Positions 1 through 64,000 of a DNA stretch of 64,000 bases are shown here, piece after piece. Origin of the DNA: Clostridia bacterium (lineage in GTDB: Bacteria > Bacillota > Clostridia > Oscillospirales > CAG-272); NCBI GenBank assembly GCA_017451485.1, contig JAFTOG010000023.1, positions 55,313 to 119,312 of the forward strand, in the 5' to 3' direction. How positions within the stretch are numbered: the stretch's first letter is position 1; each line of letters starts with the position of its first letter. A model generated the notes under the pieces. It was not told the origin of the DNA and made no database searches. It saw only the letters and a list, made by a program, of their open reading frames with translations. The position numbers and the translations under genes were made by a program.

Positions 1-1104
1 GGAAAAAGTATAGATTGTACTCTTGAAAATATAAAATTATCCACACTCCTCCCCGCATTTTTTGATATTATGGAGAAATTCAAGCAGGGACTTCTTACAC
101 CGTATATCATTTACGATAAATCCGGAACACCCGTTGAGTACTCATATATTCCGCTTGAATACTTCGGCAGCGAGTATAAGTGCAATAGTGTAGAAAGCTT
201 TTCTTGTGCACTTGATTTATTTTATCTTAAAAAAAGTAAGAATGAAAGGATGCGTCAGCGTTCCTTTGACATTTTAAGACTTCTTACAAATGCCGAGAGT
301 CGAATAACCAAAAAAATCTCCATTCACCACTCAGATTTGGCAAGGTGCGAGGAAAGTGAGAGCTATAAGCTCTGCGGAGATCTTATTACAGCCAACATTT
401 ATTTAATGAAGCGTGGACAGGATAAAATCACCGTATGTAACTATTACGATGAAAGCTGTCCGAATATAGATATTCTCCTGGATATAAGGCTTACACCGGC
501 ACAAAACGCCCAGGCGTACTACAAAAAATACAACAAGGCAAAAAAGGCTAAAATAGAGTTAGCAAAGCAGATAGAGCTGGCAGAGGCAGAGCTTGATTAT
601 ATAGGTACAGTTTTTGATTCTCTTACAAGGGCAGAAACAGAAAACGACCTTAATGAGATTAGGGACGAGCTTTATCACAGTGGATACGCCTCCCGAATGA
701 AAAATTACACAGCTGTTAAGCAAGCAGTCTCTAAGCCTCTAAGATTTGTTACCTCAGGAGGATATCATATCTACTGTGGTAAAAACAACAGACAGAATGA
801 TTATGTGACTACTAAGCTATCTGCAAAAACGGACTGGTGGTTCCATGTTAAAAATCTTCCGGGCTCCCATGTTTTGATGCAGACGAACGGAGAAGAGCCC
901 TCAGAGAAGGATTTTACAGAAGCTGCTGAAATTGCCGCACTGTATTCCAATGCAGAGGGAAATAATATTGCTGTTGACTATACTCAGGTTAAATATGTAA
1001 AAAAGCCCACAGGGTCAAAGCCCGGATTTGTTGTTTATAATGTGAACTGGACTGCCTATGTTTCCCCAAATGAAAAGAAAATAGAAGAGATGAGAGTAAA
1101 ATAA
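1..1104 (+). CDS. rqcH: RqcH / Rqc2-homolog (NFACT family, FbpA-like), C-terminal portion; 5' end lies upstream of the window
   Basis: Frame 1 is open from nt 1 with no stop before the listed ATG at 70, so the gene is cut by the window edge. A coiled-coil stretch (KKYNKAKKAKIELAKQIELAEAEL) is followed by NFACT-R/DUF814-type motifs DWWFHVKNLPGSHVLMQ and VDYTQVKYVKKPTGSKPGFVVY. Confidence 0.8.
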   Translation, partial: GKSIDCTLENIKLSTLLPAFFDIMEKFKQGLLTPYIIYDKSGTPVEYSYIPLEYFGSEYKCNSVESFSCALDLFYLKKSKNERMRQRSFDILRLLTNAESRITKKISIHHSDLARCEESESYKLCGDLITANIYLMKRGQDKITVCNYYDESCPNIDILLDIRLTPAQNAQAYYKKYNKAKKAKIELAKQIELAEAELDYIGTVFDSLTRAETENDLNEIRDELYHSGYASRMKNYTAVKQAVSKPLRFVTSGGYHIYCGKNNRQNDYVTTKLSAKTDWWFHVKNLPGSHVLMQTNGEEPSEKDFTEAAEIAALYSNAEGNNIAVDYTQVKYVKKPTGSKPGFVVYNVNWTAYVSPNEKKIEEMRVK

Positions 1105-1110
1105 AATAAG

Positions 1111-1149
1111 ACACGCCATAGGGTAAAAATCCAATGGCGTGTTTGTTTT
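1111..1149. terminator. Bidirectional rho-independent terminator between convergent rqcH and the SLH gene
   Basis: Perfect 9-bp stem acacgccat (1111-1119) / atggcgtgt (1134-1142). It is flanked by a T-run on the + strand (gtttgtttt) and an A-run upstream, which is a T-run on the - strand. Confidence 0.8.
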
Positions 1150-1155
1150 ATATTT

Positions 1156-2433
1156 TTAGTGTTTTATTTTACCTTGATATTCCAAAAGAGACATAAGAAT
1201 CTGTGCTGTCTGCTCACGGGTAAGGGGAGCGGACGGATTTATTTTTCCGTTTGTCTTTGATATAATCCCTAACTCACAAAGAGCCTCGATGGCACTTCTT
1301 GCCCAATCGGGTATTTCATTGTCATCGTGGAACACAGTCATAGAGCTTTCGGAATCGGCACCTATTATTCTGTTTATAATCACTGCTGCCTCAGCCGTTG
1401 ATACATTTCCCTTAGGATTTATGTAAACACCCTCAGCCTTTCGTTCTCCTTCAATAATCCCAAGAGAGAAGGCTGCCTCCAGATATCCCTTGTATTGACT
1501 TGATATATCTTTGTCGTCAGCAAATCTTGTTGTTTCAACAACCGGTACATCCTTTGCTCCCATAGCACGCATTACAAGAGTAATAAATTCTTCTCTTGTG
1601 ATTTTTGCCTTGGGGTCAAATGATACGGTGCCGTCCTTATTGGAGGACGCATTCATAAGCTGATATTCTGTGACTATTATTGCAGCATTTTGTGCGGGGC
1701 TGTCCTTCATATCGGAAAAAACAAGCTTTGATTTAAGCTTTTCTATTTTGATATTTACAGTTATGTTTTCTGAATAATTGCCATAGCTGTCACGCACACG
1801 GTATGTAAAGGTATCATTTCCCGTAGCACCATCATAGGGAGTGTATTTGTAGTCACCTGTGGATGTATTTGTAATTTTTACAAGTCCCTTTTCGGGTAGT
1901 GAGACTATTTCGTATTTTAATTCGTCTCCATCAGGGTCATATCCGGAGAGTACCCCGTAAGTGGATATATCCGTTTGTGTCCAGGCATAAACCTCATTTC
2001 CGTTTGTTGCAACGGGAGAATAATTAACGCTTTTCATTATTTTAAGGTGACAGCAGATTTCATAACCTGCCGAGTCAGGTGAAAACACAAAGGAGCAAGT
2101 CTCATCATTTGAGGTTTTTGGTATAAATTTTAATGTGTCAAAATCCTCTCTGTAAATCACCTGATTTTCTACAACATAAAGATTTCCAAGCATTAGTCTG
2201 CCACTTTCTTCGCTTGGCAATGCTCTTACGGTTATGGATTTTGCATTTGTGCCTAAGGCCATATCAAAATCGTTAACATCAAATTCGATTTCTCCCTCAA
2301 ATACAGTTGCCGATTTTATCATTTCGTTTTCGTATGCAATAACATCAAGGGCAGGAGATACCCTTTCTGATGCAAATATTCCAAGTGCCATCATAAGAGC
2401 ACATATTGGAATAAAAAATAATACCTTTTTCAT
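1156..2433 (-). CDS. Secreted cell-surface protein with a cadherin/Ig-like repeat and C-terminal SLH (S-layer homology) domains
   Basis: Signal peptide MKKVLFFIPICALMMALGIFASE. GGAGG lies 5 nt upstream of the ATG at 2433, so the second Met of the ORF is preferred as the start. Cadherin-like block GYDPDGDELKYEIVSLPEKGLVKITNTSTGDYKYTPYDGATGNDTFTYRVRDSYGNYS. Three SLH-like segments (ITREEFITLVMRAMG, VSTAEAAVIINRIIG, LTREQTAQILMSLL). Confidence 0.75.
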   Translation of the reverse strand: MKKVLFFIPICALMMALGIFASERVSPALDVIAYENEMIKSATVFEGEIEFDVNDFDMALGTNAKSITVRALPSEESGRLMLGNLYVVENQVIYREDFDTLKFIPKTSNDETCSFVFSPDSAGYEICCHLKIMKSVNYSPVATNGNEVYAWTQTDISTYGVLSGYDPDGDELKYEIVSLPEKGLVKITNTSTGDYKYTPYDGATGNDTFTYRVRDSYGNYSENITVNIKIEKLKSKLVFSDMKDSPAQNAAIIVTEYQLMNASSNKDGTVSFDPKAKITREEFITLVMRAMGAKDVPVVETTRFADDKDISSQYKGYLEAAFSLGIIEGERKAEGVYINPKGNVSTAEAAVIINRIIGADSESSMTVFHDDNEIPDWARSAIEALCELGIISKTNGKINPSAPLTREQTAQILMSLLEYQGKIKH

Positions 2434-2583
2434 TTTTGCCTCCATTATCCTTTACTATTGCATACATATTCGCATTTTTTACAAAAAATTACCGTACTGA
2501 TAAAAAAACACATATTTTGAATATATTGTTCCTTGCACAAAAGATTTGATTTGATATATAATGTTACTAACGGAGTGATGAAT

Positions 2584-3159
2584 ATGGAAATTATTAAAAT
2601 AAATTACAAGGCAGTAAAGGTTATTCTTAACAAGGAAGAGTGTGAAAAGTATGAATTTATAAGTGGAGAGAGCATATCAGACCGGGTCATGCTTATGTCA
2701 CTTGACAGTCTGCTTTTAGAGGTAAAGGAAAGAGAATCGATAGATTTGATGAACGGAAAGCTATTGGTACAGATATACCCCACAAAAAATTTGGGGTGTG
2801 AGATTTACATATGCGATACGGAGGAGGACAAATTGTATAGGGATAAAGGGGCACAGACAGGAATAAAAAAAGCAACATCGTGCACCGGAATTTACAGATT
2901 TGACTCTATCGATAAGCTTCTCTATGCTTGTTGTCGCCTGGCTGATTGCATAGATGATGAGGCGTCTCAGGTGTACTACGATAGCTGTAATGAACGGTAC
3001 TATCTTGTCAGCACCGGAATAGCACCGAGAGAGCTTCGCTTTGCATTCTTAAATGAATATGCTAAGCAAATTAAATTGCCCTATATACATCATATCAGGG
3101 AGCATTTAAGGTGCATTTGCTACAAAAATGCCATAAAAACAATGTCTTCGTTGGCGTGA
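2584..3159 (+). CDS. mecA: MecA-like adaptor protein (Clp protease adaptor family)
   Basis: N-terminus MEIIKINYKAVKVIL resembles MecA MEIERINEHTVKF. Central LLVQIYPTKNLGCEIYI, later NERYYLVS and the C-terminal LNEYAKQ...HIREH...NAIKTM blocks match the MecA architecture on manual alignment from memory. GGAG lies 7 nt upstream of the ATG at 2584; the listed TTG at 2533 is less likely. Confidence 0.6.
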   Translation: MEIIKINYKAVKVILNKEECEKYEFISGESISDRVMLMSLDSLLLEVKERESIDLMNGKLLVQIYPTKNLGCEIYICDTEEDKLYRDKGAQTGIKKATSCTGIYRFDSIDKLLYACCRLADCIDDEASQVYYDSCNERYYLVSTGIAPRELRFAFLNEYAKQIKLPYIHHIREHLRCICYKNAIKTMSSLA

Positions 3160-3194
3160 TAGCATTAGTGATATAAAAAATGTATAAAAAATAC

Positions 3195-3226
3195 AAAAAA
3201 GAGTGATTTTTTTCACTCTTTTTTGT
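3195..3226 (+). terminator. Rho-independent terminator after the mecA-like gene
   Basis: Stem aaaagagtga (3197-3206) / tcactctttt (3213-3222), a T-rich loop, and a following T-run. Confidence 0.8.
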
Positions 3227-3254
3227 TTACATGTAAAAATAATTGTGTTATAAT
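3226..3254 (+). promoter_or_regulatory. Sigma-A type promoter (extended -10) for the tandem ABC genes
   Basis: TTTACA (3226-3231), a 17-nt spacer, then TGtTATAAT (TG 3246-3247, TATAAT 3249-3254). This implies a leader of about 155 nt before the ATG at 3416. Confidence 0.6.
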
Positions 3255-3415
3255 GAACAATGTTGGGTTTTATGTAACCAAAGCTATTAATACGTTGTTT
3301 ATATTATTAAGATAGATTAGGATCAGTTGCTTTTGCAGAAATTATTACAATTCTATGATGATTTTCTTACATTTAAGTGTTAAAATTGGTATATACAAAG
3401 AATAGGAGAAAAAAT

Positions 3416-5710
3416 ATGGAAGTATTAAAGCTTGAAAAGGTATCTAAATTTTACACCTCGAAAACAAGCGTTGTAATGGGTCTTTCAAATGTAAATCTTT
3501 CATTCAGTGTGGGTGAATTTGTGGCTATTACAGGTGAAAGCGGAAGTGGAAAATCCACATTGGCTCATATACTTGGCGGCATTATACCTTATGAATCCGG
3601 TGAGCTGTATATAAATGGCTCTCCTACATCTCATTATGATGCATCAGATTGGGAAAGATATCGCCGTGACCTTATCAGCTTTATTTCTCAGAGCTATGGA
3701 GTTCTTGTTGGAAATACAGTTCTTGAAAATGTCGAGGCTGCATTACGCTTCGGTGGCTTAGATAAGGATGAAACAAGAAAACGAGCTCTTGAAATTTTGA
3801 AAGAGGTTGATCTTTTACATATAAAATCCCGTAAGGCAGGTAAGCTTTCCAGTGGACAAAAACAGCGTTTGTCAATTGCCCGTGCTCTTGCCAAGCCGTC
3901 AAGAATACTTATAGCAGACGAGCCTACAGGTAACCTTGATGCAGAAAACAGCGAAAAGATTATTGAGCTTTTGCACAAGGCATCAAAGGATAGACTTGTT
4001 ATCATCATTACTCATGAGTTTTCAGAGGTAGAGAATTATGCTACAAGGCGTATAATACTCTCCGATGCGTCTGTTGTAACCGATGCACCAATCAACCAGG
4101 GTGAAGAAAAGGAGAGCTCTGCAGATGCTACTGAGGTACGCAAGACCAAATCTGTAGGGGTTAAAAAAACGTCCAAGGATAAAAAATACTTGGCACCGTA
4201 TGTAACTAAGCTTACAGTAAAGTCCCGCCCTGTATTCTCGGCAATTATATGCGTATTTTTAGCGATTACCTCGCTTATAACCTTTGTTTTCCTCGGAACA
4301 TTTACTGTGTCGCTGGATGATTCCAATACGAAGATATATGACTCTTCAGCCTTCCTTAACGGAAATTCCTCACGACTTATCGTGTTGAAAAATGATGGCA
4401 CAGCGTTTACGGAAAGTGATTTTAACAATATGCTCGATGTAAGTTATGTAAAGGATGTAGAGGAATGGGGAAGTATTTATGATACTAACTATTACTACAG
4501 AGAAGATCTTGATTATAGAACGCAAAAGGTGATAGAAGAGGGAAAGAATAATAGTAACTACGGCTCCTCTGAGTTCTTTGTCGTAGATGTTGTAACCTTC
4601 CTTTATGAAGGACTTTATATGTCAACAGTGCCTAAGGTAGGCAAGGATATTATTGAGGATGGCAGAGCACCTGTGGGAATGTATGAGGTTCTTTCTGCAG
4701 ATCCTGAGCACAAGGTTGGCGATAAGGTAACTGTACATATCAGAAACAGAAACAACTGGGTACAGGGCTCGTACATCTCATTAAACTTAACTGTAGTGGG
4801 CAAAACCGATTACGGTCACGGACTTTATTTCTCTGATGAAATGGCAAACTTTATAGACACATCCTGCTTTTTCACCGATCCCGGTGATGTGCTTTTCATT
4901 CCCTACAAGGAGGGAGTATTCGAGATAGCTCAATCAAAGAGCGAAATTACCGAATTCAATGAAACAGATGTTTTCTTCCCGGGTAATGAGGCAGATAACC
5001 CCAGAGATATAGGCAATCAAAAATATTTTAATCAGTTTGAACAGGGTACTATCAGCCTTAAATATACTGCTATTTTCAAATGCGATAACAAAAAGGTTTA
5101 TGTAGTTCATGAGAATGTTTATGATGCTTATATGCCTCAAAAATATTCTAATCAAGCTACAGTGCATATTAAAGATTATTCGTATACTGACCGAGTAATC
5201 GCTGACTTAACAGAAAAGGGATATACAGTATTCTCACCCTTCAGAATAGGTGCGGTAACTGAGGATGAGGAGCTCTCCTCCGAGCGTACGGTAACCCTTG
5301 CGATTTGTCTTGCTGCATTTGCACTTACAACAGTTCTTCAGCTTATTCTTCTTAAGGCGATGTTTAATTCTATAAGCGTTCATTATAAGCTTATGTCAAA
5401 TATAGGACTTACCTCCCATGTTGCATATTGGTCAATCGGTCTTATGTTTCTCATATATACATTTATAAGTGAGATAATAGGCTTTGGTATAGTATTGATT
5501 TTAAATGCGATAGGATTGAAATATGTGGTAGATATATTCAAATATCTTGATGTGGGCACCATAATTATTCTTATACTTGTTCATTTCGCTATTTGTACTG
5601 TATCCTTCCTTTCTGTACGCAAGTCTGTTAGAAAACAGGTTTTCGCAACAGAAAAAGCTGATGAAGATTTAGATTTTACACAGATGGAGGAGGTAGAGGC
5701 TAATGATTAA
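3416..5710 (+). CDS. MacB-like fused ABC transporter: N-terminal ATPase, one TM, large extracytoplasmic domain, C-terminal FtsX-type 3-TM bundle (subunit 1)
   Basis: Walker A GESGSGKST, signature LSSGQKQRLSIARAL, Walker [13 protein letters not shown] (LolD/MacB-type DEPTGNLD), H-loop IIITHE. TM1 is PVFSAIICVFLAITSLITFVFLG, followed by about 330 aa of non-hydrophobic sequence and three C-terminal TM helices. AGGAGA lies upstream of the ATG at 3416. Confidence 0.85.
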   Translation: MEVLKLEKVSKFYTSKTSVVMGLSNVNLSFSVGEFVAITGESGSGKSTLAHILGGIIPYESGELYINGSPTSHYDASDWERYRRDLISFISQSYGVLVGNTVLENVEAALRFGGLDKDETRKRALEILKEVDLLHIKSRKAGKLSSGQKQRLSIARALAKPSRILIADEPTGNLDAENSEKIIELLHKASKDRLVIIITHEFSEVENYATRRIILSDASVVTDAPINQGEEKESSADATEVRKTKSVGVKKTSKDKKYLAPYVTKLTVKSRPVFSAIICVFLAITSLITFVFLGTFTVSLDDSNTKIYDSSAFLNGNSSRLIVLKNDGTAFTESDFNNMLDVSYVKDVEEWGSIYDTNYYYREDLDYRTQKVIEEGKNNSNYGSSEFFVVDVVTFLYEGLYMSTVPKVGKDIIEDGRAPVGMYEVLSADPEHKVGDKVTVHIRNRNNWVQGSYISLNLTVVGKTDYGHGLYFSDEMANFIDTSCFFTDPGDVLFIPYKEGVFEIAQSKSEITEFNETDVFFPGNEADNPRDIGNQKYFNQFEQGTISLKYTAIFKCDNKKVYVVHENVYDAYMPQKYSNQATVHIKDYSYTDRVIADLTEKGYTVFSPFRIGAVTEDEELSSERTVTLAICLAAFALTTVLQLILLKAMFNSISVHYKLMSNIGLTSHVAYWSIGLMFLIYTFISEIIGFGIVLILNAIGLKYVVDIFKYLDVGTIIILILVHFAICTVSFLSVRKSVRKQVFATEKADEDLDFTQMEEVEAND

Positions 5711-8180
5711 GGTTGATAATCTTAAGAAAACCTACGATAAGGGAACCAAAAGAGCCAATGAGGTTCTCCATAATCTTTCCTTTGAGCTTCCGGACACAGG
5801 ATTTGTGTGTATTCTCGGTTCATCGGGAAGCGGTAAGACCAGCTTGTTGAATGCAATAGGTGGTCTTGATGTGTATGACAGTGGCGTAATTACTACTGAA
5901 AATACCGAAATCAGAAAAGCTGTTTCAAAGGAAATGGAACGGGAGAGAAATGCTAATTTTGGTTACATATTCCAGAACTATTATCTTTTGGTAGAGCATT
6001 CCGTAGCATATAATGTATATCTCGGTATGCATTCCCTTGATATTCCTCATGCTGAAAAGCTTAAGAGAGTAAATGAAGCTTTGACTCGTGTTGATATGCT
6101 TCGCTACCGTAAACGCCCTGTAGGAGAGCTTTCCGGAGGACAACAGCAGAGAGTTGCTATTGCCCGTGCGATAGCTCGCAGACCACGTGTTATTTTTGCC
6201 GATGAGCCTACAGGTAACCTTGACGAAACAAATACAATGAAAATATGTACCATTCTTAAAGAGCTTTCCAAGGAGAGCCTTGTAGTAATGGTTACACACG
6301 AAACAAGAATTGCAGAATTCTTTGCCGATAGAATCATTACTCTCGAAAGAGGTAATATCGTATCCGACAGTACCGACTGGGAGAGAGGCGTTATTGATGC
6401 GGGAGAGAAGGACACAGTTTACTCAGGCGATTATACCGAAAATAATATAAACTCAGAAAATCTCTCTGTCAGAATGCTATCTACTGAGGATGCAGAGCCT
6501 GTTACATTTACTGTCATAGCAGAAAAGCATAGAATCATTGTTAAATTCAATGACAAGAGAGTAGTTCTGTCATCTGATACATCAAATGCTCCGTTCCTTA
6601 AAGAGGGAGAGCACCCCGTGCTTACTCATGACAGCTTCAAGCAGCCTGATAAAGAAGTGGCTAAGGTTGCCAAAAAGAAAAATGATGAGGGTGGTACAGG
6701 AAAAGCAAAGAAATTCCTTGGACTTAAGTTCCTTGTGAATGAAGCAAAGAGCTCTGTATCGGAAAAGAAGCTCCGTCGCTTCGGCTTAGGTGTGTTTATA
6801 ATCATACTTACACTTATGATTTCCATTGCGGTATCTGACTTTATTACTGTTTCAAATGTAGACCCCGAAGACTTTATTAGAGACGATTCTCACTCACTTT
6901 TTCTTAAGTTTGACAGAGGTCCCAACCTTGATATAAATCAAACAAAATATGATCCCATGATTAAGCAGTACTGTGACCATCTTGATGCTTCGGGATTGGA
7001 TTACGACATAATACCAAAATCAGCTACAGATTTATACTACAATGATACATCCTTTTCTCAGATTAATGATCTTTCTTTGACAATACCCAAGCACACACTT
7101 GTTAATATTTCAAGATTGGATGAGTCTACCATAATTGCAGGTAGAATGCCTGAAAATTATAATGAAATAGTAATTGACCGTTGGGTAATCGATATGGCCC
7201 TTGAGGAGGATGGAATCCTGCAGAATATGATTTCCAATCCCGAATATTTTGTTGGAAAAACCATAAATACCGAAAGACAGTATAGTCCTACAATTGTAGG
7301 TATTTGTGATTCCGGAGAGCCGTCTATATATATGAGCACAGAGGGTATTATCTCTATTTCAACCGGTGGAGATGAAATTATTACTCTGTCCGAGTTCAAA
7401 AGACTTACAGGCTTTGACCCTGAATATACTCTTGAATCCCATGAGTGTATTTCCCTTGACCCCAATGAGGGACACCATCTTGTAAGTGGAACAGTATACA
7501 AGCTGAGAAGCTTTTATCCCATTCTTGTAAAGGAAACCTTACAGGAAATACCGGGCGATTTTAACATTGAGGCTAAGTTTGTAGTTCCGGATGAAGCTTT
7601 AGACGATATTTATCTGGCTATGGTATGCTACGGAAAAGAAGCTACTCTTTGGGCTGAGGATAAGGATAGCATGAAGCTTTATCTTGATGGGGGAGTTCCG
7701 GAGGAAATTGAAGAGCTGATGACCGTTGTAATAACTGACAATTATCAGGGCTCTTACAATTATTATCTTGCTACCAAATCCGATAAGATAGGTGCAAGAA
7801 CAATAATAGTAATCTCAATTATAGTTCTTTCTCTTGTAATGATTTACTTGATGCAACGATCAAAGATAAAGGAGAGAATGGACCTTATTACAGTATACCG
7901 TCTCCTTGGAATATCAAAGCGAAATCTGATGGTTATATTTGCAATAGAAAGTCTGACAACTACTGCAAAGTTCTGTATACCGACCATTTTACTTCTGTTC
8001 TTTGGCATAAAGGTCGTTTCCAGCGTAGAGTCAATAGGTGAGATACTTATATTCCCATGGTGGGCAGCACTCCTTACCTTTGGAGCTATTGCACTGTTCA
8101 GACTGGCGTTCTCTATGATACCGATTCTTACTATTAACCGTAAGCCACCTGCTCAAATGGCAGCCAACTATGACTTCTAA
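5703..8180 (+). CDS. MacB-like fused ABC transporter ATPase-permease (subunit 2, paralog of the upstream gene)
   Basis: Walker [44 protein letters not shown] cytoplasmic linker of about 130 aa precedes TM1 [21 protein letters not shown] large extracytoplasmic region and a C-terminal FtsX-like helix bundle follow. The start overlaps the upstream stop by 8 nt (ATGATTAA) and GGAGGAGG lies upstream. Confidence 0.85.
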
Positions 8181-8237
8181 AGTCGGTAAAATATTGCTGA
8201 GAACTAATAAAGTATAACAAGCTGTATAAGATAAAAT

Positions 8238-8280
8238 CCCCCGGGGAGTGTCGATTTTTCACTCCTCGGGGCTTTTATTT
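8238..8280. terminator. Bidirectional terminator between the convergent ABC gene and gpr
   Basis: 12-bp stem ccccggggagtg (8239-8250) / cactcctcgggg (8260-8271) with one G-T pair. T-runs lie on both flanks in the respective orientations. Confidence 0.8.
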
Positions 8281-9033
8281 GTAATAAGCCTTCTTAATAC
8301 CGTCGGATATTATGCTTGCCATGCTGTCAACTGATAGGTCAATATCAATCGGAGAAACATAATAACCAACGGCTGTCTCGTTGTCGGTGATTGAACCCAG
8401 GTCAGTAACTGTGGGCACCCCAATTGCAATAACGGGAATACCTAAAGTGGACTTGCTTATTTCATGCTTGTGATTTCCAACACCGCTGCCTGGCATAATA
8501 CCGCTGGCAGAAAGCTGTATGGTAGTTGAAAGCCATTCTATGTTTATGGAACAGAGAGAATCTACTGCTACAATAAGATCCGGGTGAAGTATGCTACTGG
8601 CTGAGGTGATTAAGTCAAAGGAGGAAAAACCGCTTTGTCCCTCCACACCCGTGGCAAGTGTAGCAATTTTTTTCTTATTGGAATCAATGTGCGAGGTAGG
8701 AAATAATAAATCTATCACAGACGGTCCAAGCGAATCTGATGTTATCTTCCTGTTACCAAGTCCCACTATCAGTATTTTTTCCGTTTTTATTTTTTGATCT
8801 TCGGTAATTATTTTTAAGCAGCGGGATACAGCATATGAGGCTGTGCTTGAATAATCATCCTCATACTGCCAGCATTTACCTGTGTATATTGTTATACATT
8901 CCGTTTTTCCTGTGTGATTTGATATTGAAAAAATTGTACTTATTCCATTTATTTCCTCAAGTATTACATTGAATTCGGATTTTTTGTTTTGAGGTGCCTC
9001 GCAGGCAAGATCGGTACGGTAAAAATTTTTCAT
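8275..9033 (-). CDS. gpr: GPR endopeptidase (spore germination protease, peptidase family A25), short form
   Basis: N-terminal RTDLACEA; IVGLGNRKITSDSLGP and LIVAVDSL (the two catalytic Asp contexts); GSGVGNH; IPVIAIGVPTV. At 252 aa it is shorter than the Bacillus enzymes. Confidence 0.75.
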   Translation of the reverse strand: MKNFYRTDLACEAPQNKKSEFNVILEEINGISTIFSISNHTGKTECITIYTGKCWQYEDDYSSTASYAVSRCLKIITEDQKIKTEKILIVGLGNRKITSDSLGPSVIDLLFPTSHIDSNKKKIATLATGVEGQSGFSSFDLITSASSILHPDLIVAVDSLCSINIEWLSTTIQLSASGIMPGSGVGNHKHEISKSTLGIPVIAIGVPTVTDLGSITDNETAVGYYVSPIDIDLSVDSMASIISDGIKKAYYK

Positions 9034-9141
9034 AAAAAACCTCTTTTTTGTATTTTTAAGTTGAATACGTGGATAAAATGTGCTATTATATTATGTAAGA
9101 TAGACAGTTATAGATGAAATATGGAACAGAGGGGAACACAA

Positions 9142-9696
9142 ATGAGTAACATTATGAAAGATAAAAATGAGATAAAAATATTCATACTTTACCTTATGGA
9201 TAGGATAGGATATCCCGTAAAATTCAATGATGTATGCAGTATTTTGTATCAGGAAAATATTGTAAGCTATTTTGAATGTGGAGATTGCTTTACCGAGCTT
9301 GTTGATGCAAACCATATAACTGAGCTTCCAAAGGAAGAGGGTGAGGAGGAGAGCCTATATATCGTTTCTCCCACAGGAAAGACCATAGCGGTGGAGCTTA
9401 GTGATACTATATCTGCAAGCATCAGGGAATCCAGCTACAGAAGTGCCATAAGACACCTTTCCTTCGAGAAAAGAGGTGCAACTACAAATTCTTATATTAC
9501 GGCTCTTGAGAACGGAAAGTATATGGTGCATTGTGAGATAGCTGAGCATGGCAGAAAGGTACTTGATATTAATGTTGAGGTGGATTCTAAAATAGAAGCA
9601 GATAGAATGATCAGAAATTTTAATCGACGTCCTGAAATTGTGTACAGAGGAACTCTTGCTCTTGTATCGGGTGAGACAAATTATATTTTTGAGTGA
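9142..9696 (+). CDS. DUF4364 family protein (putative winged-helix regulator)
   Basis: IKIFILYLMDRIGYPVKFNDVCSIL...YFECGDCFTELVDANHI matches the N-terminal pattern of DUF4364 proteins as I remember them. GAGGGG lies 7 nt upstream of the ATG at 9142. Confidence 0.55.
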   Translation: MSNIMKDKNEIKIFILYLMDRIGYPVKFNDVCSILYQENIVSYFECGDCFTELVDANHITELPKEEGEEESLYIVSPTGKTIAVELSDTISASIRESSYRSAIRHLSFEKRGATTNSYITALENGKYMVHCEIAEHGRKVLDINVEVDSKIEADRMIRNFNRRPEIVYRGTLALVSGETNYIFE

Positions 9697-9788
9697 CATA
9701 ATTCTTGACGAATAATTGATTTATTGTTCATTTTACACAAAAAAAAGACCAAACAATCGTTATTTTTCAAAAATATGTGAAAAAGTGC

Positions 9789-9817
9789 TTGACATAGAGC
9801 TTTTGAATTGGTATAAT
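9789..9817 (+). promoter_or_regulatory. Consensus sigma-A promoter (extended -10) for the sigma-factor gene
   Basis: TTGACA (9789-9794), a 17-nt spacer, then TGgTATAAT (TG 9809-9810, TATAAT 9812-9817). Confidence 0.8.
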
Positions 9818-9840
9818 GTAATATGTGGTGGAGTAGACAT

Positions 9841-10395
9841 ATGGAAGAAATTTTGCAAGACATTATTAAGATCAAGGCAGGGGATAGCTGTGCCTTTGAG
9901 TCTCTTGTTAAAAGATTTGACCCTATGATTAGAAGTATGGCCCAAAAGTACTCCAATATGTGCAATATGTCATCACAAATGTTTGATGATTTTCTTCAGG
10001 AAGGTAAGGTAGCTTTTTATAATGCTGTTAATACCTTTCGTGAGGATAGCGGTATAACCTTTGGTGCTTACTCAAAGGTTTGTGTGCGTAACAGGCTTGT
10101 GTCCTGCGTACGGTCAGCAAACTCTAAAAAAAGACTAAGACGCTCTGATTCAAAAGATAACTACGACTTAGATAATCCACAGGATAACCTGATAGCGCGA
10201 GAACTTGAAAAGAAACTTTTTTCCCTTGCTCAGGATTGCCTTTCGCCGTATGAGAAAAAGATTTTCACCCACTATATGAATGGTGAAAGGGCAAAAGAGA
10301 TCTCTTTGAAGGTCAACAGGAGCGAAAGATCCGTTAATAATGCCATTTACAGAATTAAGGCAAAATTAAAACGGACAACCAACAGTGGTACTTAG
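9841..10395 (+). CDS. Sigma-70 family RNA polymerase sigma factor, SigH-like
   Basis: Region 2-like FLQEGKVAFYNAVNTFREDSGITFGAYSKVCVRNRL. Region 4 HTH LSPYEKKIFTHYMNGERAKEISLKVNRSERSVNNAIYRIKAKL, closely patterned on SigH (LS..E..V...Y..G.S..EIS..LNR..KS.DNA..R.K.KL). GGTGGAG lies 7 nt upstream of the ATG at 9841. Confidence 0.8.
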   Translation: MEEILQDIIKIKAGDSCAFESLVKRFDPMIRSMAQKYSNMCNMSSQMFDDFLQEGKVAFYNAVNTFREDSGITFGAYSKVCVRNRLVSCVRSANSKKRLRRSDSKDNYDLDNPQDNLIARELEKKLFSLAQDCLSPYEKKIFTHYMNGERAKEISLKVNRSERSVNNAIYRIKAKLKRTTNSGT

Positions 10396-10443
10396 CTTTA
10401 TGCTATGTATAAATTATTCTACCCAAATTAAGGAGAAAAAAGA

Positions 10444-10719
10444 ATGTTTCAGGACAAGACATTAAAGTGCAAAGATTGTGGTCAGGAATTTGTGTTCACA
10501 GCAGGTGAGCAGGAATTCTATCAGGAAAAGGGATTCCAGAACGAGCCCCAGAGATGCAAGGCTTGTAGAGATGCAAAAAAGAATGCAGCTAAGGCTCCCC
10601 GTGAGATGTTTACTACAACTTGTGCAAAGTGCGGCAAGGAAGCAAAGGTTCCTTTCCAGCCCAACAGCGACAGACCTGTATACTGCAGTGAGTGCTTCGC
10701 TGAAATGAAAAATCTCTAA
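10444..10719 (+). CDS. CxxC-x17-CxxC zinc-ribbon domain protein (TIGR04272-like)
   Basis: CKDCGQEF...CKACR is followed by CAKCGKEAKVPFQPNSDRPVYCSEC, with exactly 17 residues between the CxxC pairs. AAGGAGA RBS upstream. Confidence 0.8.
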   Translation: MFQDKTLKCKDCGQEFVFTAGEQEFYQEKGFQNEPQRCKACRDAKKNAAKAPREMFTTTCAKCGKEAKVPFQPNSDRPVYCSECFAEMKNL

Positions 10720-10804
10720 TATTTCGCTATACGGGAATATCTGAAGAAGATGCTTGCGTCTTTATTAACATATATTTTTGTTTCAAAAATTTAGGATTTG
10801 ATGA

Positions 10805-10845
10805 AAACGGACTTTTACAGTTAAAGGTCCGTTTTTATTTTTTTG
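10805..10845 (+). terminator. Rho-independent terminator after the zinc-ribbon gene
   Basis: Stem acggactttt / aaaggtccgt (about 10807-10832), followed by tttttattttttt. Confidence 0.8.
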
Positions 10846-10855
10846 AAAAAAGGTC

Positions 10856-10884
10856 TGTACAAAACAATATTATTATGATAAAAT
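10856..10884 (+). promoter_or_regulatory. Candidate sigma-A promoter for the rlmB operon
   Basis: Weak -35 TGTACA (10856-10861), a 17-nt spacer, then TGaTAAAAT (TAAAAT 10879-10884). Confidence 0.45.
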
Positions 10885-10911
10885 AAACATATATAATTAT
10901 ATTATGTCAGG

Positions 10912-11784
10912 GTGATGAAATTGAAAAACGATAAGAGATTTACTAAAGTCGATAATACGGGATTTCGAAAAAATAAGAATGACGCTAAAAACAGCTATTC
11001 CGGTTCCCGTTTTGACGACGATAAAGCAATGGATTCCGAAAATGAGCTTAGTGGAGTAGTAAGTGGAAGAAATGCAGTTTCAGAGCTGCTTAAATCGGAT
11101 AGGACAATAGATAAGATTTATGTGCGAAAGGGAAATCACGAGGGGTCAGTAACTGTTATAGTAGCAAAAGCTCTTGAGAAAAAAATTCCTGTTGTTGAGG
11201 TCGAGCAGAGGAAGCTTGATTTTATCAGTGGTGGGACAAACCATCAGGGTGTTGTAGCTATGGCAGCTATGAAGGACTATGTAGATGTTGACGAAATCCT
11301 CGCAATAGCAGAAGAAAGGGGAGAAAAGCCTCTTATAGTTATATGTGACTGTATTGAGGACCCTCATAATCTCGGTGCAATTATTAGATGTGCAGAGTGC
11401 TCAGGTGCTCACGGTATTATAATTCCTAAGCGTCATGCAGTGGGAATTACACCTGCTGTTTACAAATCCTCTGCAGGGGCTATAGAGCATATGGCTATTG
11501 CCAAGGTTTCAAATATAGCCACAACAATAGAGGAGCTTAAGAAAAAAGGATTGTGGATTTTTGCCTGTGAGGCAGGTGGAACTCCTTATTACGAAACTGA
11601 TTTTAATTGTCCGACTGCCATCATACTCGGCTCGGAGGGCAACGGAGTTGGTAAGCTGATAAAGGAGAGAAGTGATTATATCGTATCCATTCCTATGTAT
11701 GGAAAGGTAAACTCGCTTAATGTTTCAACTGCTGCGTCGGTAATTCTTTGCCACGCTGCAAGAATCCAAAGGGAGGGTAAATAA
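10912..11784 (+). CDS. rlmB: 23S rRNA (guanosine-2'-O)-methyltransferase RlmB (SpoU/TrmH family)
   Basis: SGRNAVSELLKS, HQGVVA, DPHNLGAIIRCAECSGAHGIIIP and VNSLNVSTAASVIL are the typical SpoU-methylase motifs, with an N-terminal substrate-binding domain. The start is GTG 10912 or ATG 10915. Confidence 0.85.
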   Translation: MMKLKNDKRFTKVDNTGFRKNKNDAKNSYSGSRFDDDKAMDSENELSGVVSGRNAVSELLKSDRTIDKIYVRKGNHEGSVTVIVAKALEKKIPVVEVEQRKLDFISGGTNHQGVVAMAAMKDYVDVDEILAIAEERGEKPLIVICDCIEDPHNLGAIIRCAECSGAHGIIIPKRHAVGITPAVYKSSAGAIEHMAIAKVSNIATTIEELKKKGLWIFACEAGGTPYYETDFNCPTAIILGSEGNGVGKLIKERSDYIVSIPMYGKVNSLNVSTAASVILCHAARIQREGK

Positions 11785-11785
11785 T

Positions 11786-13966
11786 ATGGAAGATAAATTC
11801 AGCCAGCTTGAGATGGATGTTGGTGATGTCGAGAGAGTGGAAACTGAGCTTTTCGGCACCGAAAAAGAAAGAAAGCCATATCGCAGATACCCATCTAATA
11901 TGAAAATAGACGAATCTCAGATAATTGAAGATCCCGAGGAGGATTCTGAGATTGAGCTTGTTTCCCCGAATGAAGAGGTATTTAAGAAGGTATCCGGCTC
12001 AATAAGAAGAAGTGGAGAGGATAGAGAAATCCCTGATTCTGCATGGAACCGTAAGGATGAAAGTGGGGATTATAATCCCAAATTCGATGATACCTATGCC
12101 AACACCACGGAAACAGAGCATAGCTTTATGAAGACCTTTGGTATGCTCGAAACCCGTAAGAGTGTAAGCATGGAGGAAACAAATCAGACTACAAAGGAGA
12201 TAGAGGCACTCCAGGGTGATATACATTCTGATTACTACGAGTATACCGACAGACAGCAGAGAAAAGAAATAATCGGCATGTACAAGTATGCAAAAAGGTC
12301 TATAAAAATTAAAATGATAATTGCTTCTGTTTTTGCCGTTATGCTTTTGTTTTTGGAAAACATAAGCTTCTTTTCAAGAAGTCTTTATGACAGCATGGAA
12401 ATTGGAGAGCATCCATACATATTCTTTTTTGTAGATTTAGGTATTCTTCTTGCCTGCATGGGATGTGCATACGAACAGTTGTATTACGGAGGAAGATCAA
12501 TACTTGCTAAGGAGCATATTCCCGAGAGCATTTCAGTTTATGCGTGCTTAATCAGTATTGCATATTCCTTGATAACACTTATATTTGTTCCCTTTGGCTT
12601 TCAGCAGAAGCTATATAATTTCCCGGTAGCCTTAGTTTGCGTTTTATCTCTTGTGTATTCATACACAAATGTTATAAGGGAAAAATACGGCTTCAGTGTA
12701 GTATCCTCAAAGGATGCAAAGTTTGTTGTTAATAAGCTATCCTCTGATGATGCGGAAACAGAGTATGAAACCTTTACAACTACCGGTGATGATATATCCG
12801 GTAACATTAATATAGTAAAAATAGATAAGGCAAATTTCGTAAAGGGATATTTTGCAAGGACAAATCAGCCTGCCGATGTAAAAAACGCTATGGATGTTTA
12901 CTCACTTGCATCGCTTATTGCTCCTTTAGTGCTTTTTGTTATAGCTATTATTCGTGGATACATATTTACGGATGCTCTTGCAGTATGGTATGAGGGCTTT
13001 TTATTAGCTCTTCCTGTGGGCTTCTTGTTTACATATAGTATACCGTTCCTTATGGGAAATAAAAAGCTTTTTAATGACGAGGTAGCTATTATAGGCGAGA
13101 ATGCAATTAAAGAGTTTTCTGATATCAGAGTAGTTTCTGTAAATGATACAACAGCTTTTCCCCCATACAATGTAAAATTGCAGAATTTTAAGGTATATAG
13201 TGATTTCAATATTGAAAAGGTGCTTTACTATGCTGCAAGTGGATTCAGCGTCGTTGGAGGACCTTTAGCTGATGTGTTTGATTTAGCTACAAGAGATGCA
13301 ATGCAGAAGAGTAAACGTACAAAGTTTATCTGTGGTGCAAGAAGCTATTTTTGTGTAAAGGTGGATAATGATACTCTTATATTTGCTGACAGATACGGAA
13401 TGGCATCTCAGGGAATAGATGTTCCTGTAGAGAAGGATGATGCAGATGAAAGCCTGAGCATTATGTTTATGGCGTGCAACGGTACACTTTGTGCAAAAAT
13501 GTATATCAATTATATGATAGATATTGACTTTGCGGAAACAGTACGCACACTTAATAAAAACGGCACAGCAGTTATGATAAGGACCTTTGATCCCAATATT
13601 AATAATGAAATTATTAAAAAGCAGACAATATTCAAAAAGTCCGAGCTTTGCGTTATAAAGCTTAACGGCAGTGACCAGATATCAAAAACAGTAGATAAAA
13701 TAGACAGTGGAATAGTATCAAAGGGACGGTCCAGATCCTTACTTAAGGCTATTCCCGTATGCAAGAATATAACAAAAACAAGAAAGGCCTCTTTGATAGT
13801 CAAGGTAATAAGCTCCCTTACCGGACTTGTACTTCTTGGACTTACCGTGTTTGAACTTTTTGGCTTGACACCGTTTGTACCACCGATATTTGTGGGACTG
13901 TTTTATGTACCGTGGATGCTACTTATGTTGGCAATCAGTGGAATAAACCTTTCGAGGATAAGGTAA
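11786..13966 (+). CDS. Polytopic membrane protein resembling a heavy-metal (P1B) P-type ATPase but lacking the catalytic motifs; acidic N-terminal extension
   Basis: LALPVGFLFTYSIPFLMGNKKLFNDEVAIIGENAIKEFSDIRVVSVNDTTAF aligns by eye to the CPC...GILIKG..ALE...V.FDKTGTLT block, with CPC->LPV and DKTGT->NDTTA. MIRTFDPN sits in place of MLTGDN. No GDGxND is seen. Multiple TM helices. The ATG is 1 nt after the rlmB stop. Confidence 0.55.
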   Translation: MEDKFSQLEMDVGDVERVETELFGTEKERKPYRRYPSNMKIDESQIIEDPEEDSEIELVSPNEEVFKKVSGSIRRSGEDREIPDSAWNRKDESGDYNPKFDDTYANTTETEHSFMKTFGMLETRKSVSMEETNQTTKEIEALQGDIHSDYYEYTDRQQRKEIIGMYKYAKRSIKIKMIIASVFAVMLLFLENISFFSRSLYDSMEIGEHPYIFFFVDLGILLACMGCAYEQLYYGGRSILAKEHIPESISVYACLISIAYSLITLIFVPFGFQQKLYNFPVALVCVLSLVYSYTNVIREKYGFSVVSSKDAKFVVNKLSSDDAETEYETFTTTGDDISGNINIVKIDKANFVKGYFARTNQPADVKNAMDVYSLASLIAPLVLFVIAIIRGYIFTDALAVWYEGFLLALPVGFLFTYSIPFLMGNKKLFNDEVAIIGENAIKEFSDIRVVSVNDTTAFPPYNVKLQNFKVYSDFNIEKVLYYAASGFSVVGGPLADVFDLATRDAMQKSKRTKFICGARSYFCVKVDNDTLIFADRYGMASQGIDVPVEKDDADESLSIMFMACNGTLCAKMYINYMIDIDFAETVRTLNKNGTAVMIRTFDPNINNEIIKKQTIFKKSELCVIKLNGSDQISKTVDKIDSGIVSKGRSRSLLKAIPVCKNITKTRKASLIVKVISSLTGLVLLGLTVFELFGLTPFVPPIFVGLFYVPWMLLMLAISGINLSRIR

Positions 13967-15814
13967 ATGAATAATTTAAGCACAATATTAAAATCCGTAT
14001 CTAAGCCCGGCAGATATACAGGTGGAGAGTACGGACAGATTATTAAGGATAAAGAGAAGGTGAGCCTTCGTGTTGCCTTCTGCTTTCCCGATACATACGA
14101 AATAGGTATGTCAAATCTGGGAGTACGCATTCTATACGGTGCCATAAACCAAATGGATGGTGTATGGTGTGAGAGAGTATATGCTCCCTGGCCCGATATG
14201 GAGGATAAAATGAGGGAGTATAATATTCCTCTGTTTGCTCTTGAAAGCAAGGACTCCATAAAGGACTTTGACATAATTGCTACATCATTGCAATATGAAT
14301 TATGCTATACCACAGCTGTAAATATGATTGACCTTGCCGGACTTCCCATATTTGCAAGGGACAGAGGAGAGGATGCTCCCGTGCTTTTAGCCGGTGGTCC
14401 ATGTGCATATAATGCCGAGCCGGTTGCTGATTTCTACGATATTTTCAGCATTGGAGAGGGAGAGGAAGCATTACCCGAGCTTTGTGCTCTTATGAAAAAA
14501 ATGAAGGAGGACGGTACCTACACAAAGACTGCATTCCTTCGTGAGGCGTCTCATCATAAGGGATTTTATGTTCCTTCACTGTACAGTATAGAGTATAATG
14601 AGGATGGTACGATTAAGTCCTTTGAGCCAAAATATGAGGATGTCCCCAAAAAAGTAGAAAAGAGAATAGTAGCAGACTTAAATACCTCTTATTTTCCTAC
14701 AAAGCCTGTGATGCCATTTATAGAAACGGTCCATGACAGAATAATGTTAGAGACCTTTCGTGGATGTATAAGGGGATGTCGATTCTGTCAGGCAGGTATG
14801 GTATTCCGTCCTGTGCGTGAAAAGAGTGCAGAGGTGTTAAATGCTCAGGCAAAGGAAATTTTCAAAAATTCAGGATACAATGAAATATCTTTGACATCAC
14901 TTTCCATAAGCGATTATTCCTGTTTGTCAGATGCTACGGATTTACTTCTTGAATGGACAAACCCTGCTAAGATTAATTTGTCCTTGCCATCCCTTCGTGC
15001 CGACAGCTTTACTAAGGAGCTTATGGAAAAAATTAGCACTGTAAGACAGTCCGGACTTACATTTGCCCCTGAGGCAGGAACACAGAGGCTCCGTGATGCT
15101 ATAAATAAGAATTTATATGAGAGTGATCTTCTCAATGCTGTCAGGTTGGCATTTGAAGGCGGTAAAAGCCTCGTAAAGCTTTATTTTATGAATGGTCTTC
15201 CTACGGAGACCTACGAGGATATAGAAGGAATATCAGTGCTTGCTAAGCATGTGGTTGATGAGTTCTATAAGATGCCCGTAAGACCGAAGAAGCCTGTCAG
15301 TGTAACGGTCAGTGTTTCCTGCTTTGTACCCAAGCCTCACACTCCATTTCAGTGGGAGCCACAGAATACTCTTGATGAGCTTTGCGAAAAGCAGAAATTC
15401 CTCGGTGAAAAAATAACTGATCGAAGAGTTAGATATAATTGGCATGAGGCTAAGGTTTCACGCCTTGAGGCAGTATTTTCTAAGGGTAATCGCCGTCTTT
15501 CCAAGGCTATTGCATATGCTGTAGAGCAGGGAATGAGATTTGATGCATGGGACGAATATTTTGACTACGATAAGTGGATGGATGTATTCGACAAGTGTGG
15601 CATAGATCCGTCATTCTATGCAAATCGCAGAATGGACTATGATGAAATACTACCGTGGGATGTTATTGATATAGGAGTAAGCAAAAAATTCCTGATATCC
15701 GAGAGCAAAAAAGCGTATGAAAGCGTAACAACCCCCAACTGCAAGGAGAAATGCTCGGGCTGTGGAGCAAATAAATTGGGAGGAGATGTAACATGGTGTC
15801 CCAAAATGAGATAA
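13967..15814 (+). CDS. Radical SAM protein, TIGR03960-type (uncharacterised family with N-terminal B12-binding-like domain)
   Basis: CxxxCxxC cluster motif FRGCIRGCRFCQAG. The length and N-terminal region (VAFCFPDTYEIGMSNLGVRILY) are typical of the family. The ATG directly abuts the upstream TAA (13964-13966). Confidence 0.85.
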   Translation: MNNLSTILKSVSKPGRYTGGEYGQIIKDKEKVSLRVAFCFPDTYEIGMSNLGVRILYGAINQMDGVWCERVYAPWPDMEDKMREYNIPLFALESKDSIKDFDIIATSLQYELCYTTAVNMIDLAGLPIFARDRGEDAPVLLAGGPCAYNAEPVADFYDIFSIGEGEEALPELCALMKKMKEDGTYTKTAFLREASHHKGFYVPSLYSIEYNEDGTIKSFEPKYEDVPKKVEKRIVADLNTSYFPTKPVMPFIETVHDRIMLETFRGCIRGCRFCQAGMVFRPVREKSAEVLNAQAKEIFKNSGYNEISLTSLSISDYSCLSDATDLLLEWTNPAKINLSLPSLRADSFTKELMEKISTVRQSGLTFAPEAGTQRLRDAINKNLYESDLLNAVRLAFEGGKSLVKLYFMNGLPTETYEDIEGISVLAKHVVDEFYKMPVRPKKPVSVTVSVSCFVPKPHTPFQWEPQNTLDELCEKQKFLGEKITDRRVRYNWHEAKVSRLEAVFSKGNRRLSKAIAYAVEQGMRFDAWDEYFDYDKWMDVFDKCGIDPSFYANRRMDYDEILPWDVIDIGVSKKFLISESKKAYESVTTPNCKEKCSGCGANKLGGDVTWCPKMR

Positions 15815-16479
15815 TCCCTATAAGAATAAAATTCAAAAAGTATGGCTCTCTTATGTACATTTCTCACCTTGATACTGCAAAAACCATGCAGAGAATAATG
15901 CTTCGTGCAGGTATTGATATCTGGTATAGTGAGGGCTTTAATCCTCAGCCCAAAATTGTATTTGCAGTACCTCTTCCCGTAGGTGTGGAGAGTGAATGTG
16001 AATTTATGGATATAAAGATAAATTCATATATGAGCTGTGAAGAAATTAAGGAACGCTTATCCTACAATATCCCTAATGAAATGAAGATAATTTCCGTATA
16101 TATTCCCGAGCAAAAGCTAAAAAACATAATCTATATAGATTATGAAATGGAAATCTGCTCCCATTCCGTTGACAATGAAACTGCATCCCAAATAGAAAAT
16201 CTTTTATCCGGCGATGTATTTGTCGTAAAAAGATCTAAGGGAACAGAGAAGGAAATCAATATCAAGGATTATATTAAATCCGTGTCCGTAAGGAATGAAA
16301 ACGGCAAAATAATAATTAAAGCAATTATATGTGCCGGAGGAGATAAAAACCTTAATCCCGAGCTTTTAATTGAAGCAATCAGAGCCAATACAAAGCTTTT
16401 GAACGGTAATCCCACAGAGGAATATTACTCAATTATGAGAAAGCGTATGCTTTGTGAGGACCTTACTGAATTTAAGTAA
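15793..16479 (+). CDS. Radical SAM-linked protein, TIGR03936 / DUF2344 family
   Basis: IRIKFKKYGSLMYISHLDTAKTMQRIMLRAGI and SEGFNPQPKIVFAVPLPVG are hallmark DUF2344 blocks. The gene overlaps the radical SAM gene by 22 nt. Confidence 0.8.
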   Translation: MVSQNEIIPIRIKFKKYGSLMYISHLDTAKTMQRIMLRAGIDIWYSEGFNPQPKIVFAVPLPVGVESECEFMDIKINSYMSCEEIKERLSYNIPNEMKIISVYIPEQKLKNIIYIDYEMEICSHSVDNETASQIENLLSGDVFVVKRSKGTEKEINIKDYIKSVSVRNENGKIIIKAIICAGGDKNLNPELLIEAIRANTKLLNGNPTEEYYSIMRKRMLCEDLTEFK

Positions 16480-16490
16480 TTTCATACATA

Positions 16491-16520
16491 AGAGAGAGCA
16501 GACCTTTCTGCTCTCTTTTA
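16491..16520 (+). terminator. Rho-independent terminator after the radical SAM operon
   Basis: Stem agagagcag (16493-16501) / ctgctctct (16508-16516), then a short T-run (ttt). Confidence 0.65.
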
Positions 16521-16532
16521 TGTATATAAGCA

Positions 16533-16561
16533 TTGACATAGTAGTAATAAAACATTATAAT
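16533..16561 (+). promoter_or_regulatory. Perfect-consensus sigma-A promoter for the CotH-family gene
   Basis: TTGACA (16533-16538), a 17-nt spacer, TATAAT (16556-16561). Confidence 0.8.
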
Positions 16562-16596
16562 AAAACTATAGAACGCTAAAATACACGGAGGACAGT

Positions 16597-18654
16597 ATGA
16601 ATTCGAGGATAAAAATCAGGTATTTTAGAATTATCAGTATTATAATTGCTTTGCTATTTTGTCTGTGTGCTGTAGGATGCAGCAGTACAGAGGATAACAC
16701 TACTGAGAATACTACTACCGGGGATAACACTACAAGCACCTCGGAGGAAGTCACAACTTTGACTGAGGAGAATAATGATCCAAATAATGGTAATATCGGT
16801 GATAATGAAGAGGGGAGCAATAATGAAGCAGAGCTTCCTGATTATTATACAGCCGTTATTAAATCAAACAGTTATATTATATCATCCCCATATACCGGAG
16901 AAATCTCTGTATCGGATGAGCTTAAGGGAGTTTACTATACAGCTGATTCTCCCGGTGGTGAGCCACAAAATGACGGTACAGGAAAAATATGGTTAAAGCT
17001 TAAGCCTATTGAAAAATATTGTATTTCTTCTCTTAATATAGACGGTGATTATTCTTCAGTTGAAGATTTAGGTAATGATGTATACTGTATTAACGGTGTA
17101 AAATCAAATCTATCTGTTAGCATAACTGTAAAAACAGTATATAACTCTAATGAACAAATATTTGCAAATTATGGCTATGGAATTTCCGATAATGGAGTAA
17201 TGATTGTAAGCTGGAAGGAAAGTGCAGAAGCTCCATTACGGTATGTGGAGCTTAGCTATACGGACAGTAATGGTTATCAAACCAAATATATAGATGCTTC
17301 ACTTGGCAGAGCAGAGCTCTTTGAAATGACTGAAAATCAAATTTATACAGTTTCCATGAGGGCTATAAGCCGTAATTATATAGGAAAAAGTGTGAATGTC
17401 AGTGGCTGTTATATGAAGTCTCCTAAGGAGGTCTCTTTCCCAAGGGTGGAAATTACCACTGATAATTATATATTGCCGAGCTTTGACACGATTAATTCTC
17501 CTTCAAATGCTTGGGGAGCAGGCATTACCAACGCTACATATGAGCAATGCATAATGACCTTGTACAATGAAGACAACGAAATCGTATACAGCTCATCTGT
17601 TGGAAGTGGAGAGGGTGAGGAATATCTTGGTGCTAAATTAAAGGTAAGAGGTAATACCAGTGCTGCCCATGCCAAGGATTCAAGATATCCGTATAAGGTC
17701 AAGCTGAGTGAAAAATTTGATTTATTAGCTCCGTTAATCGGCAGAGAGGATGACGGAAAGTCTTACGCTGATAAGGATTGGCTTCTCCTTAATTACGGTG
17801 ATGAATTTTACCGTATTTGTGGAGATGCAATTGCAGACGCAGTGGGGACAGAATGGTCCCCCGATTATTGTTATGTCAGCTTGTATGTTAATGGAGATTA
17901 CCGTGGGCTCTATGTTTTGTCCGAGGCTGTTGAAAGAGGCAACGGAGCAGATGAAGAGCAATGGAGAGTTGCAGTAGATAATGACGGCTATGTTTTTGAG
18001 TGTGATGCTTATTGGTGGAATGAGAATTTATATTTTGATACTCCCTTGACAAAGAACACCAAGATGTATTATACCTTCAAATATCCCGATTCTGATTATA
18101 TCAAGGAGGGGTCCTTAGAATATAACTATTTGAAAAATTACATAATTGATTTTGAGAATGCCATTAAGAAAAATGACGACTCATATCTTGAATATATGGA
18201 CCTGGATTCCTTTGTAAAATGGCTTCTTGTGTCGGATTACTTATGTATTAGCGACGGTGGAGGATGTAATATTTTTCTCTATAAAGAGGATTCCACGGAT
18301 AATACAAAAATTAACATGGGACCTAACTGGGATTTTGATTCATATATGGGTGATGTCAACGGTCTTTCAACCATTCGTATGTCTTGGAGTACAGCCCCAT
18401 TCTATTACCATAGACTTATTAAAAAATCTTCATTCCAGACACGGTATAATGAGCTATTTATGGAAACACATGAAAAGCTGGACAAATATATAGATGATGC
18501 ATATTCCAAAATCGATATAGAATCCCATACTGAGCTTCTGGAATATCAAAATATCCGTTTCAGAACAGAAAAGAAATCCTTGTCAACACAGAAGGAAGCC
18601 TTTGATATATGGTTGGATGGACATCTTGATTATATGGAGACACAATTTAACTGA
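16597..18654 (+). CDS. CotH kinase family protein, predicted lipoprotein
   Basis: Lipobox LCAVGC followed by a Thr/Asn/Glu-rich linker. CotH-type blocks KLKVRGNTSAAHAKDSRYPYKVKL, YVSLYVNGDYRGLYVLSE and GPNWDFDSYMG. ACGGAGGA RBS. Confidence 0.8.
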   Translation: MNSRIKIRYFRIISIIIALLFCLCAVGCSSTEDNTTENTTTGDNTTSTSEEVTTLTEENNDPNNGNIGDNEEGSNNEAELPDYYTAVIKSNSYIISSPYTGEISVSDELKGVYYTADSPGGEPQNDGTGKIWLKLKPIEKYCISSLNIDGDYSSVEDLGNDVYCINGVKSNLSVSITVKTVYNSNEQIFANYGYGISDNGVMIVSWKESAEAPLRYVELSYTDSNGYQTKYIDASLGRAELFEMTENQIYTVSMRAISRNYIGKSVNVSGCYMKSPKEVSFPRVEITTDNYILPSFDTINSPSNAWGAGITNATYEQCIMTLYNEDNEIVYSSSVGSGEGEEYLGAKLKVRGNTSAAHAKDSRYPYKVKLSEKFDLLAPLIGREDDGKSYADKDWLLLNYGDEFYRICGDAIADAVGTEWSPDYCYVSLYVNGDYRGLYVLSEAVERGNGADEEQWRVAVDNDGYVFECDAYWWNENLYFDTPLTKNTKMYYTFKYPDSDYIKEGSLEYNYLKNYIIDFENAIKKNDDSYLEYMDLDSFVKWLLVSDYLCISDGGGCNIFLYKEDSTDNTKINMGPNWDFDSYMGDVNGLSTIRMSWSTAPFYYHRLIKKSSFQTRYNELFMETHEKLDKYIDDAYSKIDIESHTELLEYQNIRFRTEKKSLSTQKEAFDIWLDGHLDYMETQFN

Positions 18655-18675
18655 TACAATAATTAATGGTATAAA

Positions 18676-18715
18676 AAATATCGGGAGCACATTTTTGCCC
18701 CCGATATTTTTATTT
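18676..18715. terminator. Bidirectional terminator between the CotH-family gene and the DUF308 gene
   Basis: Stem aaatatcggg (18676-18685) / cccgatattt (18700-18709), with T-runs on both flanks. Confidence 0.75.
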
Positions 18716-19441
18716 TTCAAGTTTTTCTTTTTCCTCAACCTCTTCAAAGTCGGCTACATTGATGGTTTTGTTATTTTCGATTGTAAGTATTTCCTCTTTG
18801 ATTCTTTTGGGATCGGTGCTGATATATGAGTCTGCTACTACTGCATCCTCCGTAATATCGGTAGCATGCTTATTAAATTCAGCTGTTGCACGCTTTACTA
18901 TTCTACCGAGATAAAAAAGAGAGAAGAAGTTTTGTATACCGCAGATTGTAAGAGAAGCACCGAGGATAAAGGAGAAAAGACCAAAATTATTATCTGTCAG
19001 CCTTACTCTTACACAGAGAAATCCACCAAAAATAGTAAGACAGGCGATTATAAGCAAGAACCACCACATTTTCATATTATACCGTTTGGAATTTATTACC
19101 GTCTGTAGCTTGAAGGCACCGTCAATTATGATAAACAAGCCTATTAGCATGGGATATACAGACATAACAATATCCGGGAAAATCAAAGCTACAATAGCAC
19201 AGATTATGGTTACGCAAGCAGTAATAATGGAAAAAGCAAAGCCTGCTCCCCGTCGTCTGTCAGCAAGTATTTTAATAACCTGTATTATTCCTCCTATCAA
19301 TGCTACAGCACCGATAATATAGCTTACTGTTTTCATAGATTCATTGGGATATACAATAATCAGCACACCGCATGTACAAAGCAGAATTGCTAAAACCAGA
19401 TAACCGAATCTAAACCTTTTGATTGCATTAATTATTGACAT
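18710..19441 (-). CDS. DUF308 / HdeD-like membrane protein
   Basis: Six hydrophobic helices. The N-terminus MSIINAIKRFRFGYLVLAILLCTCGVLIIVYPNESMKTVSYIIGAVALIGGIIQ is typical of DUF308 repeats. GGAGG lies 5 nt upstream of the ATG at 19441; the longer listed start would overlap the upstream gene. Confidence 0.6.
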   Translation of the reverse strand: MSIINAIKRFRFGYLVLAILLCTCGVLIIVYPNESMKTVSYIIGAVALIGGIIQVIKILADRRRGAGFAFSIITACVTIICAIVALIFPDIVMSVYPMLIGLFIIIDGAFKLQTVINSKRYNMKMWWFLLIIACLTIFGGFLCVRVRLTDNNFGLFSFILGASLTICGIQNFFSLFYLGRIVKRATAEFNKHATDITEDAVVADSYISTDPKRIKEEILTIENNKTINVADFEEVEEKEKLEK

Positions 19442-19460
19442 ATTAACCTCCGTGGTTAGA

Positions 19461-21230
19461 TTAAACAGCGTCAAATTGACTGTTGTATAAATTATAATAA
19501 AATCCCTTTCTTTCGATAAGAGCGGTATGGGTACCCTGTTCGATTATTTTACCCTTGTCCATCACGAGGATAAGGTCAGCTTCCCTGATGGTGGAAAGAC
19601 GGTGATCAACTATAAAGGATGTGCGTCCCTCCATAAGCCTTGCAAACGCCTCCTGAATCTTGATTTCAGTACGGGTGTCGATAGATGAGGTAGCCTCATC
19701 AAGAATCAGCATAGGTGGCAGGCAAAGCATTATTCTTGCTATACATAGCAGCTGCTTTTGCCCCTGTGAAAGGATGGAACCATTTTCCGTAAGAACCGTC
19801 TCATAGCCGTTTGGAAGCCTTTTTATAAAGCCATGTGCATGAGAAGCCTTAGCTGCCTTGATTATATCTTCATCCGTTGCATCCGGCATACCAATGGCGA
19901 TATTTTCCTTAACGGTACCGTTTCTAATCCAGGTATCCTGTAGTACCATACCGTAATTCTGTCGTAGAGAATTTCTTGTAAGCTCCTTTATATCATATCC
20001 GTCAACGTAAATTGAGCCTTTTTTGACATCGTAAAATCTCATAAGAAGATTTATAAATGTGGTTTTTCCACATCCGGTTGGACCGACAATAGCGATTCTT
20101 TGACCCTTGCTTACATTAAGATTGAAGTTTTCAATTAGTTTTTGTTCATTTGTATATGAGAAGCTTACATCTGATATTTTTATATCCCCCTTGGCATTCT
20201 CAAGTACATATGCCTCTGCATCATCAGGAGACTCGCTTTCCTCTTTGATAAACTCAAATACTCTTGACGCACAAGCGAGGGCGTTTTGCAGCTCACTTAT
20301 AATACCGGAAATTTCATTAAACGGTTTTGCATATTGGGTTGAGTAGCTAAGAATACAGGCCAGAGCTCCAACAGTAAGGGCTCCCGTAGTACCGGAGCTG
20401 TTAATAACTATAAAAGCACCGAACAAGGCTGTTGCAGTATATACAAGAGAATTTATAAATCTTGTGGTCGGATTTACGAGGGAGGAGAAGAATATTGCTT
20501 TTACAGAACATTTTTGGAGTCTTGTATTGATTTCATCGAATTCCTCCATTGCCTCATCCTCATGGGCAAACGCCTTTACAACCTTTTGGTTGGATATCAT
20601 TTCTTCAATAATGGCTGTTTGTTCTCCTCTTGTTTTTGATTGGGTATGAAAATATTTATAGGTGTTTTTTGCAATAAAGCTGGCAATAAGCAAAGAAACA
20701 GGTGTAAGAACCACTACAATTACAGTTATTTGTACACTGATTGTAAGCATAAATACAAGCGTACCTAAAATAGTAACAATACCGGTAAAGAACTGGGTAA
20801 AGCCCATTAAAAGACCGTCTGCAAATTGGTCAACATCATTGATAACCTTGCTTACTACCTCACCATAGGAATGGGAATCGATATATTTAAGTGGGAGAGT
20901 CTCAATTTTTTCAAATGCCTCATCCCTAACCTTTTTAACTATATTGTAGGTGATTACATTGTTAATATTATTGATTATCCATTGTATAACACCTATGGCT
21001 AGGGCGACAACTCCTACAGTTACAAGTAACTCATATACTGTATCGAGGGCAACATTGTTTTCGCCTATAATGAGGTCAATAGCTTTACCTATAATAATAG
21101 GAATATAAAGTGTAAGAGCTACCGAGACCGTGGAAAAGAGAATAGACAGTACGAGAAGGAATTTATATCCGCCAACATAGCGTAAGACCTCTTTGACTGT
21201 TGACATTTTTATCTTGTTTTTCTTTTTCAT
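19461..21230 (-). CDS. ABC exporter, fused permease-ATPase, heterodimer subunit B (consensus ATPase side)
   Basis: Six N-terminal TM helices. Walker A GPTGCGKTT, Walker B LILDEATSSID, H-loop DHRLST. The signature is degenerate (LSQGQ), which together with the partner gene forms one non-canonical ATP site. Confidence 0.9.
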   Translation of the reverse strand: MKKKNKIKMSTVKEVLRYVGGYKFLLVLSILFSTVSVALTLYIPIIIGKAIDLIIGENNVALDTVYELLVTVGVVALAIGVIQWIINNINNVITYNIVKKVRDEAFEKIETLPLKYIDSHSYGEVVSKVINDVDQFADGLLMGFTQFFTGIVTILGTLVFMLTISVQITVIVVVLTPVSLLIASFIAKNTYKYFHTQSKTRGEQTAIIEEMISNQKVVKAFAHEDEAMEEFDEINTRLQKCSVKAIFFSSLVNPTTRFINSLVYTATALFGAFIVINSSGTTGALTVGALACILSYSTQYAKPFNEISGIISELQNALACASRVFEFIKEESESPDDAEAYVLENAKGDIKISDVSFSYTNEQKLIENFNLNVSKGQRIAIVGPTGCGKTTFINLLMRFYDVKKGSIYVDGYDIKELTRNSLRQNYGMVLQDTWIRNGTVKENIAIGMPDATDEDIIKAAKASHAHGFIKRLPNGYETVLTENGSILSQGQKQLLCIARIMLCLPPMLILDEATSSIDTRTEIKIQEAFARLMEGRTSFIVDHRLSTIREADLILVMDKGKIIEQGTHTALIERKGFYYNLYNSQFDAV

Positions 21231-22955
21231 TTATATACCCTCCTTTCTGAACTGGGAGTTGTATATCTCGGAATAAACAACGCAAGAGTTAAGAAGCTCA
21301 TTGTGTTTACCCATACCTACAATCTTACCGTCATCAAGCACTACAATAAGGTCAGCGTGCATAATTGATGCGGTCCTTTGTGAAACAATAAAAACTGTCG
21401 GTTTATATTCTATTTTTGAAATAGAGGAACGGAGAGCAGCATCGGTAGTATAGTCAAGTGCAGATGCACTATCGTCAAGGATAAGTATTTCGGGCTTTTT
21501 TACAAGAGCTCTTGCAATTGTAAAACGCTGTCTTTGACCACCGGAAAGATTTTTACCACCCTGCTCAATATAGGAATCAAGACCGTCGGGCTTGGATGCT
21601 AAAACATCGGATGCCTGTGCTTGCTCAATTGCTTTGTATATGGCATCATCATCTGCGTTTTTGTTTCCCCATTTCATATTATCACGGATAGAACCACGGA
21701 ACAATACTGCCTTTTGTGGTACGATACCGATTTTATCCCGTAAATATTCAAGAGGATATTTCTTAACATTTACTCCGTTTACCTTAACCTCGCCGTTACA
21801 AACATCATAGAATCTGCCAATCAGGTTTACAAGGGAGGTTTTGCCTGAGCCGGTACTGCCGATAATTCCTACGGTTTGTCCCTTTTTAACCTTGAAATCT
21901 ATATTATCAAGAGATGGCTCGTTAGAAGTGATGTATTTGAGAGTTGCATTTTCAAATTCAACGGAGTATTGGGTATCCACCTCCTGCGGCATTGTATCCG
22001 GGGCGGTAATAGAAGAGCTTATTTCAAATACAGACTGGACTCTGTTACCACAGGCTACAGCCTTTGTAATACTGATAATCAGGTTTGCAAGCTTAATAAG
22101 TTCAACCAGGATCTGTGACATATAGTTATAAAGTGCTATTACTTCACCCTGTGAGAGCTCACCCAGATTTACCTGTATGGCTCCGTTCCAGATTAGTACG
22201 GATATACCTATATTGAGTATTACATATGTCATAGGATTCATAAGAGCGGATATTCTTCCTACGAATTTCTGTGCAGTATTAAGATTTGCAGTAGAGGTTT
22301 TGAATTTTTCCTCCTCTTCCTTTTCCTGACCGAAGGCACGGATAACTCTTACACCTTGTAAATTTTCACGGGTAATGCCAAGTACTCTATCGAGTCTGTT
22401 TTGTACCTTTTTATAGAGGGGAATGGTGGCAAGCATAATGCCGAATACGACCAAAGAAAGCACCGGAATAGCTACAACAAATACAAGTGCAGATTTTATA
22501 TCAACCGTAAATGCCATTATCATAGCACCGAATACAATGAGAGGTGAACGGAGGAAAAGACGGAGAGTAAGATTAACACCGTTCTGCACCTGGTTCATAT
22601 CACTTGTCATTCTTGTTATAAGAGTTGATGTTCCGAGAGTATCTATTTCGGAATAAGAGAGAGTTTGGATATGACCGAATAAGGAGTGCTTAACCTTGGT
22701 TGCAAAGCCGACGGACGCCTTAGCGGCATAGTATTGGGCAACAAGGGCACAGCCAAGCCCAACAAAGCCGAGAATTGCCATAATAATGCACATTTTCACT
22801 ACATAGGGCTTGTCTTTATTGGCAATACCGATATCTATGATATTTGCAACAAGGAGAGGGATAAGCAGCTCAAAGCACGCTTCAAAGAGCTTAAAAAGAG
22901 GGCTTATGATACTCTCCTTGATATATCCTTTCATATGAGTTAAAAGCTTTTTCAA
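21231..22955 (-). CDS. ABC exporter, fused permease-ATPase, heterodimer subunit A (degenerate catalytic site)
   Basis: Walker A GSTGSGKTS and signature LSGGQRQRFTIARAL. Walker B is ILILDDSASALD, with Asp instead of the catalytic Glu. The H-loop is SQRTAS, with Gln instead of His. This pattern is typical of LmrCD/BmrCD/TM287-288-type heterodimers. TTG start at 22955, with GGAGG upstream at 22962-22966 (6-nt spacer). Confidence 0.9.
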   Translation of the reverse strand: MKKLLTHMKGYIKESIISPLFKLFEACFELLIPLLVANIIDIGIANKDKPYVVKMCIIMAILGFVGLGCALVAQYYAAKASVGFATKVKHSLFGHIQTLSYSEIDTLGTSTLITRMTSDMNQVQNGVNLTLRLFLRSPLIVFGAMIMAFTVDIKSALVFVVAIPVLSLVVFGIMLATIPLYKKVQNRLDRVLGITRENLQGVRVIRAFGQEKEEEEKFKTSTANLNTAQKFVGRISALMNPMTYVILNIGISVLIWNGAIQVNLGELSQGEVIALYNYMSQILVELIKLANLIISITKAVACGNRVQSVFEISSSITAPDTMPQEVDTQYSVEFENATLKYITSNEPSLDNIDFKVKKGQTVGIIGSTGSGKTSLVNLIGRFYDVCNGEVKVNGVNVKKYPLEYLRDKIGIVPQKAVLFRGSIRDNMKWGNKNADDDAIYKAIEQAQASDVLASKPDGLDSYIEQGGKNLSGGQRQRFTIARALVKKPEILILDDSASALDYTTDAALRSSISKIEYKPTVFIVSQRTASIMHADLIVVLDDGKIVGMGKHNELLNSCVVYSEIYNSQFRKEGI

Positions 22956-23179
22956 AATTTACCTCCATGCTCAAAGATAATTTTAATTATTTTACCATAT
23001 AATCTTAACATTGGCAAGATATTATGACAAAAAAACTTACATATACGACATATTGCTTTAACAGGAAATATATGATAAAATATTTTTTGAATTATTATAT
23101 AATCATCCAACCTTTTTGTTATTTTCCGGTACTAAGTATTGAAACCGAAAGCGCTTACGGAATCAAAGGGAGTGAAATA

Positions 23180-24958
23180 ATGTATAGATTTAACGGCAAA
23201 GAAGAAGAGCTTAAGCAATTGATAAACAAATATAAATCAATTGTATACGGAACTGCATACGCATATCTGCGATATAATTTTGAAATAGATGATGTAGTAC
23301 AGGAAACCTTTATTCAGCTTTACTTTAATTATGGAAAAATTATTGATAAAGAAAAAATTGGCTCGTGGCTTTGTGGAGTAGCCAGGAATATTTCTATGAA
23401 AAAACTTCGTCAAACAAAGTATTATACACCTCTTGAGGATAATGAGTATATTGCCGTAAGAGGAGTAGACGAGGAGCTTTGCGATAAAGAAAGAAATACT
23501 GAGCTTTATAATGCTATAAGTAATTTATCAAAGCCGATAGCAGAAACGGTAACGCTATTCTACCTTGCAGAAAAATCTATAAGTGATATTTCATCTCTGC
23601 TTTCCGTTCCTGAGGGGACAATAAAAAGCCGTCTTTACGAGGGTAGAAAAAAACTGAAGGGAGATTTGATTTATATGATGGAAAAGAAGAATAATTCTAT
23701 AAGCAAGGTGGATATTTACAATAACATTAAGGAATATATATCCAATGCAAAAAAAGCGATAGATATAAGAAACAGCCCTGTAGCTATATTACATCTTGAC
23801 AAAGCTATTGGTGAGTTCGAGGCGTTAGAGAAAGAATATAAGCTTCTTGCGGAAATATACCGTTTAAGAGCACTTGCTACAACAGATAAAGAAAAAGCAA
23901 TAATTGACGGTGAAAAGAGTGTAGCATACGCACGGCTGACTAATAACAGAAGACTTATAGCAGAGTATTTATTTTCTCATTGCTTTGATTACTATGATGA
24001 AAAGCAACTTTGTATGTTGATTGAGGTTTATGAAATGGCACAATCTATGAATTATTTTGCATTATGCTCGGAAAGTGCCTTTTGGATATCTACTCATAAA
24101 ATGAAGTCCTATAAATATTCAAATGCAAGAGAATGGCTTAATATAGCAATAAATGCCTATAATAGAATTGAAAGCTTCGATGGCGTAAACTGCTGTGTCG
24201 GTGACACTGTAAGAACCCGTGCATTGTCCTCAGCGGCACTTGATTCGATGAGTATGCTTGAAAAAATAGGACATCTGAACGGAGAATATTCAATTCTAAA
24301 TACATTCTGTATGATACTAAAAAATGAAAAGGACGGTGTATCGTCTCAGGCTAATTATGGCTGGGATATCCCCGGAAAGCAGAAAAGAGTTAAAAATGCC
24401 CATAGATTCTTCGGATGCTTTGAGTGTGAGCAGGTTATTTATTCAAATAGCTTACTGGAGAATGGATATCTTGACCACGAATACTATCTTTGGAACGGCG
24501 TTCTTGTGAATAGAAGATATGATATATTATCAAAAAATGAAACGGTTTTAACCGAGGCGGGCGAATTCAAGGATTGCATTCATATTAAGATTACAGAAAG
24601 TATACCTAATTACGATGGAAGTATAATAGATTACAAAGAGGCCTTTGAATGTCTTGAATGCTTAGAGCATTGGTACTGTCCGGATGTAGGACTGATAAAA
24701 TCGAAAAGAGCATTTCCAAATGATAGCAATATTTTACCATATTCAAGAGAGCTTAAATGCTATTGTGTTGCTCCGACCTTTGAAAGAGGATGCAGATATT
24801 TTCCCATATCCGTAGGAAATATGTGGGAATATAATGTTTTTGATGAAAACGGGGTAGACTATTCTGAAAGGTATGGATATAGAGATTGCTATAAGATAGA
24901 TACAGTAACTGAAGAATATACCTATATTTCAAACAGCGGATTTACTTATGTAAAATAA
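23180..24958 (+). CDS. ECF-type sigma-70 family sigma factor fused to a ~400 aa soluble C-terminal domain of unknown function
   Basis: Region 2 DDVVQETFIQLYFNYGKI...WLCGVARNISMKKLRQ. Region 4 LSKPIAETVTLFYLAEKSISDISSLLSVPEGTIKSRLYEGRKKLK. A helical repeat-like stretch and a Cys/Trp/Tyr-rich beta-like region follow, with no hydrophobic TM segment. AAAGGGAG RBS before the ATG at 23180; the longer listed ORF start is AT-rich leader. Confidence 0.75.
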   Translation: MYRFNGKEEELKQLINKYKSIVYGTAYAYLRYNFEIDDVVQETFIQLYFNYGKIIDKEKIGSWLCGVARNISMKKLRQTKYYTPLEDNEYIAVRGVDEELCDKERNTELYNAISNLSKPIAETVTLFYLAEKSISDISSLLSVPEGTIKSRLYEGRKKLKGDLIYMMEKKNNSISKVDIYNNIKEYISNAKKAIDIRNSPVAILHLDKAIGEFEALEKEYKLLAEIYRLRALATTDKEKAIIDGEKSVAYARLTNNRRLIAEYLFSHCFDYYDEKQLCMLIEVYEMAQSMNYFALCSESAFWISTHKMKSYKYSNAREWLNIAINAYNRIESFDGVNCCVGDTVRTRALSSAALDSMSMLEKIGHLNGEYSILNTFCMILKNEKDGVSSQANYGWDIPGKQKRVKNAHRFFGCFECEQVIYSNSLLENGYLDHEYYLWNGVLVNRRYDILSKNETVLTEAGEFKDCIHIKITESIPNYDGSIIDYKEAFECLECLEHWYCPDVGLIKSKRAFPNDSNILPYSRELKCYCVAPTFERGCRYFPISVGNMWEYNVFDENGVDYSERYGYRDCYKIDTVTEEYTYISNSGFTYVK

Positions 24959-24962
24959 AATT

Positions 24963-25003
24963 AAACCCATCCGGCATATTCTTGCCGGATGGGTTTTGCT
25001 TTT
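24963..25003. terminator. Bidirectional terminator between the sigma-fusion gene and rnj
   Basis: 14-bp perfect stem aaacccatccggca (24963-24976) / tgccggatgggttt (24983-24996), with T-runs on both sides. Confidence 0.85.
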
Positions 25004-26938
25004 TTAGTCAATATTCATTAAAATAGGCAGTATTACAGGCTTACGCTTTGTTTCGGCATAAATAAACTTTGCAATTGCTGATTTCATTATTCCTTTGAGC
25101 TCATTCCACTCACGGATTCCTTTATTAAGTGCTTCTATCAGGGCAGTGGTAGCTACAGATTTTGCACCTCCAACCAGCTCCTCGCTTTCTCTGACATATA
25201 CAAATCCACGTGAGATTATCTCGGGACCGGACATAAGCATACCCATATCCATAGAAATAGTAGCTACGGCAATGATCAGACCGTTTTCTGCAAGATTTTT
25301 TCTGTCACGGAGAACAATGTTTCCAACATCTCCTATTCCGGAGCCGTCTATTAATATTTTGCCTGCGGGAACAACTCCGTTAAATCTTGCTCCGTTTTCA
25401 TCAATTTCGATAATTCTTCCAATATCGGAAACGAATATGTTTTCGGGTATCATACCCATCTCCTCGGCAAGCTCCTTGTGTCTTATGAGATGACGGAATT
25501 CGCCGTGCACAGGCATAAAATATTTCGGTTTAGTAAGGGCATGCATCAGCTTAAGCTCCTCCTGGCAAGCATGACCAGAAACATGGACCTCCACGGAGGA
25601 GTCGTGATATACATTTACACCACGGCGATACATTTCATTTACTATTTTGCCAACAAGAGGCTCATTACCCGGAATAGCACTGGAGCTGAGTACTACAAGA
25701 TCCTTATCCGTAAGTACAACTCTGTCGTGCTCAGAAAATGCCATACGGTACAGGGCAGACATGGGCTCTCCTTGACTTCCCGTTGTTATAATAGTAAGCT
25801 TTTCCGGTGGGTATTTTTTAATTTCGTCAATATCTATTATTACACCGGCAGGCACATTCATATATCCAAGACGGACAGCGGCATTTATAACATTAAGCAT
25901 ACTGCGACCTGTTAATGCAACCTTTCTTCCATGCCGTACACTTGAGTTTATAATTTGCTGAACTCTATGTACATTGGAAGAGAAGGTGGCAATAATAATT
26001 CGCTTGTCGGTAGCTGATGAATAGATTTTTTCAAGAGATACACCAACCTTGCTTTCTGAAGGGGTATAACCTGGACGATCCACATTTGTAGATTCGCATA
26101 AAAGCATTGTTATACCTTCCTTACCAAGCTGACCTATTCTTGTTATATCCATCATTTCACTTTCAATAGGGTTAGTATCGAGCTTGAAGTCGCCCGTATG
26201 GAATATAAGGCCCTGCGGAGTTGAGATAGCAAGAGCACATGCATCTGCAATTGAGTGGTTTACACGGACAAATTCGATTGCAAAATGACCAAGGGTAATT
26301 GTATCACCGGATGATACAGTGTTTAGTTTTGCATTTTGGAGCAATTTGTGCTCCATAAGCTTGTTTTCGAGAATGCCAAGAGAAAGTCTTGTACCGTAAA
26401 CAGGTACATTCATGCTCTTCAATAAATAGGGAAGAGAGCCGATGTGATCCTCGTGACCGTGAGTGATAAGTACGCCTTTTACCTTATCCACATTGTTCTG
26501 AAGATAAGTGAAATCGGGAATTACAAGGTCAACACCCAGCATATCGTCATCCGGGAATCCTATTCCGCAGTCAATAACAATTATATCGTTTTCACACTCT
26601 ATACAGGTTATATTTTTGCCAATTTCATTAAGTCCGCCAAGGGAGAATATTTTTACCTTAGGCATTTTTTTTCTTTTGCTTGTTGGTTTTTTTACCTTTG
26701 GTGAGGTGCTCTTTTTCTTTGGCTTTTCAGCAACTGTAGAAATAGAAGGAGAGGAAAGAAATGCATCTGTAGCATCAAGCTTAAACGAATTGCTTTTCTT
26801 GGTCTTACTACTGACTTCACGAACAAGCTCCGGCTCCCTTTTCCTTTTAGGCTGCCTTTGTGCTTTTTTTACCTCCTGCTTAGATGATTTTAATGTCTTA
26901 GGTTTTTGTTGCTTTTTAATTATTTCTTGATTTTTCAC
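25004..26938 (-). CDS. rnj: Ribonuclease J (metallo-beta-lactamase / beta-CASP RNase) with a lysine-rich N-terminal extension
   Basis: The core starts KVKIFSLGGLNEIGKN and contains the HxHxDH motif ITHGHEDHIGSLPYL. The preferred start is GTG 26938, with AAAGGA 7 nt upstream. The internal ATG at 26665 has no SD. The listed ATG at 26995 lies inside leader hairpins. Confidence 0.9.
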   Translation of the reverse strand: MKNQEIIKKQQKPKTLKSSKQEVKKAQRQPKRKREPELVREVSSKTKKSNSFKLDATDAFLSSPSISTVAEKPKKKSTSPKVKKPTSKRKKMPKVKIFSLGGLNEIGKNITCIECENDIIVIDCGIGFPDDDMLGVDLVIPDFTYLQNNVDKVKGVLITHGHEDHIGSLPYLLKSMNVPVYGTRLSLGILENKLMEHKLLQNAKLNTVSSGDTITLGHFAIEFVRVNHSIADACALAISTPQGLIFHTGDFKLDTNPIESEMMDITRIGQLGKEGITMLLCESTNVDRPGYTPSESKVGVSLEKIYSSATDKRIIIATFSSNVHRVQQIINSSVRHGRKVALTGRSMLNVINAAVRLGYMNVPAGVIIDIDEIKKYPPEKLTIITTGSQGEPMSALYRMAFSEHDRVVLTDKDLVVLSSSAIPGNEPLVGKIVNEMYRRGVNVYHDSSVEVHVSGHACQEELKLMHALTKPKYFMPVHGEFRHLIRHKELAEEMGMIPENIFVSDIGRIIEIDENGARFNGVVPAGKILIDGSGIGDVGNIVLRDRKNLAENGLIIAVATISMDMGMLMSGPEIISRGFVYVRESEELVGGAKSVATTALIEALNKGIREWNELKGIMKSAIAKFIYAETKRKPVILPILMNID

Positions 26939-27078
26939 TATATTATCCTTTCTATGCGTAGCACGACAAAAGACCGTCTTATGACGGTAGTGCATAGAGC
27001 CCGTAAGTGTATAAACGGCCCCACCTACGGTGCTCTATACAGATATTGAGAAGAAATTGTATCAAACGAATATATGAT
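26939..27078 (-). promoter_or_regulatory. Structured 5' leader of rnj (nested hairpins, possible attenuator)
   Basis: On the - strand there are four elements. (1) GTATCA..TGATAC hairpin. (2) A long hairpin ATAGAGC-A-CCGTAGGTG...CACTTACGG-GCTCTAT. (3) ACCGTC-ATAA-GACGGT followed by CTTTTGT. (4) An outer CTATGC...GCATAG pairing. No known riboswitch class was recognised. Confidence 0.4.
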
Positions 27079-27084
27079 ACTGTT

Positions 27085-27113
27085 ATTTTACCATAATCAT
27101 CAGTTGAAGTCAA
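27085..27113 (-). promoter_or_regulatory. Sigma-A promoter (extended -10) for rnj
   Basis: On the - strand: TTGACT (27113-27108), a 17-nt spacer, then TGgTAAAAT (TAAAAT 27090-27085). Confidence 0.75.
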
Positions 27114-27123
27114 TATATATAAT

Positions 27124-27399
27124 TTATAAAAACAAAAGATAAATCACAAGAAAAGATAGAAATCCAATTGCACTGCCTAATAAGAAAAAAACAAGTCCGT
27201 TTAGACGACGCCTTTTGATTTTTACCTGACGGTTTGTACCGGTGTAGCTGTTTACAATAGATGTAGCTTCATTTATTATATCTCTTTCGCATATAGAAGG
27301 GTGAGAGATATCTCTTTTAAGTACAAAATATGCTTCCTCGAATAAATCGTTTTGTGTGTCTTTAATTTGTATAATCTTTTTTTGACATCCCCTTATCAT
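27124..27399 (-). CDS. Small tail-anchored membrane protein, unknown function
   Basis: 91 aa. A soluble N-terminal ~60 aa is followed by the basic patch KIKRRRL and a single C-terminal TM (GLVFFLLGSAIGFLSFLVIYLLFL). AAGAGGA lies 5 nt upstream of the ATG. It is co-directional with and 48 nt downstream of spmB. Confidence 0.5.
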   Translation of the reverse strand: MIRGCQKKIIQIKDTQNDLFEEAYFVLKRDISHPSICERDIINEATSIVNSYTGTNRQVKIKRRRLNGLVFFLLGSAIGFLSFLVIYLLFL

Positions 27400-27447
27400 A
27401 TAAATCCTCTTTCCCGTTTTTATGATTGTAGACTTAAATTATTGTAT

Positions 27448-27978
27448 TTATTCAAAAAATAAACGGCACAGGATACATGATAAAAATATGCAAAGCACCG
27501 ATGATAAAATAGCACAGGGAAGAGCATGCCGTGTTTTTTTGATGCCGGTTGATGAAAAATAAACGCTAATTACATAAAATGCTGTATCGGAGGAGGACAT
27601 TATTACAGCTCCGCAAATAGAAGCAAAGGAGTCTATACCGCTATTTTCTATAAGACTCTCATATGAAGCGATAGAAGCTCCTGATGACAATGGGCGAGTA
27701 ATTATAAGGGGTAATAGTTCTGTTGGGATTTTTAGAAAAGTAAACACGGGGTCGAGAATTTTTGACAAAATATTAATTGCACCACTGGAAGACAGCATGC
27801 TTACACCCACAACAAGAAGACAAAGACTTGGGAGAATATTAAAAGAAGAACAAATCCCTTCCTTAGCTCCGTTTATAAATACAGATGTATAATCTTTTTT
27901 TCTACTACCAAGTATTAAGGCGAAAATAAGTATTATAAACGGCAATGTAAAAGCTGAGATTTTATTAAGAATTGTCAT
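27448..27978 (-). CDS. spmB: Spore maturation protein B
   Basis: Nucleoside-recognition-type membrane protein of about 176 aa, immediately downstream of and overlapping spmA by 14 nt, which is the canonical spmA-spmB arrangement. Confidence 0.75.
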   Translation of the reverse strand: MTILNKISAFTLPFIILIFALILGSRKKDYTSVFINGAKEGICSSFNILPSLCLLVVGVSMLSSSGAINILSKILDPVFTFLKIPTELLPLIITRPLSSGASIASYESLIENSGIDSFASICGAVIMSSSDTAFYVISVYFSSTGIKKTRHALPCAILSSVLCIFLSCILCRLFFE

Positions 27979-28546
27979 TTCTTCTACCTAATAATTTTGA
28001 TAATAAAACAGCAAAAATCATACACACCCCCGAACAAATCCACACAGGTACAATTATTTCATATGTAATTTGTGCTCCATGTGCAGTTCGCAATGCAAGT
28101 ACAGTTGTCGGTACAAGATTAAAGCAGGCACAACCCATTACACATAGGGTAACCATATCGTTAGAGGCTTTGCTGTCTCTATTATTTTTATTAAGCTCCT
28201 CCATTGCTCTGATTCCAAGAGGTGTTGCTGCATTTGATATGCCGAGAAGATTGGCACTGACACAAGCTGTGATTTCCTCTTTTGCCACCCCCTTAGAAAA
28301 CGAATCGGGAAAAATTTTTCTGAGAATTGGCGAAAGAATTTTAGATAAAAGCTTTATACAGCCACTTTCCTTAAGCACATTCATTATTCCACTCCACAAT
28401 GCCATCATACCCATTAGAGAAAATGTGACAGAAACGCTCTTTGAGGCTCCATCAATTATTCCCTGGCATAGGGATTCCATATTATTGGTAATGCATGCAG
28501 TTACAAAAGATGTAAAAGCAATAACAGAAAAAATCATGCCAATCAT
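27965..28546 (-). CDS. spmA: Spore maturation protein A
   Basis: N-terminal pattern MIGMIFSVIAF...GIIDGASKSVSVTFSLMGMMALWSGIMNVLKESG parallels B. subtilis SpmA (..FKGAGEAITISLGLISVLVFWLGIMKIAE). Confidence 0.75.
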   Translation of the reverse strand: MIGMIFSVIAFTSFVTACITNNMESLCQGIIDGASKSVSVTFSLMGMMALWSGIMNVLKESGCIKLLSKILSPILRKIFPDSFSKGVAKEEITACVSANLLGISNAATPLGIRAMEELNKNNRDSKASNDMVTLCVMGCACFNLVPTTVLALRTAHGAQITYEIIVPVWICSGVCMIFAVLLSKLLGRRNDNS

Positions 28547-28602
28547 TTGTTTTCCTCACATATAACGTATTTGTAAGAAATGTAAAATAATGTCAAATTT
28601 GG

Positions 28603-28631
28603 TTGACACACACTTAAAAATGTGGTAAAAT
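28603..28631 (+). promoter_or_regulatory. Sigma-A promoter (extended -10) for abrB
   Basis: TTGACA (28603-28608), a 17-nt spacer, then TGgTAAAAT (TAAAAT 28626-28631). Confidence 0.8.
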
Positions 28632-28662
28632 GGAATAAAAACAATAACAAAAGGAGAAGTAT

Positions 28663-28905
28663 ATGAATTCTACAGGAATTACAAGAAAAGTGGATGATTT
28701 GGGTAGAATAGTTCTTCCCATGGAAATTCGCAACAAGTTTGACATCAACCCCAAGGACGCCCTTGAAATTTTTATTGATGGTGATAAAATTGTGCTTAAA
28801 AAATATGAACCATGCTGCATCTTCTGCGGGAATATGGCAGACAACATCCTTTTTTGCGAAAGAAGGGTATGTAAGGATTGCATAAGTAAACTGCACAATT
28901 CATAA
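28663..28905 (+). CDS. abrB: AbrB-family transition-state regulator with a Cys-rich C-terminus
   Basis: MNSTGITRKVDDLGRIVLPMEIRNKFDINPKDALEIFIDGDKIVLKKYEP is near-identical in pattern to the AbrB N-terminal swapped-hairpin domain. The C-terminus carries CIFC...CKDC. AAGGAGA RBS. Confidence 0.85.
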   Translation: MNSTGITRKVDDLGRIVLPMEIRNKFDINPKDALEIFIDGDKIVLKKYEPCCIFCGNMADNILFCERRVCKDCISKLHNS

Positions 28906-28952
28906 AAATTGTATTCGATAAACATTTATTTATTACAAACGGAGAGTAAATT

Positions 28953-31241
28953 ATGGAAAATATTTTGAAATACGGTATGAGTGCCAGAGTATTTGAGGAG
29001 GCAATGCCCCTTGGAAACGGTCAGCTTGGTGCTATGGTCTACGGGCGAACAGATAAGGAAAGAATTTCGTTGAATCACGATACACTCTGGTCCGGAAAGC
29101 CCGGGCAGACTATGGTTGATGGAGCATACGAAGCCAACGAGCTGGCAAAGAAGCTTGTTATGGAGGGAAAGAACGGAGATGCACAGTGGAATCTTGAAAG
29201 AGGTTTTTCCGGCACTTGGTTGAACTCCTATCTTTTCTTAGGTACTCTTTATATTGAAAGAATTGGCTCTAAGGGAAATCCTACCAACTACATACGCACA
29301 TTAAACCTTGAAAATTCCATTATCAATGTGAGATATACAGAGGATGGAGTTGATTTTGAAAGAGAATATTTTGTATCATTTCCAGACAACTGTATGATGG
29401 TAAGACTTCATTCGTCTGAGCCTGTTACATATGAGCTGACAGGAGATTGCATCGGTAAGAGTGCAGTTACAGCATCTCCCGATAAGTTGTATCTTGTAGG
29501 CGAGTGTCCATCTCAGATTGCTCCCGAATATGCAAGCAATGAAAAACCTATAATCTATGATGGTGATGGAGTTAAGGTAACCGGTATTGCAAAAATTCTG
29601 TGTGACGGAAAGAGTGAGTACGGCTGGGAAAAGGTTGTTATTAAGGATTCCACTGATGTTACACTGTACTTCTGTGCAGAAACAAGCTTTGTTGCTTTTG
29701 ATAAGCTGCCTGATAAGCCTACATTCAAGCCTTGTCTGGAAAGAATGGAAAAGCTTTCTGAAAAATCCTATGATAGCATTCGAGCTGACCATATCAGTGA
29801 TGTATCCGAACTCTACAATAGGGTTTCCGTTGACTTTGGTGGAGAAGTAAGCGATAGATTCACAAATGAACGCTTAGCAGATGAGGATAAGGAAATCGGA
29901 CTTTGTGAGCTTCTCTATAATTTTGGTAGGTATCTTATAATTGCTTCATCCCGTGAGGGCTCTAAGGCAACTAATCTTCAGGGTATCTGGAACGAGAAGT
30001 TCTATCCTGCGTGGTCATCCAATTATACAGTAAACATCAATACGGAAATGAATTATTGGCCGGTTCTTATGTCCAATCTTGTAAACTGTAATCTTCCTAT
30101 AGTGGACCTTGTTAAAAATATAAGCATTAACGGAGAGGAAACAGCTAAGCATTTTTATCATGCAAAGGGCTTTACGGCACATCACAATATAGACCTTTGG
30201 GCAAATACCACTCCCGTAGGCAACAGAAGAGCAGGCTGTGCAGGATATGCATATTGGAATGGCTCCTCAGGTTGGCTTTGCCGTCATCTTTTTGAGCATT
30301 ATGAGTATACTCTCGATAAGAAATTCCTGGCAGAAACTGCATACCCAATTATGAAAAAATGTGCAGAATTTTATCTGGATATTATGACAGAGTACAATGG
30401 CAAGTTAATTGTATGTCCATCCACATCTCCCGAGAATGCATTTAACAAGGATGGATATGGTACATCAATTGCTCTTTATACAGCTATGTCACAGGGAATA
30501 GTTGAGGACCTTTTCAGGAATATTACAGAAAGTGCTAAGGTACTTGGTATTGATGATGAATTTACAAGAGAGATAGAGGCAAAAACTCCTATGCTCAATA
30601 TATATGAAATAGGCTCCGACGGACAGCTGCTTGAATATGATGAGGAGTATGAGGAAAGAGATATTCACCACCGACATGTATCTCATCTTTACGGTATGTA
30701 TCCCGGTACGCTAATTACTACCGAAAGCACACCTGAGCTTGCAGAGGCTTGCCGTCGAACTCTTGAAAGAAGAGGAGACGAGAGCACAGGCTGGAGTATG
30801 GGCTGGAAGGTATGCTTGTGGTCCAAGCTTAAGGACGGAGACAGAGCACTTAAGCTTGTTAAGACACAGCTCAAGCTTGTAGATCCCACAAATGATGATA
30901 AGGTATGGGAAGGAGGAGGAACATATACTAATATGTTTGATGCTCATCCTCCGTTCCAGATAGACGGTAACTTTGGTGTAACCGCAGGCATTACACAGAT
31001 GTTTTTACAGTGTGAGGATGGAAAAATTAAGATTCTTCCCGCATTACCATCCGAGTTCAAAAACGGAAAAATTTGCGGATTATTGGCAAAAGGCAATATT
31101 AAGGTCGATATAGAGTGGAAGGACTCGAAACTTTCTTCCCTTAAGTTGTCAACACCTACCGACCAAACAGCTATAATTAATATAGACGGTAAGGACATTA
31201 AGGTTGAGCTTACCGCTAATAAGGAGCTTGTAGTTGCTTAA
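28953..31241 (+). CDS. Glycoside hydrolase family 95 (alpha-L-fucosidase-like)
   Basis: N-terminal PLGNGQLGAMVYG...SLNHDTLWSG is the GH95 signature. The size (~760 aa) and central (alpha/alpha)6-type region are typical. No signal peptide. Confidence 0.8.
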   Translation: MENILKYGMSARVFEEAMPLGNGQLGAMVYGRTDKERISLNHDTLWSGKPGQTMVDGAYEANELAKKLVMEGKNGDAQWNLERGFSGTWLNSYLFLGTLYIERIGSKGNPTNYIRTLNLENSIINVRYTEDGVDFEREYFVSFPDNCMMVRLHSSEPVTYELTGDCIGKSAVTASPDKLYLVGECPSQIAPEYASNEKPIIYDGDGVKVTGIAKILCDGKSEYGWEKVVIKDSTDVTLYFCAETSFVAFDKLPDKPTFKPCLERMEKLSEKSYDSIRADHISDVSELYNRVSVDFGGEVSDRFTNERLADEDKEIGLCELLYNFGRYLIIASSREGSKATNLQGIWNEKFYPAWSSNYTVNINTEMNYWPVLMSNLVNCNLPIVDLVKNISINGEETAKHFYHAKGFTAHHNIDLWANTTPVGNRRAGCAGYAYWNGSSGWLCRHLFEHYEYTLDKKFLAETAYPIMKKCAEFYLDIMTEYNGKLIVCPSTSPENAFNKDGYGTSIALYTAMSQGIVEDLFRNITESAKVLGIDDEFTREIEAKTPMLNIYEIGSDGQLLEYDEEYEERDIHHRHVSHLYGMYPGTLITTESTPELAEACRRTLERRGDESTGWSMGWKVCLWSKLKDGDRALKLVKTQLKLVDPTNDDKVWEGGGTYTNMFDAHPPFQIDGNFGVTAGITQMFLQCEDGKIKILPALPSEFKNGKICGLLAKGNIKVDIEWKDSKLSSLKLSTPTDQTAIINIDGKDIKVELTANKELVVA

Positions 31242-31254
31242 TCGGAGGTAGCAT

Positions 31255-32094
31255 ATGAATAATTTGGGATATTATAACGGTAAAATAGGACTCATTGAAG
31301 AAATGAGTATTCCTATGACAGACAGGGCTTTTTACTTCGGTGATGGAGTTTATGAGGCGGTGTTGTGCCGTAATAATATCCCATATCTTTTATCACTTCA
31401 CATTGACAGATTATATACTAACTGTCAGACTCTCAATATACATATTCCAATGGATAAAAAATCAATGGCAAAGCTTATATGCAGCCTTGTAAAAAAGGTG
31501 GACTCATATGAAAAATTTATCTATTTTCATGTTTCCAGAGGAAGTGCATTAAGGAGTCACATATATGAAAAGACAGACGGAAATTTGTGTATAATGATTA
31601 ATCCCTTTACTGTAGGCAATCTTAGTGAAAGAGTTAATACGGTGACATGTAACGATATAAGATATCAGATGTGCAATATAAAAACACTGAATCTTCTACC
31701 CAGTGTTTTAGCTGCCCAGTATGCAAAGGAAAATAATTGTGAAGAAGCAATATTTGTCCGGGATGGAATGATAACTGAGGGGTCTCATTGCAATGTTTCC
31801 ATATTAAAGGAAAATCTGTTGATAACACACCCTGCAGATTGTTATATCTTACCCGGAGTTGCACGGGCAAAGCTTATTAAATATGCTCTTGAAGAGGGTA
31901 TTACCGTTTGTGAGAGAAGATATAAAAAAGAAGAAATGATGGATGCAGATGAGGTGCTGATAACAAGCACAGGAAAAATAATCAGAGCTGTATGTGCTGT
32001 TGACGGAGTGGCAGTTGGTGGTAAAAACAATTCAATGTTTTCCAAACTTTGCGAAAGGATGTACAGTGACTATATAACTTCAACAGGTGGATAA
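31255..32094 (+). CDS. dat: Class IV aminotransferase, D-amino-acid transaminase-like
   Basis: DRAFYFGDGVYEAV and the PLP-lysine context NIKTLNLLPSVLA. About 279 aa. Confidence 0.7.
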   Translation: MNNLGYYNGKIGLIEEMSIPMTDRAFYFGDGVYEAVLCRNNIPYLLSLHIDRLYTNCQTLNIHIPMDKKSMAKLICSLVKKVDSYEKFIYFHVSRGSALRSHIYEKTDGNLCIMINPFTVGNLSERVNTVTCNDIRYQMCNIKTLNLLPSVLAAQYAKENNCEEAIFVRDGMITEGSHCNVSILKENLLITHPADCYILPGVARAKLIKYALEEGITVCERRYKKEEMMDADEVLITSTGKIIRAVCAVDGVAVGGKNNSMFSKLCERMYSDYITSTGG

Positions 32095-32183
32095 TGAAGT
32101 TATTAATCGACGGTTTCGGTTAAAATCACCAAATTTAAGCAAAAAAATTATTTTTTTTCTATGACTATACTATATAAATTATG

Positions 32184-32213
32184 TTGACAAAAGTTGAGCA
32201 TTTATGATACAAT
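32184..32213 (+). promoter_or_regulatory. Sigma-A promoter for the pur operon
   Basis: TTGACA (32184-32189), an 18-nt spacer, then TGaTACAAT (TACAAT 32208-32213). Confidence 0.7.
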
Positions 32214-32228
32214 ATTACAGGTAAAGGT

Positions 32229-32298
32229 TTTTGTGACTGACGGAAGCGGATAACCGCGTGGAAGCAAAAATCACTTGTATGTCGACCGTCTGGGCAGC
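32229..32298 (+). promoter_or_regulatory. ZTP riboswitch (pfl motif) aptamer
   Basis: TGACTGACGGAA (32234-32245), then a GCGG..CCGC hairpin, GGAAG, a linker, then CGACCGTCTGGGCA (32283-32296). This matches the conserved cores of ZTP riboswitches as recalled from the Fusobacterium example (..UGACUGACGGAA..GAAG..CGACCGUCUGGGC). Confidence 0.85.
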
Positions 32299-32328
32299 TC
32301 TACCTTTATGGGGTGGACTGTCCTTTTT
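32292..32328 (+). terminator. Riboswitch expression-platform terminator (overlaps the 3' pseudoknot strand of the ZTP aptamer)
   Basis: GGGCAG-c-TCTACC (32292-32304) pairs with GGTGGA-CTGTCC (32312-32323), followed by TTTTT (32324-32328). Confidence 0.75.
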
Positions 32329-32359
32329 ACTTTGTAAAATATTTGATAAGGAGATAGAT

Positions 32360-32854
32360 ATGAAAAAGGTTGCAATTATTATGGGTAGCGATAGTGATTT
32401 GCCCATAGTTGAAAAGGGAATTAATGTGCTTGAGGAATATGAGGTTCCTTTTGAGGTTCATGTTTACTCAGCACACAGAACACCGGTTGAAACTGCTGAG
32501 TTTGTAAAAAACGCAAAAGATAACGGCTTTGGTGTAATTATTGCCGCCGCAGGTATGGCGGCTCACTTGGCTGGTGCTATTGCCGCTAATACTGTTCTTC
32601 CTGTTATAGGTATTCCTGTGTCCTGCAAGAATACAGGCGGTATGGACGCATTACTTGCAACTGTGCAGATGCCCTCAGGTATTCCTGTTGCTACAGTAGC
32701 AATCGATGGAGCAGCAAATGCAGCGATACTTGCCGTACAAATGCTCGCACTCTCTGATGATGATCTCTATACAAAGCTTGTAGAGGTAAGAAAAAAAGGA
32801 ACAGAGAAGATTCTTGCAAAGAACAAGGAAATTGAAGAAAAATTTAATAGGTGA
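32360..32854 (+). CDS. purE: 5-(carboxyamino)imidazole ribonucleotide mutase PurE
   Basis: [51 protein letters not shown] before the ATG at 32360. The longer listed ORF start lies within the riboswitch. Confidence 0.9.
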
Positions 32855-32877
32855 GTTTAACTTATAGGAGATAAAAT

Positions 32878-34290
32878 ATGTCAGTTTTTGGTATCATAGG
32901 AAACAAGACAGCTGATGTTGCCTCCAGCGTGTACTACGGTCTTTATGCATTACAGCACAGAGGTCAGGAGAGCTGTGGTATAGTGGTAAACGATGACGGA
33001 CTTTTCAGGGTTCATAAGGACTCCGGATTGGTAAACGATGTGTTTACCCAAAATGCTATGAAGCATCTTGGCATGGGTAAAATGGCGATTGGACATGTTC
33101 GTTATGGCACAATGCAGACAAAGGATAAGGTAAACACAGAGCCTTTTGTTGTAAACCATATAAAAGGTAAGCTTGCTGTTGCGGGACAGAGCTCCCTGGT
33201 TAATTATCCTGAGTTACGAAGAGATCTTGAACTTCAGGGTGCTATTTTCCATAGCTCATGTGATGCGGAGATAATCTCGTATGTAATTACAAGGGAGAGA
33301 TTAACAAGTGGATCTATTGAGGAAGCACTTAATAAGGCAATGAATAGCCTTAAGGGTGCATTCTCACTTGTAATAATGTCCTCTCAAAAGCTTATTGCAA
33401 CAAGGGATGAAATGGGTATGCATCCTCTTTGTTACGGTATGCGTGGAGAAAATGAATATGTTATAGCGAGTGAAAGCTGTGCTCTTGATGCTGTTGGAGC
33501 TACTTTCATCAGAGAGGTAGAGCCCGGTGAGATTATAGTTTTCTCAAAGGATGGAATAAAAACCATTAAGGATCATTGCAATAAACAGCCTGAAAGATTA
33601 TGTGTTTTTGAGTATCTCTATACAGCTCGTCCTGACTCTGTAATAAGAAATTGTGCTGTACAGGCTGCAAGGAAAAGAGCAGGAGCATTTCTTGCCAAAT
33701 CTCATCCGGTAGAGGCAGACGTAGTTGTTGGTGTTCCCGACTCCGGACTTGAGGCTGCAATTGGCTACGCTGAGGAATCCGGTATTCCATATGGTATAGG
33801 ACTTATTAAGAATAAGTACATTGGAAGGACATTTATTGCTCCTGGTCAGAATGTTCGTGAGGATAAGGTGAGAATAAAGCTTAATCCTGTTGTAAATTCA
33901 GTAAGAGGAAAAAGAATTGTACTTGTGGATGACTCAATTGTAAGAGGAACTACATGTGCAAGAATAGTAAAGCTTCTTCGTGATGCAGGGGCTAATGAGA
34001 TACACCTTCGTTCCTCTGCACCGAAATTTTTGAATCCTTGCTACTACGGTACAGATATAGAATCTCGAGATGTACTTGTGGCTTGTAACCATACAACAGA
34101 GGAAATGGAGAAAATATTTGGAGTAGATTCTCTTGGATTCCTTGAAATCGAGGATGTTGTCAAGCTTGGAGAGGGTGGCAGCTGTAAGGGCTACTGCATA
34201 GCTTGCTTTGATGGCAAATATCCTACTAATCCCCCAAGCACTACTAACAGAAATAAATACGATATAAAATTATCAGAAAGTGAGAGTTAA
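32878..34290 (+). CDS. purF: Amidophosphoribosyltransferase PurF homolog with a degenerate glutaminase active site
   Basis: The PRTase half is intact (VVGVPDSGLEAAIGYA, IVLVDDSIVRGTT), as are the Fe-S Cys contexts (CVFEYLY, NPCYYG, CIACFDGKYP). The N-terminus reads MSVFGI where CGVFGI is expected, and LAVAGQSSLVN replaces LAHNGNLVN. Confidence 0.85.
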   Translation: MSVFGIIGNKTADVASSVYYGLYALQHRGQESCGIVVNDDGLFRVHKDSGLVNDVFTQNAMKHLGMGKMAIGHVRYGTMQTKDKVNTEPFVVNHIKGKLAVAGQSSLVNYPELRRDLELQGAIFHSSCDAEIISYVITRERLTSGSIEEALNKAMNSLKGAFSLVIMSSQKLIATRDEMGMHPLCYGMRGENEYVIASESCALDAVGATFIREVEPGEIIVFSKDGIKTIKDHCNKQPERLCVFEYLYTARPDSVIRNCAVQAARKRAGAFLAKSHPVEADVVVGVPDSGLEAAIGYAEESGIPYGIGLIKNKYIGRTFIAPGQNVREDKVRIKLNPVVNSVRGKRIVLVDDSIVRGTTCARIVKLLRDAGANEIHLRSSAPKFLNPCYYGTDIESRDVLVACNHTTEEMEKIFGVDSLGFLEIEDVVKLGEGGSCKGYCIACFDGKYPTNPPSTTNRNKYDIKLSESES

Positions 34291-34293
34291 AAA

Positions 34294-35340
34294 GTGAAAA
34301 ATTCAAGATCTGAAAGCTATGCAGCTGCCGGCGTTGATATTACCGCAGGTTATAAGGCAGTTGAACTTATGAAATCCCACATTGCCCGTACAAAGAATGA
34401 AGGCTGTCTTGACGATGTAGGTGGCTTTGGTGGTTGTTTTGGACTTCCTGTTGCAGGAATGGAGGAGCCCGTACTTGTTTCCGGTACCGATGGATGTGGT
34501 ACAAAGGTGAAAATGGCTATTCTGATGGACAAGCACGATACAATCGGTATTGATGCTGTTGCAATGTGCGTAAACGATATTATCTGTGTAGGAGCAAAAC
34601 CACTGTTCTTCCTTGACTATATTGCATGCGGTAAAAACATCCCTGAAAAAATAGCTTCCATTGTTGGTGGTGTTGCGGAGGGCTGTGTTCAGTCAGGTGC
34701 AGCACTTATCGGTGGAGAAACAGCAGAGCATCCCGGTCTTATGCCCATTGATGATTATGACCTTGCAGGCTTTGCCGTTGGTATAGTTGATAAGAAAAAG
34801 ATACTTGATAACACAAAGATGGAAGAGGGCGATGTAGTAATCGCACTTCCTTCAAGTGGCGTTCACTCAAACGGATTCTCACTCGTTCGTAAGGTATTTG
34901 ATATTGATAACAATCCTGCATCTCTTTATGAGCCCTGTACCGATCTTGGTGGAGCTTCTATTGCCGAGACACTTTTGACTCCTACAAGAATTTATGTTAA
35001 ATCTGTTCTTGCTCTTATTGAGCAGGTTAATGTAAAGGGTATCAGCCATATCACAGGCGGTGGCTTCTACGAGAATATTCCAAGATCTATTCCAAAGGGG
35101 CTTTCTGCTAAAATTACAAAGTCAGCAGTTAAGGTGCTTCCTATTTTTGACCTTATTGCAAAAATCGGAAATGTTCCTGAAAGAGACATGTACAACACAT
35201 ATAATATGGGCGTTGGTATGAGCATTGTTGTTCCTGCGTCCGAGGTTGATAAGGCTATCGAAATTCTTAAGGCTCACGGAGATGATGCATATGTTATCGG
35301 TGAGATTGTTAAGGGTGACGAAGGCGTGGTGTTCTGCTAA
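34294..35340 (+). CDS. purM: Phosphoribosylformylglycinamidine cyclo-ligase (AIR synthetase) PurM
   Basis: YAAAGVDI..., GGFGG, SGTDGCGTK, GGETAEHPG. GTG start. Confidence 0.9.
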   Translation: MKNSRSESYAAAGVDITAGYKAVELMKSHIARTKNEGCLDDVGGFGGCFGLPVAGMEEPVLVSGTDGCGTKVKMAILMDKHDTIGIDAVAMCVNDIICVGAKPLFFLDYIACGKNIPEKIASIVGGVAEGCVQSGAALIGGETAEHPGLMPIDDYDLAGFAVGIVDKKKILDNTKMEEGDVVIALPSSGVHSNGFSLVRKVFDIDNNPASLYEPCTDLGGASIAETLLTPTRIYVKSVLALIEQVNVKGISHITGGGFYENIPRSIPKGLSAKITKSAVKVLPIFDLIAKIGNVPERDMYNTYNMGVGMSIVVPASEVDKAIEILKAHGDDAYVIGEIVKGDEGVVFC

Positions 35341-35966
35341 TGAAGAAAATAGCAGTTCTTGTTTCAGGTGGAGGAACTAACCTTCAGGCACTTATAGATG
35401 CAGAAAAAACAGGTATGTTCGGTGAAAGTAAAATCACTCTTGTTGTAGCTTCCAAGCCCGGTGTTTATGCACTTGAAAGGGCAGAAAACAACGGTATAGC
35501 ATCAAAGGTCCTTGCCCGGAAGGAATATGACAGCATCTGTTCATATTCCAAAGCACTTGTGTGCACTCTTAAAGAGGCAGAAATTGACCTTGTAGTGCTC
35601 GCAGGATTTTTGACAATATTTGACGAGCAGGTATATGAGGCGTTCCCCAATAGAATATTAAATGTTCACCCTGCACTTATTCCCTCCTTCTGCGGTAAGG
35701 GATACTACGGTCTTCATGTGCATGAAGCAGCACTTGAAAAGGGGGTTAAGGTTTCCGGTGCAACCGTACATATTGTAACTCCAGAATGTGATGCAGGTCC
35801 TATTGTTCTTCAAAAGGCTGTTGAGGTTTTGGAGAGTGACACCCCGGAAACACTCCAAAAGAGAATAATGGTTGAGGCTGAGTGGAAGATACTTCCCGAG
35901 GCTGTAAGGCTTTTCTGTGAGGACAGAATTACTGTTAAAAACAATAAGGTATACATAGAAAAATAA
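35340..35966 (+). CDS. purN: Phosphoribosylglycinamide formyltransferase PurN
   Basis: IAVLVSGGGTNLQALID, ILNVHPALIPSF, TVHIVTPECDAGPIV. The ATG overlaps the purM stop (TAATG). Confidence 0.9.
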   Translation: MKKIAVLVSGGGTNLQALIDAEKTGMFGESKITLVVASKPGVYALERAENNGIASKVLARKEYDSICSYSKALVCTLKEAEIDLVVLAGFLTIFDEQVYEAFPNRILNVHPALIPSFCGKGYYGLHVHEAALEKGVKVSGATVHIVTPECDAGPIVLQKAVEVLESDTPETLQKRIMVEAEWKILPEAVRLFCEDRITVKNNKVYIEK

Positions 35967-35977
35967 GGAGATAAAGA

Positions 35978-36694
35978 ATGAAGGTTTCTACTATTGCAAA
36001 TGAGCTTAATTCTCTTGCTTATCACGGCAGAGGTATTATTATCGGTAAGAGTGCAGACGCAAAAAAGGCAGTAACAGCTTACTTTATAATGGGAAGAAGT
36101 GAAAACAGCCGTAATCGTGTATTCGTTGCAGAGGGTGACGCTATGCGTACAAAGGCCTTTGACGAATCCAAAATGACAGATCCCCATCTTATTATATATT
36201 ATCCCGTAAGAGTGCTTGGCAACAAGACTATTGTTACAAACGGTGATCAAACCGACACAATTTATAAGCTTATGGATAAGCAGATGACATTTGAACAGGC
36301 TCTTCGTACAAGAGAATTTGAAGATGATAAGCCTAATTTTACTCCCCGTATTTCAGGTATTATCCGTAGAGAAGAGGATGGAATGAACTTTGCTATGTCA
36401 ATTCTTAAGAGTGCAGAGGGTGATGACTCATCCTGTGAGAGATTTACATATGCTTATTCTAATCCTAAGGCAGGTATGGCTAAGTTTATCCATACATACA
36501 ATGGAGACGGAAATCCCTTACCGTCCTTTGAAGGTGAGCCCAAAACTCTTGAGCTTCCCGATATGGATATTGATGCATTGGCTGATCATATCTGGACTAA
36601 TCTGAATGAAGATAACAAGGTATCTCTTTTTGTAAGATACATCGATATCGCAACAGGTGAAACAGAAACAAGAATTATAAACAAGAACAAATAA
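35978..36694 (+). CDS. purO: IMP cyclohydrolase, PurO (archaeal) type
   Basis: About 238 aa, with AYFIMGRSENSRNRVF and IYYPVR.. blocks. Its position, directly upstream of an AICAR-formyltransferase-only gene, is typical of the split arrangement in many Clostridia. Confidence 0.75.
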   Translation: MKVSTIANELNSLAYHGRGIIIGKSADAKKAVTAYFIMGRSENSRNRVFVAEGDAMRTKAFDESKMTDPHLIIYYPVRVLGNKTIVTNGDQTDTIYKLMDKQMTFEQALRTREFEDDKPNFTPRISGIIRREEDGMNFAMSILKSAEGDDSSCERFTYAYSNPKAGMAKFIHTYNGDGNPLPSFEGEPKTLELPDMDIDALADHIWTNLNEDNKVSLFVRYIDIATGETETRIINKNK

Positions 36695-36713
36695 TTGAAG
36701 GGCTGGTGTAAAA

Positions 36714-37898
36714 ATGAAAGAATTTGAACTTAAATACGGCTGTAACCCTAATCAGAAGCCTTCCAAAATATATATGGAAAACGGAGCAGAGCTCCCCATA
36801 GAAATCCTTTGTGGCAGACCAGGATATATTAACTTTCTTGATGCATTTAATTCATGGCAGCTTGTAAAGGAGCTTAAGGAGGCAACAGGCTTGCCCTGTG
36901 CTACATCCTTTAAGCATGTAAGCCCTACATCAGCAGCAGTTGGAATCAAGCTTCCCGAAAAGCTTAAGAAGGCTTGCTTTGTTGATGATATTGAGGGGCT
37001 TGATGATTCTCCCTTGGCTTGTGCATATGCAAGAGCAAGAGGAACAGACAGAATGAGCTCTTTTGGTGACTGGATAGCTCTTTCTGATATATGTGATGTT
37101 ACAACAGCATTACTTATTAAGAGAGAAATCTCCGACGGTGTTATTGCCCCCGGTTACACTGATGAGGCTCTTGAAATTCTTAAAACAAAAAAGAAGGGAA
37201 ATTATAACATAGTAAAAATTGATCCTGGTTATATCCCTGAAGCAATAGAGAAAAAACAGGTTTACGGAATCACCTTTGAGCAGGGTAGAAACAATTTTAA
37301 GATTGATAAGGAATTGTTTACAGATATCGTAACAGAAAATAAGGAGCTTCCCGAAAATGCTGTTATAGACCTTATAATCTCTCTTATCACACTTAAATAT
37401 ACTCAGTCAAACTCCGTTTGCTATGCTTACAACGGACAGGCAATCGGTGTCGGTGCAGGTCAGCAGTCAAGAATCCATTGTACCCGTCTTGCAGGAACAA
37501 AGGCTGATACATGGCATTTAAGACAGCACGATAAGGTTCTCAACCTTCCTTTCTTACCCACAGTTTCCCGTCCCGACAGAGATAATGTAATTGACGGATA
37601 TATCAACAAGAATGAAGAGGATGTATGTGCAGATGGAAACTGGCAGAAATATTTTTCCTATCAGCCCGAGCCCTTTACAGCAGAAGAAATGAGAGCATAT
37701 CTTGACACAATCACAGGTGTTAGCGTAGGCTCCGATGCATTCTTCCCCTTCAGTGATAATATCGAAAGAGCAAAGAGAAGCGGTGTATCCTATATTGCCG
37801 AGCCCGGTGGATCAATCAGAGATGATGTTGTTATTGACTGTGCAAATAAGTACGGTATGGTAATGGCATTTACAAAGATGAGATTATTCCACCATTAA
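36714..37898 (+). CDS. purH: AICAR formyltransferase (PurH C-terminal domain only, no MGS-like IMP cyclohydrolase domain)
   Basis: KYGCNPNQ and QSNSVCYAYNGQAIGVGAGQQSRIHCTRLA are AICARFT hallmarks. At 394 aa it lacks the N-terminal cyclohydrolase domain. Confidence 0.85.
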   Translation: MKEFELKYGCNPNQKPSKIYMENGAELPIEILCGRPGYINFLDAFNSWQLVKELKEATGLPCATSFKHVSPTSAAVGIKLPEKLKKACFVDDIEGLDDSPLACAYARARGTDRMSSFGDWIALSDICDVTTALLIKREISDGVIAPGYTDEALEILKTKKKGNYNIVKIDPGYIPEAIEKKQVYGITFEQGRNNFKIDKELFTDIVTENKELPENAVIDLIISLITLKYTQSNSVCYAYNGQAIGVGAGQQSRIHCTRLAGTKADTWHLRQHDKVLNLPFLPTVSRPDRDNVIDGYINKNEEDVCADGNWQKYFSYQPEPFTAEEMRAYLDTITGVSVGSDAFFPFSDNIERAKRSGVSYIAEPGGSIRDDVVIDCANKYGMVMAFTKMRLFHH

Positions 37899-37909
37899 TG
37901 AGGTGTATG

Positions 37910-39181
37910 ATGAGAGTAATAGTAGTTGGAGGCGGCGGAAGAGAGCACGCCATTATAAAAAAGCTTAAAGAAAACAAGTCAATAGAGCAGATATTTGCTC
38001 TCCCCGGTAACGGTGGTATTGCTAAAGATGCTACCTGTGTTAATATCGGAGCTAAGGACATTTGCGAAATTGTGAAATTCGCACAGGAAAACAGCATTGA
38101 TTATGCAGTTGTTGCTCCTGATGATCCCCTTGTACTCGGTTGTGTAGATGCTCTTAATGAGGTAGGTATCCCTTGCTTTGGACCTACAAAGGCAGCGGCA
38201 ATTATCGAGGGTAGTAAGGTATTCTCAAAAAACCTTATGAAGAAATACGGTATTCCTACAGCAGAATATGAGGTGTTCTCGAATGCCGAGGATGCTCTTA
38301 AATATCTTGAAAAGTCTCCTATTCCTACAGTTATCAAGGCAGACGGTCTGGCTCTCGGTAAAGGTGTAGTTATAGCATTTACAAGGGAAGAGGCCTATGA
38401 TGCTGTAAAGAGCATTATGGAGGATAAGAAATTCGGAGATAGCGGTAATAAAATTGTTATTGAAGAGTTTTTGGAGGGTCCGGAGGTTTCTGTCCTTGCG
38501 TTTACAGATGGCAACTGCGTTAAGCCTATGGTTTCCTCAATGGACCATAAGCGTGCACTTGATTTTGACAAGGGACTTAATACAGGAGGTATGGGTACAG
38601 TAGCACCCAACCCTTACTATACAAACAATATTGCAGAGGAATGTATGAGGACTATCTTCTTGCCCACTATTGAGGCAATGAAGAAGGAGGATAGAGAGTT
38701 TAAGGGATGCTTGTATTTTGGTCTTATGCTTACAAAAAACGGCCCTAAGGTAATTGAATATAACTGTCGCTTCGGTGATCCGGAAACACAGGTTGTATTA
38801 CCTTTACTTGAAAGTGACCTCTTTGAAATTATGCAGAGTGTTACAAACGGAACACTTGATAAATGTGATGTTAAATTTGCAGATAAGAATGCTTGCTGTG
38901 TAATTATGGCATCTAAGGGCTATCCCGAAAAGTATGAAAATGGCTTTGAAATTGTTATTCCTGAGGAAATTGCCGATTCAGTGTATGTAGCAGGAGCAAA
39001 GCTTTCTGACGGGCAGCTTCTCAGTGCAGGAGGAAGAGTACTCGGTGTTACTGCTATTGCTCCCACACTTAAGGAAGCAATTGACAGTGCATACTGCAAG
39101 GTTTCTACCATTAAATTTGACAATGCTTTCTACAGAAAAGATATAGGACAAAAAGCACTTAAAGCAACGGAGGATAAGTAA
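37910..39181 (+). CDS. purD: Phosphoribosylamine-glycine ligase PurD
   Basis: MRVIVVGGGGREHAI and ATP-grasp blocks. GAGG lies upstream; the start is ATG 37910 or 37907. Confidence 0.9.
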   Translation: MRVIVVGGGGREHAIIKKLKENKSIEQIFALPGNGGIAKDATCVNIGAKDICEIVKFAQENSIDYAVVAPDDPLVLGCVDALNEVGIPCFGPTKAAAIIEGSKVFSKNLMKKYGIPTAEYEVFSNAEDALKYLEKSPIPTVIKADGLALGKGVVIAFTREEAYDAVKSIMEDKKFGDSGNKIVIEEFLEGPEVSVLAFTDGNCVKPMVSSMDHKRALDFDKGLNTGGMGTVAPNPYYTNNIAEECMRTIFLPTIEAMKKEDREFKGCLYFGLMLTKNGPKVIEYNCRFGDPETQVVLPLLESDLFEIMQSVTNGTLDKCDVKFADKNACCVIMASKGYPEKYENGFEIVIPEEIADSVYVAGAKLSDGQLLSAGGRVLGVTAIAPTLKEAIDSAYCKVSTIKFDNAFYRKDIGQKALKATEDK

Positions 39182-39184
39182 TAC

Positions 39185-42100
39185 ATGGTTTATCGCGTTT
39201 ATGTGGAAAAGAAAAAAGGTCTTGAAAATGAGGCAAATGCCCTCTATTCCGAAATCAAAACCTTCCTCGGTATAAAAAATATCGATAAAGTGAGAATAAT
39301 GAACCGTTACGATGTGGAAAATATTACAAAGGAGCTTTTTGACTATTCTGTAAAGACAGTTTTTTCAGAGCCCCAGCTTGATAATGTATATTTCACATTG
39401 GAAAATGACGGTGCAGTGGTATTTGCAACAGAATATCTCCCTGGTCAGTTTGACCAGAGGGCAGACTCTGCGGCACAGTGTATCCAGCTTATTTCAAAGG
39501 GTGATAAGCCCTCTGTACAGAGTGCGAGAGTTTATATGCTTTACGGCACTCTCTCCGATAGCGAGATAAAGGCTATCAAAAAGCATGTTATAAACCCGGT
39601 AGAGGCAAGAGAAGCATCCCTTGAGGAAAAGGATACCATCAAGGCAGAGTACGATATTCCCGAGGATGTAAAAATAATTGACGGATTTATTGACCTTGAT
39701 AAGGACGGACTTGCAGCATTTGTTAAATCCTATGCTCTTGCGATGGATAACGATGATATCAAGTTCTGTCAGGACTATTTCAAGTCCGAGGGAAGAAATC
39801 CTACAGTTACAGAGATCCGTATGATAGATACATACTGGTCTGACCACTGTCGTCATACCACATTCTTAACAACCATTGATAATGTTAAGTTTGAGGATAA
39901 AATCCTTCAGGAAACATATGACGATTATATTAATACAAGAAAGCTTCTTAATAGAACAAAGCCCGTAAATCTTATGGATATAGCAACTCTTGCAGTTAAG
40001 TATCTTAAGAAGGAGGGCAAGCTTGATAAGCTTGATGAAAGCGAGGAGATCAATGCTTGTACTGTTAAGATTACAGTTGAAATAGACGGCAAGGCAGAGC
40101 CCTGGCTCTTGCTCTTTAAGAATGAGACTCATAACCATCCTACTGAGATTGAGCCCTTTGGTGGTGCTGCAACCTGTATTGGTGGTGCTATCCGTGATCC
40201 CCTTTCCGGAAGATCCTATGTTTACGGTGCTATGCGTCTTACAGGTGCTGCAGATCCTTTAAGATCCCTTGATGAAACTATTGAGGGTAAGCTCCCTCAG
40301 AGAAAAATTGTTACAACTGCGGCAGCGGGATATTCCTCCTATGGCAACCAGATTGGTCTTGCAACAGGAATAGTTGATGAAATTTATCACGATGGTTATG
40401 CTGCTAAGCATATGGAGGTTGGTGCAGTTATTGCTGCGGCTCCCGAAAGAAATGTACGCAGAGAGAGACCTGAGGACGGAGATGTAGTTGTTTTGCTCGG
40501 TGGACGCACAGGCCGTGACGGTTGTGGTGGAGCTACCGGTTCATCAAAATCCCATACTGTAGATTCACTTGAGCAGTGTGGAGCAGAGGTACAGAAGGGT
40601 AACGCACCCGAGGAAAGAAAGCTACAGCGTCTTTTCAGAAATTACGATGCTTGCCGAATGATCAAGCGTTGTAATGACTTCGGTGCAGGCGGTGTTTCCG
40701 TTGCTATCGGTGAGCTTGCTGACGGTCTTGAAATCAATCTTAATGCAGTTCCCAAAAAATATGACGGTCTTGATGGAACAGAGCTTGCCATCAGCGAATC
40801 CCAGGAGAGAATGGCTGTTGTAATTGAAAAGGAAAATGTACAAAAATTCCTTGCCCTTGCTCATAGTGAAAACCTTGAAGCAACAGTAGTTGCAACAGTT
40901 AAGGCTGAGCCCAGACTCAGAATGCTCCATAATGGCAAGGCTATTGTAGATATTAGCCGTGAGTTCCTTAACTCAAACGGTGCAGAAAAGCATATAGACA
41001 TTGCACCTACCAAGCTTGAGGATTATAACAAAGAAATACCAGCAGATTTTGAAAGTGGTATCAAGGATATTTGCGACAATATCAATACATGCTCAAAGAG
41101 GGGACTTAGTGAACGCTTTGACAGCACTATCGGTGCAGGAACAGTACTTATGCCCTTTGGTGGTAAATATCAGAGAACACCTATTCAGTCAATGGTACAC
41201 CTTATCTCCAGCGAGAAGGGTCATACAAATGATTGCTCATATATGTCATGGGGATATAACCCCTTCATATCAGAAAAGAGCCCGTTCCACGGTGCATATC
41301 TTGCAGTAGTTGAGTCTGTATCTAAGCTAATTGCAACAGGTGCTGAGTTCAAGGATGTTTATCTCACATTCCAGGAATATTTTGAAAAGCCTCTTAAGGA
41401 TCCTAAGAGATGGGGTAAGCCCTTATCTGCACTCCTTGGTGCATTCAAGGCTCAGAAGGACTTTGGAATTGGTGCCATCGGTGGTAAAGACTCTATGAGT
41501 GGCTCATTTGAAAAGCTCGATGTTCCTCCCACACTTATTTCCTTCGCTGTTACTAACGGTAAGACAAATGAGGTTATCTCACCTGAGTTTAAGAAGTCCG
41601 GCTCAAAGGTTGTTATTCTTAAGCCTGAGTACGATGAGAATATGCTTCCGAATATTGACTCCATACTTGCTCTTTATGATAAGGTGACAGAGCTCATGAG
41701 AGGTGGAAAGGTGCTTTCAGCATATACACCCACCATCGGCGGAGTAGCAGAGGCTGTCTATAAAATGGCTATCGGTAACGGCTTTGGATTTGAATTTGAT
41801 AACGGTCTTTCACTTAAGGATATCTTTGGATATTGCTACGGTGCATTTATTCTTGAGCTTTCTGAAGATATTGAAATCGGTACTGTACTCGGTAGAGTAG
41901 CAGATAACGGTACTATTTCATACAATGGTAAGAAGGTATGTATGTGTGCACTTACCGAGCTTTATGAAAATAAGCTTGAGGGTGTATATCCCTGCAACAT
42001 CAAATCAAGTGAGGAGAAGCCCGAAACTGTTTCCTACGAAACAGAAAAGATACTTGCTTCTTCTATCAAGGTGACAAAGCCCAAGGTGCTTATCCCTGTA

Positions 42101-42874
42101 TTCCCGGGTACAAACTGTGAATATGATTCTGCAAAGGCAGTAGAGGATGCTGGTGCACAGGCTGAAATTTTTGTTATAAACAATTTAAGTGCCGATGATA
42201 TCAAGAGAAGCTCTGAATCCTTTGTTAAGCTTCTTAAGGAATCACAGATGATATTTGTTCCCGGTGGATTCTCAGGTGGAGACGAGCCTGATGGAAGTGG
42301 TAAGTTTATTACCGCATTCTTCAGAGGAGCAGATGTTAAGGAGGCAGTAACAGAGCTTCTTGACAAGCGTGACGGACTTATGTGTGGTATTTGTAACGGA
42401 TTCCAGGCACTTGTTAAGCTTGGCCTTGTTCCTTACGGAAAAATTATTGACACAGATGAAAATTGTCCTACACTTACATTTAACAATATTGCAAGACACC
42501 AGTCAAAGATCGTAAGAACCAGAGTTGCATCCAATAAATCTCCTTGGCTCTCCGAGTGTAATGTTGGCGATATCTACAATGTTGCTATTTCTCACGGTGA
42601 GGGTAAATTCCTGGCTAATGACGCCACAATAGCAGAGCTTATTAAGAACGGACAGATTGCTACACAGTATGTAGACTTGAACGGTGAGGCTACCTACGAT
42701 ATCGATTATAATCCTAATGGCTCCAGTCTTGCTATTGAGGGTATACTCTCTCCCGATGGACGAGTAATCGGTAAGATGGGTCACTCAGAGCGTATTGCTA
42801 ACGGACTTTACAAGAATGTATACGGCGATTATGACATTAAGATGTTCAAATCTGCTGTTAAGTACTTCAAATGA
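39185..42874 (+). CDS. purL: Phosphoribosylformylglycinamidine synthase, single-chain large PurL
   Basis: 1229 aa. HNHPTEIEPFGGAATCIGGAIRD. The C-terminal glutaminase has an intact nucleophile context (GICNGFQAL) and GHSER. Confidence 0.9.
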   Translation: MVYRVYVEKKKGLENEANALYSEIKTFLGIKNIDKVRIMNRYDVENITKELFDYSVKTVFSEPQLDNVYFTLENDGAVVFATEYLPGQFDQRADSAAQCIQLISKGDKPSVQSARVYMLYGTLSDSEIKAIKKHVINPVEAREASLEEKDTIKAEYDIPEDVKIIDGFIDLDKDGLAAFVKSYALAMDNDDIKFCQDYFKSEGRNPTVTEIRMIDTYWSDHCRHTTFLTTIDNVKFEDKILQETYDDYINTRKLLNRTKPVNLMDIATLAVKYLKKEGKLDKLDESEEINACTVKITVEIDGKAEPWLLLFKNETHNHPTEIEPFGGAATCIGGAIRDPLSGRSYVYGAMRLTGAADPLRSLDETIEGKLPQRKIVTTAAAGYSSYGNQIGLATGIVDEIYHDGYAAKHMEVGAVIAAAPERNVRRERPEDGDVVVLLGGRTGRDGCGGATGSSKSHTVDSLEQCGAEVQKGNAPEERKLQRLFRNYDACRMIKRCNDFGAGGVSVAIGELADGLEINLNAVPKKYDGLDGTELAISESQERMAVVIEKENVQKFLALAHSENLEATVVATVKAEPRLRMLHNGKAIVDISREFLNSNGAEKHIDIAPTKLEDYNKEIPADFESGIKDICDNINTCSKRGLSERFDSTIGAGTVLMPFGGKYQRTPIQSMVHLISSEKGHTNDCSYMSWGYNPFISEKSPFHGAYLAVVESVSKLIATGAEFKDVYLTFQEYFEKPLKDPKRWGKPLSALLGAFKAQKDFGIGAIGGKDSMSGSFEKLDVPPTLISFAVTNGKTNEVISPEFKKSGSKVVILKPEYDENMLPNIDSILALYDKVTELMRGGKVLSAYTPTIGGVAEAVYKMAIGNGFGFEFDNGLSLKDIFGYCYGAFILELSEDIEIGTVLGRVADNGTISYNGKKVCMCALTELYENKLEGVYPCNIKSSEEKPETVSYETEKILASSIKVTKPKVLIPVFPGTNCEYDSAKAVEDAGAQAEIFVINNLSADDIKRSSESFVKLLKESQMIFVPGGFSGGDEPDGSGKFITAFFRGADVKEAVTELLDKRDGLMCGICNGFQALVKLGLVPYGKIIDTDENCPTLTFNNIARHQSKIVRTRVASNKSPWLSECNVGDIYNVAISHGEGKFLANDATIAELIKNGQIATQYVDLNGEATYDIDYNPNGSSLAIEGILSPDGRVIGKMGHSERIANGLYKNVYGDYDIKMFKSAVKYFK

Positions 42875-42883
42875 TTTTTAATG

Positions 42884-42907
42884 GGAAAACCGTGTACACG
42901 GTTTTCC
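42884..42907 (+). terminator. Hairpin after purL (weak terminator candidate)
   Basis: 10-bp stem ggaaaaccgt / acggttttcc with a gtac loop. The downstream sequence on the + strand is tgtaaaaat, so there is no good U-tract, hence the low confidence. Confidence 0.4.
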
Positions 42908-42937
42908 TGTAAAAATATATAAAATTTTGAAAACTTA

Positions 42938-42966
42938 TTGACTAATCAGGTCACAAGTTGTATAAT
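42938..42966 (+). promoter_or_regulatory. Sigma-A promoter for serC-serA-DUF1015
   Basis: TTGACT (42938-42943), a 17-nt spacer, TATAAT (42961-42966). Confidence 0.75.
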
Positions 42967-43005
42967 TCTATATTATATTTATAATTTATTGGAGGTTTCT
43001 CAATT

Positions 43006-44094
43006 ATGGAAAGAGTTTATAACTTTTCAGCTGGTCCTTCCATGCTTCCTATCGAGGTTTTGAATAGAGCAGCTAATGAAATGCTTTGCTATGGCGATAG
43101 CGGAATGTCAGTTATGGAGATGAGCCACCGTTCACCTGTATATGACGAGATTATTAAGGATGCAGAAAGACTTCTTCGTAAGATTATGAACATCCCTGAC
43201 AACTACAAGGTGCTTTTCCTTCAGGGTGGTGCATCCACACAGTTTGCAGCAGTTCCCCTTAATCTTATGAACAAGAATAAAAAGGCTGACTATGTTGTAT
43301 CCGGTCAGTTCTCAAATAAGGCATATAAGGAAGCACAGAAGTACGGTGATGTAGTAGTTGCTGCATCCAGCAAGGAAGCTAACTTCTCATATATTCCCAA
43401 GTTTGATAAGTCAAATATTAGACCCGATGCAGACTATGTACATGTATGCTTCAATAATACAATTTACGGTACAAAGTTCCCCTACATACCTGACACAGGA
43501 GATATTCCTCTTGTTGCTGATATGTCCTCCTGCATCATTTCTGAGCCCATTGATGTAAACAAGTTTGGCGTTATCTACGCAGGTGCTCAGAAGAATATGG
43601 CTCCCGCAGGTCTTACAATCGTTATTATTAGGGAGGATCTTATGGGTAATGCCCGTGAAGATATTCCCACTATGCTTGATTATAAGACGATGGCTGATAA
43701 TGATTCTATGTATAATACTCCTCCTTGCTATTGCATTTATATTGCAAAGCTTGTTTACGAGTGGATTGACAGTCTTGGTGGACTTGAAAAGATGAAGGAA
43801 ATGAACGAAAAGAAGGCAAAGGTTCTTTACGATTATCTTGACAGCCAGGATTATTATATTGCACCCGTACAGAAGGATAGCCGCTCCTTGATGAATGTTA
43901 CTTTCGTTACAGGAGATGCAGACCTTGATAAGAAGTTTGCTTCTGAAGCAGGTAAGGCGGGTCTTAAGAATCTTAAGGGTCACCGTTCAGTTGGTGGTAT
44001 GAGAGCTTCTATATACAACGCAATGCCATACGACGGTGTAGTTGCTCTTGTTGAATTTATGAAGAAATTTGCAGAAGAAAATCCCAAAGCATAA
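43006..44094 (+). CDS. serC: Phosphoserine aminotransferase SerC
   Basis: YNFSAGPSMLP, and the PLP-lysine context GAQKNMAPAGLTIVI. About 362 aa. Confidence 0.9.
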   Translation: MERVYNFSAGPSMLPIEVLNRAANEMLCYGDSGMSVMEMSHRSPVYDEIIKDAERLLRKIMNIPDNYKVLFLQGGASTQFAAVPLNLMNKNKKADYVVSGQFSNKAYKEAQKYGDVVVAASSKEANFSYIPKFDKSNIRPDADYVHVCFNNTIYGTKFPYIPDTGDIPLVADMSSCIISEPIDVNKFGVIYAGAQKNMAPAGLTIVIIREDLMGNAREDIPTMLDYKTMADNDSMYNTPPCYCIYIAKLVYEWIDSLGGLEKMKEMNEKKAKVLYDYLDSQDYYIAPVQKDSRSLMNVTFVTGDADLDKKFASEAGKAGLKNLKGHRSVGGMRASIYNAMPYDGVVALVEFMKKFAEENPKA

Positions 44095-44107
44095 AGAAGG
44101 TATAGAA

Positions 44108-45268
44108 ATGAAAAATATAAAGCTTATGAATAAGATCGCAAAGGTTGGAACAGATATTTTCAGCCCTGCGAAGTATACAGTATCTGATACTTGCGAAGCT
44201 CCCGATGCTATAATGGTTCGTTCCGCAAAGCTTCATGATATGGAAATGCCCGAGACACTTACAGCTATTGCTCGCTGTGGTGCAGGTGTGAACAATATTC
44301 CTGTTGAAAAGTGCACAGAGAAGGGTATTGTAGTATTCAACACTCCCGGTGCAAATGCAAACGGTGTTAAGGAGCTTGCAATTTGTGCTCTTATCCTTGC
44401 GGCAAGAGATGTTGTTGGCGGTATTGAATGGGTTAAGACACTCGAGGGTACTGAAGGTGTTGCAAAGGCAGTTGAGGCAGGTAAGGGTGCTTATGTAGGT
44501 AATGAGCTCATCGGTAAGAAGCTGGGCGTAATTGGTCTTGGTGCAATTGGTGGTATGGTTGCTAACGCTGCTAATGCACTTGGTATGGTTGTAGTAGGAT
44601 GTGACCCTTATATCACACCTGCTGCTGCATGGCATCTTGCTCCTTCTATTGAGCAGGCTGCAAGCTATGATGAAATCTTTAAGACATGTGATTATATTAC
44701 TCTTCATGTTCCTGCGACAGCACAGACAAAGAATATGATCTGTGAAAAGAGCATTGCTATGATGAAGGATGGCGTAAAGATCATCAACCTTGCAAGAGCA
44801 GAGCTTGTTAATGCTGAGGATATGAAGAAGGCACTTGAAAGCAAGAAGGTTTCCAAGTATGTTACAGACTTCCCCACAGATGAGACAGTTGGTGCCGCCG
44901 GAATTATCAATATTCCTCACCTTGGTGCTTCTACTAACGAGTCTGAGGACCACTGTGCTGTAATGGCTGCAAAGCAGCTTGACGAGTACCTTACAAACGG
45001 TAATATCAAGAACAGTGTAAACTATCCTAATGTTGCAATCCCCCACACAGCAAGTGCTCGTGTATGTGTAATGCATAAGAATGTTCCCAATATGCTCTCT
45101 CAGATTACTTCTGCATTTGCTTCTGTAAATGTTAATATTGAGAACCTCGCAAACGGCTCAAAGGGTGATGCGGCTTATACAATTGTAGAAACCAACGAGA
45201 AGGTTGACGACGATGTTGTTAAGACAGTAATGAACATTGACGGAGTTATAAAAGTAAACTGTTATTAA
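44108..45268 (+). CDS. serA: D-3-phosphoglycerate dehydrogenase SerA
   Basis: GAGVNNIP, the NAD-binding IGLGAIGGMVA, and a C-terminal ACT-like domain. AAGAAGG RBS before the ATG at 44108. Confidence 0.9.
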   Translation: MKNIKLMNKIAKVGTDIFSPAKYTVSDTCEAPDAIMVRSAKLHDMEMPETLTAIARCGAGVNNIPVEKCTEKGIVVFNTPGANANGVKELAICALILAARDVVGGIEWVKTLEGTEGVAKAVEAGKGAYVGNELIGKKLGVIGLGAIGGMVANAANALGMVVVGCDPYITPAAAWHLAPSIEQAASYDEIFKTCDYITLHVPATAQTKNMICEKSIAMMKDGVKIINLARAELVNAEDMKKALESKKVSKYVTDFPTDETVGAAGIINIPHLGASTNESEDHCAVMAAKQLDEYLTNGNIKNSVNYPNVAIPHTASARVCVMHKNVPNMLSQITSAFASVNVNIENLANGSKGDAAYTIVETNEKVDDDVVKTVMNIDGVIKVNCY

Positions 45269-45284
45269 TTTTTTAGGTGAATAT

Positions 45285-46529
45285 ATGATTACGGTTAAAC
45301 CATTTTTTGCATTAAGACCTCAAGGTGATTTTGTAGAAGAATGTGCTGCACTTCCTTATGATGTTATGTCGAGTGAAGAGGCAAGGATAGAGGTAGAGGG
45401 TAAGCCCTATTCCTTCTTACACATTGATAAGGCTGAAATCGACCTTGACAATAATGTAAACATATACGATGAGCAGGTATATGCCAAGGCTTCTTCTAAC
45501 CTGAGGGAGTTTGAGGATAAGGGAGTATATATCAACGACAGTAAAAAAAGATACTATTTTTACCGTCAGATTATGGATGGCAGAGCACAGACAGGTATAG
45601 TAGGCTGTGCGTCAATTGATGATTATCTTGAAAACAGGATTAAAAAGCATGAGTTTACCCGTGCTGATAAGGAAATTGACAGAATAAAGCATGTAGACAC
45701 TTGCTCTGCACATACAGGACCTATTTTTCTCACTTACAAGGACAGTGCTACTCTTGATGAAATTATTGTAAAGGAAACTGAAAAGACTCCTATATATGAT
45801 TTTACATCAGATGACGGAATAAGACATACAGTCTGGGCAACTGATGATAAGTCAGTTGATGAAGCTATTGAAAAGGCGTTTTCATCTCTTGACGCTTTAT
45901 ATATTGCTGATGGACACCACCGTGCCGCATCAGCCGTTAAGGTTGGAGTAAAGAGAAGACAGGAAAACCCTGATTATAACGGAAATGAGGAGTTTAATTT
46001 CTTTTTATCTGTTATTTTCCCTTCAAAATCTCTTAAAATTCTTGATTATAACAGACTTATTAAGGATCTGAACGGATTAAATCCTGATGAATTTCTTAGC
46101 ATTATATCCAAAAAGGTAGGAACTGTAGAACAATTCGAGGATTTAGGACAATATAGACCGGAGGGTCCTCATACAGTTGGTATATATGTAAACAAAAAAT
46201 GGTATAAGGTTAAATTCTATGAGGAAATCTGTAGTGCAGATTCTCCTGTTGACCGACTTGACTGTGCTATACTTCAAAAAAATGTTCTTTCAGCAATTCT
46301 TGGAATCGAAGATCCCAGAAGCGATAAGAGAATAGATTTTGCAGGTGGTATCCGTGGTCTTGAATACCTTGAAGAAAGATGTAATCAGGATATGGTAATG
46401 GCTATTGCTATGTATCCGACATCTCTTGATGAGCTTATTGCTGTAGCTGATTCAGGTGCTGTTATGCCACCTAAATCCACATGGTTTGAGCCAAAATTGA
46501 GAAGTGGAATTTTAATTCACAAAATATAA
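45285..46529 (+). CDS. DUF1015 domain-containing protein
   Basis: PFFALRP..., ALPYDV, and the ADGHHRAASA motif characteristic of DUF1015. About 414 aa. Confidence 0.8.
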   Translation: MITVKPFFALRPQGDFVEECAALPYDVMSSEEARIEVEGKPYSFLHIDKAEIDLDNNVNIYDEQVYAKASSNLREFEDKGVYINDSKKRYYFYRQIMDGRAQTGIVGCASIDDYLENRIKKHEFTRADKEIDRIKHVDTCSAHTGPIFLTYKDSATLDEIIVKETEKTPIYDFTSDDGIRHTVWATDDKSVDEAIEKAFSSLDALYIADGHHRAASAVKVGVKRRQENPDYNGNEEFNFFLSVIFPSKSLKILDYNRLIKDLNGLNPDEFLSIISKKVGTVEQFEDLGQYRPEGPHTVGIYVNKKWYKVKFYEEICSADSPVDRLDCAILQKNVLSAILGIEDPRSDKRIDFAGGIRGLEYLEERCNQDMVMAIAMYPTSLDELIAVADSGAVMPPKSTWFEPKLRSGILIHKI

Positions 46530-46534
46530 ATTAA

Positions 46535-46570
46535 AAGAGTGCGTTATAATGTAAACGCACTCTTTTTTTA
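46535..46570. terminator. Bidirectional terminator between DUF1015 and the MFS gene
   Basis: 11-bp stem aagagtgcgtt (46535-46545) / aacgcactctt (46554-46564), then tttttt. An A-run lies upstream. Confidence 0.85.
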
Positions 46571-46577
46571 ACATATG

Positions 46578-47798
46578 CTATCTGTTGAAGATTTTTTTAT
46601 ATGATAGAATCATAATAAAAACGCCAAAAATCATTAGTCCCATCCAAATAAGAATAAGATTTCCCCAACCGATTTCTGAAACAGAGTTTGCAAAAAGGGA
46701 GCTTGACGCTGCAGCGGCCATATAGCTTAAAAAATCAAGAAATCCTGTTGCACTTGACACCATACCAGTATCACGAAGGCTTGGACAGTATCTGCTCCAG
46801 AGCATTGCAGCAGAGCAGTTTGAGGTGAGTACAGCAAGTATTATAAGTATTACATTTATAATAGGGTGTTTTACCAAATAAACCCCAAGGAAAAACAGAG
46901 AAGAAAGGATAAACATTAATAAAATAGTTGCATCCATATTTCTTTTGAGTCTTTCATAAACAAATACCGCTATAAAAGCTGACATTGCAATAACTAATGT
47001 TGCTACAGTGAATATTGTTGGAGCAATCTTAGTATCGAAACCGAGATACTGAGAGAAATATGTTGGTAACCAGAATACTACAGCAGTTCGTACTACTCCT
47101 GTGATAATCGAAATGAAGGAAAATGTAATAATTCTGTTTTTTACAAGTACCCTAATACCTGCTATAAAAGAGTTATCCAGGCGTTCGGCTTCTTTTCTGA
47201 TCTCATATTTCCCGTATTGTACAATACCTTTTCTTTCAAAATATATGAAAAATACAAGACATAGAGCAGACATTAACAAAAGTGCAACACTACTTGTAAT
47301 AAATACACTTTGCCATACAAGAATTGATGCTACAACACCTGCAAGTGGAGAACCCAATAGTGCTGCCACCTCATATCCAAGACTACATCTTACAGCATGT
47401 ACGGGATTTGTGTTTTCTGCAACCACCTTTGTCATAGGAGCATATATCATAGATAGGAAAAAGCCTGTCATAGCGTAAAGAAATTTTGCTGCATTTTGAT
47501 ATATAAAGACAAATGGAAAAGCAAGATTTGTCACACCAGCCAAAAGTAATCCAAAAGCAATCATATATTTTGCCTTTATTTTATCTCCTATAATTCCATT
47601 TATAAGCTGACCAACAGCATAGAATATGAAATATAAGGATGATACAACTCCAATATATTCAACAGTTGCATCATTTCCTGCAACTATTTGTGGAGTTACG
47701 GCACTTAGAATATTTCTTGCAAAATATACAGCAAGATAAGAGGCAGAGCATAGTCCACCAATTAATACGGCATTTTTTGCATCCTTAGAGAGCTTCAA
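46578..47798 (-). CDS. MFS transporter
   Basis: 406 aa with about 12 hydrophobic helices in a 6+6 arrangement around a central loop (ERKGIVQYGKYEIRKEAERLD). It is co-directional with and 27 nt downstream of the GH3 gene. Confidence 0.7.
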   Translation of the reverse strand: MKLSKDAKNAVLIGGLCSASYLAVYFARNILSAVTPQIVAGNDATVEYIGVVSSLYFIFYAVGQLINGIIGDKIKAKYMIAFGLLLAGVTNLAFPFVFIYQNAAKFLYAMTGFFLSMIYAPMTKVVAENTNPVHAVRCSLGYEVAALLGSPLAGVVASILVWQSVFITSSVALLLMSALCLVFFIYFERKGIVQYGKYEIRKEAERLDNSFIAGIRVLVKNRIITFSFISIITGVVRTAVVFWLPTYFSQYLGFDTKIAPTIFTVATLVIAMSAFIAVFVYERLKRNMDATILLMFILSSLFFLGVYLVKHPIINVILIILAVLTSNCSAAMLWSRYCPSLRDTGMVSSATGFLDFLSYMAAAASSSLFANSVSEIGWGNLILIWMGLMIFGVFIMILSYKKIFNR

Positions 47799-47825
47799 TT
47801 TTATACCTCTTAATAGCTTGATAAA

Positions 47826-49703
47826 TTAAAATTTTACTGTTACAGTTTCTCCGACTTTAACAAAAACCTTAGTAAAATCAAGGAGATTTGGGTGTGGCTC
47901 GTACTCGAACTTCAATACTGCATATTCTGTATCCATTCCGCCCTTATTTGTTATTTCAACAGTTGACTCATCTATCCATTTTTCTTCTATATCGCCATAG
48001 GTCAAGCCATAGCCGAATGTATAGAGAGGAGTACCCTTGAAATATTTATATGTTCTGTTTTCCATGCTGTAATCTCTAAATGGAGGCAAATCACTGTCAT
48101 CCTTATAAAAAGTTACGGGAAGACGACCACTGGGAGATGCTTTACCTAAAATTACATCTGCAAGAGCATTACCACCCTCGGCTCCGGGATAAAAGCATTG
48201 AATAACCGCATCGCAGGATTTGTCCTGTTCTTCCAGTGATATACAGCTACCACTTATATTAACAAATATTGTAGGCTTACCTATTGCCATAACCCTTTCA
48301 AAGAGCTGTCTTTGAGGTATTGGAAGATTGATATCCTTTTTATCTCCGGCTACATCTCCGTTAAAGGTATCGCCCTCTTCCCCCTCCATAGAGGGATTAA
48401 GACCCATAAACATAATTACAACATCAGCCTTTTTGGCGACAATCTCAGCCTCACGCATTGGACTTCCACTCCAGTTACCGGTATTTGGGTCGTGAGGATG
48501 ACAGCCCGTAGCGTAAAGCACCTTACCGTCGAAGTTGTCCTGGAGACCACGGAGAGGAGTATAGTATATAGATGGAGTACCGTTGTAGTTACCTTTAAGT
48601 ATTCTTGCATCGTCTGCATTTGGTCCGATTACGGCAATAGTCTTTACATCCTTTGATAGTGGTAAAATACCGTTATTTTTGAGCAAAACTATACCTTCCT
48701 GTGCCATTTTTCTATTGAGTGCACGGTGCTCATCACATTCCACTACATCATAAGGAATATTGTTATATTCACAGTCGTCATCAAACATTCCAAGACGGAA
48801 ACGGGATTCAAACAGCTTCTCAACTGCCTCAGTAATAGTTTCCTCGGTGATAAGGTCCATTTCATATGCTTCCCAGAGACTTAAATATGCGTCTCCACAG
48901 TTAAGCTGACATCCGTTATTTACAGCAAGAGCAACGCTTTCAGGCTCGGTAGCAGTAACCTTATGTCCGGCATGGAAATCCCTTATAGCTCCACAGTCAG
49001 ACACAACATATCCCTTAAATCCAAACTCTCCGTAAAGAATATCCTTAAGAAGCCTCTTACTGCCACAGCAGGGCTCACCGTTTACACGGTTGTAGGCTCC
49101 CATAACAGCAGATGGGTCAGCGTGGTCTATACAGTATTTGAAAGCACTTAAGTATGTTTCGTACAAATCCTTATCAGAAACAACAGCATCAAAGCCATGG
49201 CGTTCATATTCGGGGCCACTATGTACTGCGTAGTGCTTAATTGTTGCATCAAGCTTACGGTATTTTCCGTTACCCTGTAAGCCCTTTATAAATGCTGAAC
49301 CCATTTTACCGGTAAGAAGAGGATCCTCACCATATGTTTCGTGACCTCTGCCCCAACGGGGATCTCTGAATATGTTAATGTTAGGTGACCAGAAGGTAAG
49401 TCCCTGATACAGCTCTGTACTTCCAAATTTTTTGAATTCATTATATTTAGCTCTTGCCTCATCGGAAATAGCAGTTGCTACCTTTTCCATAAGCTCTGTA
49501 TTGTAGCTTGCCGCAAGGCCGATAGCTTGTGGAAAAACTGTTGCACAGCCCTGTCTTGCCACACCGTGGAGACACTCACTCCACCAGTTATATGCAGGAA
49601 TATTAAGACGGGGAATAGCAGGTGCATCATATCTCATTTGTGCCATTTTTTCCTCTATGGTCATTTTTGCAACTAATTCTTTTGCTCTTTCCTTAAAATT
49701 CAT
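47826..49703 (-). CDS. Glycoside hydrolase family 3 (beta-glucosidase / beta-xylosidase-like)
   Basis: KHYAVHSGPE and the nucleophile context GYVVSDCGAI. N- and C-terminal GH3 domains. No signal peptide. AAGGAGA RBS. Confidence 0.85.
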   Translation of the reverse strand: MNFKERAKELVAKMTIEEKMAQMRYDAPAIPRLNIPAYNWWSECLHGVARQGCATVFPQAIGLAASYNTELMEKVATAISDEARAKYNEFKKFGSTELYQGLTFWSPNINIFRDPRWGRGHETYGEDPLLTGKMGSAFIKGLQGNGKYRKLDATIKHYAVHSGPEYERHGFDAVVSDKDLYETYLSAFKYCIDHADPSAVMGAYNRVNGEPCCGSKRLLKDILYGEFGFKGYVVSDCGAIRDFHAGHKVTATEPESVALAVNNGCQLNCGDAYLSLWEAYEMDLITEETITEAVEKLFESRFRLGMFDDDCEYNNIPYDVVECDEHRALNRKMAQEGIVLLKNNGILPLSKDVKTIAVIGPNADDARILKGNYNGTPSIYYTPLRGLQDNFDGKVLYATGCHPHDPNTGNWSGSPMREAEIVAKKADVVIMFMGLNPSMEGEEGDTFNGDVAGDKKDINLPIPQRQLFERVMAIGKPTIFVNISGSCISLEEQDKSCDAVIQCFYPGAEGGNALADVILGKASPSGRLPVTFYKDDSDLPPFRDYSMENRTYKYFKGTPLYTFGYGLTYGDIEEKWIDESTVEITNKGGMDTEYAVLKFEYEPHPNLLDFTKVFVKVGETVTVKF

Positions 49704-49735
49704 AGTTTTCTCCTTAGTGTGGTTTAATTACCTTA

Positions 49736-49764
49736 ATTATATCCCAAACATAGTCTAAATTCAA
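49736..49764 (-). promoter_or_regulatory. Sigma-A promoter for the GH3-MFS operon
   Basis: On the - strand: TTGAAT (49764-49759), a 17-nt spacer, TATAAT (49741-49736). Confidence 0.7.
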
Positions 49765-49787
49765 GTCATATACAGATTTTAGATAAA

Positions 49788-49824
49788 AGCAAAAAGGAAC
49801 TTTTGCGTGTCAAAAGTTCCTTTT
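49788..49824 (-). terminator. Rho-independent terminator directly after tRNA-Leu
   Basis: On the - strand: GGAACTTTTG-acacg-CAAAAGTTCC (49820-49796), followed by TTTTTGC. Confidence 0.85.
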
Positions 49825-49825
49825 A

Positions 49826-49910
49826 TGGTGCAGGAAATGAGATTTGAACTCACAAGAATTTCTTCATTGGCTTCTGAGACCAACGCGTATGCCAATTCCG
49901 CCACTCCTGC
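49826..49910 (-). tRNA. tRNA-Leu (anticodon CAG), class II with long variable arm, CCA encoded
   Basis: The reverse complement reads GCAGGAGTGGCGGAATTGGCATACGCGTTGGTCTCAGAAGCCAATGAAGAAATTCTTGTGAGTTCAAATCTCATTTCCTGCACCA. The acceptor stem is GCAGGAG/TTCCTGC. The anticodon stem is TTGGT/GCCAA with loop CTCAGAA (CAG). The T-loop is GTTCAAATC. Confidence 0.9.
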
Positions 49911-49941
49911 ATATAAATAACAAGCAGAGAAGTACTTGCTA

Positions 49942-50466
49942 TTATTTATTAATCAATAGCTTATTCCTTTTTACAGGAATCTTTTTGGTAAGAAAGGCAC
50001 GAAGATATGCCTCGTTTCCTTCAGTAATTTCACTTTTTGTAATTATAAGAGCACTGTTTTTGTTTAAGAACAAATAAAATGCTTTTTTATTTTCACAAGC
50101 CTTAAAAATCATCTTATACTCATATGATGAGCAATTATTTTTTGATTTTGTATTTGAGGTTACCTGTATTTTATCTTCTGTAAATACAAATGTGTTGACA
50201 ATGGGATTTGCATCATTGAATTTTCTCAGTCGAATTATAGGCTTTAAGAAATAGCTGTATGCTATAACAGTATCAATTGCAAGTATAAGAATAAGTGTAA
50301 GAGAGAATACAAGCTGATTATTGGTTCCTATGGATACAATAAAAGCTACAAGCAATACAAGGGTTGCAACTCCCACCGTAATAGCATCAGCTTTAGATTT
50401 TACAGCTCTGAATTTCATAAGAGCTGTATAAGCAGCCCTGTCATAGGTTACCTTTGCTTTTATCAT
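49942..50466 (-). CDS. YcxB-like membrane protein (two central TM helices), function unknown
   Basis: 174 aa. The two-TM core (ITVGVATLVLLVAFIVSIG, LVFSLTLILILAIDTVIAYSYF) flanked by soluble halves resembles the YcxB-like family. This is a weak assignment from memory. Confidence 0.4.
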   Translation of the reverse strand: MIKAKVTYDRAAYTALMKFRAVKSKADAITVGVATLVLLVAFIVSIGTNNQLVFSLTLILILAIDTVIAYSYFLKPIIRLRKFNDANPIVNTFVFTEDKIQVTSNTKSKNNCSSYEYKMIFKACENKKAFYLFLNKNSALIITKSEITEGNEAYLRAFLTKKIPVKRNKLLINK

Positions 50467-50478
50467 AGCTTTTCTCCG

Positions 50479-51009
50479 TTAGCCGAGGAACTTTTCCTTA
50501 TATGCTGCCTTACACTTGTTTATAGCGTCTATCGCAGCCTGTCTGCCTTCTATCTTATCAACTCTTGTTGTCTTGTTCTCAAGGAATTTATAAACCTCAA
50601 AGAAGTGCTTGATCTCCTCAAACTGATGTTTGGGAAGCTCTGTGATATCGTTATATGAGTTGAGATTGGGGTCCTTAACAGGTATAGCGATAATTTTTTC
50701 GTCAACTTCATTTTCATCAATCATATAAAGTATACCGATAGGGTAGCATTGAACTATAGACATAGGCTCAAGAGGCTCCTGACATATTACGAGTACATCA
50801 AGAGGGTCATGGTCCTCAGAAAGAGTACGGGGAATAAATCCATAGTTTGCAGGATAATGAGTAGAAGTGTAAAGTATTCTGTCAAGACGCAAAAGACCGC
50901 TACGCTTATCAAGCTCATATTTATTCTTGCTTCCTCTGGGAATTTCGATTACAGCAATAAAGTCGTCAACGGTGATTCTTTCATCATCAAAATCGTGCCA
51001 AGGATTCAT
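50479..51009 (-). CDS. ppa: Inorganic pyrophosphatase, family I
   Basis: [15 protein letters not shown] and [19 protein letters not shown]. About 176 aa. AGGAGG RBS. Confidence 0.9.
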
Positions 51010-51047
51010 AAAAACCTCCTATGAACTTTTATCAAATTCGCATACAT

Positions 51048-51076
51048 ATTATACACTTATTATCCCCGTATGTCAA
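51048..51076 (-). promoter_or_regulatory. Consensus sigma-A promoter for ppa
   Basis: On the - strand: TTGACA (51076-51071), a 17-nt spacer, TATAAT (51053-51048). Confidence 0.8.
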
Positions 51077-51105
51077 GTGATTTTACTTCAAAAAATAAAA
51101 AACCC

Positions 51106-51134
51106 TTGACATGTGTCTGTAATAATGATAAAAT
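51106..51134 (+). promoter_or_regulatory. Sigma-A promoter (extended -10) for the hypothetical/aminotransferase pair
   Basis: TTGACA (51106-51111), a 17-nt spacer, then TGaTAAAAT (TAAAAT 51129-51134). Confidence 0.8.
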
Positions 51135-51179
51135 TTATCTGTAAAAGTATATTCAACACAATTATTGGAGGTTTTTACA

Positions 51180-51935
51180 ATGAAGGATCAAAAAACCCTT
51201 GCATATATAAATTTGTTCTCAATACTCGGCTCCATTCCAAAGCTTTGTAAGGAGTGTAAGGAGGCTCGTGATTTAATCAGCAACGATAAGGTTTCCATTG
51301 GATTTTCTGTAAAGAACGGACCTAAAGCAACCCTTGTATTCAATAGGGGTGAGTGCTATATGGTTGAGGGTGTAAAAAAATGCAATATAAAGCTCTCATT
51401 TTCCACCTGTGAGAAATTTAATGGTATGATAGACGGGACAGTAACTCCAATTCCCCGAAAAGGTCTGCTAAGAGTTATGTTTCTGCTTAAGAAATTCATG
51501 CCTCTTACCGATATTTTATCGAAATATCTAAGAGCTACAGAAGAGGATCTTAAGGACGCAGAATTTTTTAGGACAAGCACCTTGCTTATGTTTAATGTGA
51601 TAACAGAGGCAATGGCACAGATAGGCAACCACGATAAAATTGGAATGGCAAGTGCAGGTTATATCATTGATGGAGATGCCAAAATAAATATTGCTGGCTC
51701 AGAAAGTGCTTATATTTCGGCTAAAGACCATGTTTTGACAGCTCATCACAGAGAGCCGGACGATTATGATGCATATATGACCTTTGAAAGTCTTGAGCTC
51801 GCCCGTGACCTTTTTGACGGTAAGGTAAATGCAGTTGCCTCGGTCGGTCTGGGACAGGTGCGTGTGGGTGGTATGATATCAATGGTAGACAATCTCAATA
51901 GAATACTCGACAGAGTATCATTCTATCTTGCTTAA
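51180..51935 (+). CDS. Hypothetical cytosolic protein (no family recognised)
   Basis: 251 aa with no TM or signal peptide. GGAGG lies 8 nt upstream of the ATG at 51180. It sits 11 nt upstream of the class III aminotransferase gene. Confidence 0.5.
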   Translation: MKDQKTLAYINLFSILGSIPKLCKECKEARDLISNDKVSIGFSVKNGPKATLVFNRGECYMVEGVKKCNIKLSFSTCEKFNGMIDGTVTPIPRKGLLRVMFLLKKFMPLTDILSKYLRATEEDLKDAEFFRTSTLLMFNVITEAMAQIGNHDKIGMASAGYIIDGDAKINIAGSESAYISAKDHVLTAHHREPDDYDAYMTFESLELARDLFDGKVNAVASVGLGQVRVGGMISMVDNLNRILDRVSFYLA

Positions 51936-51946
51936 GGAGGTTAGTT

Positions 51947-53197
51947 ATGCACAAGCTTAATGATTATACAAAGAGCAAAGAATATTTCAGGAGAGCTGTA
52001 AATGTTATCCCATCAGGTATTTACGGACACCAGGGACCTGCCGAGGGGTGTTATGTTCCCATAGAGGCCTTTCCGTTCTTTTCCGACAGAGCACAGGGCT
52101 CATATGTCTGGGATGTTGACGGAAACCGTTTTATAGATTATATGTGTGCATATGGTCCTAATATTTTGGGATATAATGACCCCGATGTTGACGAGGCAGC
52201 GGCTAAACAGAGAGAAAAAGGTGACTGTATTACTTTTCCGTCCACTAAAATGATAGAATTTGCGGAGCTTCTTGTTGATACAGTTGCAAGTGCAGATTGG
52301 GCTTTCTTTGCAAAGAACGGTAATGATGTTACTACACTTGCAATAATGACTGCAAGAGCGTATACGAGAAGTAAAAAGATTATTTTCTTTAAGGGTTATT
52401 ATCACGGTGTTTCTCCATGGACTCAAAAAATTGACTATTCGGGTATTATCGAAGAGGATATTTGTAATAATATTTACCTTGATTGGAATGATATTACAGC
52501 AGTACAGGAAACCTTTGAAAAATATAAAGGACAGATTGCGGCGGTAATTGGGCAACCTTATATGCACGGCAATTTCCGTGATAACGAGATGCCTGAACGG
52601 GATTTTTGGAAAAAAGTAAGAAACATTTGTACAGAAAACGGAACAGTGCTTGTAGTTGATGATGTCCGTGCAGGCTTCAGAATGGATCTTGCCGGTTCAG
52701 ACCATTATTTTGGATTTGAAGCCGATCTTATATGCTTCTGCAAGGCTCTTGCTAACGGCTATAATGTCTCAGCCCTTTGCGGTAAGGAATTTTTGAAGAA
52801 TACTGTATCCGGTATGTCATATACGGGAAGCTACTGGCTTTCTGCTGTGCCCTTTGCAGCAGGTATTGCATGTATTAACAAGCTTAAAAAAATAAATGCT
52901 CCAAAAATCCTTATTGATAAAGGTATAAAGCTTAAAAACGGACTTGTAGATACGGCTAAGAAATATGGTTATGACCTTAGAGTAACAGGAATCGAATCCT
53001 TATTTTATCTGCGTCTTGCTGATGATCCTACCCTTATGCTTCATCAGGAGTGGATTGCAGAGTGTGTGAAGCGTGGAGTATTTTTTACCAATCATCACAA
53101 TCACTTTATCAATGCTTCATTATCTGATGAAGATATAAAGGAAACTATTGATATAGCTGACGAAGCTTTTTCTGTAATCAAAAACAGACACTCTTGA
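51947..53197 (+). CDS. Class III (GSA-aminomutase-like) PLP-dependent aminotransferase
   Basis: GSYVWDVDGNRFIDY, VVDDVRAGFR, and the PLP-lysine context FCKALANGYNVSA. 416 aa. Confidence 0.8.
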   Translation: MHKLNDYTKSKEYFRRAVNVIPSGIYGHQGPAEGCYVPIEAFPFFSDRAQGSYVWDVDGNRFIDYMCAYGPNILGYNDPDVDEAAAKQREKGDCITFPSTKMIEFAELLVDTVASADWAFFAKNGNDVTTLAIMTARAYTRSKKIIFFKGYYHGVSPWTQKIDYSGIIEEDICNNIYLDWNDITAVQETFEKYKGQIAAVIGQPYMHGNFRDNEMPERDFWKKVRNICTENGTVLVVDDVRAGFRMDLAGSDHYFGFEADLICFCKALANGYNVSALCGKEFLKNTVSGMSYTGSYWLSAVPFAAGIACINKLKKINAPKILIDKGIKLKNGLVDTAKKYGYDLRVTGIESLFYLRLADDPTLMLHQEWIAECVKRGVFFTNHHNHFINASLSDEDIKETIDIADEAFSVIKNRHS

Positions 53198-53205
53198 TAC
53201 AGGAT

Positions 53206-53235
53206 AAAACGGCAGATAGTACTGCCGTTTTATCC
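53206..53235 (+). terminator. Rho-independent terminator after the aminotransferase gene
   Basis: Stem aaaacggcag (53206-53215) / ctgccgtttt (53222-53231). Confidence 0.75.
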
Positions 53236-53322
53236 GTTTATACTCTTAAATCGACCGATAATACAAAAAATCTTGAATTATACTTTAATCGGTGTAAAAT
53301 TAAGAAAAAGGGAGGATAAAGA

Positions 53323-54237
53323 ATGAGAAATATAATAGAAATAAATCACCTTTCGAAAAACTATGGAGATGTTAAAGCAGTACAGGATCTAAGCTTCCGT
53401 GTCAAGGAGGGAGAGCTGTTTGCTTTTCTTGGCGTTAACGGAGCAGGAAAATCCACAACTATTAATATTATGTGTGCACAGCTTACAAAAGACAGTGGAA
53501 AAATTATAATTGACGGTCAGGATCTCGATAAAGATACTGATGGAATAAAAAGAGAGCTTGGAGTTGTTTTTCAAAATTCTGTGCTTGACAGTGCATTAAG
53601 TGTTTATGATAATTTACAAAGCAGAGCATCCCTTTACGGTATTGTGGGAGAGGATTTTAAAAAAAGGATAAAGGAGCTTTCTGACCTTTTGGAATTTGAG
53701 GATCTGTATAAAAGACCTGTAGGTAAGCTTTCAGGAGGACAGAGAAGAAGAATAGATATTGCAAGGGCGTTATTGCATAAGCCGAAAATACTTATTCTTG
53801 ATGAACCCACAACTGGACTTGACCCACAGACGAGAAAAACCCTTTGGGATGTAATATCACAGCTTCGTAAAAATGAAAATATGACAGTATTTCTTACCAC
53901 TCATTATATGGAGGAGGCAGCAGAAGCCGATTTTGTGGTAATTATTGATAGTGGTAAAATCTCCGCCGAGGGTACACCTTTGGAGCTTAAAAATACATAC
54001 ACTGGAGACTTTATAACTATATATGGGATAGATGAAGCATCTGTTAAGTCCTTTGGCTATGAATATGAGAAAATCCGTGATGCATACAGAGTAGCAGTTC
54101 CCGACACAAGGACAGCAACAGAGCTTATAGTAAAGCGTCCTGATTTATTTGTGGATTTTGAAATAACTAAAGGAAAGATGGATGATGTATTCCTTGCTGT
54201 AACAGGAAAGAAGCTGACGGGAGGAGAAAATAAATGA
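53323..54237 (+). CDS. ABC transporter ATP-binding protein (ABC-2 / DrrA-like)
   Basis: GVNGAGKST, LSGGQRRRIDIARAL, ILILDEPTTGLD, LTTHYMEE. Confidence 0.9.
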   Translation: MRNIIEINHLSKNYGDVKAVQDLSFRVKEGELFAFLGVNGAGKSTTINIMCAQLTKDSGKIIIDGQDLDKDTDGIKRELGVVFQNSVLDSALSVYDNLQSRASLYGIVGEDFKKRIKELSDLLEFEDLYKRPVGKLSGGQRRRIDIARALLHKPKILILDEPTTGLDPQTRKTLWDVISQLRKNENMTVFLTTHYMEEAAEADFVVIIDSGKISAEGTPLELKNTYTGDFITIYGIDEASVKSFGYEYEKIRDAYRVAVPDTRTATELIVKRPDLFVDFEITKGKMDDVFLAVTGKKLTGGENK

Positions 54238-55130
54238 AGGTTACATTAACACTTATAAAGAGAAATATCAAGCTTTTCTTTAAGGACAAGGGAATGTTCT
54301 TTACAGCCCTTGTTACTCCTGCCATATTGCTTGTGCTTTATGCTACATTTTTAAGTAATGTGTACAGAGACAGCTTTGTTATGAACTTTCCACAGGGTGT
54401 TTCAATACCTGAGGATATAATTGACGGTCTTGTTGGAGGTCAGCTTATTTCATCTCTTCTTGCCGTGTCGTGCATTACTGTTGCTTTTTGCTCCAATTTC
54501 TTAATGGTGCAGGATAGAGCAAACGGTACAATAAAGGACCTTCGTATTTCTCCGGTAAGCTCTTATGTGCTTTCTTTAAGCTACTATATTGCTACATTGG
54601 TATCCACTTTGCTTATATGCTTAACTGCTACAGCAATTTGTCTTGGATATGTTGCAATTATAGGTTGGTATATGTCCGTTGCAGATGTATTCCTTTTACT
54701 GCTGGATGTTATTGTGCTTGTATTCTTCGGTACAGCATTATCTTCTTTTATTAATTTCTTTTTATCTACACAGGGACAAATATCCGCAGTTGGTACAATT
54801 ATAAGTGCAGGTTACGGATTTATTTGTGGAGCTTATATGCCTATATCCTCATTTGGTGATGGACTTAAAAATGTAATATCCTTCCTACCCGGGACTTACG
54901 GTACATCCCTGTTCCGTAACCACGCAATGGGAGGAGCTCTTGAAGAATTGAGGGAAACAGGTATACCGGATACTGTAGTTGAAGGGTTAAGAGATGCGGT
55001 GGATTGTAATATTTACTTTTTTGACACTAAGGTAGAGCCATATGTGATGTATCTAATTCTCATTTCCTCCATAGCTTTACTTGTTGGTGGATATATTCTT
55101 CTTAACATCTTCAGAAAGAAGAACAAATAA
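54234..55130 (+). CDS. ABC-2 type transporter permease
   Basis: 298 aa with six hydrophobic helices. It overlaps the ATPase gene by 4 nt (ATGA). Confidence 0.8.
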   Translation: MKVTLTLIKRNIKLFFKDKGMFFTALVTPAILLVLYATFLSNVYRDSFVMNFPQGVSIPEDIIDGLVGGQLISSLLAVSCITVAFCSNFLMVQDRANGTIKDLRISPVSSYVLSLSYYIATLVSTLLICLTATAICLGYVAIIGWYMSVADVFLLLLDVIVLVFFGTALSSFINFFLSTQGQISAVGTIISAGYGFICGAYMPISSFGDGLKNVISFLPGTYGTSLFRNHAMGGALEELRETGIPDTVVEGLRDAVDCNIYFFDTKVEPYVMYLILISSIALLVGGYILLNIFRKKNK

Positions 55131-55132
55131 AC

Positions 55133-55161
55133 AAAAGGAGCAGAGAAATCTGCTCCTTTTT
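55133..55161. terminator. Bidirectional terminator between the ABC-2 permease and sigF
   Basis: Stem aaaaggagcag (55133-55143) / ctgctcctttt (55150-55160). Confidence 0.85.
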
Positions 55162-55879
55162 ACGATAGCTCTCTTCGTAGAGCTTCAAATATTTTCTTTT
55201 CTTCACGGGATATTTTAACTTGGGTTAAGCCTAAAGCAATTGCTGTTTTTTGCTGTGAGTATTCCTTAAGGTAGCGTAAAACAACTATTTTACGCCAAAG
55301 AGGTGGTAGAGCAGAGATAGCCTGCGAGAGGGCAATATGCTCCATTCTTATATCTATTTCGCTTTTTTCCTCGCTTAAGACATTTTCAAGGGTATAATTT
55401 TCATCATCACCACTTATAGATGCAGAAAGAGAGCTTACCGGAGATGAAGCATCTATGGCTACGGCTGCCTCCTCTGTGGTAAGATTACATCTTTTTGCAA
55501 GCTCGTCTATTTTCGGCTCACAGCCGAACTCTGCCACGTATTTTTCTCTTTCCCTCATTAAGAGGGCCCCCTGTTGTTTGTATATTCTGCTTACCTTAAT
55601 AAGTCCGTCGTCACGGATAAAGCGTCGTATCTCACCAATTATAAGAGGGACTGCATAGGTAGAGAATACGGTACCCTTTTCAAGGTCAAAGCTTTTTATC
55701 GCCTTGAACATTCCTATAGATCCGATTTGTACAAGGTCATCATATTCTACACCTCTGTCACGAAACCGTAATGCAATGGAACGGACAAGTCCAAGATTTT
55801 TTTCCATTAGCTCAGAAACAGCAGAATCATCACCTGAAACAGCTCTTTGCAGTAATTCTTGATTAGTATTGAAATCCAT
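55160..55879 (-). CDS. sigF: Sporulation sigma factor SigF
   Basis: DDLVQIGSIGMFKAIKSFD and FSTYAVPLIIGEIRRFIRDDG. It is the third gene of a spoIIAA-spoIIAB-sigF operon. Confidence 0.9.
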   Translation of the reverse strand: MDFNTNQELLQRAVSGDDSAVSELMEKNLGLVRSIALRFRDRGVEYDDLVQIGSIGMFKAIKSFDLEKGTVFSTYAVPLIIGEIRRFIRDDGLIKVSRIYKQQGALLMREREKYVAEFGCEPKIDELAKRCNLTTEEAAVAIDASSPVSSLSASISGDDENYTLENVLSEEKSEIDIRMEHIALSQAISALPPLWRKIVVLRYLKEYSQQKTAIALGLTQVKISREEKKIFEALRRELS

Positions 55880-55880
55880 T

Positions 55881-56309
55881 TTATTTTAGATGCTTGGTCA
55901 TGAGGATGCGTACACCTTCGTTAAGCTTTGAACGAACATCAAGCTTATCCATAAAGGTTTGCATAACTGCAAAGCCCATACCACTTCTTTCACCTGATGT
56001 ATCTGTAGTAAAAAGGGGAGTCATAGCCTCTTTAACATTTTCTATACCACATCCCTTGTCCCGTATCTCAATAATCACCGTCCTGTCACCGTAATATTTG
56101 ACTCCTATGTAAACAGTACCGCTTTTGTACTTATAACCATGTACAATAGCGTTGGTAACAGCCTCCGAAACGGCACATTTTATATCTGCAAGCTCCTCTA
56201 AGGTTGGATTTAACTGAGCAACAAAGGAAGCCACAGCTTGTCTTGCCATACTTTCGTTTATTGACAGTGAAGGTAAGTATAGCTTCATATTATTATCACA
56301 GCATTTCAT
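55881..56309 (-). CDS. spoIIAB: Anti-sigma F factor (serine kinase) SpoIIAB
   Basis: NESMARQAVASFVAQLNPTLEELADIKCAVSEAVTNAIVHGY parallels B. subtilis SpoIIAB. AAAGGAGA lies 8 nt upstream of the ATG at 56309. Confidence 0.9.
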   Translation of the reverse strand: MKCCDNNMKLYLPSLSINESMARQAVASFVAQLNPTLEELADIKCAVSEAVTNAIVHGYKYKSGTVYIGVKYYGDRTVIIEIRDKGCGIENVKEAMTPLFTTDTSGERSGMGFAVMQTFMDKLDVRSKLNEGVRILMTKHLK

Positions 56310-56646
56310 CGTAGTCGTCTCCTTTGATTTCTATAATTCTTTCAATACCTGCCATTTCAAGTATTCTTTTAATTCTCCGTGTCGGCTTATGTATTATCAG
56401 CTTAGCTCCTATGTCAAGTGCTTTTGTGTATCTGCCGAGAACAAGTCCAAGACCGGAGGAATCCATAAAATCCACATTGCTTAAATCAAGAATAACAAAT
56501 CGGGGTTTATTTAATAAAATAGCCTCATCTATTTTTTCTCTGACGCTTTTGGCTGTGTGGTGGTCTATATCTCCACGCATTTTTACATTAAGTGTATAGT
56601 TTGTAAGTTTTATTTCCGTTAATCGTTCCAATAACAAAGCATTCAC
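56296..56646 (-). CDS. spoIIAA: Anti-sigma F factor antagonist SpoIIAA (STAS domain)
   Basis: GDIDHHTA and the phospho-serine context FMDSSGLGLVLGR. The start codon is uncertain: GTG 56646 has very short SD spacing, and a downstream TTG is possible. Confidence 0.85.
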   Translation of the reverse strand: MNALLLERLTEIKLTNYTLNVKMRGDIDHHTAKSVREKIDEAILLNKPRFVILDLSNVDFMDSSGLGLVLGRYTKALDIGAKLIIHKPTRRIKRILEMAGIERIIEIKGDDYDEML

Positions 56647-56740
56647 CGTCCTTTTAATAGATTCTAATATTTACTGAGCAAAAAAACAGTCGAAATATCT
56701 CACTGAAAATTGTTTTTCCATTGACTTTTTTTGATAAATA

Positions 56741-56769
56741 TTGACATAACCGAAAAGGTAAGATATAAT
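56741..56769 (+). promoter_or_regulatory. Perfect-consensus sigma-A promoter for the metallophosphoesterase-GH20 operon
   Basis: TTGACA (56741-56746), a 17-nt spacer, TATAAT (56764-56769). Confidence 0.8.
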
Positions 56770-56802
56770 ATATGTAACTATATTGTCAAAGGGGTATATA
56801 TT

Positions 56803-57651
56803 ATGAATGAGCTTATACAATTAAGCAAAACCGTAATAGACATAGGGTTTAAAAAGGAATATAAATTTTTTCAAATAAGTGATGCTCATATGGCTTGTAT
56901 AGACGAGAACAGCTCTGAGGCTGATTTGAATGAGTATAGGCGTTCTCACGAGCAATGGGATGATCTGAAGATACATTATGCAGAGAGATTTGGTGAGTAT
57001 TACGATGACAGATATCAAGTAGAGCCGTATGTACTTTTTGAGGCTCTTACAAAGCATGCTCTTGAATTTGGTGCAGATGCCCTTATTCTTTCCGGTGACA
57101 TAATGGACCGTGTAAGCGAGAGTAACATCAGATACTTAAAAAGGTTTAAGGAGAATTATCCAATCCCTGTTATTTATTGCCCGGGTAATCATGCAAGAAC
57201 TGACGAATTTGGCGTTCATCGTAAAATGTATGAACGCTTTGAAGGACTTATTGACAATCCTGCCTTTAATGTTTTTGACTATGATGAGTTTGAAATAGTT
57301 GCGGTTGATAACGGAACAAAGGAAATTACAAGAGAACAGCTCGACTTGATGCAGGCAGAAATTGATAAAAATAAAAAGATACTTTTGCTTATCCATGCAC
57401 CGCTTAAGCTTGGTGAATTTGGAGAAGAGGTTGCCAAAAATGTTAATCACTATTTTGTAATGGGCTCTCAGTATGATTCCGATGAGGCAAGGGAGTTTGT
57501 AGAGCTTATCAGAGCTAATGACACACATTTTATAGGAGTTCTTGCAGGTCACATTCACGCATCAGTTGAGTACAATATAACAGATAATCTTAAACAATAT
57601 ACAACCTCCAGTGCACTTATTGGCTATGGTAGGGAAATTACAATTAAGTGA
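56803..57651 (+). CDS. Calcineurin-like metallophosphoesterase
   Basis: Motifs in order: ISDAHM, LSGDIMDR, CPGNHA, LIHAP, LAGHIHAS. AAAGGGG RBS before the ATG at 56803. Confidence 0.75.
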   Translation: MNELIQLSKTVIDIGFKKEYKFFQISDAHMACIDENSSEADLNEYRRSHEQWDDLKIHYAERFGEYYDDRYQVEPYVLFEALTKHALEFGADALILSGDIMDRVSESNIRYLKRFKENYPIPVIYCPGNHARTDEFGVHRKMYERFEGLIDNPAFNVFDYDEFEIVAVDNGTKEITREQLDLMQAEIDKNKKILLLIHAPLKLGEFGEEVAKNVNHYFVMGSQYDSDEAREFVELIRANDTHFIGVLAGHIHASVEYNITDNLKQYTTSSALIGYGREITIK

Positions 57652-57659
57652 GGTAAATT

Positions 57660-59372
57660 ATGTACATAGTTCCACAAGTTAAAAGCCTTACTCCCTGTGA
57701 AAAATTTATTATAGAGGGCTGTAATTTTATATTTCCGGAAAATATAGATAAGAGAGTTGTAAATCTCTCTAAAAAGGTTCCTTTTGGTAATACATCAGTA
57801 ATTGTAACTGTTGCAGATGAAGGAAGCGATGCATATACTCTTAAGCTTTCACAAGAAAAAATAGAGTTAGTAGCAAAATCTCAGGCCGGAGCATTTTACG
57901 GTATACAAACTATAAGACAGATTATTAAAAACGGACACTGCGATGCCAGTGAGATAGATGACTCTCCTGATTTTAAGAACAGAGGTATTTATTTTGATAT
58001 TACAAGAGGAAGAATACCGACTATTGAAACACTCAAGGAGCTTGTTGATAATATTGCTTATGCAAAGGCAAATATGCTTCAACTTTATGTAGAGCATGTT
58101 TTTGAATTTAAGGAGTATGACGGTATATACCAGAGGACAGGCTATATAACAGCGGACGAAATCAAGGAGCTAGACAGATACTGTCACGAGAATTTTATAG
58201 ATTTTGTTCCCTCGTTGTCGTGCTTTGGTCATCTTTATGAGCTTCTTTCGAGTGATAAATATAAGCATCTTTGCGAGCTTCCTGATTATGAGCCTAAATC
58301 TCATTACTGGAACGAAAGAATGCCCCACCATACTATTAATCCTTCTGATCCTGAAAGTATAGAAATTATAAAGAGCCTTATTGACCAGTATGCACCTCTT
58401 TTCACAAGTAGATATTTTAATATATGCTGTGATGAAACCTTTGATCTTGGCAGAGGCAGAAATGCAGGTAAGGATAAGGCAAGGCTTTATGTGGATTTTG
58501 TTAAAAAGATAATTGCTCATGTTAAAACTCACGGCAAGACTGCTATGATGTGGGGCGATATTATAGATCAGCATTCTGATCTTATAGGTGAGATTGACGA
58601 TGATACAGTATTTCTCAACTGGAATTACAGTGCCGAGCCTTATACAAGAATGATTTATAACTGTGCCGATAAAGGGAAGATACAGTATGTATGCCCGGGC
58701 ATTACAAACTGGTGCAGTCTTATAGAGTTTACACATATCTCAATACCGAATATTACAAAGATGGCAAAGTGTGGGTTTGAGTGCGGAGCAGAGGGAATAC
58801 TTACAACCTGTTGGGGTGACCACGGTCATTTATCTCCCTATTATGCATGTTTACATGGCCTTATATTTGGTGCTGAAAAGGGCTGGAACGTAAATTCAGA
58901 TAACGATGATTTTGGTGCTAAGCTTGACCTTCATTATTTTGGATATAAGGGTGCAACTGAGCTTTTTAGAAAAATAGCAGAGTCTCACATTGACAGATAC
59001 TGGTACCATTTACTTGCTCATCATTGTGCTGATGTCTTCAAAGAAACAACCATGAATACCAGATTTAATCCATCTCCTGATGAGCTTTCTGAACGCTTTA
59101 ATCTTTGCGAATCTACGATTCCTCTTCTTATGGCTACAAGGTGGGAAAATGAAAAAGCAAGAAAGGCTCTTCTTTGCGTGGCTAACGGAGTTGAAATTAT
59201 GTTAGCTATGATGATGTCATATGTAAGTGGTGAAAAATTTGGCATTAATATGGAAGATGTCGAAATATGGCTCAAGGAATTCAAGGAAGAGTATCTGAGT
59301 GAGAGTAAAATGGGAGAGCTTGTTGAAACTATTCGTGTATTTTATGCTATAGCAAAGAAATTTCTTGCTTAA
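57660..59372 (+). CDS. Glycoside hydrolase family 20-like (beta-N-acetylhexosaminidase-like), cytoplasmic
   Basis: DSPDFKNRGIYFDITRGRIP starts the TIM barrel. The catalytic D-E pair context is NICCDETFDLG. No signal peptide. Confidence 0.7.
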   Translation: MYIVPQVKSLTPCEKFIIEGCNFIFPENIDKRVVNLSKKVPFGNTSVIVTVADEGSDAYTLKLSQEKIELVAKSQAGAFYGIQTIRQIIKNGHCDASEIDDSPDFKNRGIYFDITRGRIPTIETLKELVDNIAYAKANMLQLYVEHVFEFKEYDGIYQRTGYITADEIKELDRYCHENFIDFVPSLSCFGHLYELLSSDKYKHLCELPDYEPKSHYWNERMPHHTINPSDPESIEIIKSLIDQYAPLFTSRYFNICCDETFDLGRGRNAGKDKARLYVDFVKKIIAHVKTHGKTAMMWGDIIDQHSDLIGEIDDDTVFLNWNYSAEPYTRMIYNCADKGKIQYVCPGITNWCSLIEFTHISIPNITKMAKCGFECGAEGILTTCWGDHGHLSPYYACLHGLIFGAEKGWNVNSDNDDFGAKLDLHYFGYKGATELFRKIAESHIDRYWYHLLAHHCADVFKETTMNTRFNPSPDELSERFNLCESTIPLLMATRWENEKARKALLCVANGVEIMLAMMMSYVSGEKFGINMEDVEIWLKEFKEEYLSESKMGELVETIRVFYAIAKKFLA

Positions 59373-59381
59373 GGAGATATT

Positions 59382-59888
59382 ATGACAGAGGCTATAAAAC
59401 AATTTTTTCTGGAAACAGTTGGTAAAGAGATGTGTGTATTCTTTTGCTCTATGATACCTATTATAGAGCTAAGAGGTGCAATACCAATGGGTGCAGCTTT
59501 CAATGCTACTATAGGAGGTATGCCATTTTGGCTTACTTACATTTTAAGTGTTGTGGGAAATATACTACCTGTTCCTTTTATATTGCTTTTTATTAAAAAA
59601 GTGATTAGATGGATGTCTGTGTCCAGAGTAAAAATTTTTAACAAGGTAGCAAATTTTCTTCTCAATAAGGTAGAAAAGAAGAGAGATAAAATAGAGAAGT
59701 ATTCCTTTTGGGGAGTGTGCCTTTTTGTAGCTATTCCTTTACCTGCAACAGGTGCGTGGACAGGTTCACTTGTAGCCGCTATGATAGATATGAAATTTTG
59801 GAAAGCATTACTTTCATGCCTTATTGGGGTTATGATAGCCGGAGTTATTATGACTATCATATCGTATGGAGTTGCGGCAATATTCTAA
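59382..59888 (+). CDS. Small multidrug export-like membrane protein (COG2426 family)
   Basis: 168 aa with four TM helices and IELRGAIPMG near the N-terminus. Confidence 0.65.
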   Translation: MTEAIKQFFLETVGKEMCVFFCSMIPIIELRGAIPMGAAFNATIGGMPFWLTYILSVVGNILPVPFILLFIKKVIRWMSVSRVKIFNKVANFLLNKVEKKRDKIEKYSFWGVCLFVAIPLPATGAWTGSLVAAMIDMKFWKALLSCLIGVMIAGVIMTIISYGVAAIF

Positions 59889-59915
59889 AAAATACATTTT
59901 TTTTTGAAAAAACTA

Positions 59916-59944
59916 TTGCAATATTAAAAACAGTATGTTATACT
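59916..59944 (+). promoter_or_regulatory. Sigma-A promoter (extended -10) for the SAM riboswitch and metK
   Basis: TTGCAA (59916-59921), a 17-nt spacer, then TGtTATACT (TATACT 59939-59944). Confidence 0.75.
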
Positions 59945-59966
59945 GTGTCCGTTAAAAAAATTCAGA

Positions 59967-60049
59967 CTTATCAAGAGTAGTGGAGGGACAGGCCCTGTGA
60001 TACTACGGCAACCTATCGGTATGACAAGGTGCCAATTCCGTGAGATGAG
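59967..60049 (+). promoter_or_regulatory. SAM-I riboswitch (S-box) aptamer
   Basis: CTTATCAAGAGtagtGGAGGGAcaGGCCCtgtGAtactaCGGCAACC...AAGGTGCCAATTCC...GATGAG. P1 is CTTATC/GATGAG. The conserved S-box cores are present. Confidence 0.9.
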
Positions 60050-60061
60050 GTTTAGTTATTC

Positions 60062-60091
60062 AGCCCACGGGATGCCGTGGGCTTTCCTTTT
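60062..60091 (+). terminator. S-box expression-platform terminator
   Basis: Stem agcccacgg (60062-60070) / ccgtgggct (60075-60083), followed by ttcctttt. Confidence 0.85.
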
Positions 60092-60111
60092 CACTAAAGA
60101 AGGAGGATACT

Positions 60112-61281
60112 ATGAGAATGCTTTTTACATCAGAATCAGTAACTGAGGGACATCCCGATAAAATTTGCGACCAGATTTCCGATGCGATTTTGGACGCTAT
60201 ACTCGAAAAGGATCCATTTTCAAGAGTAGCCTGTGAGACATTCTGTACAACCGGTATGGTGATGGTAATGGGTGAAATTACAACAAATGCATCATTTGAT
60301 GTTCAGTCTATTGTTAGAAACACAGTTAGAAATATTGGCTATGACAGAGCAAAATACGGCTTTGATGCTGATACATGTGCTGTACTTAGCTCCATCCACG
60401 AGCAGAGTGCTGATATTGCCCTCGGTGTTGACAAAAGTGCAGAGGCAAAAAGTGGAGAAGAGGACGGTAACGGTGCAGGTGACCAGGGACTTATGTTCGG
60501 TTATGCTTGTAATGAAACAAAGGAGCTCATGCCTCTTCCTATTTCCTTGGCTCACAAGCTTGCTAAGCGTCTTACATCAGTAAGAAAGGACGGTCTTATG
60601 GCTTATCTCCGTCCTGACGGAAAAACACAGGTAACTGTAGAATATATAGACGGAGTTCCCACAAGAATAGAGGCAATTGTAGTTTCATCTCAGCACAGCC
60701 CAGATGTTACACTTGAAAATATCCGTAAGGATGTTATCAATAATGTTATTTTGCCTATAATCCCTGCTGAAATGATAGATGATAAAACCAAGATATATGT
60801 TAATCCCACAGGCAGATTTGTAATTGGTGGACCTAACGGTGACACCGGTCTTACAGGTAGAAAGATTATAGTTGATACATACGGTGGATACTCCCGTCAC
60901 GGTGGAGGAGCATTTTCAGGTAAAGACCCGACTAAGGTGGACAGGAGTGCTTCATATGCTGCTAGATATGTAGCTAAGAACATCGTTGCATCAGGTGTTG
61001 CTGATAAATGCGAGGTACAGATTGCTTACGCTATCGGTGTAGCTAAGCCTGTTTCCGTAATGGTTGATACCTTTGGTACAGCTAAGGTAGACGAGGGTAA
61101 GATTGCAGAATTTGTTGAGAATAATATAGATCTTCGTCCTACTGCGATTATAGAAAAATTCGGCTTGAGAAGACCTATCTACCGTCAGCTTGCTGCCTAC
61201 GGCCATGTTGGAAGAGAAGATCTTGACATTCCTTGGGAAAAAACAGATCTTGCTGATAAAATCAAGGCTGAGCTTCTTTGA
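60112..61281 (+). CDS. metK: S-adenosylmethionine synthetase MetK
   Basis: [58 protein letters not shown]. Confidence 0.95.
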
Positions 61282-61334
61282 TTATAACAAAGGCTATTTT
61301 ATCAATAAATATAGTGTAATATACAAAATAAAAA

Positions 61335-61366
61335 ACGGGAGTAGATTTTTCTGCTCCCGTCTTTCT
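61335..61366 (+). terminator. Rho-independent terminator after metK
   Basis: Stem acgggagtag (61335-61344) / ctgctcccgt (61351-61360) with one G-T pair, followed by ctttct. Confidence 0.7.
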
Positions 61367-61396
61367 ATTATAGCTAATCTATTTTATAAATATTGC

Positions 61397-61425
61397 TTGA
61401 TTTAACCATATAAATATGATAAAAT
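61397..61425 (+). promoter_or_regulatory. Sigma-A promoter (extended -10) for recD2-comFC
   Basis: TTGATT (61397-61402), a 17-nt spacer, then TGaTAAAAT (TAAAAT 61420-61425). Confidence 0.7.
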
Positions 61426-61453
61426 ATTTAAGGAATAGAAAGGAGGGGATACT

Positions 61454-63688
61454 ATGGAACAGCTTGGATTAAATGTCGACGGAATTATTGTTGTTCGTGG
61501 AACTGTTGAGAATATTGTATATCACAGTGACGACACGGGATACGGCGTTTTTGATATAGAGGATGAAAACGGAGAGCTTGTAACCGTAGTAGGTACTGTC
61601 CCCTTTATTTCTGTTGGAGAACAGGTTGAGCTGTACGGTAAATGGACACACCATAAGGTATACGGCAGACAGTTTAAGGCGGAAAGGTTTGAAAAAATAC
61701 TGCCAACCGATAAGAACGATATTTTAAGGTATTTATCATCAGGTGCTATTAAAGGAATTGGACCAAAAACTGCTAAAAAAATAGTTGATAAGTACGGCGA
61801 AGAGACTTTTGATGTGATATCAAATCACCCAACATGGCTTGCAGATATTAACGGAATTTCCTTGAAAAAAGCAACAGAAATGAGTAATGATTTTAAGGAA
61901 AAGTCGGGTATACGGGAGATTATAATGTACTTTAAAGACAGTTTTTCTCCCAATACAGCTATGAAAATATATAAAAGATGGGGAAGAAACGCCCTTGGGA
62001 TATTAAAAGAAAATCCGTACTGCCTTTGTACAGATATTGAAGGCATTGGCTTTAAGCGTGCCGATGAAATAGCTATGGAGGCAGGCATAAGCAAGGATAA
62101 TGAGAACCGTATTAAGAGTGGTATATTATATGTACTTGGCGTATTTGCTGCTCGAGACGGGCATACCTTTGTATGTAAAGACGATCTTATAGATGCCACA
62201 TCAAAGCTTATAGATGTAGTGGTAGATCTTGTAGCTCCACAAATTATTGCTCTTGCAATAGAGAAAAAAATAAAGATAGTTGAGCATTTCAGCAAGACTC
62301 ATGTTTATCTTATTGAGAATTACTTAAATGAGGAATATATTGCCAGAAAGTTAATTGTGCTTAATAGAACTGTAAGCTCACTTGATAGCTCAAATGCGAG
62401 AACATTGATAGGAAGAATCGAAGCCGAGGATGGCATAACCTATGCCAAAATGCAGAAAATAGCCATTGAAGAAAGCTTGAAAAACGGAGTTACCGTGTTG
62501 ACCGGTGGTCCCGGCACAGGTAAAACCACTATTATCAAGGCAGTTTTGCAAATATTTAACATGCTCCAGTATAAATGTGCCTTATGTGCACCTACGGGAA
62601 GAGCTGCCAAAAAAATGAGTGAAGCTACATCTACAGAGGCTAAAACTATCCATAGGCTTCTTGAAGTGGATATGGGTAATGAATATTCTAAAGGTCCCAC
62701 ATTTATGAAAAATGAAAACAATCACCTTGATCAAGATGTTGTGATTGTTGATGAAACATCTATGATAGATGTTTCCCTTATGTCCGCATTGCTCAAGGCC
62801 ATGAAGCCGGGATCAAGAATAATTCTTATAGGAGATATATATCAGCTCCCGTCAGTTGGTGAGGGCAATGTACTCAACGATATTATAAATTCAGGTTATT
62901 TTAGTGTTATTACTCTTAATGAAATATTCAGACAGGCAGAAAACAGTGGTATTGTAGTAAACGCACACAAAATAAATCAAGGTGCAGTTCCTGATTTTAA
63001 GGCAAGATACGATGATTTCTTTTATGTTTCTATTACAGACGAGACGGTAATACCCGAATATATTGCAAATATGTGTAAAACAAGACTTCCTGCCAAATAC
63101 GGTACAAATATAGTGGATGGAATACAGGTTATATCACCCACTAAAAAAGGATTTTGTGGCACTCAAAATCTAAACGCAGTATTGCAGTTAAGCTTAAATC
63201 CGGCATCTGATTCCCGTGAACAGTATATCACCAGGACACAAAGGATATATAGAGTTGGTGATAAGGTTATGCAAACTCGCAATAATTATGATGTTGAGTG
63301 GAAACGGGGCTCTGAGGTCGGCAGAGGTATTTTTAACGGAGATATAGGTGTTATAGAAGAAATTAATAACGAGGAAAAGCTAATAATTGTAAACTATGAC
63401 GGCAAATTAGCCTCTTATGATTTTTCTCTTCTTGATGAGATCGAGCACGCATATGCAATAACTGTACATAAGAGCCAGGGTAGTGAATACCCTATAGTTA
63501 TAATACCTATAACAAAATGTGCTCCGATCCTCCAAACACGAAATCTGATTTATACTGCTATAACAAGGGCTGAAAAGATTGTTCTGCTAATTGGTGAAAA
63601 AGACATTCTTGAAACTATGGTGGGCAATAATACTCAGATATTCCGCAACACAGGATTAATTCATTTTTTGAAGAGTAACAGTATATGA
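61454..63688 (+). CDS. recD2: RecD2-type SF1B ATP-dependent DNA helicase
   Basis: N-terminal OB/HhH region, Walker A LTGGPGTGKTT, Walker B VIVDETSMID, and the C-terminal AITVHKSQGSE motif. 744 aa. Confidence 0.9.
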   Translation: MEQLGLNVDGIIVVRGTVENIVYHSDDTGYGVFDIEDENGELVTVVGTVPFISVGEQVELYGKWTHHKVYGRQFKAERFEKILPTDKNDILRYLSSGAIKGIGPKTAKKIVDKYGEETFDVISNHPTWLADINGISLKKATEMSNDFKEKSGIREIIMYFKDSFSPNTAMKIYKRWGRNALGILKENPYCLCTDIEGIGFKRADEIAMEAGISKDNENRIKSGILYVLGVFAARDGHTFVCKDDLIDATSKLIDVVVDLVAPQIIALAIEKKIKIVEHFSKTHVYLIENYLNEEYIARKLIVLNRTVSSLDSSNARTLIGRIEAEDGITYAKMQKIAIEESLKNGVTVLTGGPGTGKTTIIKAVLQIFNMLQYKCALCAPTGRAAKKMSEATSTEAKTIHRLLEVDMGNEYSKGPTFMKNENNHLDQDVVIVDETSMIDVSLMSALLKAMKPGSRIILIGDIYQLPSVGEGNVLNDIINSGYFSVITLNEIFRQAENSGIVVNAHKINQGAVPDFKARYDDFFYVSITDETVIPEYIANMCKTRLPAKYGTNIVDGIQVISPTKKGFCGTQNLNAVLQLSLNPASDSREQYITRTQRIYRVGDKVMQTRNNYDVEWKRGSEVGRGIFNGDIGVIEEINNEEKLIIVNYDGKLASYDFSLLDEIEHAYAITVHKSQGSEYPIVIIPITKCAPILQTRNLIYTAITRAEKIVLLIGEKDILETMVGNNTQIFRNTGLIHFLKSNSI

Positions 63689-64000
63689 GATTTCTTGAAT
63701 ATTTGAAACGGGCTTTTATAGTCCGACAGTGCGTTATATGTGATAATCCCATAAGCTATGAAAAGAAAATAGCAATATGTGACGATTGTATGAAATATTG
63801 GATAAGCAATCTGGATGTGTTATGTGACAAGTGTGGATATGAGAGTGAATATTGTACATGTGTCAACAAAAGATTACTCAAGAGTGTTGATTTTACAGTT
63901 TTTTGTGTGTTTTACAAAAAGAATTCAAATAATCCGGTTAAAAACATTATATTCAGGCTGAAACAAGAATATAGAAGCCAGGTGTTTAATTTTTGTGCTG
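63685..64000 (+). CDS. comFC: ComF family protein (ComFC-like), N-terminal part; 3' end beyond the window
   Basis: The ATG overlaps the recD2 stop (ATGA). Own translation: MRFLEYLKRAFIVRQCVICDNPISYEKKIAICDDCMKYW...LCDKCGYESEYCTC. This is the N-terminal 4-Cys zinc finger typical of ComFC. The frame is open to the window end. Confidence 0.7.
   Translation, partial: MRFLEYLKRAFIVRQCVICDNPISYEKKIAICDDCMKYWISNLDVLCDKCGYESEYCTCVNKRLLKSVDFTVFCVFYKKNSNNPVKNIIFRLKQEYRSQVFNFCA

Follow-up and report, generated by a model that had tools for sequence, protein, structure and literature searches.

A predicted Clostridia operon from an uncultured gut bacterium sets rlmB and a degenerate P1B-ATPase-fold membrane protein beside a TIGR03960/TIGR03936 radical SAM pair

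The locus described here belongs to an uncultured gut Clostridia bacterium (CAG-272; assembly GCA_017451485.1, contig JAFTOG010000023.1) and lies in a 64,000-nt stretch of DNA that was analysed as a whole and that we call the window. The list of open reading frames and our reading of the sequence give, on the plus strand, the order rlmB, ORF2, TIGR03960 radical SAM gene, TIGR03936/DUF2344 gene. Two gene pairs, rlmB with ORF2 and TIGR03960 with TIGR03936, thus stand side by side in the operon, whose features are:

10800..10839, plus strand: intrinsic terminator of the upstream zf_Tbcl gene, forming the 5' boundary of the operon (18-pair stem, then TTTTTTTGAAAA)
10856..10884, plus strand: weak candidate operon promoter (TGTACA-17-TAAAAT, extended -10 TG; 9/12 consensus matches)
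10912..11784, plus strand: rlmB, predicted 23S rRNA (guanosine-2251 2'-O)-methyltransferase, 290 aa (TIGR00186 and Pfam SpoU domains)
11786..13966, plus strand: ORF2, degenerate P1B-type-ATPase-fold membrane protein, 726 aa (profile, AF2 and Foldseek comparison)
13967..15814, plus strand: TIGR03960 radical SAM protein, 615 aa (TIGR03960, PF19864, PF04055)
15793..16479, plus strand: TIGR03936/DUF2344 partner protein, 228 aa (TIGR03936)
16485..16524, no strand assigned: strong palindromic hairpin closing the operon (dG -26.6 kcal/mol, z = -8.6)

The four genes are tightly spaced and translationally coupled, as an earlier note on this DNA had proposed: 1 nt separates rlmB from ORF2 (TAA-T-ATG), ORF2 abuts the radical SAM gene (TAAATG, 0 nt), and the radical SAM and DUF2344 genes overlap by 22 nt. 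A purine-rich Shine-Dalgarno sequence lies 5' of each downstream start (GGGAGGG, GAGGA and GGAGGAG). The same note had bracketed the operon between a terminator and promoter upstream and a terminator downstream, and the hairpins on both sides are indeed strong. The upstream one, which is followed by a T-run, folds with dG -20.3 kcal/mol (z = -6.1; 0/200 shuffles fold as well), and the closing one, with its U-tract mostly inside the stem, looks like a bidirectional terminator. The promoter part of the claim is weaker. Promoter-like sites show no excess over shuffled sequence in the region (40 found, 36.9 expected), and the operon promoter therefore stays a candidate; position 10856, from which the note had counted the operon, marks this promoter-like site and no gene start. 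The next gene, CotH, has a perfect sigma-70 consensus promoter (TTGACA-17-TATAAT) at 16533-16561. The spacing of the four genes suggests that they form one transcription unit in which two conserved gene pairs are joined.

RlmB passes the TIGR00186 equivalog model (214.4 bits; cut-off 160.15). A basic extension of ~48 aa at its N-terminus precedes the SpoU_sub_bind (PF08032) and SpoU_methylase (PF00588) domains. Three start codons are candidates (GTG 10912, ATG 10915 and TTG 10921). The predicted activity is 2'-O-methylation of G2251 in 23S rRNA.

The N-terminus of ORF2 (residues 1-150) is acidic and disordered. Beyond it the protein has about eight transmembrane helices, a shortened A-domain loop of only ~60 aa, and P- and N-domains whose motifs are non-canonical. 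It has no Pfam match, E1-E2_ATPase and Hydrolase both being absent, whereas a genuine P-type ATPase neighbour (L020:2241-4148) scores 168 and 103 bits for these two domains. Precomputed Pfam domains are found in 0/120 homologues, and the only NCBIfam match, to TIGR01525 for P1B ATPases, is below threshold (E = 4e-4). A profile of the family finds LpCopA (3rfu, E = 0.0019), hhalign aligns ORF2 with a genuine P-type ATPase (E = 2.9e-5), and the top Foldseek matches of the AF2 model (pLDDT 78.6) are all P1B ATPases (4bbj, 2e-16; 7r0g, 1e-14; 7si6, 1.5e-14). As modelled, the overall fold and topology are those of a P-type (P1B) ATPase. The earlier description of the protein as ATPase-like is borne out at the level of fold; the motifs for the P-type catalytic cycle are missing.

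A census of 94 family members found DKTGT and GDGxND in none and TGE[SP] in one; the family's own motifs are D[KT]x[VA][FY]P (89/94), [TS]xDPN (94/94) and GGPL (89/94). The histidine of the P1B N-domain HP motif is replaced by Gly, HHP aligning to GGP, and the CPC of the M4 metal site aligns to LPV (LPV or xxP across the family). Judged by its sequence, ORF2 lacks the motifs for ATP binding, Mg2+ coordination, dephosphorylation and metal binding. Besides the fold, it retains some residues of the pocket, namely an invariant Asp at or beside the phosphorylation site and [TS]xDPN replacing TGDN. The phosphorylation loop of the window protein reads N453-D454-T-T-A-F. HMMER and hhalign both align N453 with the catalytic Asp, a position that varies in the family (N, V, Y, D, A, E) and is followed by the invariant Asp. 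The model has a strand at 449-453 and a helix from 454; in our reading the register is uncertain by one residue and D454 is possibly the equivalent Asp, so that residual phosphorylation is possible. The family is confined to uncultured Clostridia and is an undescribed one of P-type-ATPase-derived proteins without pump motifs; our searches of the literature turned up no bacterial pseudo-P-type ATPase.

The radical SAM protein scores 920.8 bits against TIGR03960 (cut-off 462.3), with residues 6-607 covered. Its N-terminal domain is Radical_SAM_N2 (PF19864, E = 2e-59), which is B12-binding-like; its PF04055 core carries the invariant CX3CX2C SAM-cluster motif (C267/C271/C274), and a second CX3CX2C lies C-terminally (C592/C596/C599). 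By profile, the nearest solved relatives are 9ccb, RimO (E = 2e-7) and MiaB (E = 1.5e-3). We reject membership of the MiaB/RimO methylthiotransferases: scores against models of that type are far below their cut-offs (18.1 against 251 bits for TIGR00089, 22.2 against 357 for TIGR01579), UPF0004 and TRAM domains are absent and only the core aligns. Cobalamin binding is putative, resting on the family name and on faint PF02310 matches in homologues; no cobalamin riboswitch or B12 genes were found near the operon.

The partner protein scores 176.1 bits against TIGR03936 (cut-off 71.9). Its AF2 model (pLDDT 91.4) finds TruA, Pus1, Pus3 and Pus10 as top Foldseek matches (E 1e-7 to 1e-6), with TM 0.59-0.62 to 1dj0, 8q70, 4j37 and 9enc, and further matches are PUS-like rRNA assembly factors that are catalytically dead (6sga_FC, 9hny_FC). 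On this model, DUF2344 has a TruA-type pseudouridine-synthase fold, and Pfam groups it with pseudouridine synthase domain families (PMC7955657). One conserved loop reads SxGFxP (SEGFNPQP in the window's clade). In the consensus of 50 diverse members no Asp reaches at least 50% anywhere in the DUF2344 part, and because no Asp is conserved in a majority across the family we reject the protein as a pseudouridine synthase. The fold is insufficient as proof of RNA binding.

The arrangement extends beyond this genome: the full four-gene order recurs at some 20 loci from species-level genomes and at 28 from metagenomes, and it spans most ORF2 sequence clusters, down to ~25% identity. The rlmB gene lies immediately 5' of the ORF2 homologue at 50 of 55 resolved metagenome loci, with both outer flanks variable. 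Gaps from rlmB to ORF2 measure 1-82 nt. A radical SAM gene follows ORF2 at 28 of the 60 metagenome loci found by the ORF2 search, and in another ORF2 subclade an EF-G gene lies downstream. Seen from the radical SAM side, ORF2 is absent from 62 of 74 Clostridia loci and from all five distant ones. In some loci (L003, L014) ORF2 is parted from the radical SAM gene by a GNAT gene or a gap of >200 nt, and L033 reads sigma-zf_Tbcl-rSAM-DUF2344, with neither rlmB nor ORF2. The radical SAM protein is ~83% identical in genomes where ORF2 is only 45-50% identical.

At E <= 1e-30 the radical SAM family comprises 3318 representatives (50%-identity clusters) from Bacillota, Acidobacteriota and other groups, and the majority of the best 150 are TIGR03960-TIGR03936 fusions of ~850 aa. 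The second pair corresponds to a strongly conserved enzyme, found in several phyla, that is usually one fused chain and is split in two here. RNase E/G lies directly 3' of the radical SAM pair at 12 of 74 Clostridia loci and directly 3' of the fusion gene in three of five distant fused representatives, including a Blastocatellia (Acidobacteriota) locus, and is absent beside it in the other two; in L091 the fusion gene and RNase E/G overlap by 11 nt. About 25 further loci have L21-Prp-L27-Obg or L19-LepB-RbgA-RNase HII nearby, and at 33 of the 74 Clostridia loci the region from -6 to +8 genes holds no recurrent RNA or ribosome neighbour. The pair lies where a cell-shape cluster (mreBCD/PBP2/rodA/M23-M50 peptidases) meets the rng/rplU cluster, a housekeeping synteny (mreBCD-rodA ... 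rng-rplU-obg) that need not be functional in origin. The neighbourhood check suggested earlier does return recurrent RNase E/G and ribosomal genes, and RNase E/G is a more widespread neighbour of the pair than RlmB.

Our best reading, which we regard as somewhat better supported than not, is that rlmB with ORF2 and an RNA-modifying TIGR03960/TIGR03936 enzyme are two pairs joined in one transcription unit. What we observe is how the genes are ordered and coupled, which folds the proteins have, which motifs are lost and which neighbourhoods are conserved; we infer co-transcription, an RNA substrate, the kind of chemistry and any physical link from one pair to the other. ORF2 would descend from a P1B heavy-metal ATPase and most likely act in the membrane as a scaffold or regulator that does not pump, with the rRNA methyltransferase as its constant genetic partner. 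An RNA- or ribosome-directed modification, already suggested by the earlier note, is the best reading for the second pair because of the TruA/Pus1 fold of DUF2344 and the RNase E/G or ribosomal neighbours in other Clostridia and Acidobacteriota, and it keeps the standing of an inference. The pseudouridine-synthase-fold module, lacking the catalytic Asp, may bind RNA and present a flipped-out nucleotide, on which the radical SAM domain would perform radical chemistry served by the SAM cluster, the C-terminal auxiliary Cys cluster and the B12-binding-like N-domain. By analogy, this layout would parallel the UPF0004-rSAM-TRAM order of MiaB and RimO.

The earlier note had also suggested possible membrane tethering through the ATPase-like protein. 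Taken to its full extent, this idea gives a single membrane-tethered machine of four proteins, in which ORF2 would hold RlmB together with the radical SAM and DUF2344 proteins for joint modification of 23S rRNA or the nascent ribosome. The 0-1 nt gaps in the window, a gene order kept at some 20 genome and 28 metagenome loci across most ORF2 clusters, and the presence of another ribosome-related gene, EF-G, downstream in a different subclade all speak for such a machine. However, the ATPase-like gene keeps to rlmB (50/55) and is followed by the radical SAM gene at only about half of its loci (28/60), it is missing from most Clostridia radical SAM loci (62/74) and every distant one (5/5), it is split from the radical SAM gene at L003 and L014, and L033 carries the radical SAM pair with neither rlmB nor ORF2. 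We give the integrated machine little credence and find no support for the tethering.

If the adjacency is instead meaningless, the second pair could act on something other than RNA, such as a ribosomal protein, RNase E/G, an envelope or lipid substrate or a small molecule. Its place between the cell-shape and rng/rplU clusters, the 33 of 74 loci without an RNA or ribosome neighbour and the fact that RimO, the nearest solved relative after 9ccb, modifies a protein are all in keeping with this, and lipid-modifying B12-binding radical SAM enzymes are known (PMC11214058). We nevertheless think it unlikely, given that the top Foldseek matches of the TruA/Pus-fold DUF2344 are RNA-modifying or rRNA-bound dead homologues, that three distinct RNA/ribosome contexts recur across lineages and that the fusion gene overlaps RNase E/G in L091. 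As for ORF2, it might be no pseudoenzyme and work as a very divergent P-type transporter phosphorylated on D454. The family conserves that residue, [TS]xDPN (94/94) and the proline of M4 (P410), many members have D-K at the phosphorylation loop, the membrane helices hold conserved polar residues (E191, Q231, N278), and in our reading of the model the passage from strand (ending at 453) to helix at D454 would be a plausible site for a P-type nucleophile. Against these points stand the near-complete loss of DKTGT, GDGxND (0/94 each) and TGE[SP] (1/94), the replacement of the HP histidine by Gly (GGPL, 89/94) and of CPC by LPV or xxP, the ~60-aa A-domain loop and the lack of any E1-E2_ATPase or Hydrolase match, domains that score 168 and 103 bits in L020:2241-4148; a working pump is quite improbable.

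Joining of two pairs, one of them RNA-modifying, remains our preferred reading. It is a long shot that ORF2 is, beyond this, a new membrane-anchored ribosome-biogenesis or translation factor, a former metal pump that localises or regulates RlmB and in most subclades also serves the second pair or an EF-G paralogue, coupling large-subunit rRNA modification to the membrane (e.g. in sporulation) or to a ligand that what is left of the phosphorylation pocket would sense. A pseudo-P-type ATPase linked to an rRNA methyltransferase would be unexpected, if true. TIGR03960 and TIGR03936, with >3300 representatives (50%-identity clusters), are among the most widespread and most conserved radical SAM families without a function; our literature search found none for either family, in agreement with the earlier statement that the pair has no assigned substrate. 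The proposal that a pseudouridine-synthase-fold module hands RNA to a two-cluster radical SAM core, in an enzyme with genetic ties to RNase E/G and large-subunit ribosome biogenesis, is a testable hypothesis for which Clostridium species with the rSAM-DUF2344-rng-rplU arrangement are tractable hosts.

Several known systems resemble parts of this operon. The first gene passes the equivalog model of RlmB (YacO) of Bacillota and lies close to a SigH-like sigma factor, which we take to recall the Bacillus subtilis yacO-yacP-sigH region; here the degenerate ATPase follows rlmB, in place of yacP/rae1, and the sigma factor is far under the SigH cut-off (75.7 against 294.8 bits). ORF2 matches the P1B heavy-metal ATPases (CopA, ZntA, ATP7B) over the whole chain of its modelled fold, sharing their eight or so transmembrane helices and A-, P- and N-domains, with signature positions aligned colinearly. 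It differs from them in having a disordered acidic tail instead of a metal-binding N-domain, in its changed motifs (CPC to LPV, DKTGT to (N)DTTAF, SEHPL to GGPL, TGDN to TFDPN), in lacking GDGxND and TGES, in falling in no Pfam or NCBIfam family and in being encoded after rlmB. The DUF2344 model superposes on TruA, Pus1 and Pus3 (TM ~0.6) but shares only ~10% sequence identity with them and has no majority-conserved Asp; it also resembles the dead PUS-like rRNA assembly factors of mitoribosome assembly intermediates (6sga, 9hny). Likeness of the radical SAM protein to class B (cobalamin-dependent) enzymes lies in the NCBIfam label 'B12-binding', in weak matches to MJ0865 and MJ1487-type B12 radical SAM enzymes and in the faint PF02310 matches of its homologues, although, judged by its core, the RimO/MiaB family is a nearer relative than the solved class B enzymes are. 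MiaB, RimO and MtaB are the nearest named solved relatives of that core; like the second pair, they combine an N-terminal Rossmann-like domain, a radical SAM core and a C-terminal substrate-recognition module, and they have two Fe-S sites and act on substrates of the translation apparatus. The TIGR03960/TIGR03936 pair departs from MiaB and RimO in its N-domain (Radical_SAM_N2, B12-binding-like, in place of UPF0004), in the C-terminal position of its extra Cys cluster (C592/C596/C599) and in a recognition module with a predicted pseudouridine-synthase fold where theirs is TRAM.

Our data are best read as showing that the operon consists of two modules: rlmB with a degenerate ATPase gene (hereafter ORF2, the second gene, encoding a 726-aa membrane protein), which are nearly always found together, and the genes for a TIGR03960 radical SAM protein (rSAM) and its TIGR03936/DUF2344 partner, a pair that is obligate and, in most cases, fused. 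Many members of one Clostridia group, though not all, have the two modules joined. The tight four-gene operon described in the earlier note was borne out by the ORF list, sequence reads and folding, which agree on the four ORFs, their junctions and the bracketing hairpins:

10800-10839, terminator hairpin with a T-run (dG -20.3 kcal/mol, z = -6.1)
10912-11784, plus strand, rlmB (ORF calling; exact start codon uncertain)
11786-13966, plus strand, ORF2 (ORF calling)
13967-15814, plus strand, TIGR03960 radical SAM gene (ORF calling)
15793-16479, plus strand, TIGR03936/DUF2344 gene (ORF calling)
16485-16524, strong hairpin downstream of the operon (dG -26.6, z = -8.6)
16533-16561, sigma-70 promoter with the perfect consensus TTGACA-17-TATAAT, preceding the CotH kinase gene

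The junctions read TAA-T-ATG, TAAATG and a 22-nt overlap, and a Shine-Dalgarno-like purine run lies ahead of every downstream start. The candidate rlmB promoter, with 9/12 consensus matches, is uncertain. A scan of the cluster for internal promoters and terminators returned only weak 9-of-12 promoter-like matches and poor hairpins without T-tails, at the frequency of shuffled sequence, and gave no evidence for sub-operons; Rfam detected no RNA gene and no riboswitch, of the cobalamin or any other type, within or close to the operon. Programmed -1 frameshifting fusing rSAM and DUF2344 was ruled out, since on inspection the overlap (…TGG TGT CCC AAA ATG AGA TAA) contains no X XXY YYZ heptamer in the rSAM frame and more than 70 loci keep the two genes split, the second having a Shine-Dalgarno and an ATG of its own. 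Directly after the operon, positions 16597-18654 (plus strand) encode a 685-aa CotH-kinase-domain protein; each related locus examined has a different gene at this position, which marks a synteny breakpoint.

Upstream, a plus-strand sigma factor gene (9823-10395), whose best match is sporulation SigH at 75.7 bits, far below the cut-off of 294.8, is kept ahead of zf_Tbcl-rlmB in related loci along with DUF4364, SpoIIP and the GPR protease. The zf_Tbcl gene (10444-10719, plus strand) encodes a 91-aa double treble-clef zinc finger (zf_Tbcl and zf_Tbcl_2; CxxC-x17-CxxC), keeps its place between rlmB and the sigma gene in many of the related loci, and lies directly upstream of rSAM in one comparison locus, L033. 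Elsewhere in the window, tandem overlapping plus-strand genes (3377-5710 and 5703-8180) encode giant ABC proteins of 777 and 825 aa, both with an N-terminal ABC_tran domain and the larger also with a C-terminal FtsX permease domain, a MacB-like fusion. A 644-aa protein (23024-24958, plus strand) carries an ECF-type sigma-70 module (regions 2 and 4, residues ~60-215) followed by ~430 residues that match no family, and may be a sigma/anti-sigma-like fusion. Rfam located three further elements:

32223-32302, plus strand, ZTP riboswitch at the start of a long plus-strand gene run
49829-49910, minus strand, single tRNA gene
59965-60051, plus strand, SAM (S-box) riboswitch ahead of the gene at 60112-61281

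The cohesion of the first module was assessed in neighbourhoods seeded with ORF2 (five look-ups and 80 metagenome loci, down to 24% identity). RlmB, an ordinary member of a known family (TIGR00186, 214 bits against a cut-off of 160, with SpoU_sub_bind and SpoU_methylase domains), lies directly upstream of ORF2 homologues in 50/55 resolved loci, with gaps of 1-82 nt. The outer flanks vary widely, with sigma/zf_Tbcl, ROK, NlpC/P60, sulfatase or P-type ATPase genes upstream and CotH, DUF421, RecR and others downstream. The rSAM gene directly follows ORF2 in 28 of 60 loci. The distance from ORF2 to rSAM ranges from -4 to 224 nt and widens to 783 nt in one lineage (L003/L004), in which a GNAT acetyltransferase gene (L003:11036-11527) lies between them. 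The earlier note held that a juxtaposition unique to this genome would count against its proposal, and the neighbourhood analysis shows that it recurs beyond it. Two ORF2 sequence clusters have no rSAM downstream, one being followed by EF-G and an AlgX-like gene and the other by unrelated opposite-strand genes. In the EF-G subclade (L147:7168-9249 and about 10 similar loci: L138, L140, L146, L150-153, L162, L166 and L168), the rSAM pair is replaced after rlmB-ORF2 by EF-G (NF009381, 833 bits) and then an AlgX-like SGNH protein, EF-G being another translation-related neighbour of the degenerate ATPase.

ORF2 has no Pfam match and a single sub-threshold match, to the P1B-ATPase model TIGR01525 (E = 4e-4). 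Its ~156 homologues, each from the metagenome-assembled genome of an uncultured member of the Clostridia, carry no Pfam domains, and any with a name are called hypothetical. The "ATPase-like membrane protein" of the earlier note was nevertheless aptly named, a P1B-ATPase fold being supported by profile, model and hhalign matches. A profile of 38 homologues matches Legionella CopA (3rfu, E = 0.0019), aligning LPV with the CPC metal site, vsvnDTTaFP with DKTGT, GGPLA with SEHPL and RTFD with LTGD. The AlphaFold2 model (pLDDT 78.6; residues 1-150 acidic and disordered) matches only P-type ATPases in the PDB, with P1B copper/zinc pumps ranking first (4bbj, E = 2e-16), and hhalign against the genuine P-type ATPase of locus L020 (Pfam E1-E2_ATPase 168 bits, Hydrolase 103 bits) gives the identical register (E = 2.9e-5). 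Among 94 family members, DKTGT and GDGxND occur in none and TGE[SP] in one, while the family has its own motifs, D[KT]x[VA][FY]P (89), [TS]xDPN (94) and GGPL (89). The position aligned to the phosphorylated Asp is variable, being N in the window protein (N453) and V, Y, A, E or D in other members; it is followed by an invariant residue, D454. Because strand 449-453 of the model stops right before D454, at which a helix begins, D454 may itself be the counterpart of the catalytic Asp. Also missing from ORF2 are the ATP-stacking His, the Mg2+-binding Asp pair, the TGES motif of the A-domain and a CPC site, and the loop between its fourth and fifth helices has only ~60 residues. Given this motif loss and short loop, we think it likely that ORF2 is a non-pumping P1B ATPase derivative retaining part of the phosphorylation pocket.

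Our literature search on pseudo-P-type ATPases found nothing functional, and no Pfam or NCBIfam model matches; neither this degenerate family nor its placement right behind rlmB, seen in almost all resolved loci, therefore appears to have been described. Genuine P-type ATPases lie within one or two genes of an ORF2-type gene in at least four loci, identified by Pfam E1-E2_ATPase and Hydrolase in L020:2241-4148 and L099:7490-10267 and by phmmer matches only in L122 and L123, where the genes flank rlmB. These neighbours may mark an origin of ORF2 through duplication of an adjacent pump, or may be there by chance. As a working guess, ORF2 would act as a membrane scaffold or regulator, by means of the long acidic tail and what remains of the P-domain pocket. 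The earlier suggestion that ORF2 tethers the radical SAM enzyme to the membrane had adjacency as its one argument. It is contradicted by loci of two kinds, both numerous: those with rSAM that lack ORF2, and those with ORF2 that lack rSAM.

Neighbourhoods seeded with rSAM comprised 80 species-level genome loci, all from Clostridia and at 50-79% identity; with custom ORF calling and clustering, and Pfam annotation of cluster representatives, the rSAM gene was called in 74. The expectation that the pair would often lie next to RNA-processing genes holds in part: many loci carry RNase E/G, rlmB or ribosomal genes, but 33/74 have none of the recurrent RNA/ribosome neighbours, and L033 reads sigma-zf_Tbcl-rSAM-DUF2344, lacking rlmB and ORF2. 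ORF2 homologues preceded by RlmB lie upstream in 12/74, RNase E/G lies directly downstream also in 12/74, usually followed by L21-Prp-L27-Obg, and L19-LepB-RbgA-RNase HII-YraN is found within a few genes in about 15/74. Among five distant representatives, three (one from Blastocatellia) are fusions in the arrangement (mreBCD)-PBP2-RodA-[rSAM-DUF2344]-RNase E/G, with the fusion gene and RNase E/G overlapping by 11 nt in one of them, and the remaining two have no RNase E/G-type neighbour. Within the 64-kb window, RNase E/G, L21, L27, Obg, L19, RbgA and RNase HII are all absent; RNase J (25004-26995, minus strand) lies on the other strand, 8.5 kb downstream of the operon. A small M50 peptidase gene directly upstream of rSAM (22/74) might suggest a functional partner; synteny is the simpler explanation, because it travels with an M23 peptidase, an arrangement that matches spoIVFA/spoIVFB, which lie upstream of rplU in Bacillus.

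TIGR03960 and TIGR03936 are a recognised "conserved hypothetical" pair, and our search of the literature on TIGR03960, TIGR03936, DUF2344, PF19864 and "radical SAM-linked protein" found nothing functional and no paper assigning a function. The rSAM protein scores 921 bits against a cut-off of 462. Its homologues are still ~83% identical in genomes where ORF2 is down to 45-50%, and, judged by such identities, it is under very strong constraint. With E <= 1e-30 as the limit, a full HMMER scan recovered 3318 representatives of 50%-identity clusters; those with names include Sarcina, Blastocatellia and other Acidobacteriota. Fusions of rSAM with DUF2344, ~850 aa long, make up most of the best 150, the split form of the window being a minority. 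Besides the CX3CX2C motif at C267/C271/C274, a second one at C592/C596/C599 (also C612), C-terminal and just ahead of the DUF2344 fusion point, is nearly invariant in 50 diverse members and suggests the binding of an auxiliary Fe-S cluster.

DUF2344 (176 bits against a cut-off of 72) has no sequence match in the PDB on its own even at E = 10, so that fold comparison alone is informative. Its model (pLDDT 91.4) matches TruA, Pus1, Pus3 and Pus10 (TM ~0.6), as well as PUS-like factors that have lost catalysis and sit on rRNA in intermediates of mitoribosome assembly, in agreement with the grouping of DUF2344 with pseudouridine synthase domain families in Pfam (PMC7955657). Because no Asp attains majority conservation, the domain is, from its alignment, not a pseudouridine synthase.

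The earlier proposal of an RNA-directed modification is strengthened independently of rlmB, by the partner fold, the MiaB/RimO-like core and three RNA/ribosome contexts, including the cross-phylum adjacency to RNase E/G; we infer such a role for the rSAM pair on these grounds. The hypothesis is testable in cultivable Clostridium species with the rSAM-DUF2344-rng arrangement. By profile, an unnamed radical SAM protein (9ccb) is the solved relative closest to the rSAM core, followed by RimO and MiaB, and the UPF0004-rSAM-TRAM layout of MiaB/RimO is paralleled here by a Rossmann-like N-domain, an rSAM core and an RNA-type recognition module.

Follow-up and report, generated by a model that had tools for sequence, protein, structure and literature searches.

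A purF without its N-terminal nucleophile in a clade of uncultured gut Clostridia, probably encoding an ammonia-dependent phosphoribosylamine synthase

The N-terminal cysteine of PurF is regarded as a defining and universal feature of the enzyme that catalyses the committed step of purine synthesis. Class II (Ntn) glutaminase domains that have died are found in beta-lactam synthetase and carbapenam synthetase, both derived from asparagine synthetase B, where the domain is retained without Cys1 and the C-terminal synthetase is active. The oxyanion hole of the PurF glutaminase is formed by Asn101 and Gly102 in E. coli numbering. In the laboratory, replacement of Cys1 of the E. coli enzyme by Ala or Ser abolished the use of glutamine and left the use of ammonia intact (Mei and Zalkin 1989, after the summary in PMC3261824). 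The closest natural counterpart is PurF' of the Crenarchaeota, a PurF homolog without the N-terminal cysteine that is clustered with purine genes and coexists with a canonical PurF in the same genome and lies close to it; Brown and co-workers (2011) hypothesised that it is an ammonia-dependent PRPP aminotransferase, an activity that their account of PurF' presents as a proposal never demonstrated (PMC3261824). A 2025 MD study of the E. coli enzyme (PPAT) reported that Phe260 (Phe259 of the mature enzyme) flips before NH3 leaves by a lateral 'front channel', the gate of which is Arg333 (PMC12017579). In the literature I found general reviews and the paper on archaeal PurF', but no account of a bacterial PurF that lacks the cysteine or depends on NH3. 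The ammonia idea was already raised in 2011 for the archaeal protein, and what appears to be new is a bacterial clade of Cys-less PurFs.

The gene described here, purF (32878..34290), encodes a Cys-less amidophosphoribosyltransferase of 470 amino acids that begins with MSVFGIIGNK. All coordinates refer to the + strand of the window, by which I mean the whole 64 kb stretch of DNA that was analysed, itself a segment of a scaffold of 267 kb in the ruminant gut metagenome ERZ28654584. According to a Pfam scan the gene is the second of an operon with the order purE-purF-purM-purN-IMP cyclohydrolase-AICARFT-purD-purL, in which purE (AIR carboxylase, 32357..32854; PF00731, E 2.9e-61) precedes it and purM, purN, an IMP cyclohydrolase (PF07826), an AICARFT-only purH, purD and a fused purL follow (34294..42874). 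The operon leader contains a ZMP/ZTP riboswitch aptamer (32223..32302; Rfam RF01750 with 56.9 bits, where the gathering score is 39), which also occurs 5' of purE in the related loci L054, L001 and L036; the true start of purE is likely at 32357, the listed GTG start at 32258 overlapping the riboswitch. An in-frame TAA (32872-74) is located 3 bp upstream of the ATG of purF (32878-80), so an upstream extension of the protein is impossible, as had been stated in a sequence-only reading that preceded this study, and a Shine-Dalgarno motif read from the sequence, AGGAGA (32866-71), lies directly 5' of the gene.

By sequence and fold the product belongs to the PurF family. It matches the family model TIGR01134 with 467.8 bits against a cutoff of 350 (protein residues 3-449, model positions 3-432 of 432), it is 45-46% identical to B. 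subtilis PurF over the full length, and when the solved structures were all searched with phmmer the best match was B. subtilis PurF (1ao0 and 1gph, E about 1e-126; 2e-126 for 1ao0), with query residues 2-451 aligned to residues 2-448 of the mature protein in 1ao0. The AF2 model (pLDDT 89.3, pTM 0.86, with pLDDT 93 in the N-terminal strand) has the two-domain fold of an Ntn glutaminase domain and a type I PRTase domain, for which Foldseek reports TM values of 0.87-0.90 to 1ao0/1gph and likewise 0.87-0.90 to E. coli PurF. The PRPP-binding loop DDSIVRGTT (residues 351-359; 33928..33954) is the same as in B. subtilis and E. coli, and every position of it is kept in 196-197 of the 197 distinct sequences of the clade to which the protein belongs. 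The Fe-S ligands C242, C388, C440 and C443 are each present in 197/197 of these sequences and place the protein in the B. subtilis-type [4Fe-4S] subclass (B. subtilis ligands C236, C382, C437 and C440), unlike E. coli PurF.

The first half of the protein is a mixture of loss and retention, and lacks two catalytic features that define a glutamine amidotransferase. At Met1-Ser2 (32878..32883) the ATG stands at the position of the Cys1 nucleophile, which in mature PurFs opens the motif CG[VI][FV]G, and Ser2 is aligned to Gly2; this register, obtained with phmmer against mature B. subtilis PurF, confirms the earlier claim that the initiator Met occupies the cysteine position. In contrast to the B. 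subtilis protein there is neither Cys1 nor a propeptide, and translation begins where the mature enzyme would. The second loss concerns the oxyanion hole: LALAHNGNLVN reads LAVAGQSSLVN in the phmmer alignment, with Gly103-Gln104-Ser105-Ser106 (33184..33195) in the place of His-Asn-Gly-Asn, and Asn101-Gly102 is represented by Gln104-Ser105. Among canonical cluster representatives, Asn101 is found in 148/149 and Gly102 in 149/149. The loss of Asn101, also noted beforehand, stands for the window PurF, with the refinement that in its closest relatives this position alternates between Gln and Asn (GQSS, VQSS, TNSS, ANSS) and that clade-wide it is mostly Asp (D112, N46, T12, S10, Q7, C7; n=197); at the Gly102 position the clade has Gly 187 times and Ser 10 times, the latter being the subclade of the window.

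Other residues of the glutamine site are in place. Arg75-Tyr76-Gly77-Thr78 (33100..33111; R73, Y74 and T76 of E. coli), the block that binds the glutamine alpha-carboxylate and takes part in coupling, is kept, with R at 99%, Y at 99% and T at 100% in the clade, and so is Asp129 (33262..33264; D127 of E. coli, which contacts the glutamine alpha-amino group), with D in 182 and E in 15 of the 197 sequences. More generally, R26, G27, R73, Y74 and T76 are 99-100% conserved over these 197 sequences. The statement made from the letters alone that HVRY and the SxD(A/T)E block are retained (here HVRY with Arg75, and SCDAE with Asp129), together with the PRTase half and all four Fe-S cysteine contexts, agrees with these alignments.

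Besides the two losses, a number of changes near the glutamine site and the channel are fixed throughout the clade. Glu88 (33139..33141), beside the conserved Pro87, stands in 197/197 sequences at the site that has Gln86 in 115/116 canonical Clostridial PurFs, and Thr249 (33622..33624) stands in 196/197 at that of Phe259 (Phe260 when Met is counted), which 116/116 of the canonical proteins share. Of other sites invariant in the 116 canonical Clostridial PurFs, P184 and R188 are altered and D267 is relaxed. In the flexible loop of the PRTase domain, R328K, K344D, S345K and A352P (E. coli numbering) are clade-fixed, while the gate arginine is kept as Arg317 in the window PurF.

The unusual N-terminus is conserved across a clade, as is seen from a survey of relatives of the kind that the sequence-only reading had proposed. 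The best 120 database homologs (70-99% identity) all begin with M[SAG][VIF][FL][GA]I, without the cysteine, and Met1 is found in 197/197 distinct clade sequences, against Cys1 in 116/116 canonical Clostridial PurFs. When one genome per species was scanned, at least 80 loci were obtained, in which all matches are clade members with an identity of at least 67%, and these species-level genomes have ATG as the codon for the Cys position in 80/80 cases. An in-frame stop precedes the ATG wherever any upstream sequence is available, and a Shine-Dalgarno-like motif is typical. The Cys-less gene occupies the purF slot of purE-(purC)-purF-purM-purN-...-purD-purL in 80/80 loci; a gene of 750 bp lies between purE and purF in 27 of them, and is purC in the one inspected (L022). 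The 80 loci all stem from uncultured animal- or human-gut MAGs labelled Clostridia, Eubacteriales or 'Candidatus Scatosoma', the last of which NCBI lists as Clostridia incertae sedis, and the closest one, L054 (97% identity), is from roe deer cecum. Several of the relatives are named by NCBI as ordinary glutamine amidophosphoribosyltransferases.

Monophyly of the clade is recovered in 60/60 NJ bootstraps; a long stem (0.22) leads to it, and its place in the tree is within the canonical Clostridial PurFs. As the clade is bacterial and nested in this way, its loss of the cysteine likely represents an independent bacterial origin, separate from crenarchaeal PurF', in a tree drawn up without named sequences of archaeal PurF'. 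Of the canonical representatives P0121 is closest (53% identity); it lies on a contig of 1.7 kb without gene context; its named relatives belong to other Clostridial taxa, e.g. Oscillospiraceae, Butyricicoccus and Intestinibacillus. Selection on the glutaminase-like domain is strongly purifying: the N domain has a median dN/dS of 0.106 and the C domain (PRTase) one of 0.071, and between the window and L054 the values are 0.059 and 0.024, respectively. At equal C-domain divergence, the N domain is only a little more diverged than that of canonical PurFs. The dN/dS values and this matched identity rule out that the N domain is decaying, and the operon's PurL has an intact GATase_5 domain with GICNGFQ at residue 1068, so the earlier argument that an intact PurL glutaminase in the same operon speaks against general decay has held up.

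Loss of the cysteine is not confined to this clade, as 12 further Cys-less proteins occur among the best 150 representatives of 50%-identity clusters. Three of them (P0288, P0295 and P0313; Oscillospiraceae, NCBI MAG) begin with MGVFGIA, with the ATG directly after the purC stop in an operon purE-purC-purF-purM-purN-purH-purD; they keep AHNG, have lost Arg73 and cluster with canonical relatives in 60/60 bootstraps. In another, P0126, Ser stands where Cys would be, Q86E and N101D are both present, and the gene again belongs to a pur operon. P0220 is a Cys-less PurF-like gene outside a pur operon, at a distance of 6 kb from another PurF-like gene. Judging from such sequences, Cys-less purF lineages have arisen independently in other pur operons (P0288, P0126), at least one of them in a gut Clostridium. 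Asn101 is changed in 9/13 Cys-less lineages against 1/149 canonical ones, and changes at N101, Q86, F259 and R73 are strongly enriched in the Cys-less lineages (p 4e-11 to 9e-6), as are changes at T76, with the reservation that these lineages are not fully independent. R73, T76 and D127 are mostly lost in the other Cys-less lineages, and the clade of the window is unusual in keeping them.

I consider it rather probable that the operon's own purF ortholog is a glutaminase-dead, ammonia-dependent phosphoribosylamine synthase. With the nucleophile absent, the Asn-Gly oxyanion hole altered, and both the PRTase half and the pur-operon setting intact, NH3-dependent synthesis of PRA is the most likely function. 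The clade-fixed changes at otherwise invariant sites of the glutamine pocket, the channel and the loop, and the recurrence of Cys-less purF in other pur operons, also speak for this reading. That the window PurF does not hydrolyse glutamine and uses NH3 instead would follow from the published data on E. coli Cys1 mutants, as the laboratory C1A and C1S enzymes likewise have no N-terminal cysteine and can serve as a functional model for it; unlike these mutants, the window PurF is natural and clade-conserved, and has further fixed changes near the glutamine site and the channel. The N-terminal-nucleophile glutaminase would then have been permanently inactivated by the turning of the Cys1 codon into a start codon and by the alteration of the Asn-Gly oxyanion hole, Met1 would presumably be removed so that the mature protein starts at residue 2, and the enzyme would convert PRPP and free ammonia to phosphoribosylamine (PRA). 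The former glutaminase domain would persist as a contributor to the fold and to the closed PRTase site and, in all likelihood, as the route of NH3 to PRPP, be it scaffold, channel or entry port, and perhaps also as a ligand sensor. Free ammonia is abundant in the hindgut and the rumen. How efficiently it could be used is uncertain, as the Km of canonical PurFs for NH3 is millimolar.

A bolder version of this ammonia-dependent function is conceivable but doubtful, namely that the glutamine pocket was rebuilt as a dedicated entry port for ammonia or ammonium, which would make the protein the first natural ammonia-specialised PRPP amidotransferase. The amides at the former carboxamide subsite would have become acids, Gln86 turning into Glu in 197/197 sequences and Asn101 into Asp in most; Phe259, which gates the lateral 'front channel', would have given way to Thr in 196/197, the flexible loop would have been re-fixed, and R73, T76 and D127 would have been kept, possibly for the sensing of glutamine. 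In that case the gut Clostridia clade and, convergently, other lineages would run the committed purine step on free ammonia. However, the changes from N to D and from Q to E are single-nucleotide and near-isosteric, and may have recurred by neutral evolution and not by adaptation.

The retained residues of the glutamine site could also be read as those of a pseudo-glutaminase sensor, in which the dead site still uses R73, T76 and D127 to bind glutamine or some other alpha-amino acid and switches the NH3-dependent PRTase according to nitrogen status, by way of the old interdomain coupling. R73 and Y74 at 99%, T76 at 100% and D127 at 100% (as D or E) in the clade, in contrast to the other Cys-less lineages, which have mostly lost them, would fit such a role, as would the N-domain dN/dS of ~0.1 and the re-fixing of flexible-loop residues that touch the glutamine domain. 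In canonical PurF, however, residues of the R73/T76/D127 type also act in loop closure and channel formation, and these functions could equally explain why they are retained, so that I regard a sensor as unlikely. A purely structural role of the domain, on the other hand, leaves the 99-100% conservation of R73, T76 and D127 in the clade unexplained. The sensor would in any case refine ammonia-dependent PRA synthesis rather than exclude it.

Alternatively, the Cys-less protein may be a paralog comparable to PurF', with an accessory, regulatory or condition-specific role (e.g. at high ammonia only), while a canonical glutamine-dependent purF is encoded elsewhere in the genome. There are precedents for this arrangement in the Crenarchaeota, which according to the description of PurF' have both PurF and the Cys-less homolog (PMC3261824), and in P0220 with its neighbouring second PurF-like gene, and the search for a second copy covered the 64 kb window and related loci. 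Within that range, tblastn with B. subtilis PurF as query hit the Cys-less gene alone, both in the 64 kb window and, to a distance of 10 kb, in the 80 loci, which together comprise 1.13 Mb. Moreover, it is the Cys-less gene that fills the ancestral slot of purF in every one of these loci, the nesting of the clade among canonical orthologs suggests a change in place and not a duplication, and the closest canonical sequences found bear the names of other taxa, as listed above. From the stretches searched I infer that the genome probably lacks a second canonical PurF, and hold a paralog to be quite unlikely.

That glutamine still donates the nitrogen, be it with a substitute nucleophile or with NH3 supplied by a glutaminase on a separate subunit, is very improbable. 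Ntn hydrolases can employ Ser or Thr as nucleophile, excision of Met would expose Ser2 in the window PurF, and two-subunit amidotransferases exist. However, Ser2 aligns to Gly2, one residue off the Cys1 register, and is not conserved, position 2 being Ala in 119, Gly in 48 and Ser in only 30 of the 197 clade sequences, on which ground Ser2 was rejected as replacement nucleophile; in addition, the oxyanion hole is altered as well, and E. coli C1S is without glutamine-dependent activity in the summary of the mutant data (PMC3261824). A new clade-specific Cys nucleophile was looked for among the clade-specific invariant residues and none was found, C185 and C201 being present in canonical Clostridial PurFs too. 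The sequence-only reading had offered a separate amidotransferase partner as an alternative, for which I found no support, as no additional gene is conserved beside purF across the 80 loci. Finally, a sequencing or assembly error, a mis-called start (such as are known for archaeal purF from the cases given in PMC3261824) or a pseudogene can practically be dismissed as the cause of what is, taken alone, an unusual N-terminus, given the in-frame TAA 3 bp 5' of the ATG with its Shine-Dalgarno site, the in-frame stop in every locus with sequence 5' of the ATG, on which an upstream extension was rejected, the recurrence of the feature in 80 independent assemblies and the full-length open reading frame under purifying selection.

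Compared with the described systems, the window PurF resembles B. subtilis PurF (1ao0, 1gph) in fold, Fe-S ligands, PRPP loop, the equivalents of R73, Y74, T76 and D127 and pur-operon context, and differs from it, apart from the missing Cys1 and propeptide, in Gln-Ser for the oxyanion Asn-Gly and in the clade-fixed Q86E, F259T and flexible-loop changes. With archaeal PurF' it shares, as far as the published description of that protein extends (PMC3261824), the absence of the N-terminal Cys in a PurF homolog clustered with purine genes; in contrast to PurF', it fills the purF slot of its operon with no second copy within 10 kb, and it appears to replace the canonical PurF that PurF' accompanies. 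Beta-lactam and carbapenam synthetase are similar in that an Ntn domain is kept without Cys1, but in these enzymes chemistry and substrate have changed, whereas here the conversion of PRPP to PRA is presumably unchanged and the nitrogen source alone would differ.

Annotation pipelines label Cys-less PurFs as ordinary glutamine amidophosphoribosyltransferases. If the sole PurF of this clade cannot use glutamine, metabolic models mis-assign the nitrogen source of purines in many abundant uncultured Clostridia of the ruminant and human gut, in which purine synthesis would depend directly on luminal ammonia. The clade would then offer a natural system for how external NH3 gets to the PRPP site, and for the part played by the ammonia channel, by the gate at Phe259/Arg332 and by interdomain coupling once glutamine is no longer hydrolysed. 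The hypothesis put forward in 2011 for archaeal PurF' would likewise gain bacterial examples, and these may be easier to interpret because they apparently replace the canonical enzyme instead of accompanying it.

Immediately 5' of purE in the window, a ZMP/ZTP riboswitch (RF01750, 56.9 bits) is located on the plus strand at 32223-32302. Because the purE open reading frame as mechanically listed, with a GTG start at 32258, runs into this riboswitch, translation of the gene probably begins at the ATG at 32357. A riboswitch of the same RF01750 type precedes purE in the related purF loci L054 (the closest, 97% identical, from roe deer cecum), L001 and L036, and is absent upstream of purE in L022, L031 and L043. 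The gene make-up of the pur operon also differs among clade members (window 35978-37898; L022 and others). In the subclade of the window, the IMP cyclohydrolase (PF07826) is separate from an AICARFT-only PurH and purC is missing from the operon, while in 27 other loci a gene of approximately 750 bp separates purE and purF, which is purC in L022, the sole one inspected. In most related loci purD directly follows purN.

Immediately 3' of the operon, the plus-strand genes at 43006-46529 (class V aminotransferase, D-2-hydroxyacid dehydrogenase and DUF1015) look like a serine biosynthesis cluster, of which the third gene is uncharacterised. Elsewhere on this strand, a SAM riboswitch (59965-60051; RF00162, 72.7 bits) lies upstream of metK, encoding S-adenosylmethionine synthetase (60112-61281), and a 726-aa open reading frame (11786-13966), with a SpoU methylase on one side and a radical SAM protein on the other, has no Pfam match at E<=1e-6.

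Two Cys-less purF loci were observed in each of the MAGs JAFVXN01 (L037 and L051, 91% identical) and JAFTPQ01 (L057 and L072, 79% identical), and these pairs probably reflect mixed bins rather than true paralogs. L090 is a locus of a different kind from those with purF in a pur operon: its Cys-less PurF-like gene (7001-8344; protein P0220) is not in any pur operon, and a second PurF-like gene (14284-15344) follows about 6 kb downstream, with no Pfam matches in the genes surrounding it.

The pur-operon purF of GCA_964415085.1 (L088, 3556-4905; L089, 7001-8350) encodes P0126, which starts with MSGVVGV and has Ser at the Cys1 position. It carries Q86E and N101D, as does the clade of the window, and clusters with P0203 in 59 of 60 bootstraps.

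The proteins P0288, P0295 and P0313, under the name Oscillospiraceae, represent a separate, independent lineage of Cys-less PurF. Their gene (L084, 6001-7407; GCA_017421025.1, JAFQME010000016.1) sits within a complete pur operon, and its ATG lies 3 bp past the purC stop. The N-terminus reads MGVFGIA, the oxyanion motif AHNG is retained, and HVNY replaces HVRY, so that Arg73 is lost. These proteins cluster with canonical relatives in all 60 bootstraps.
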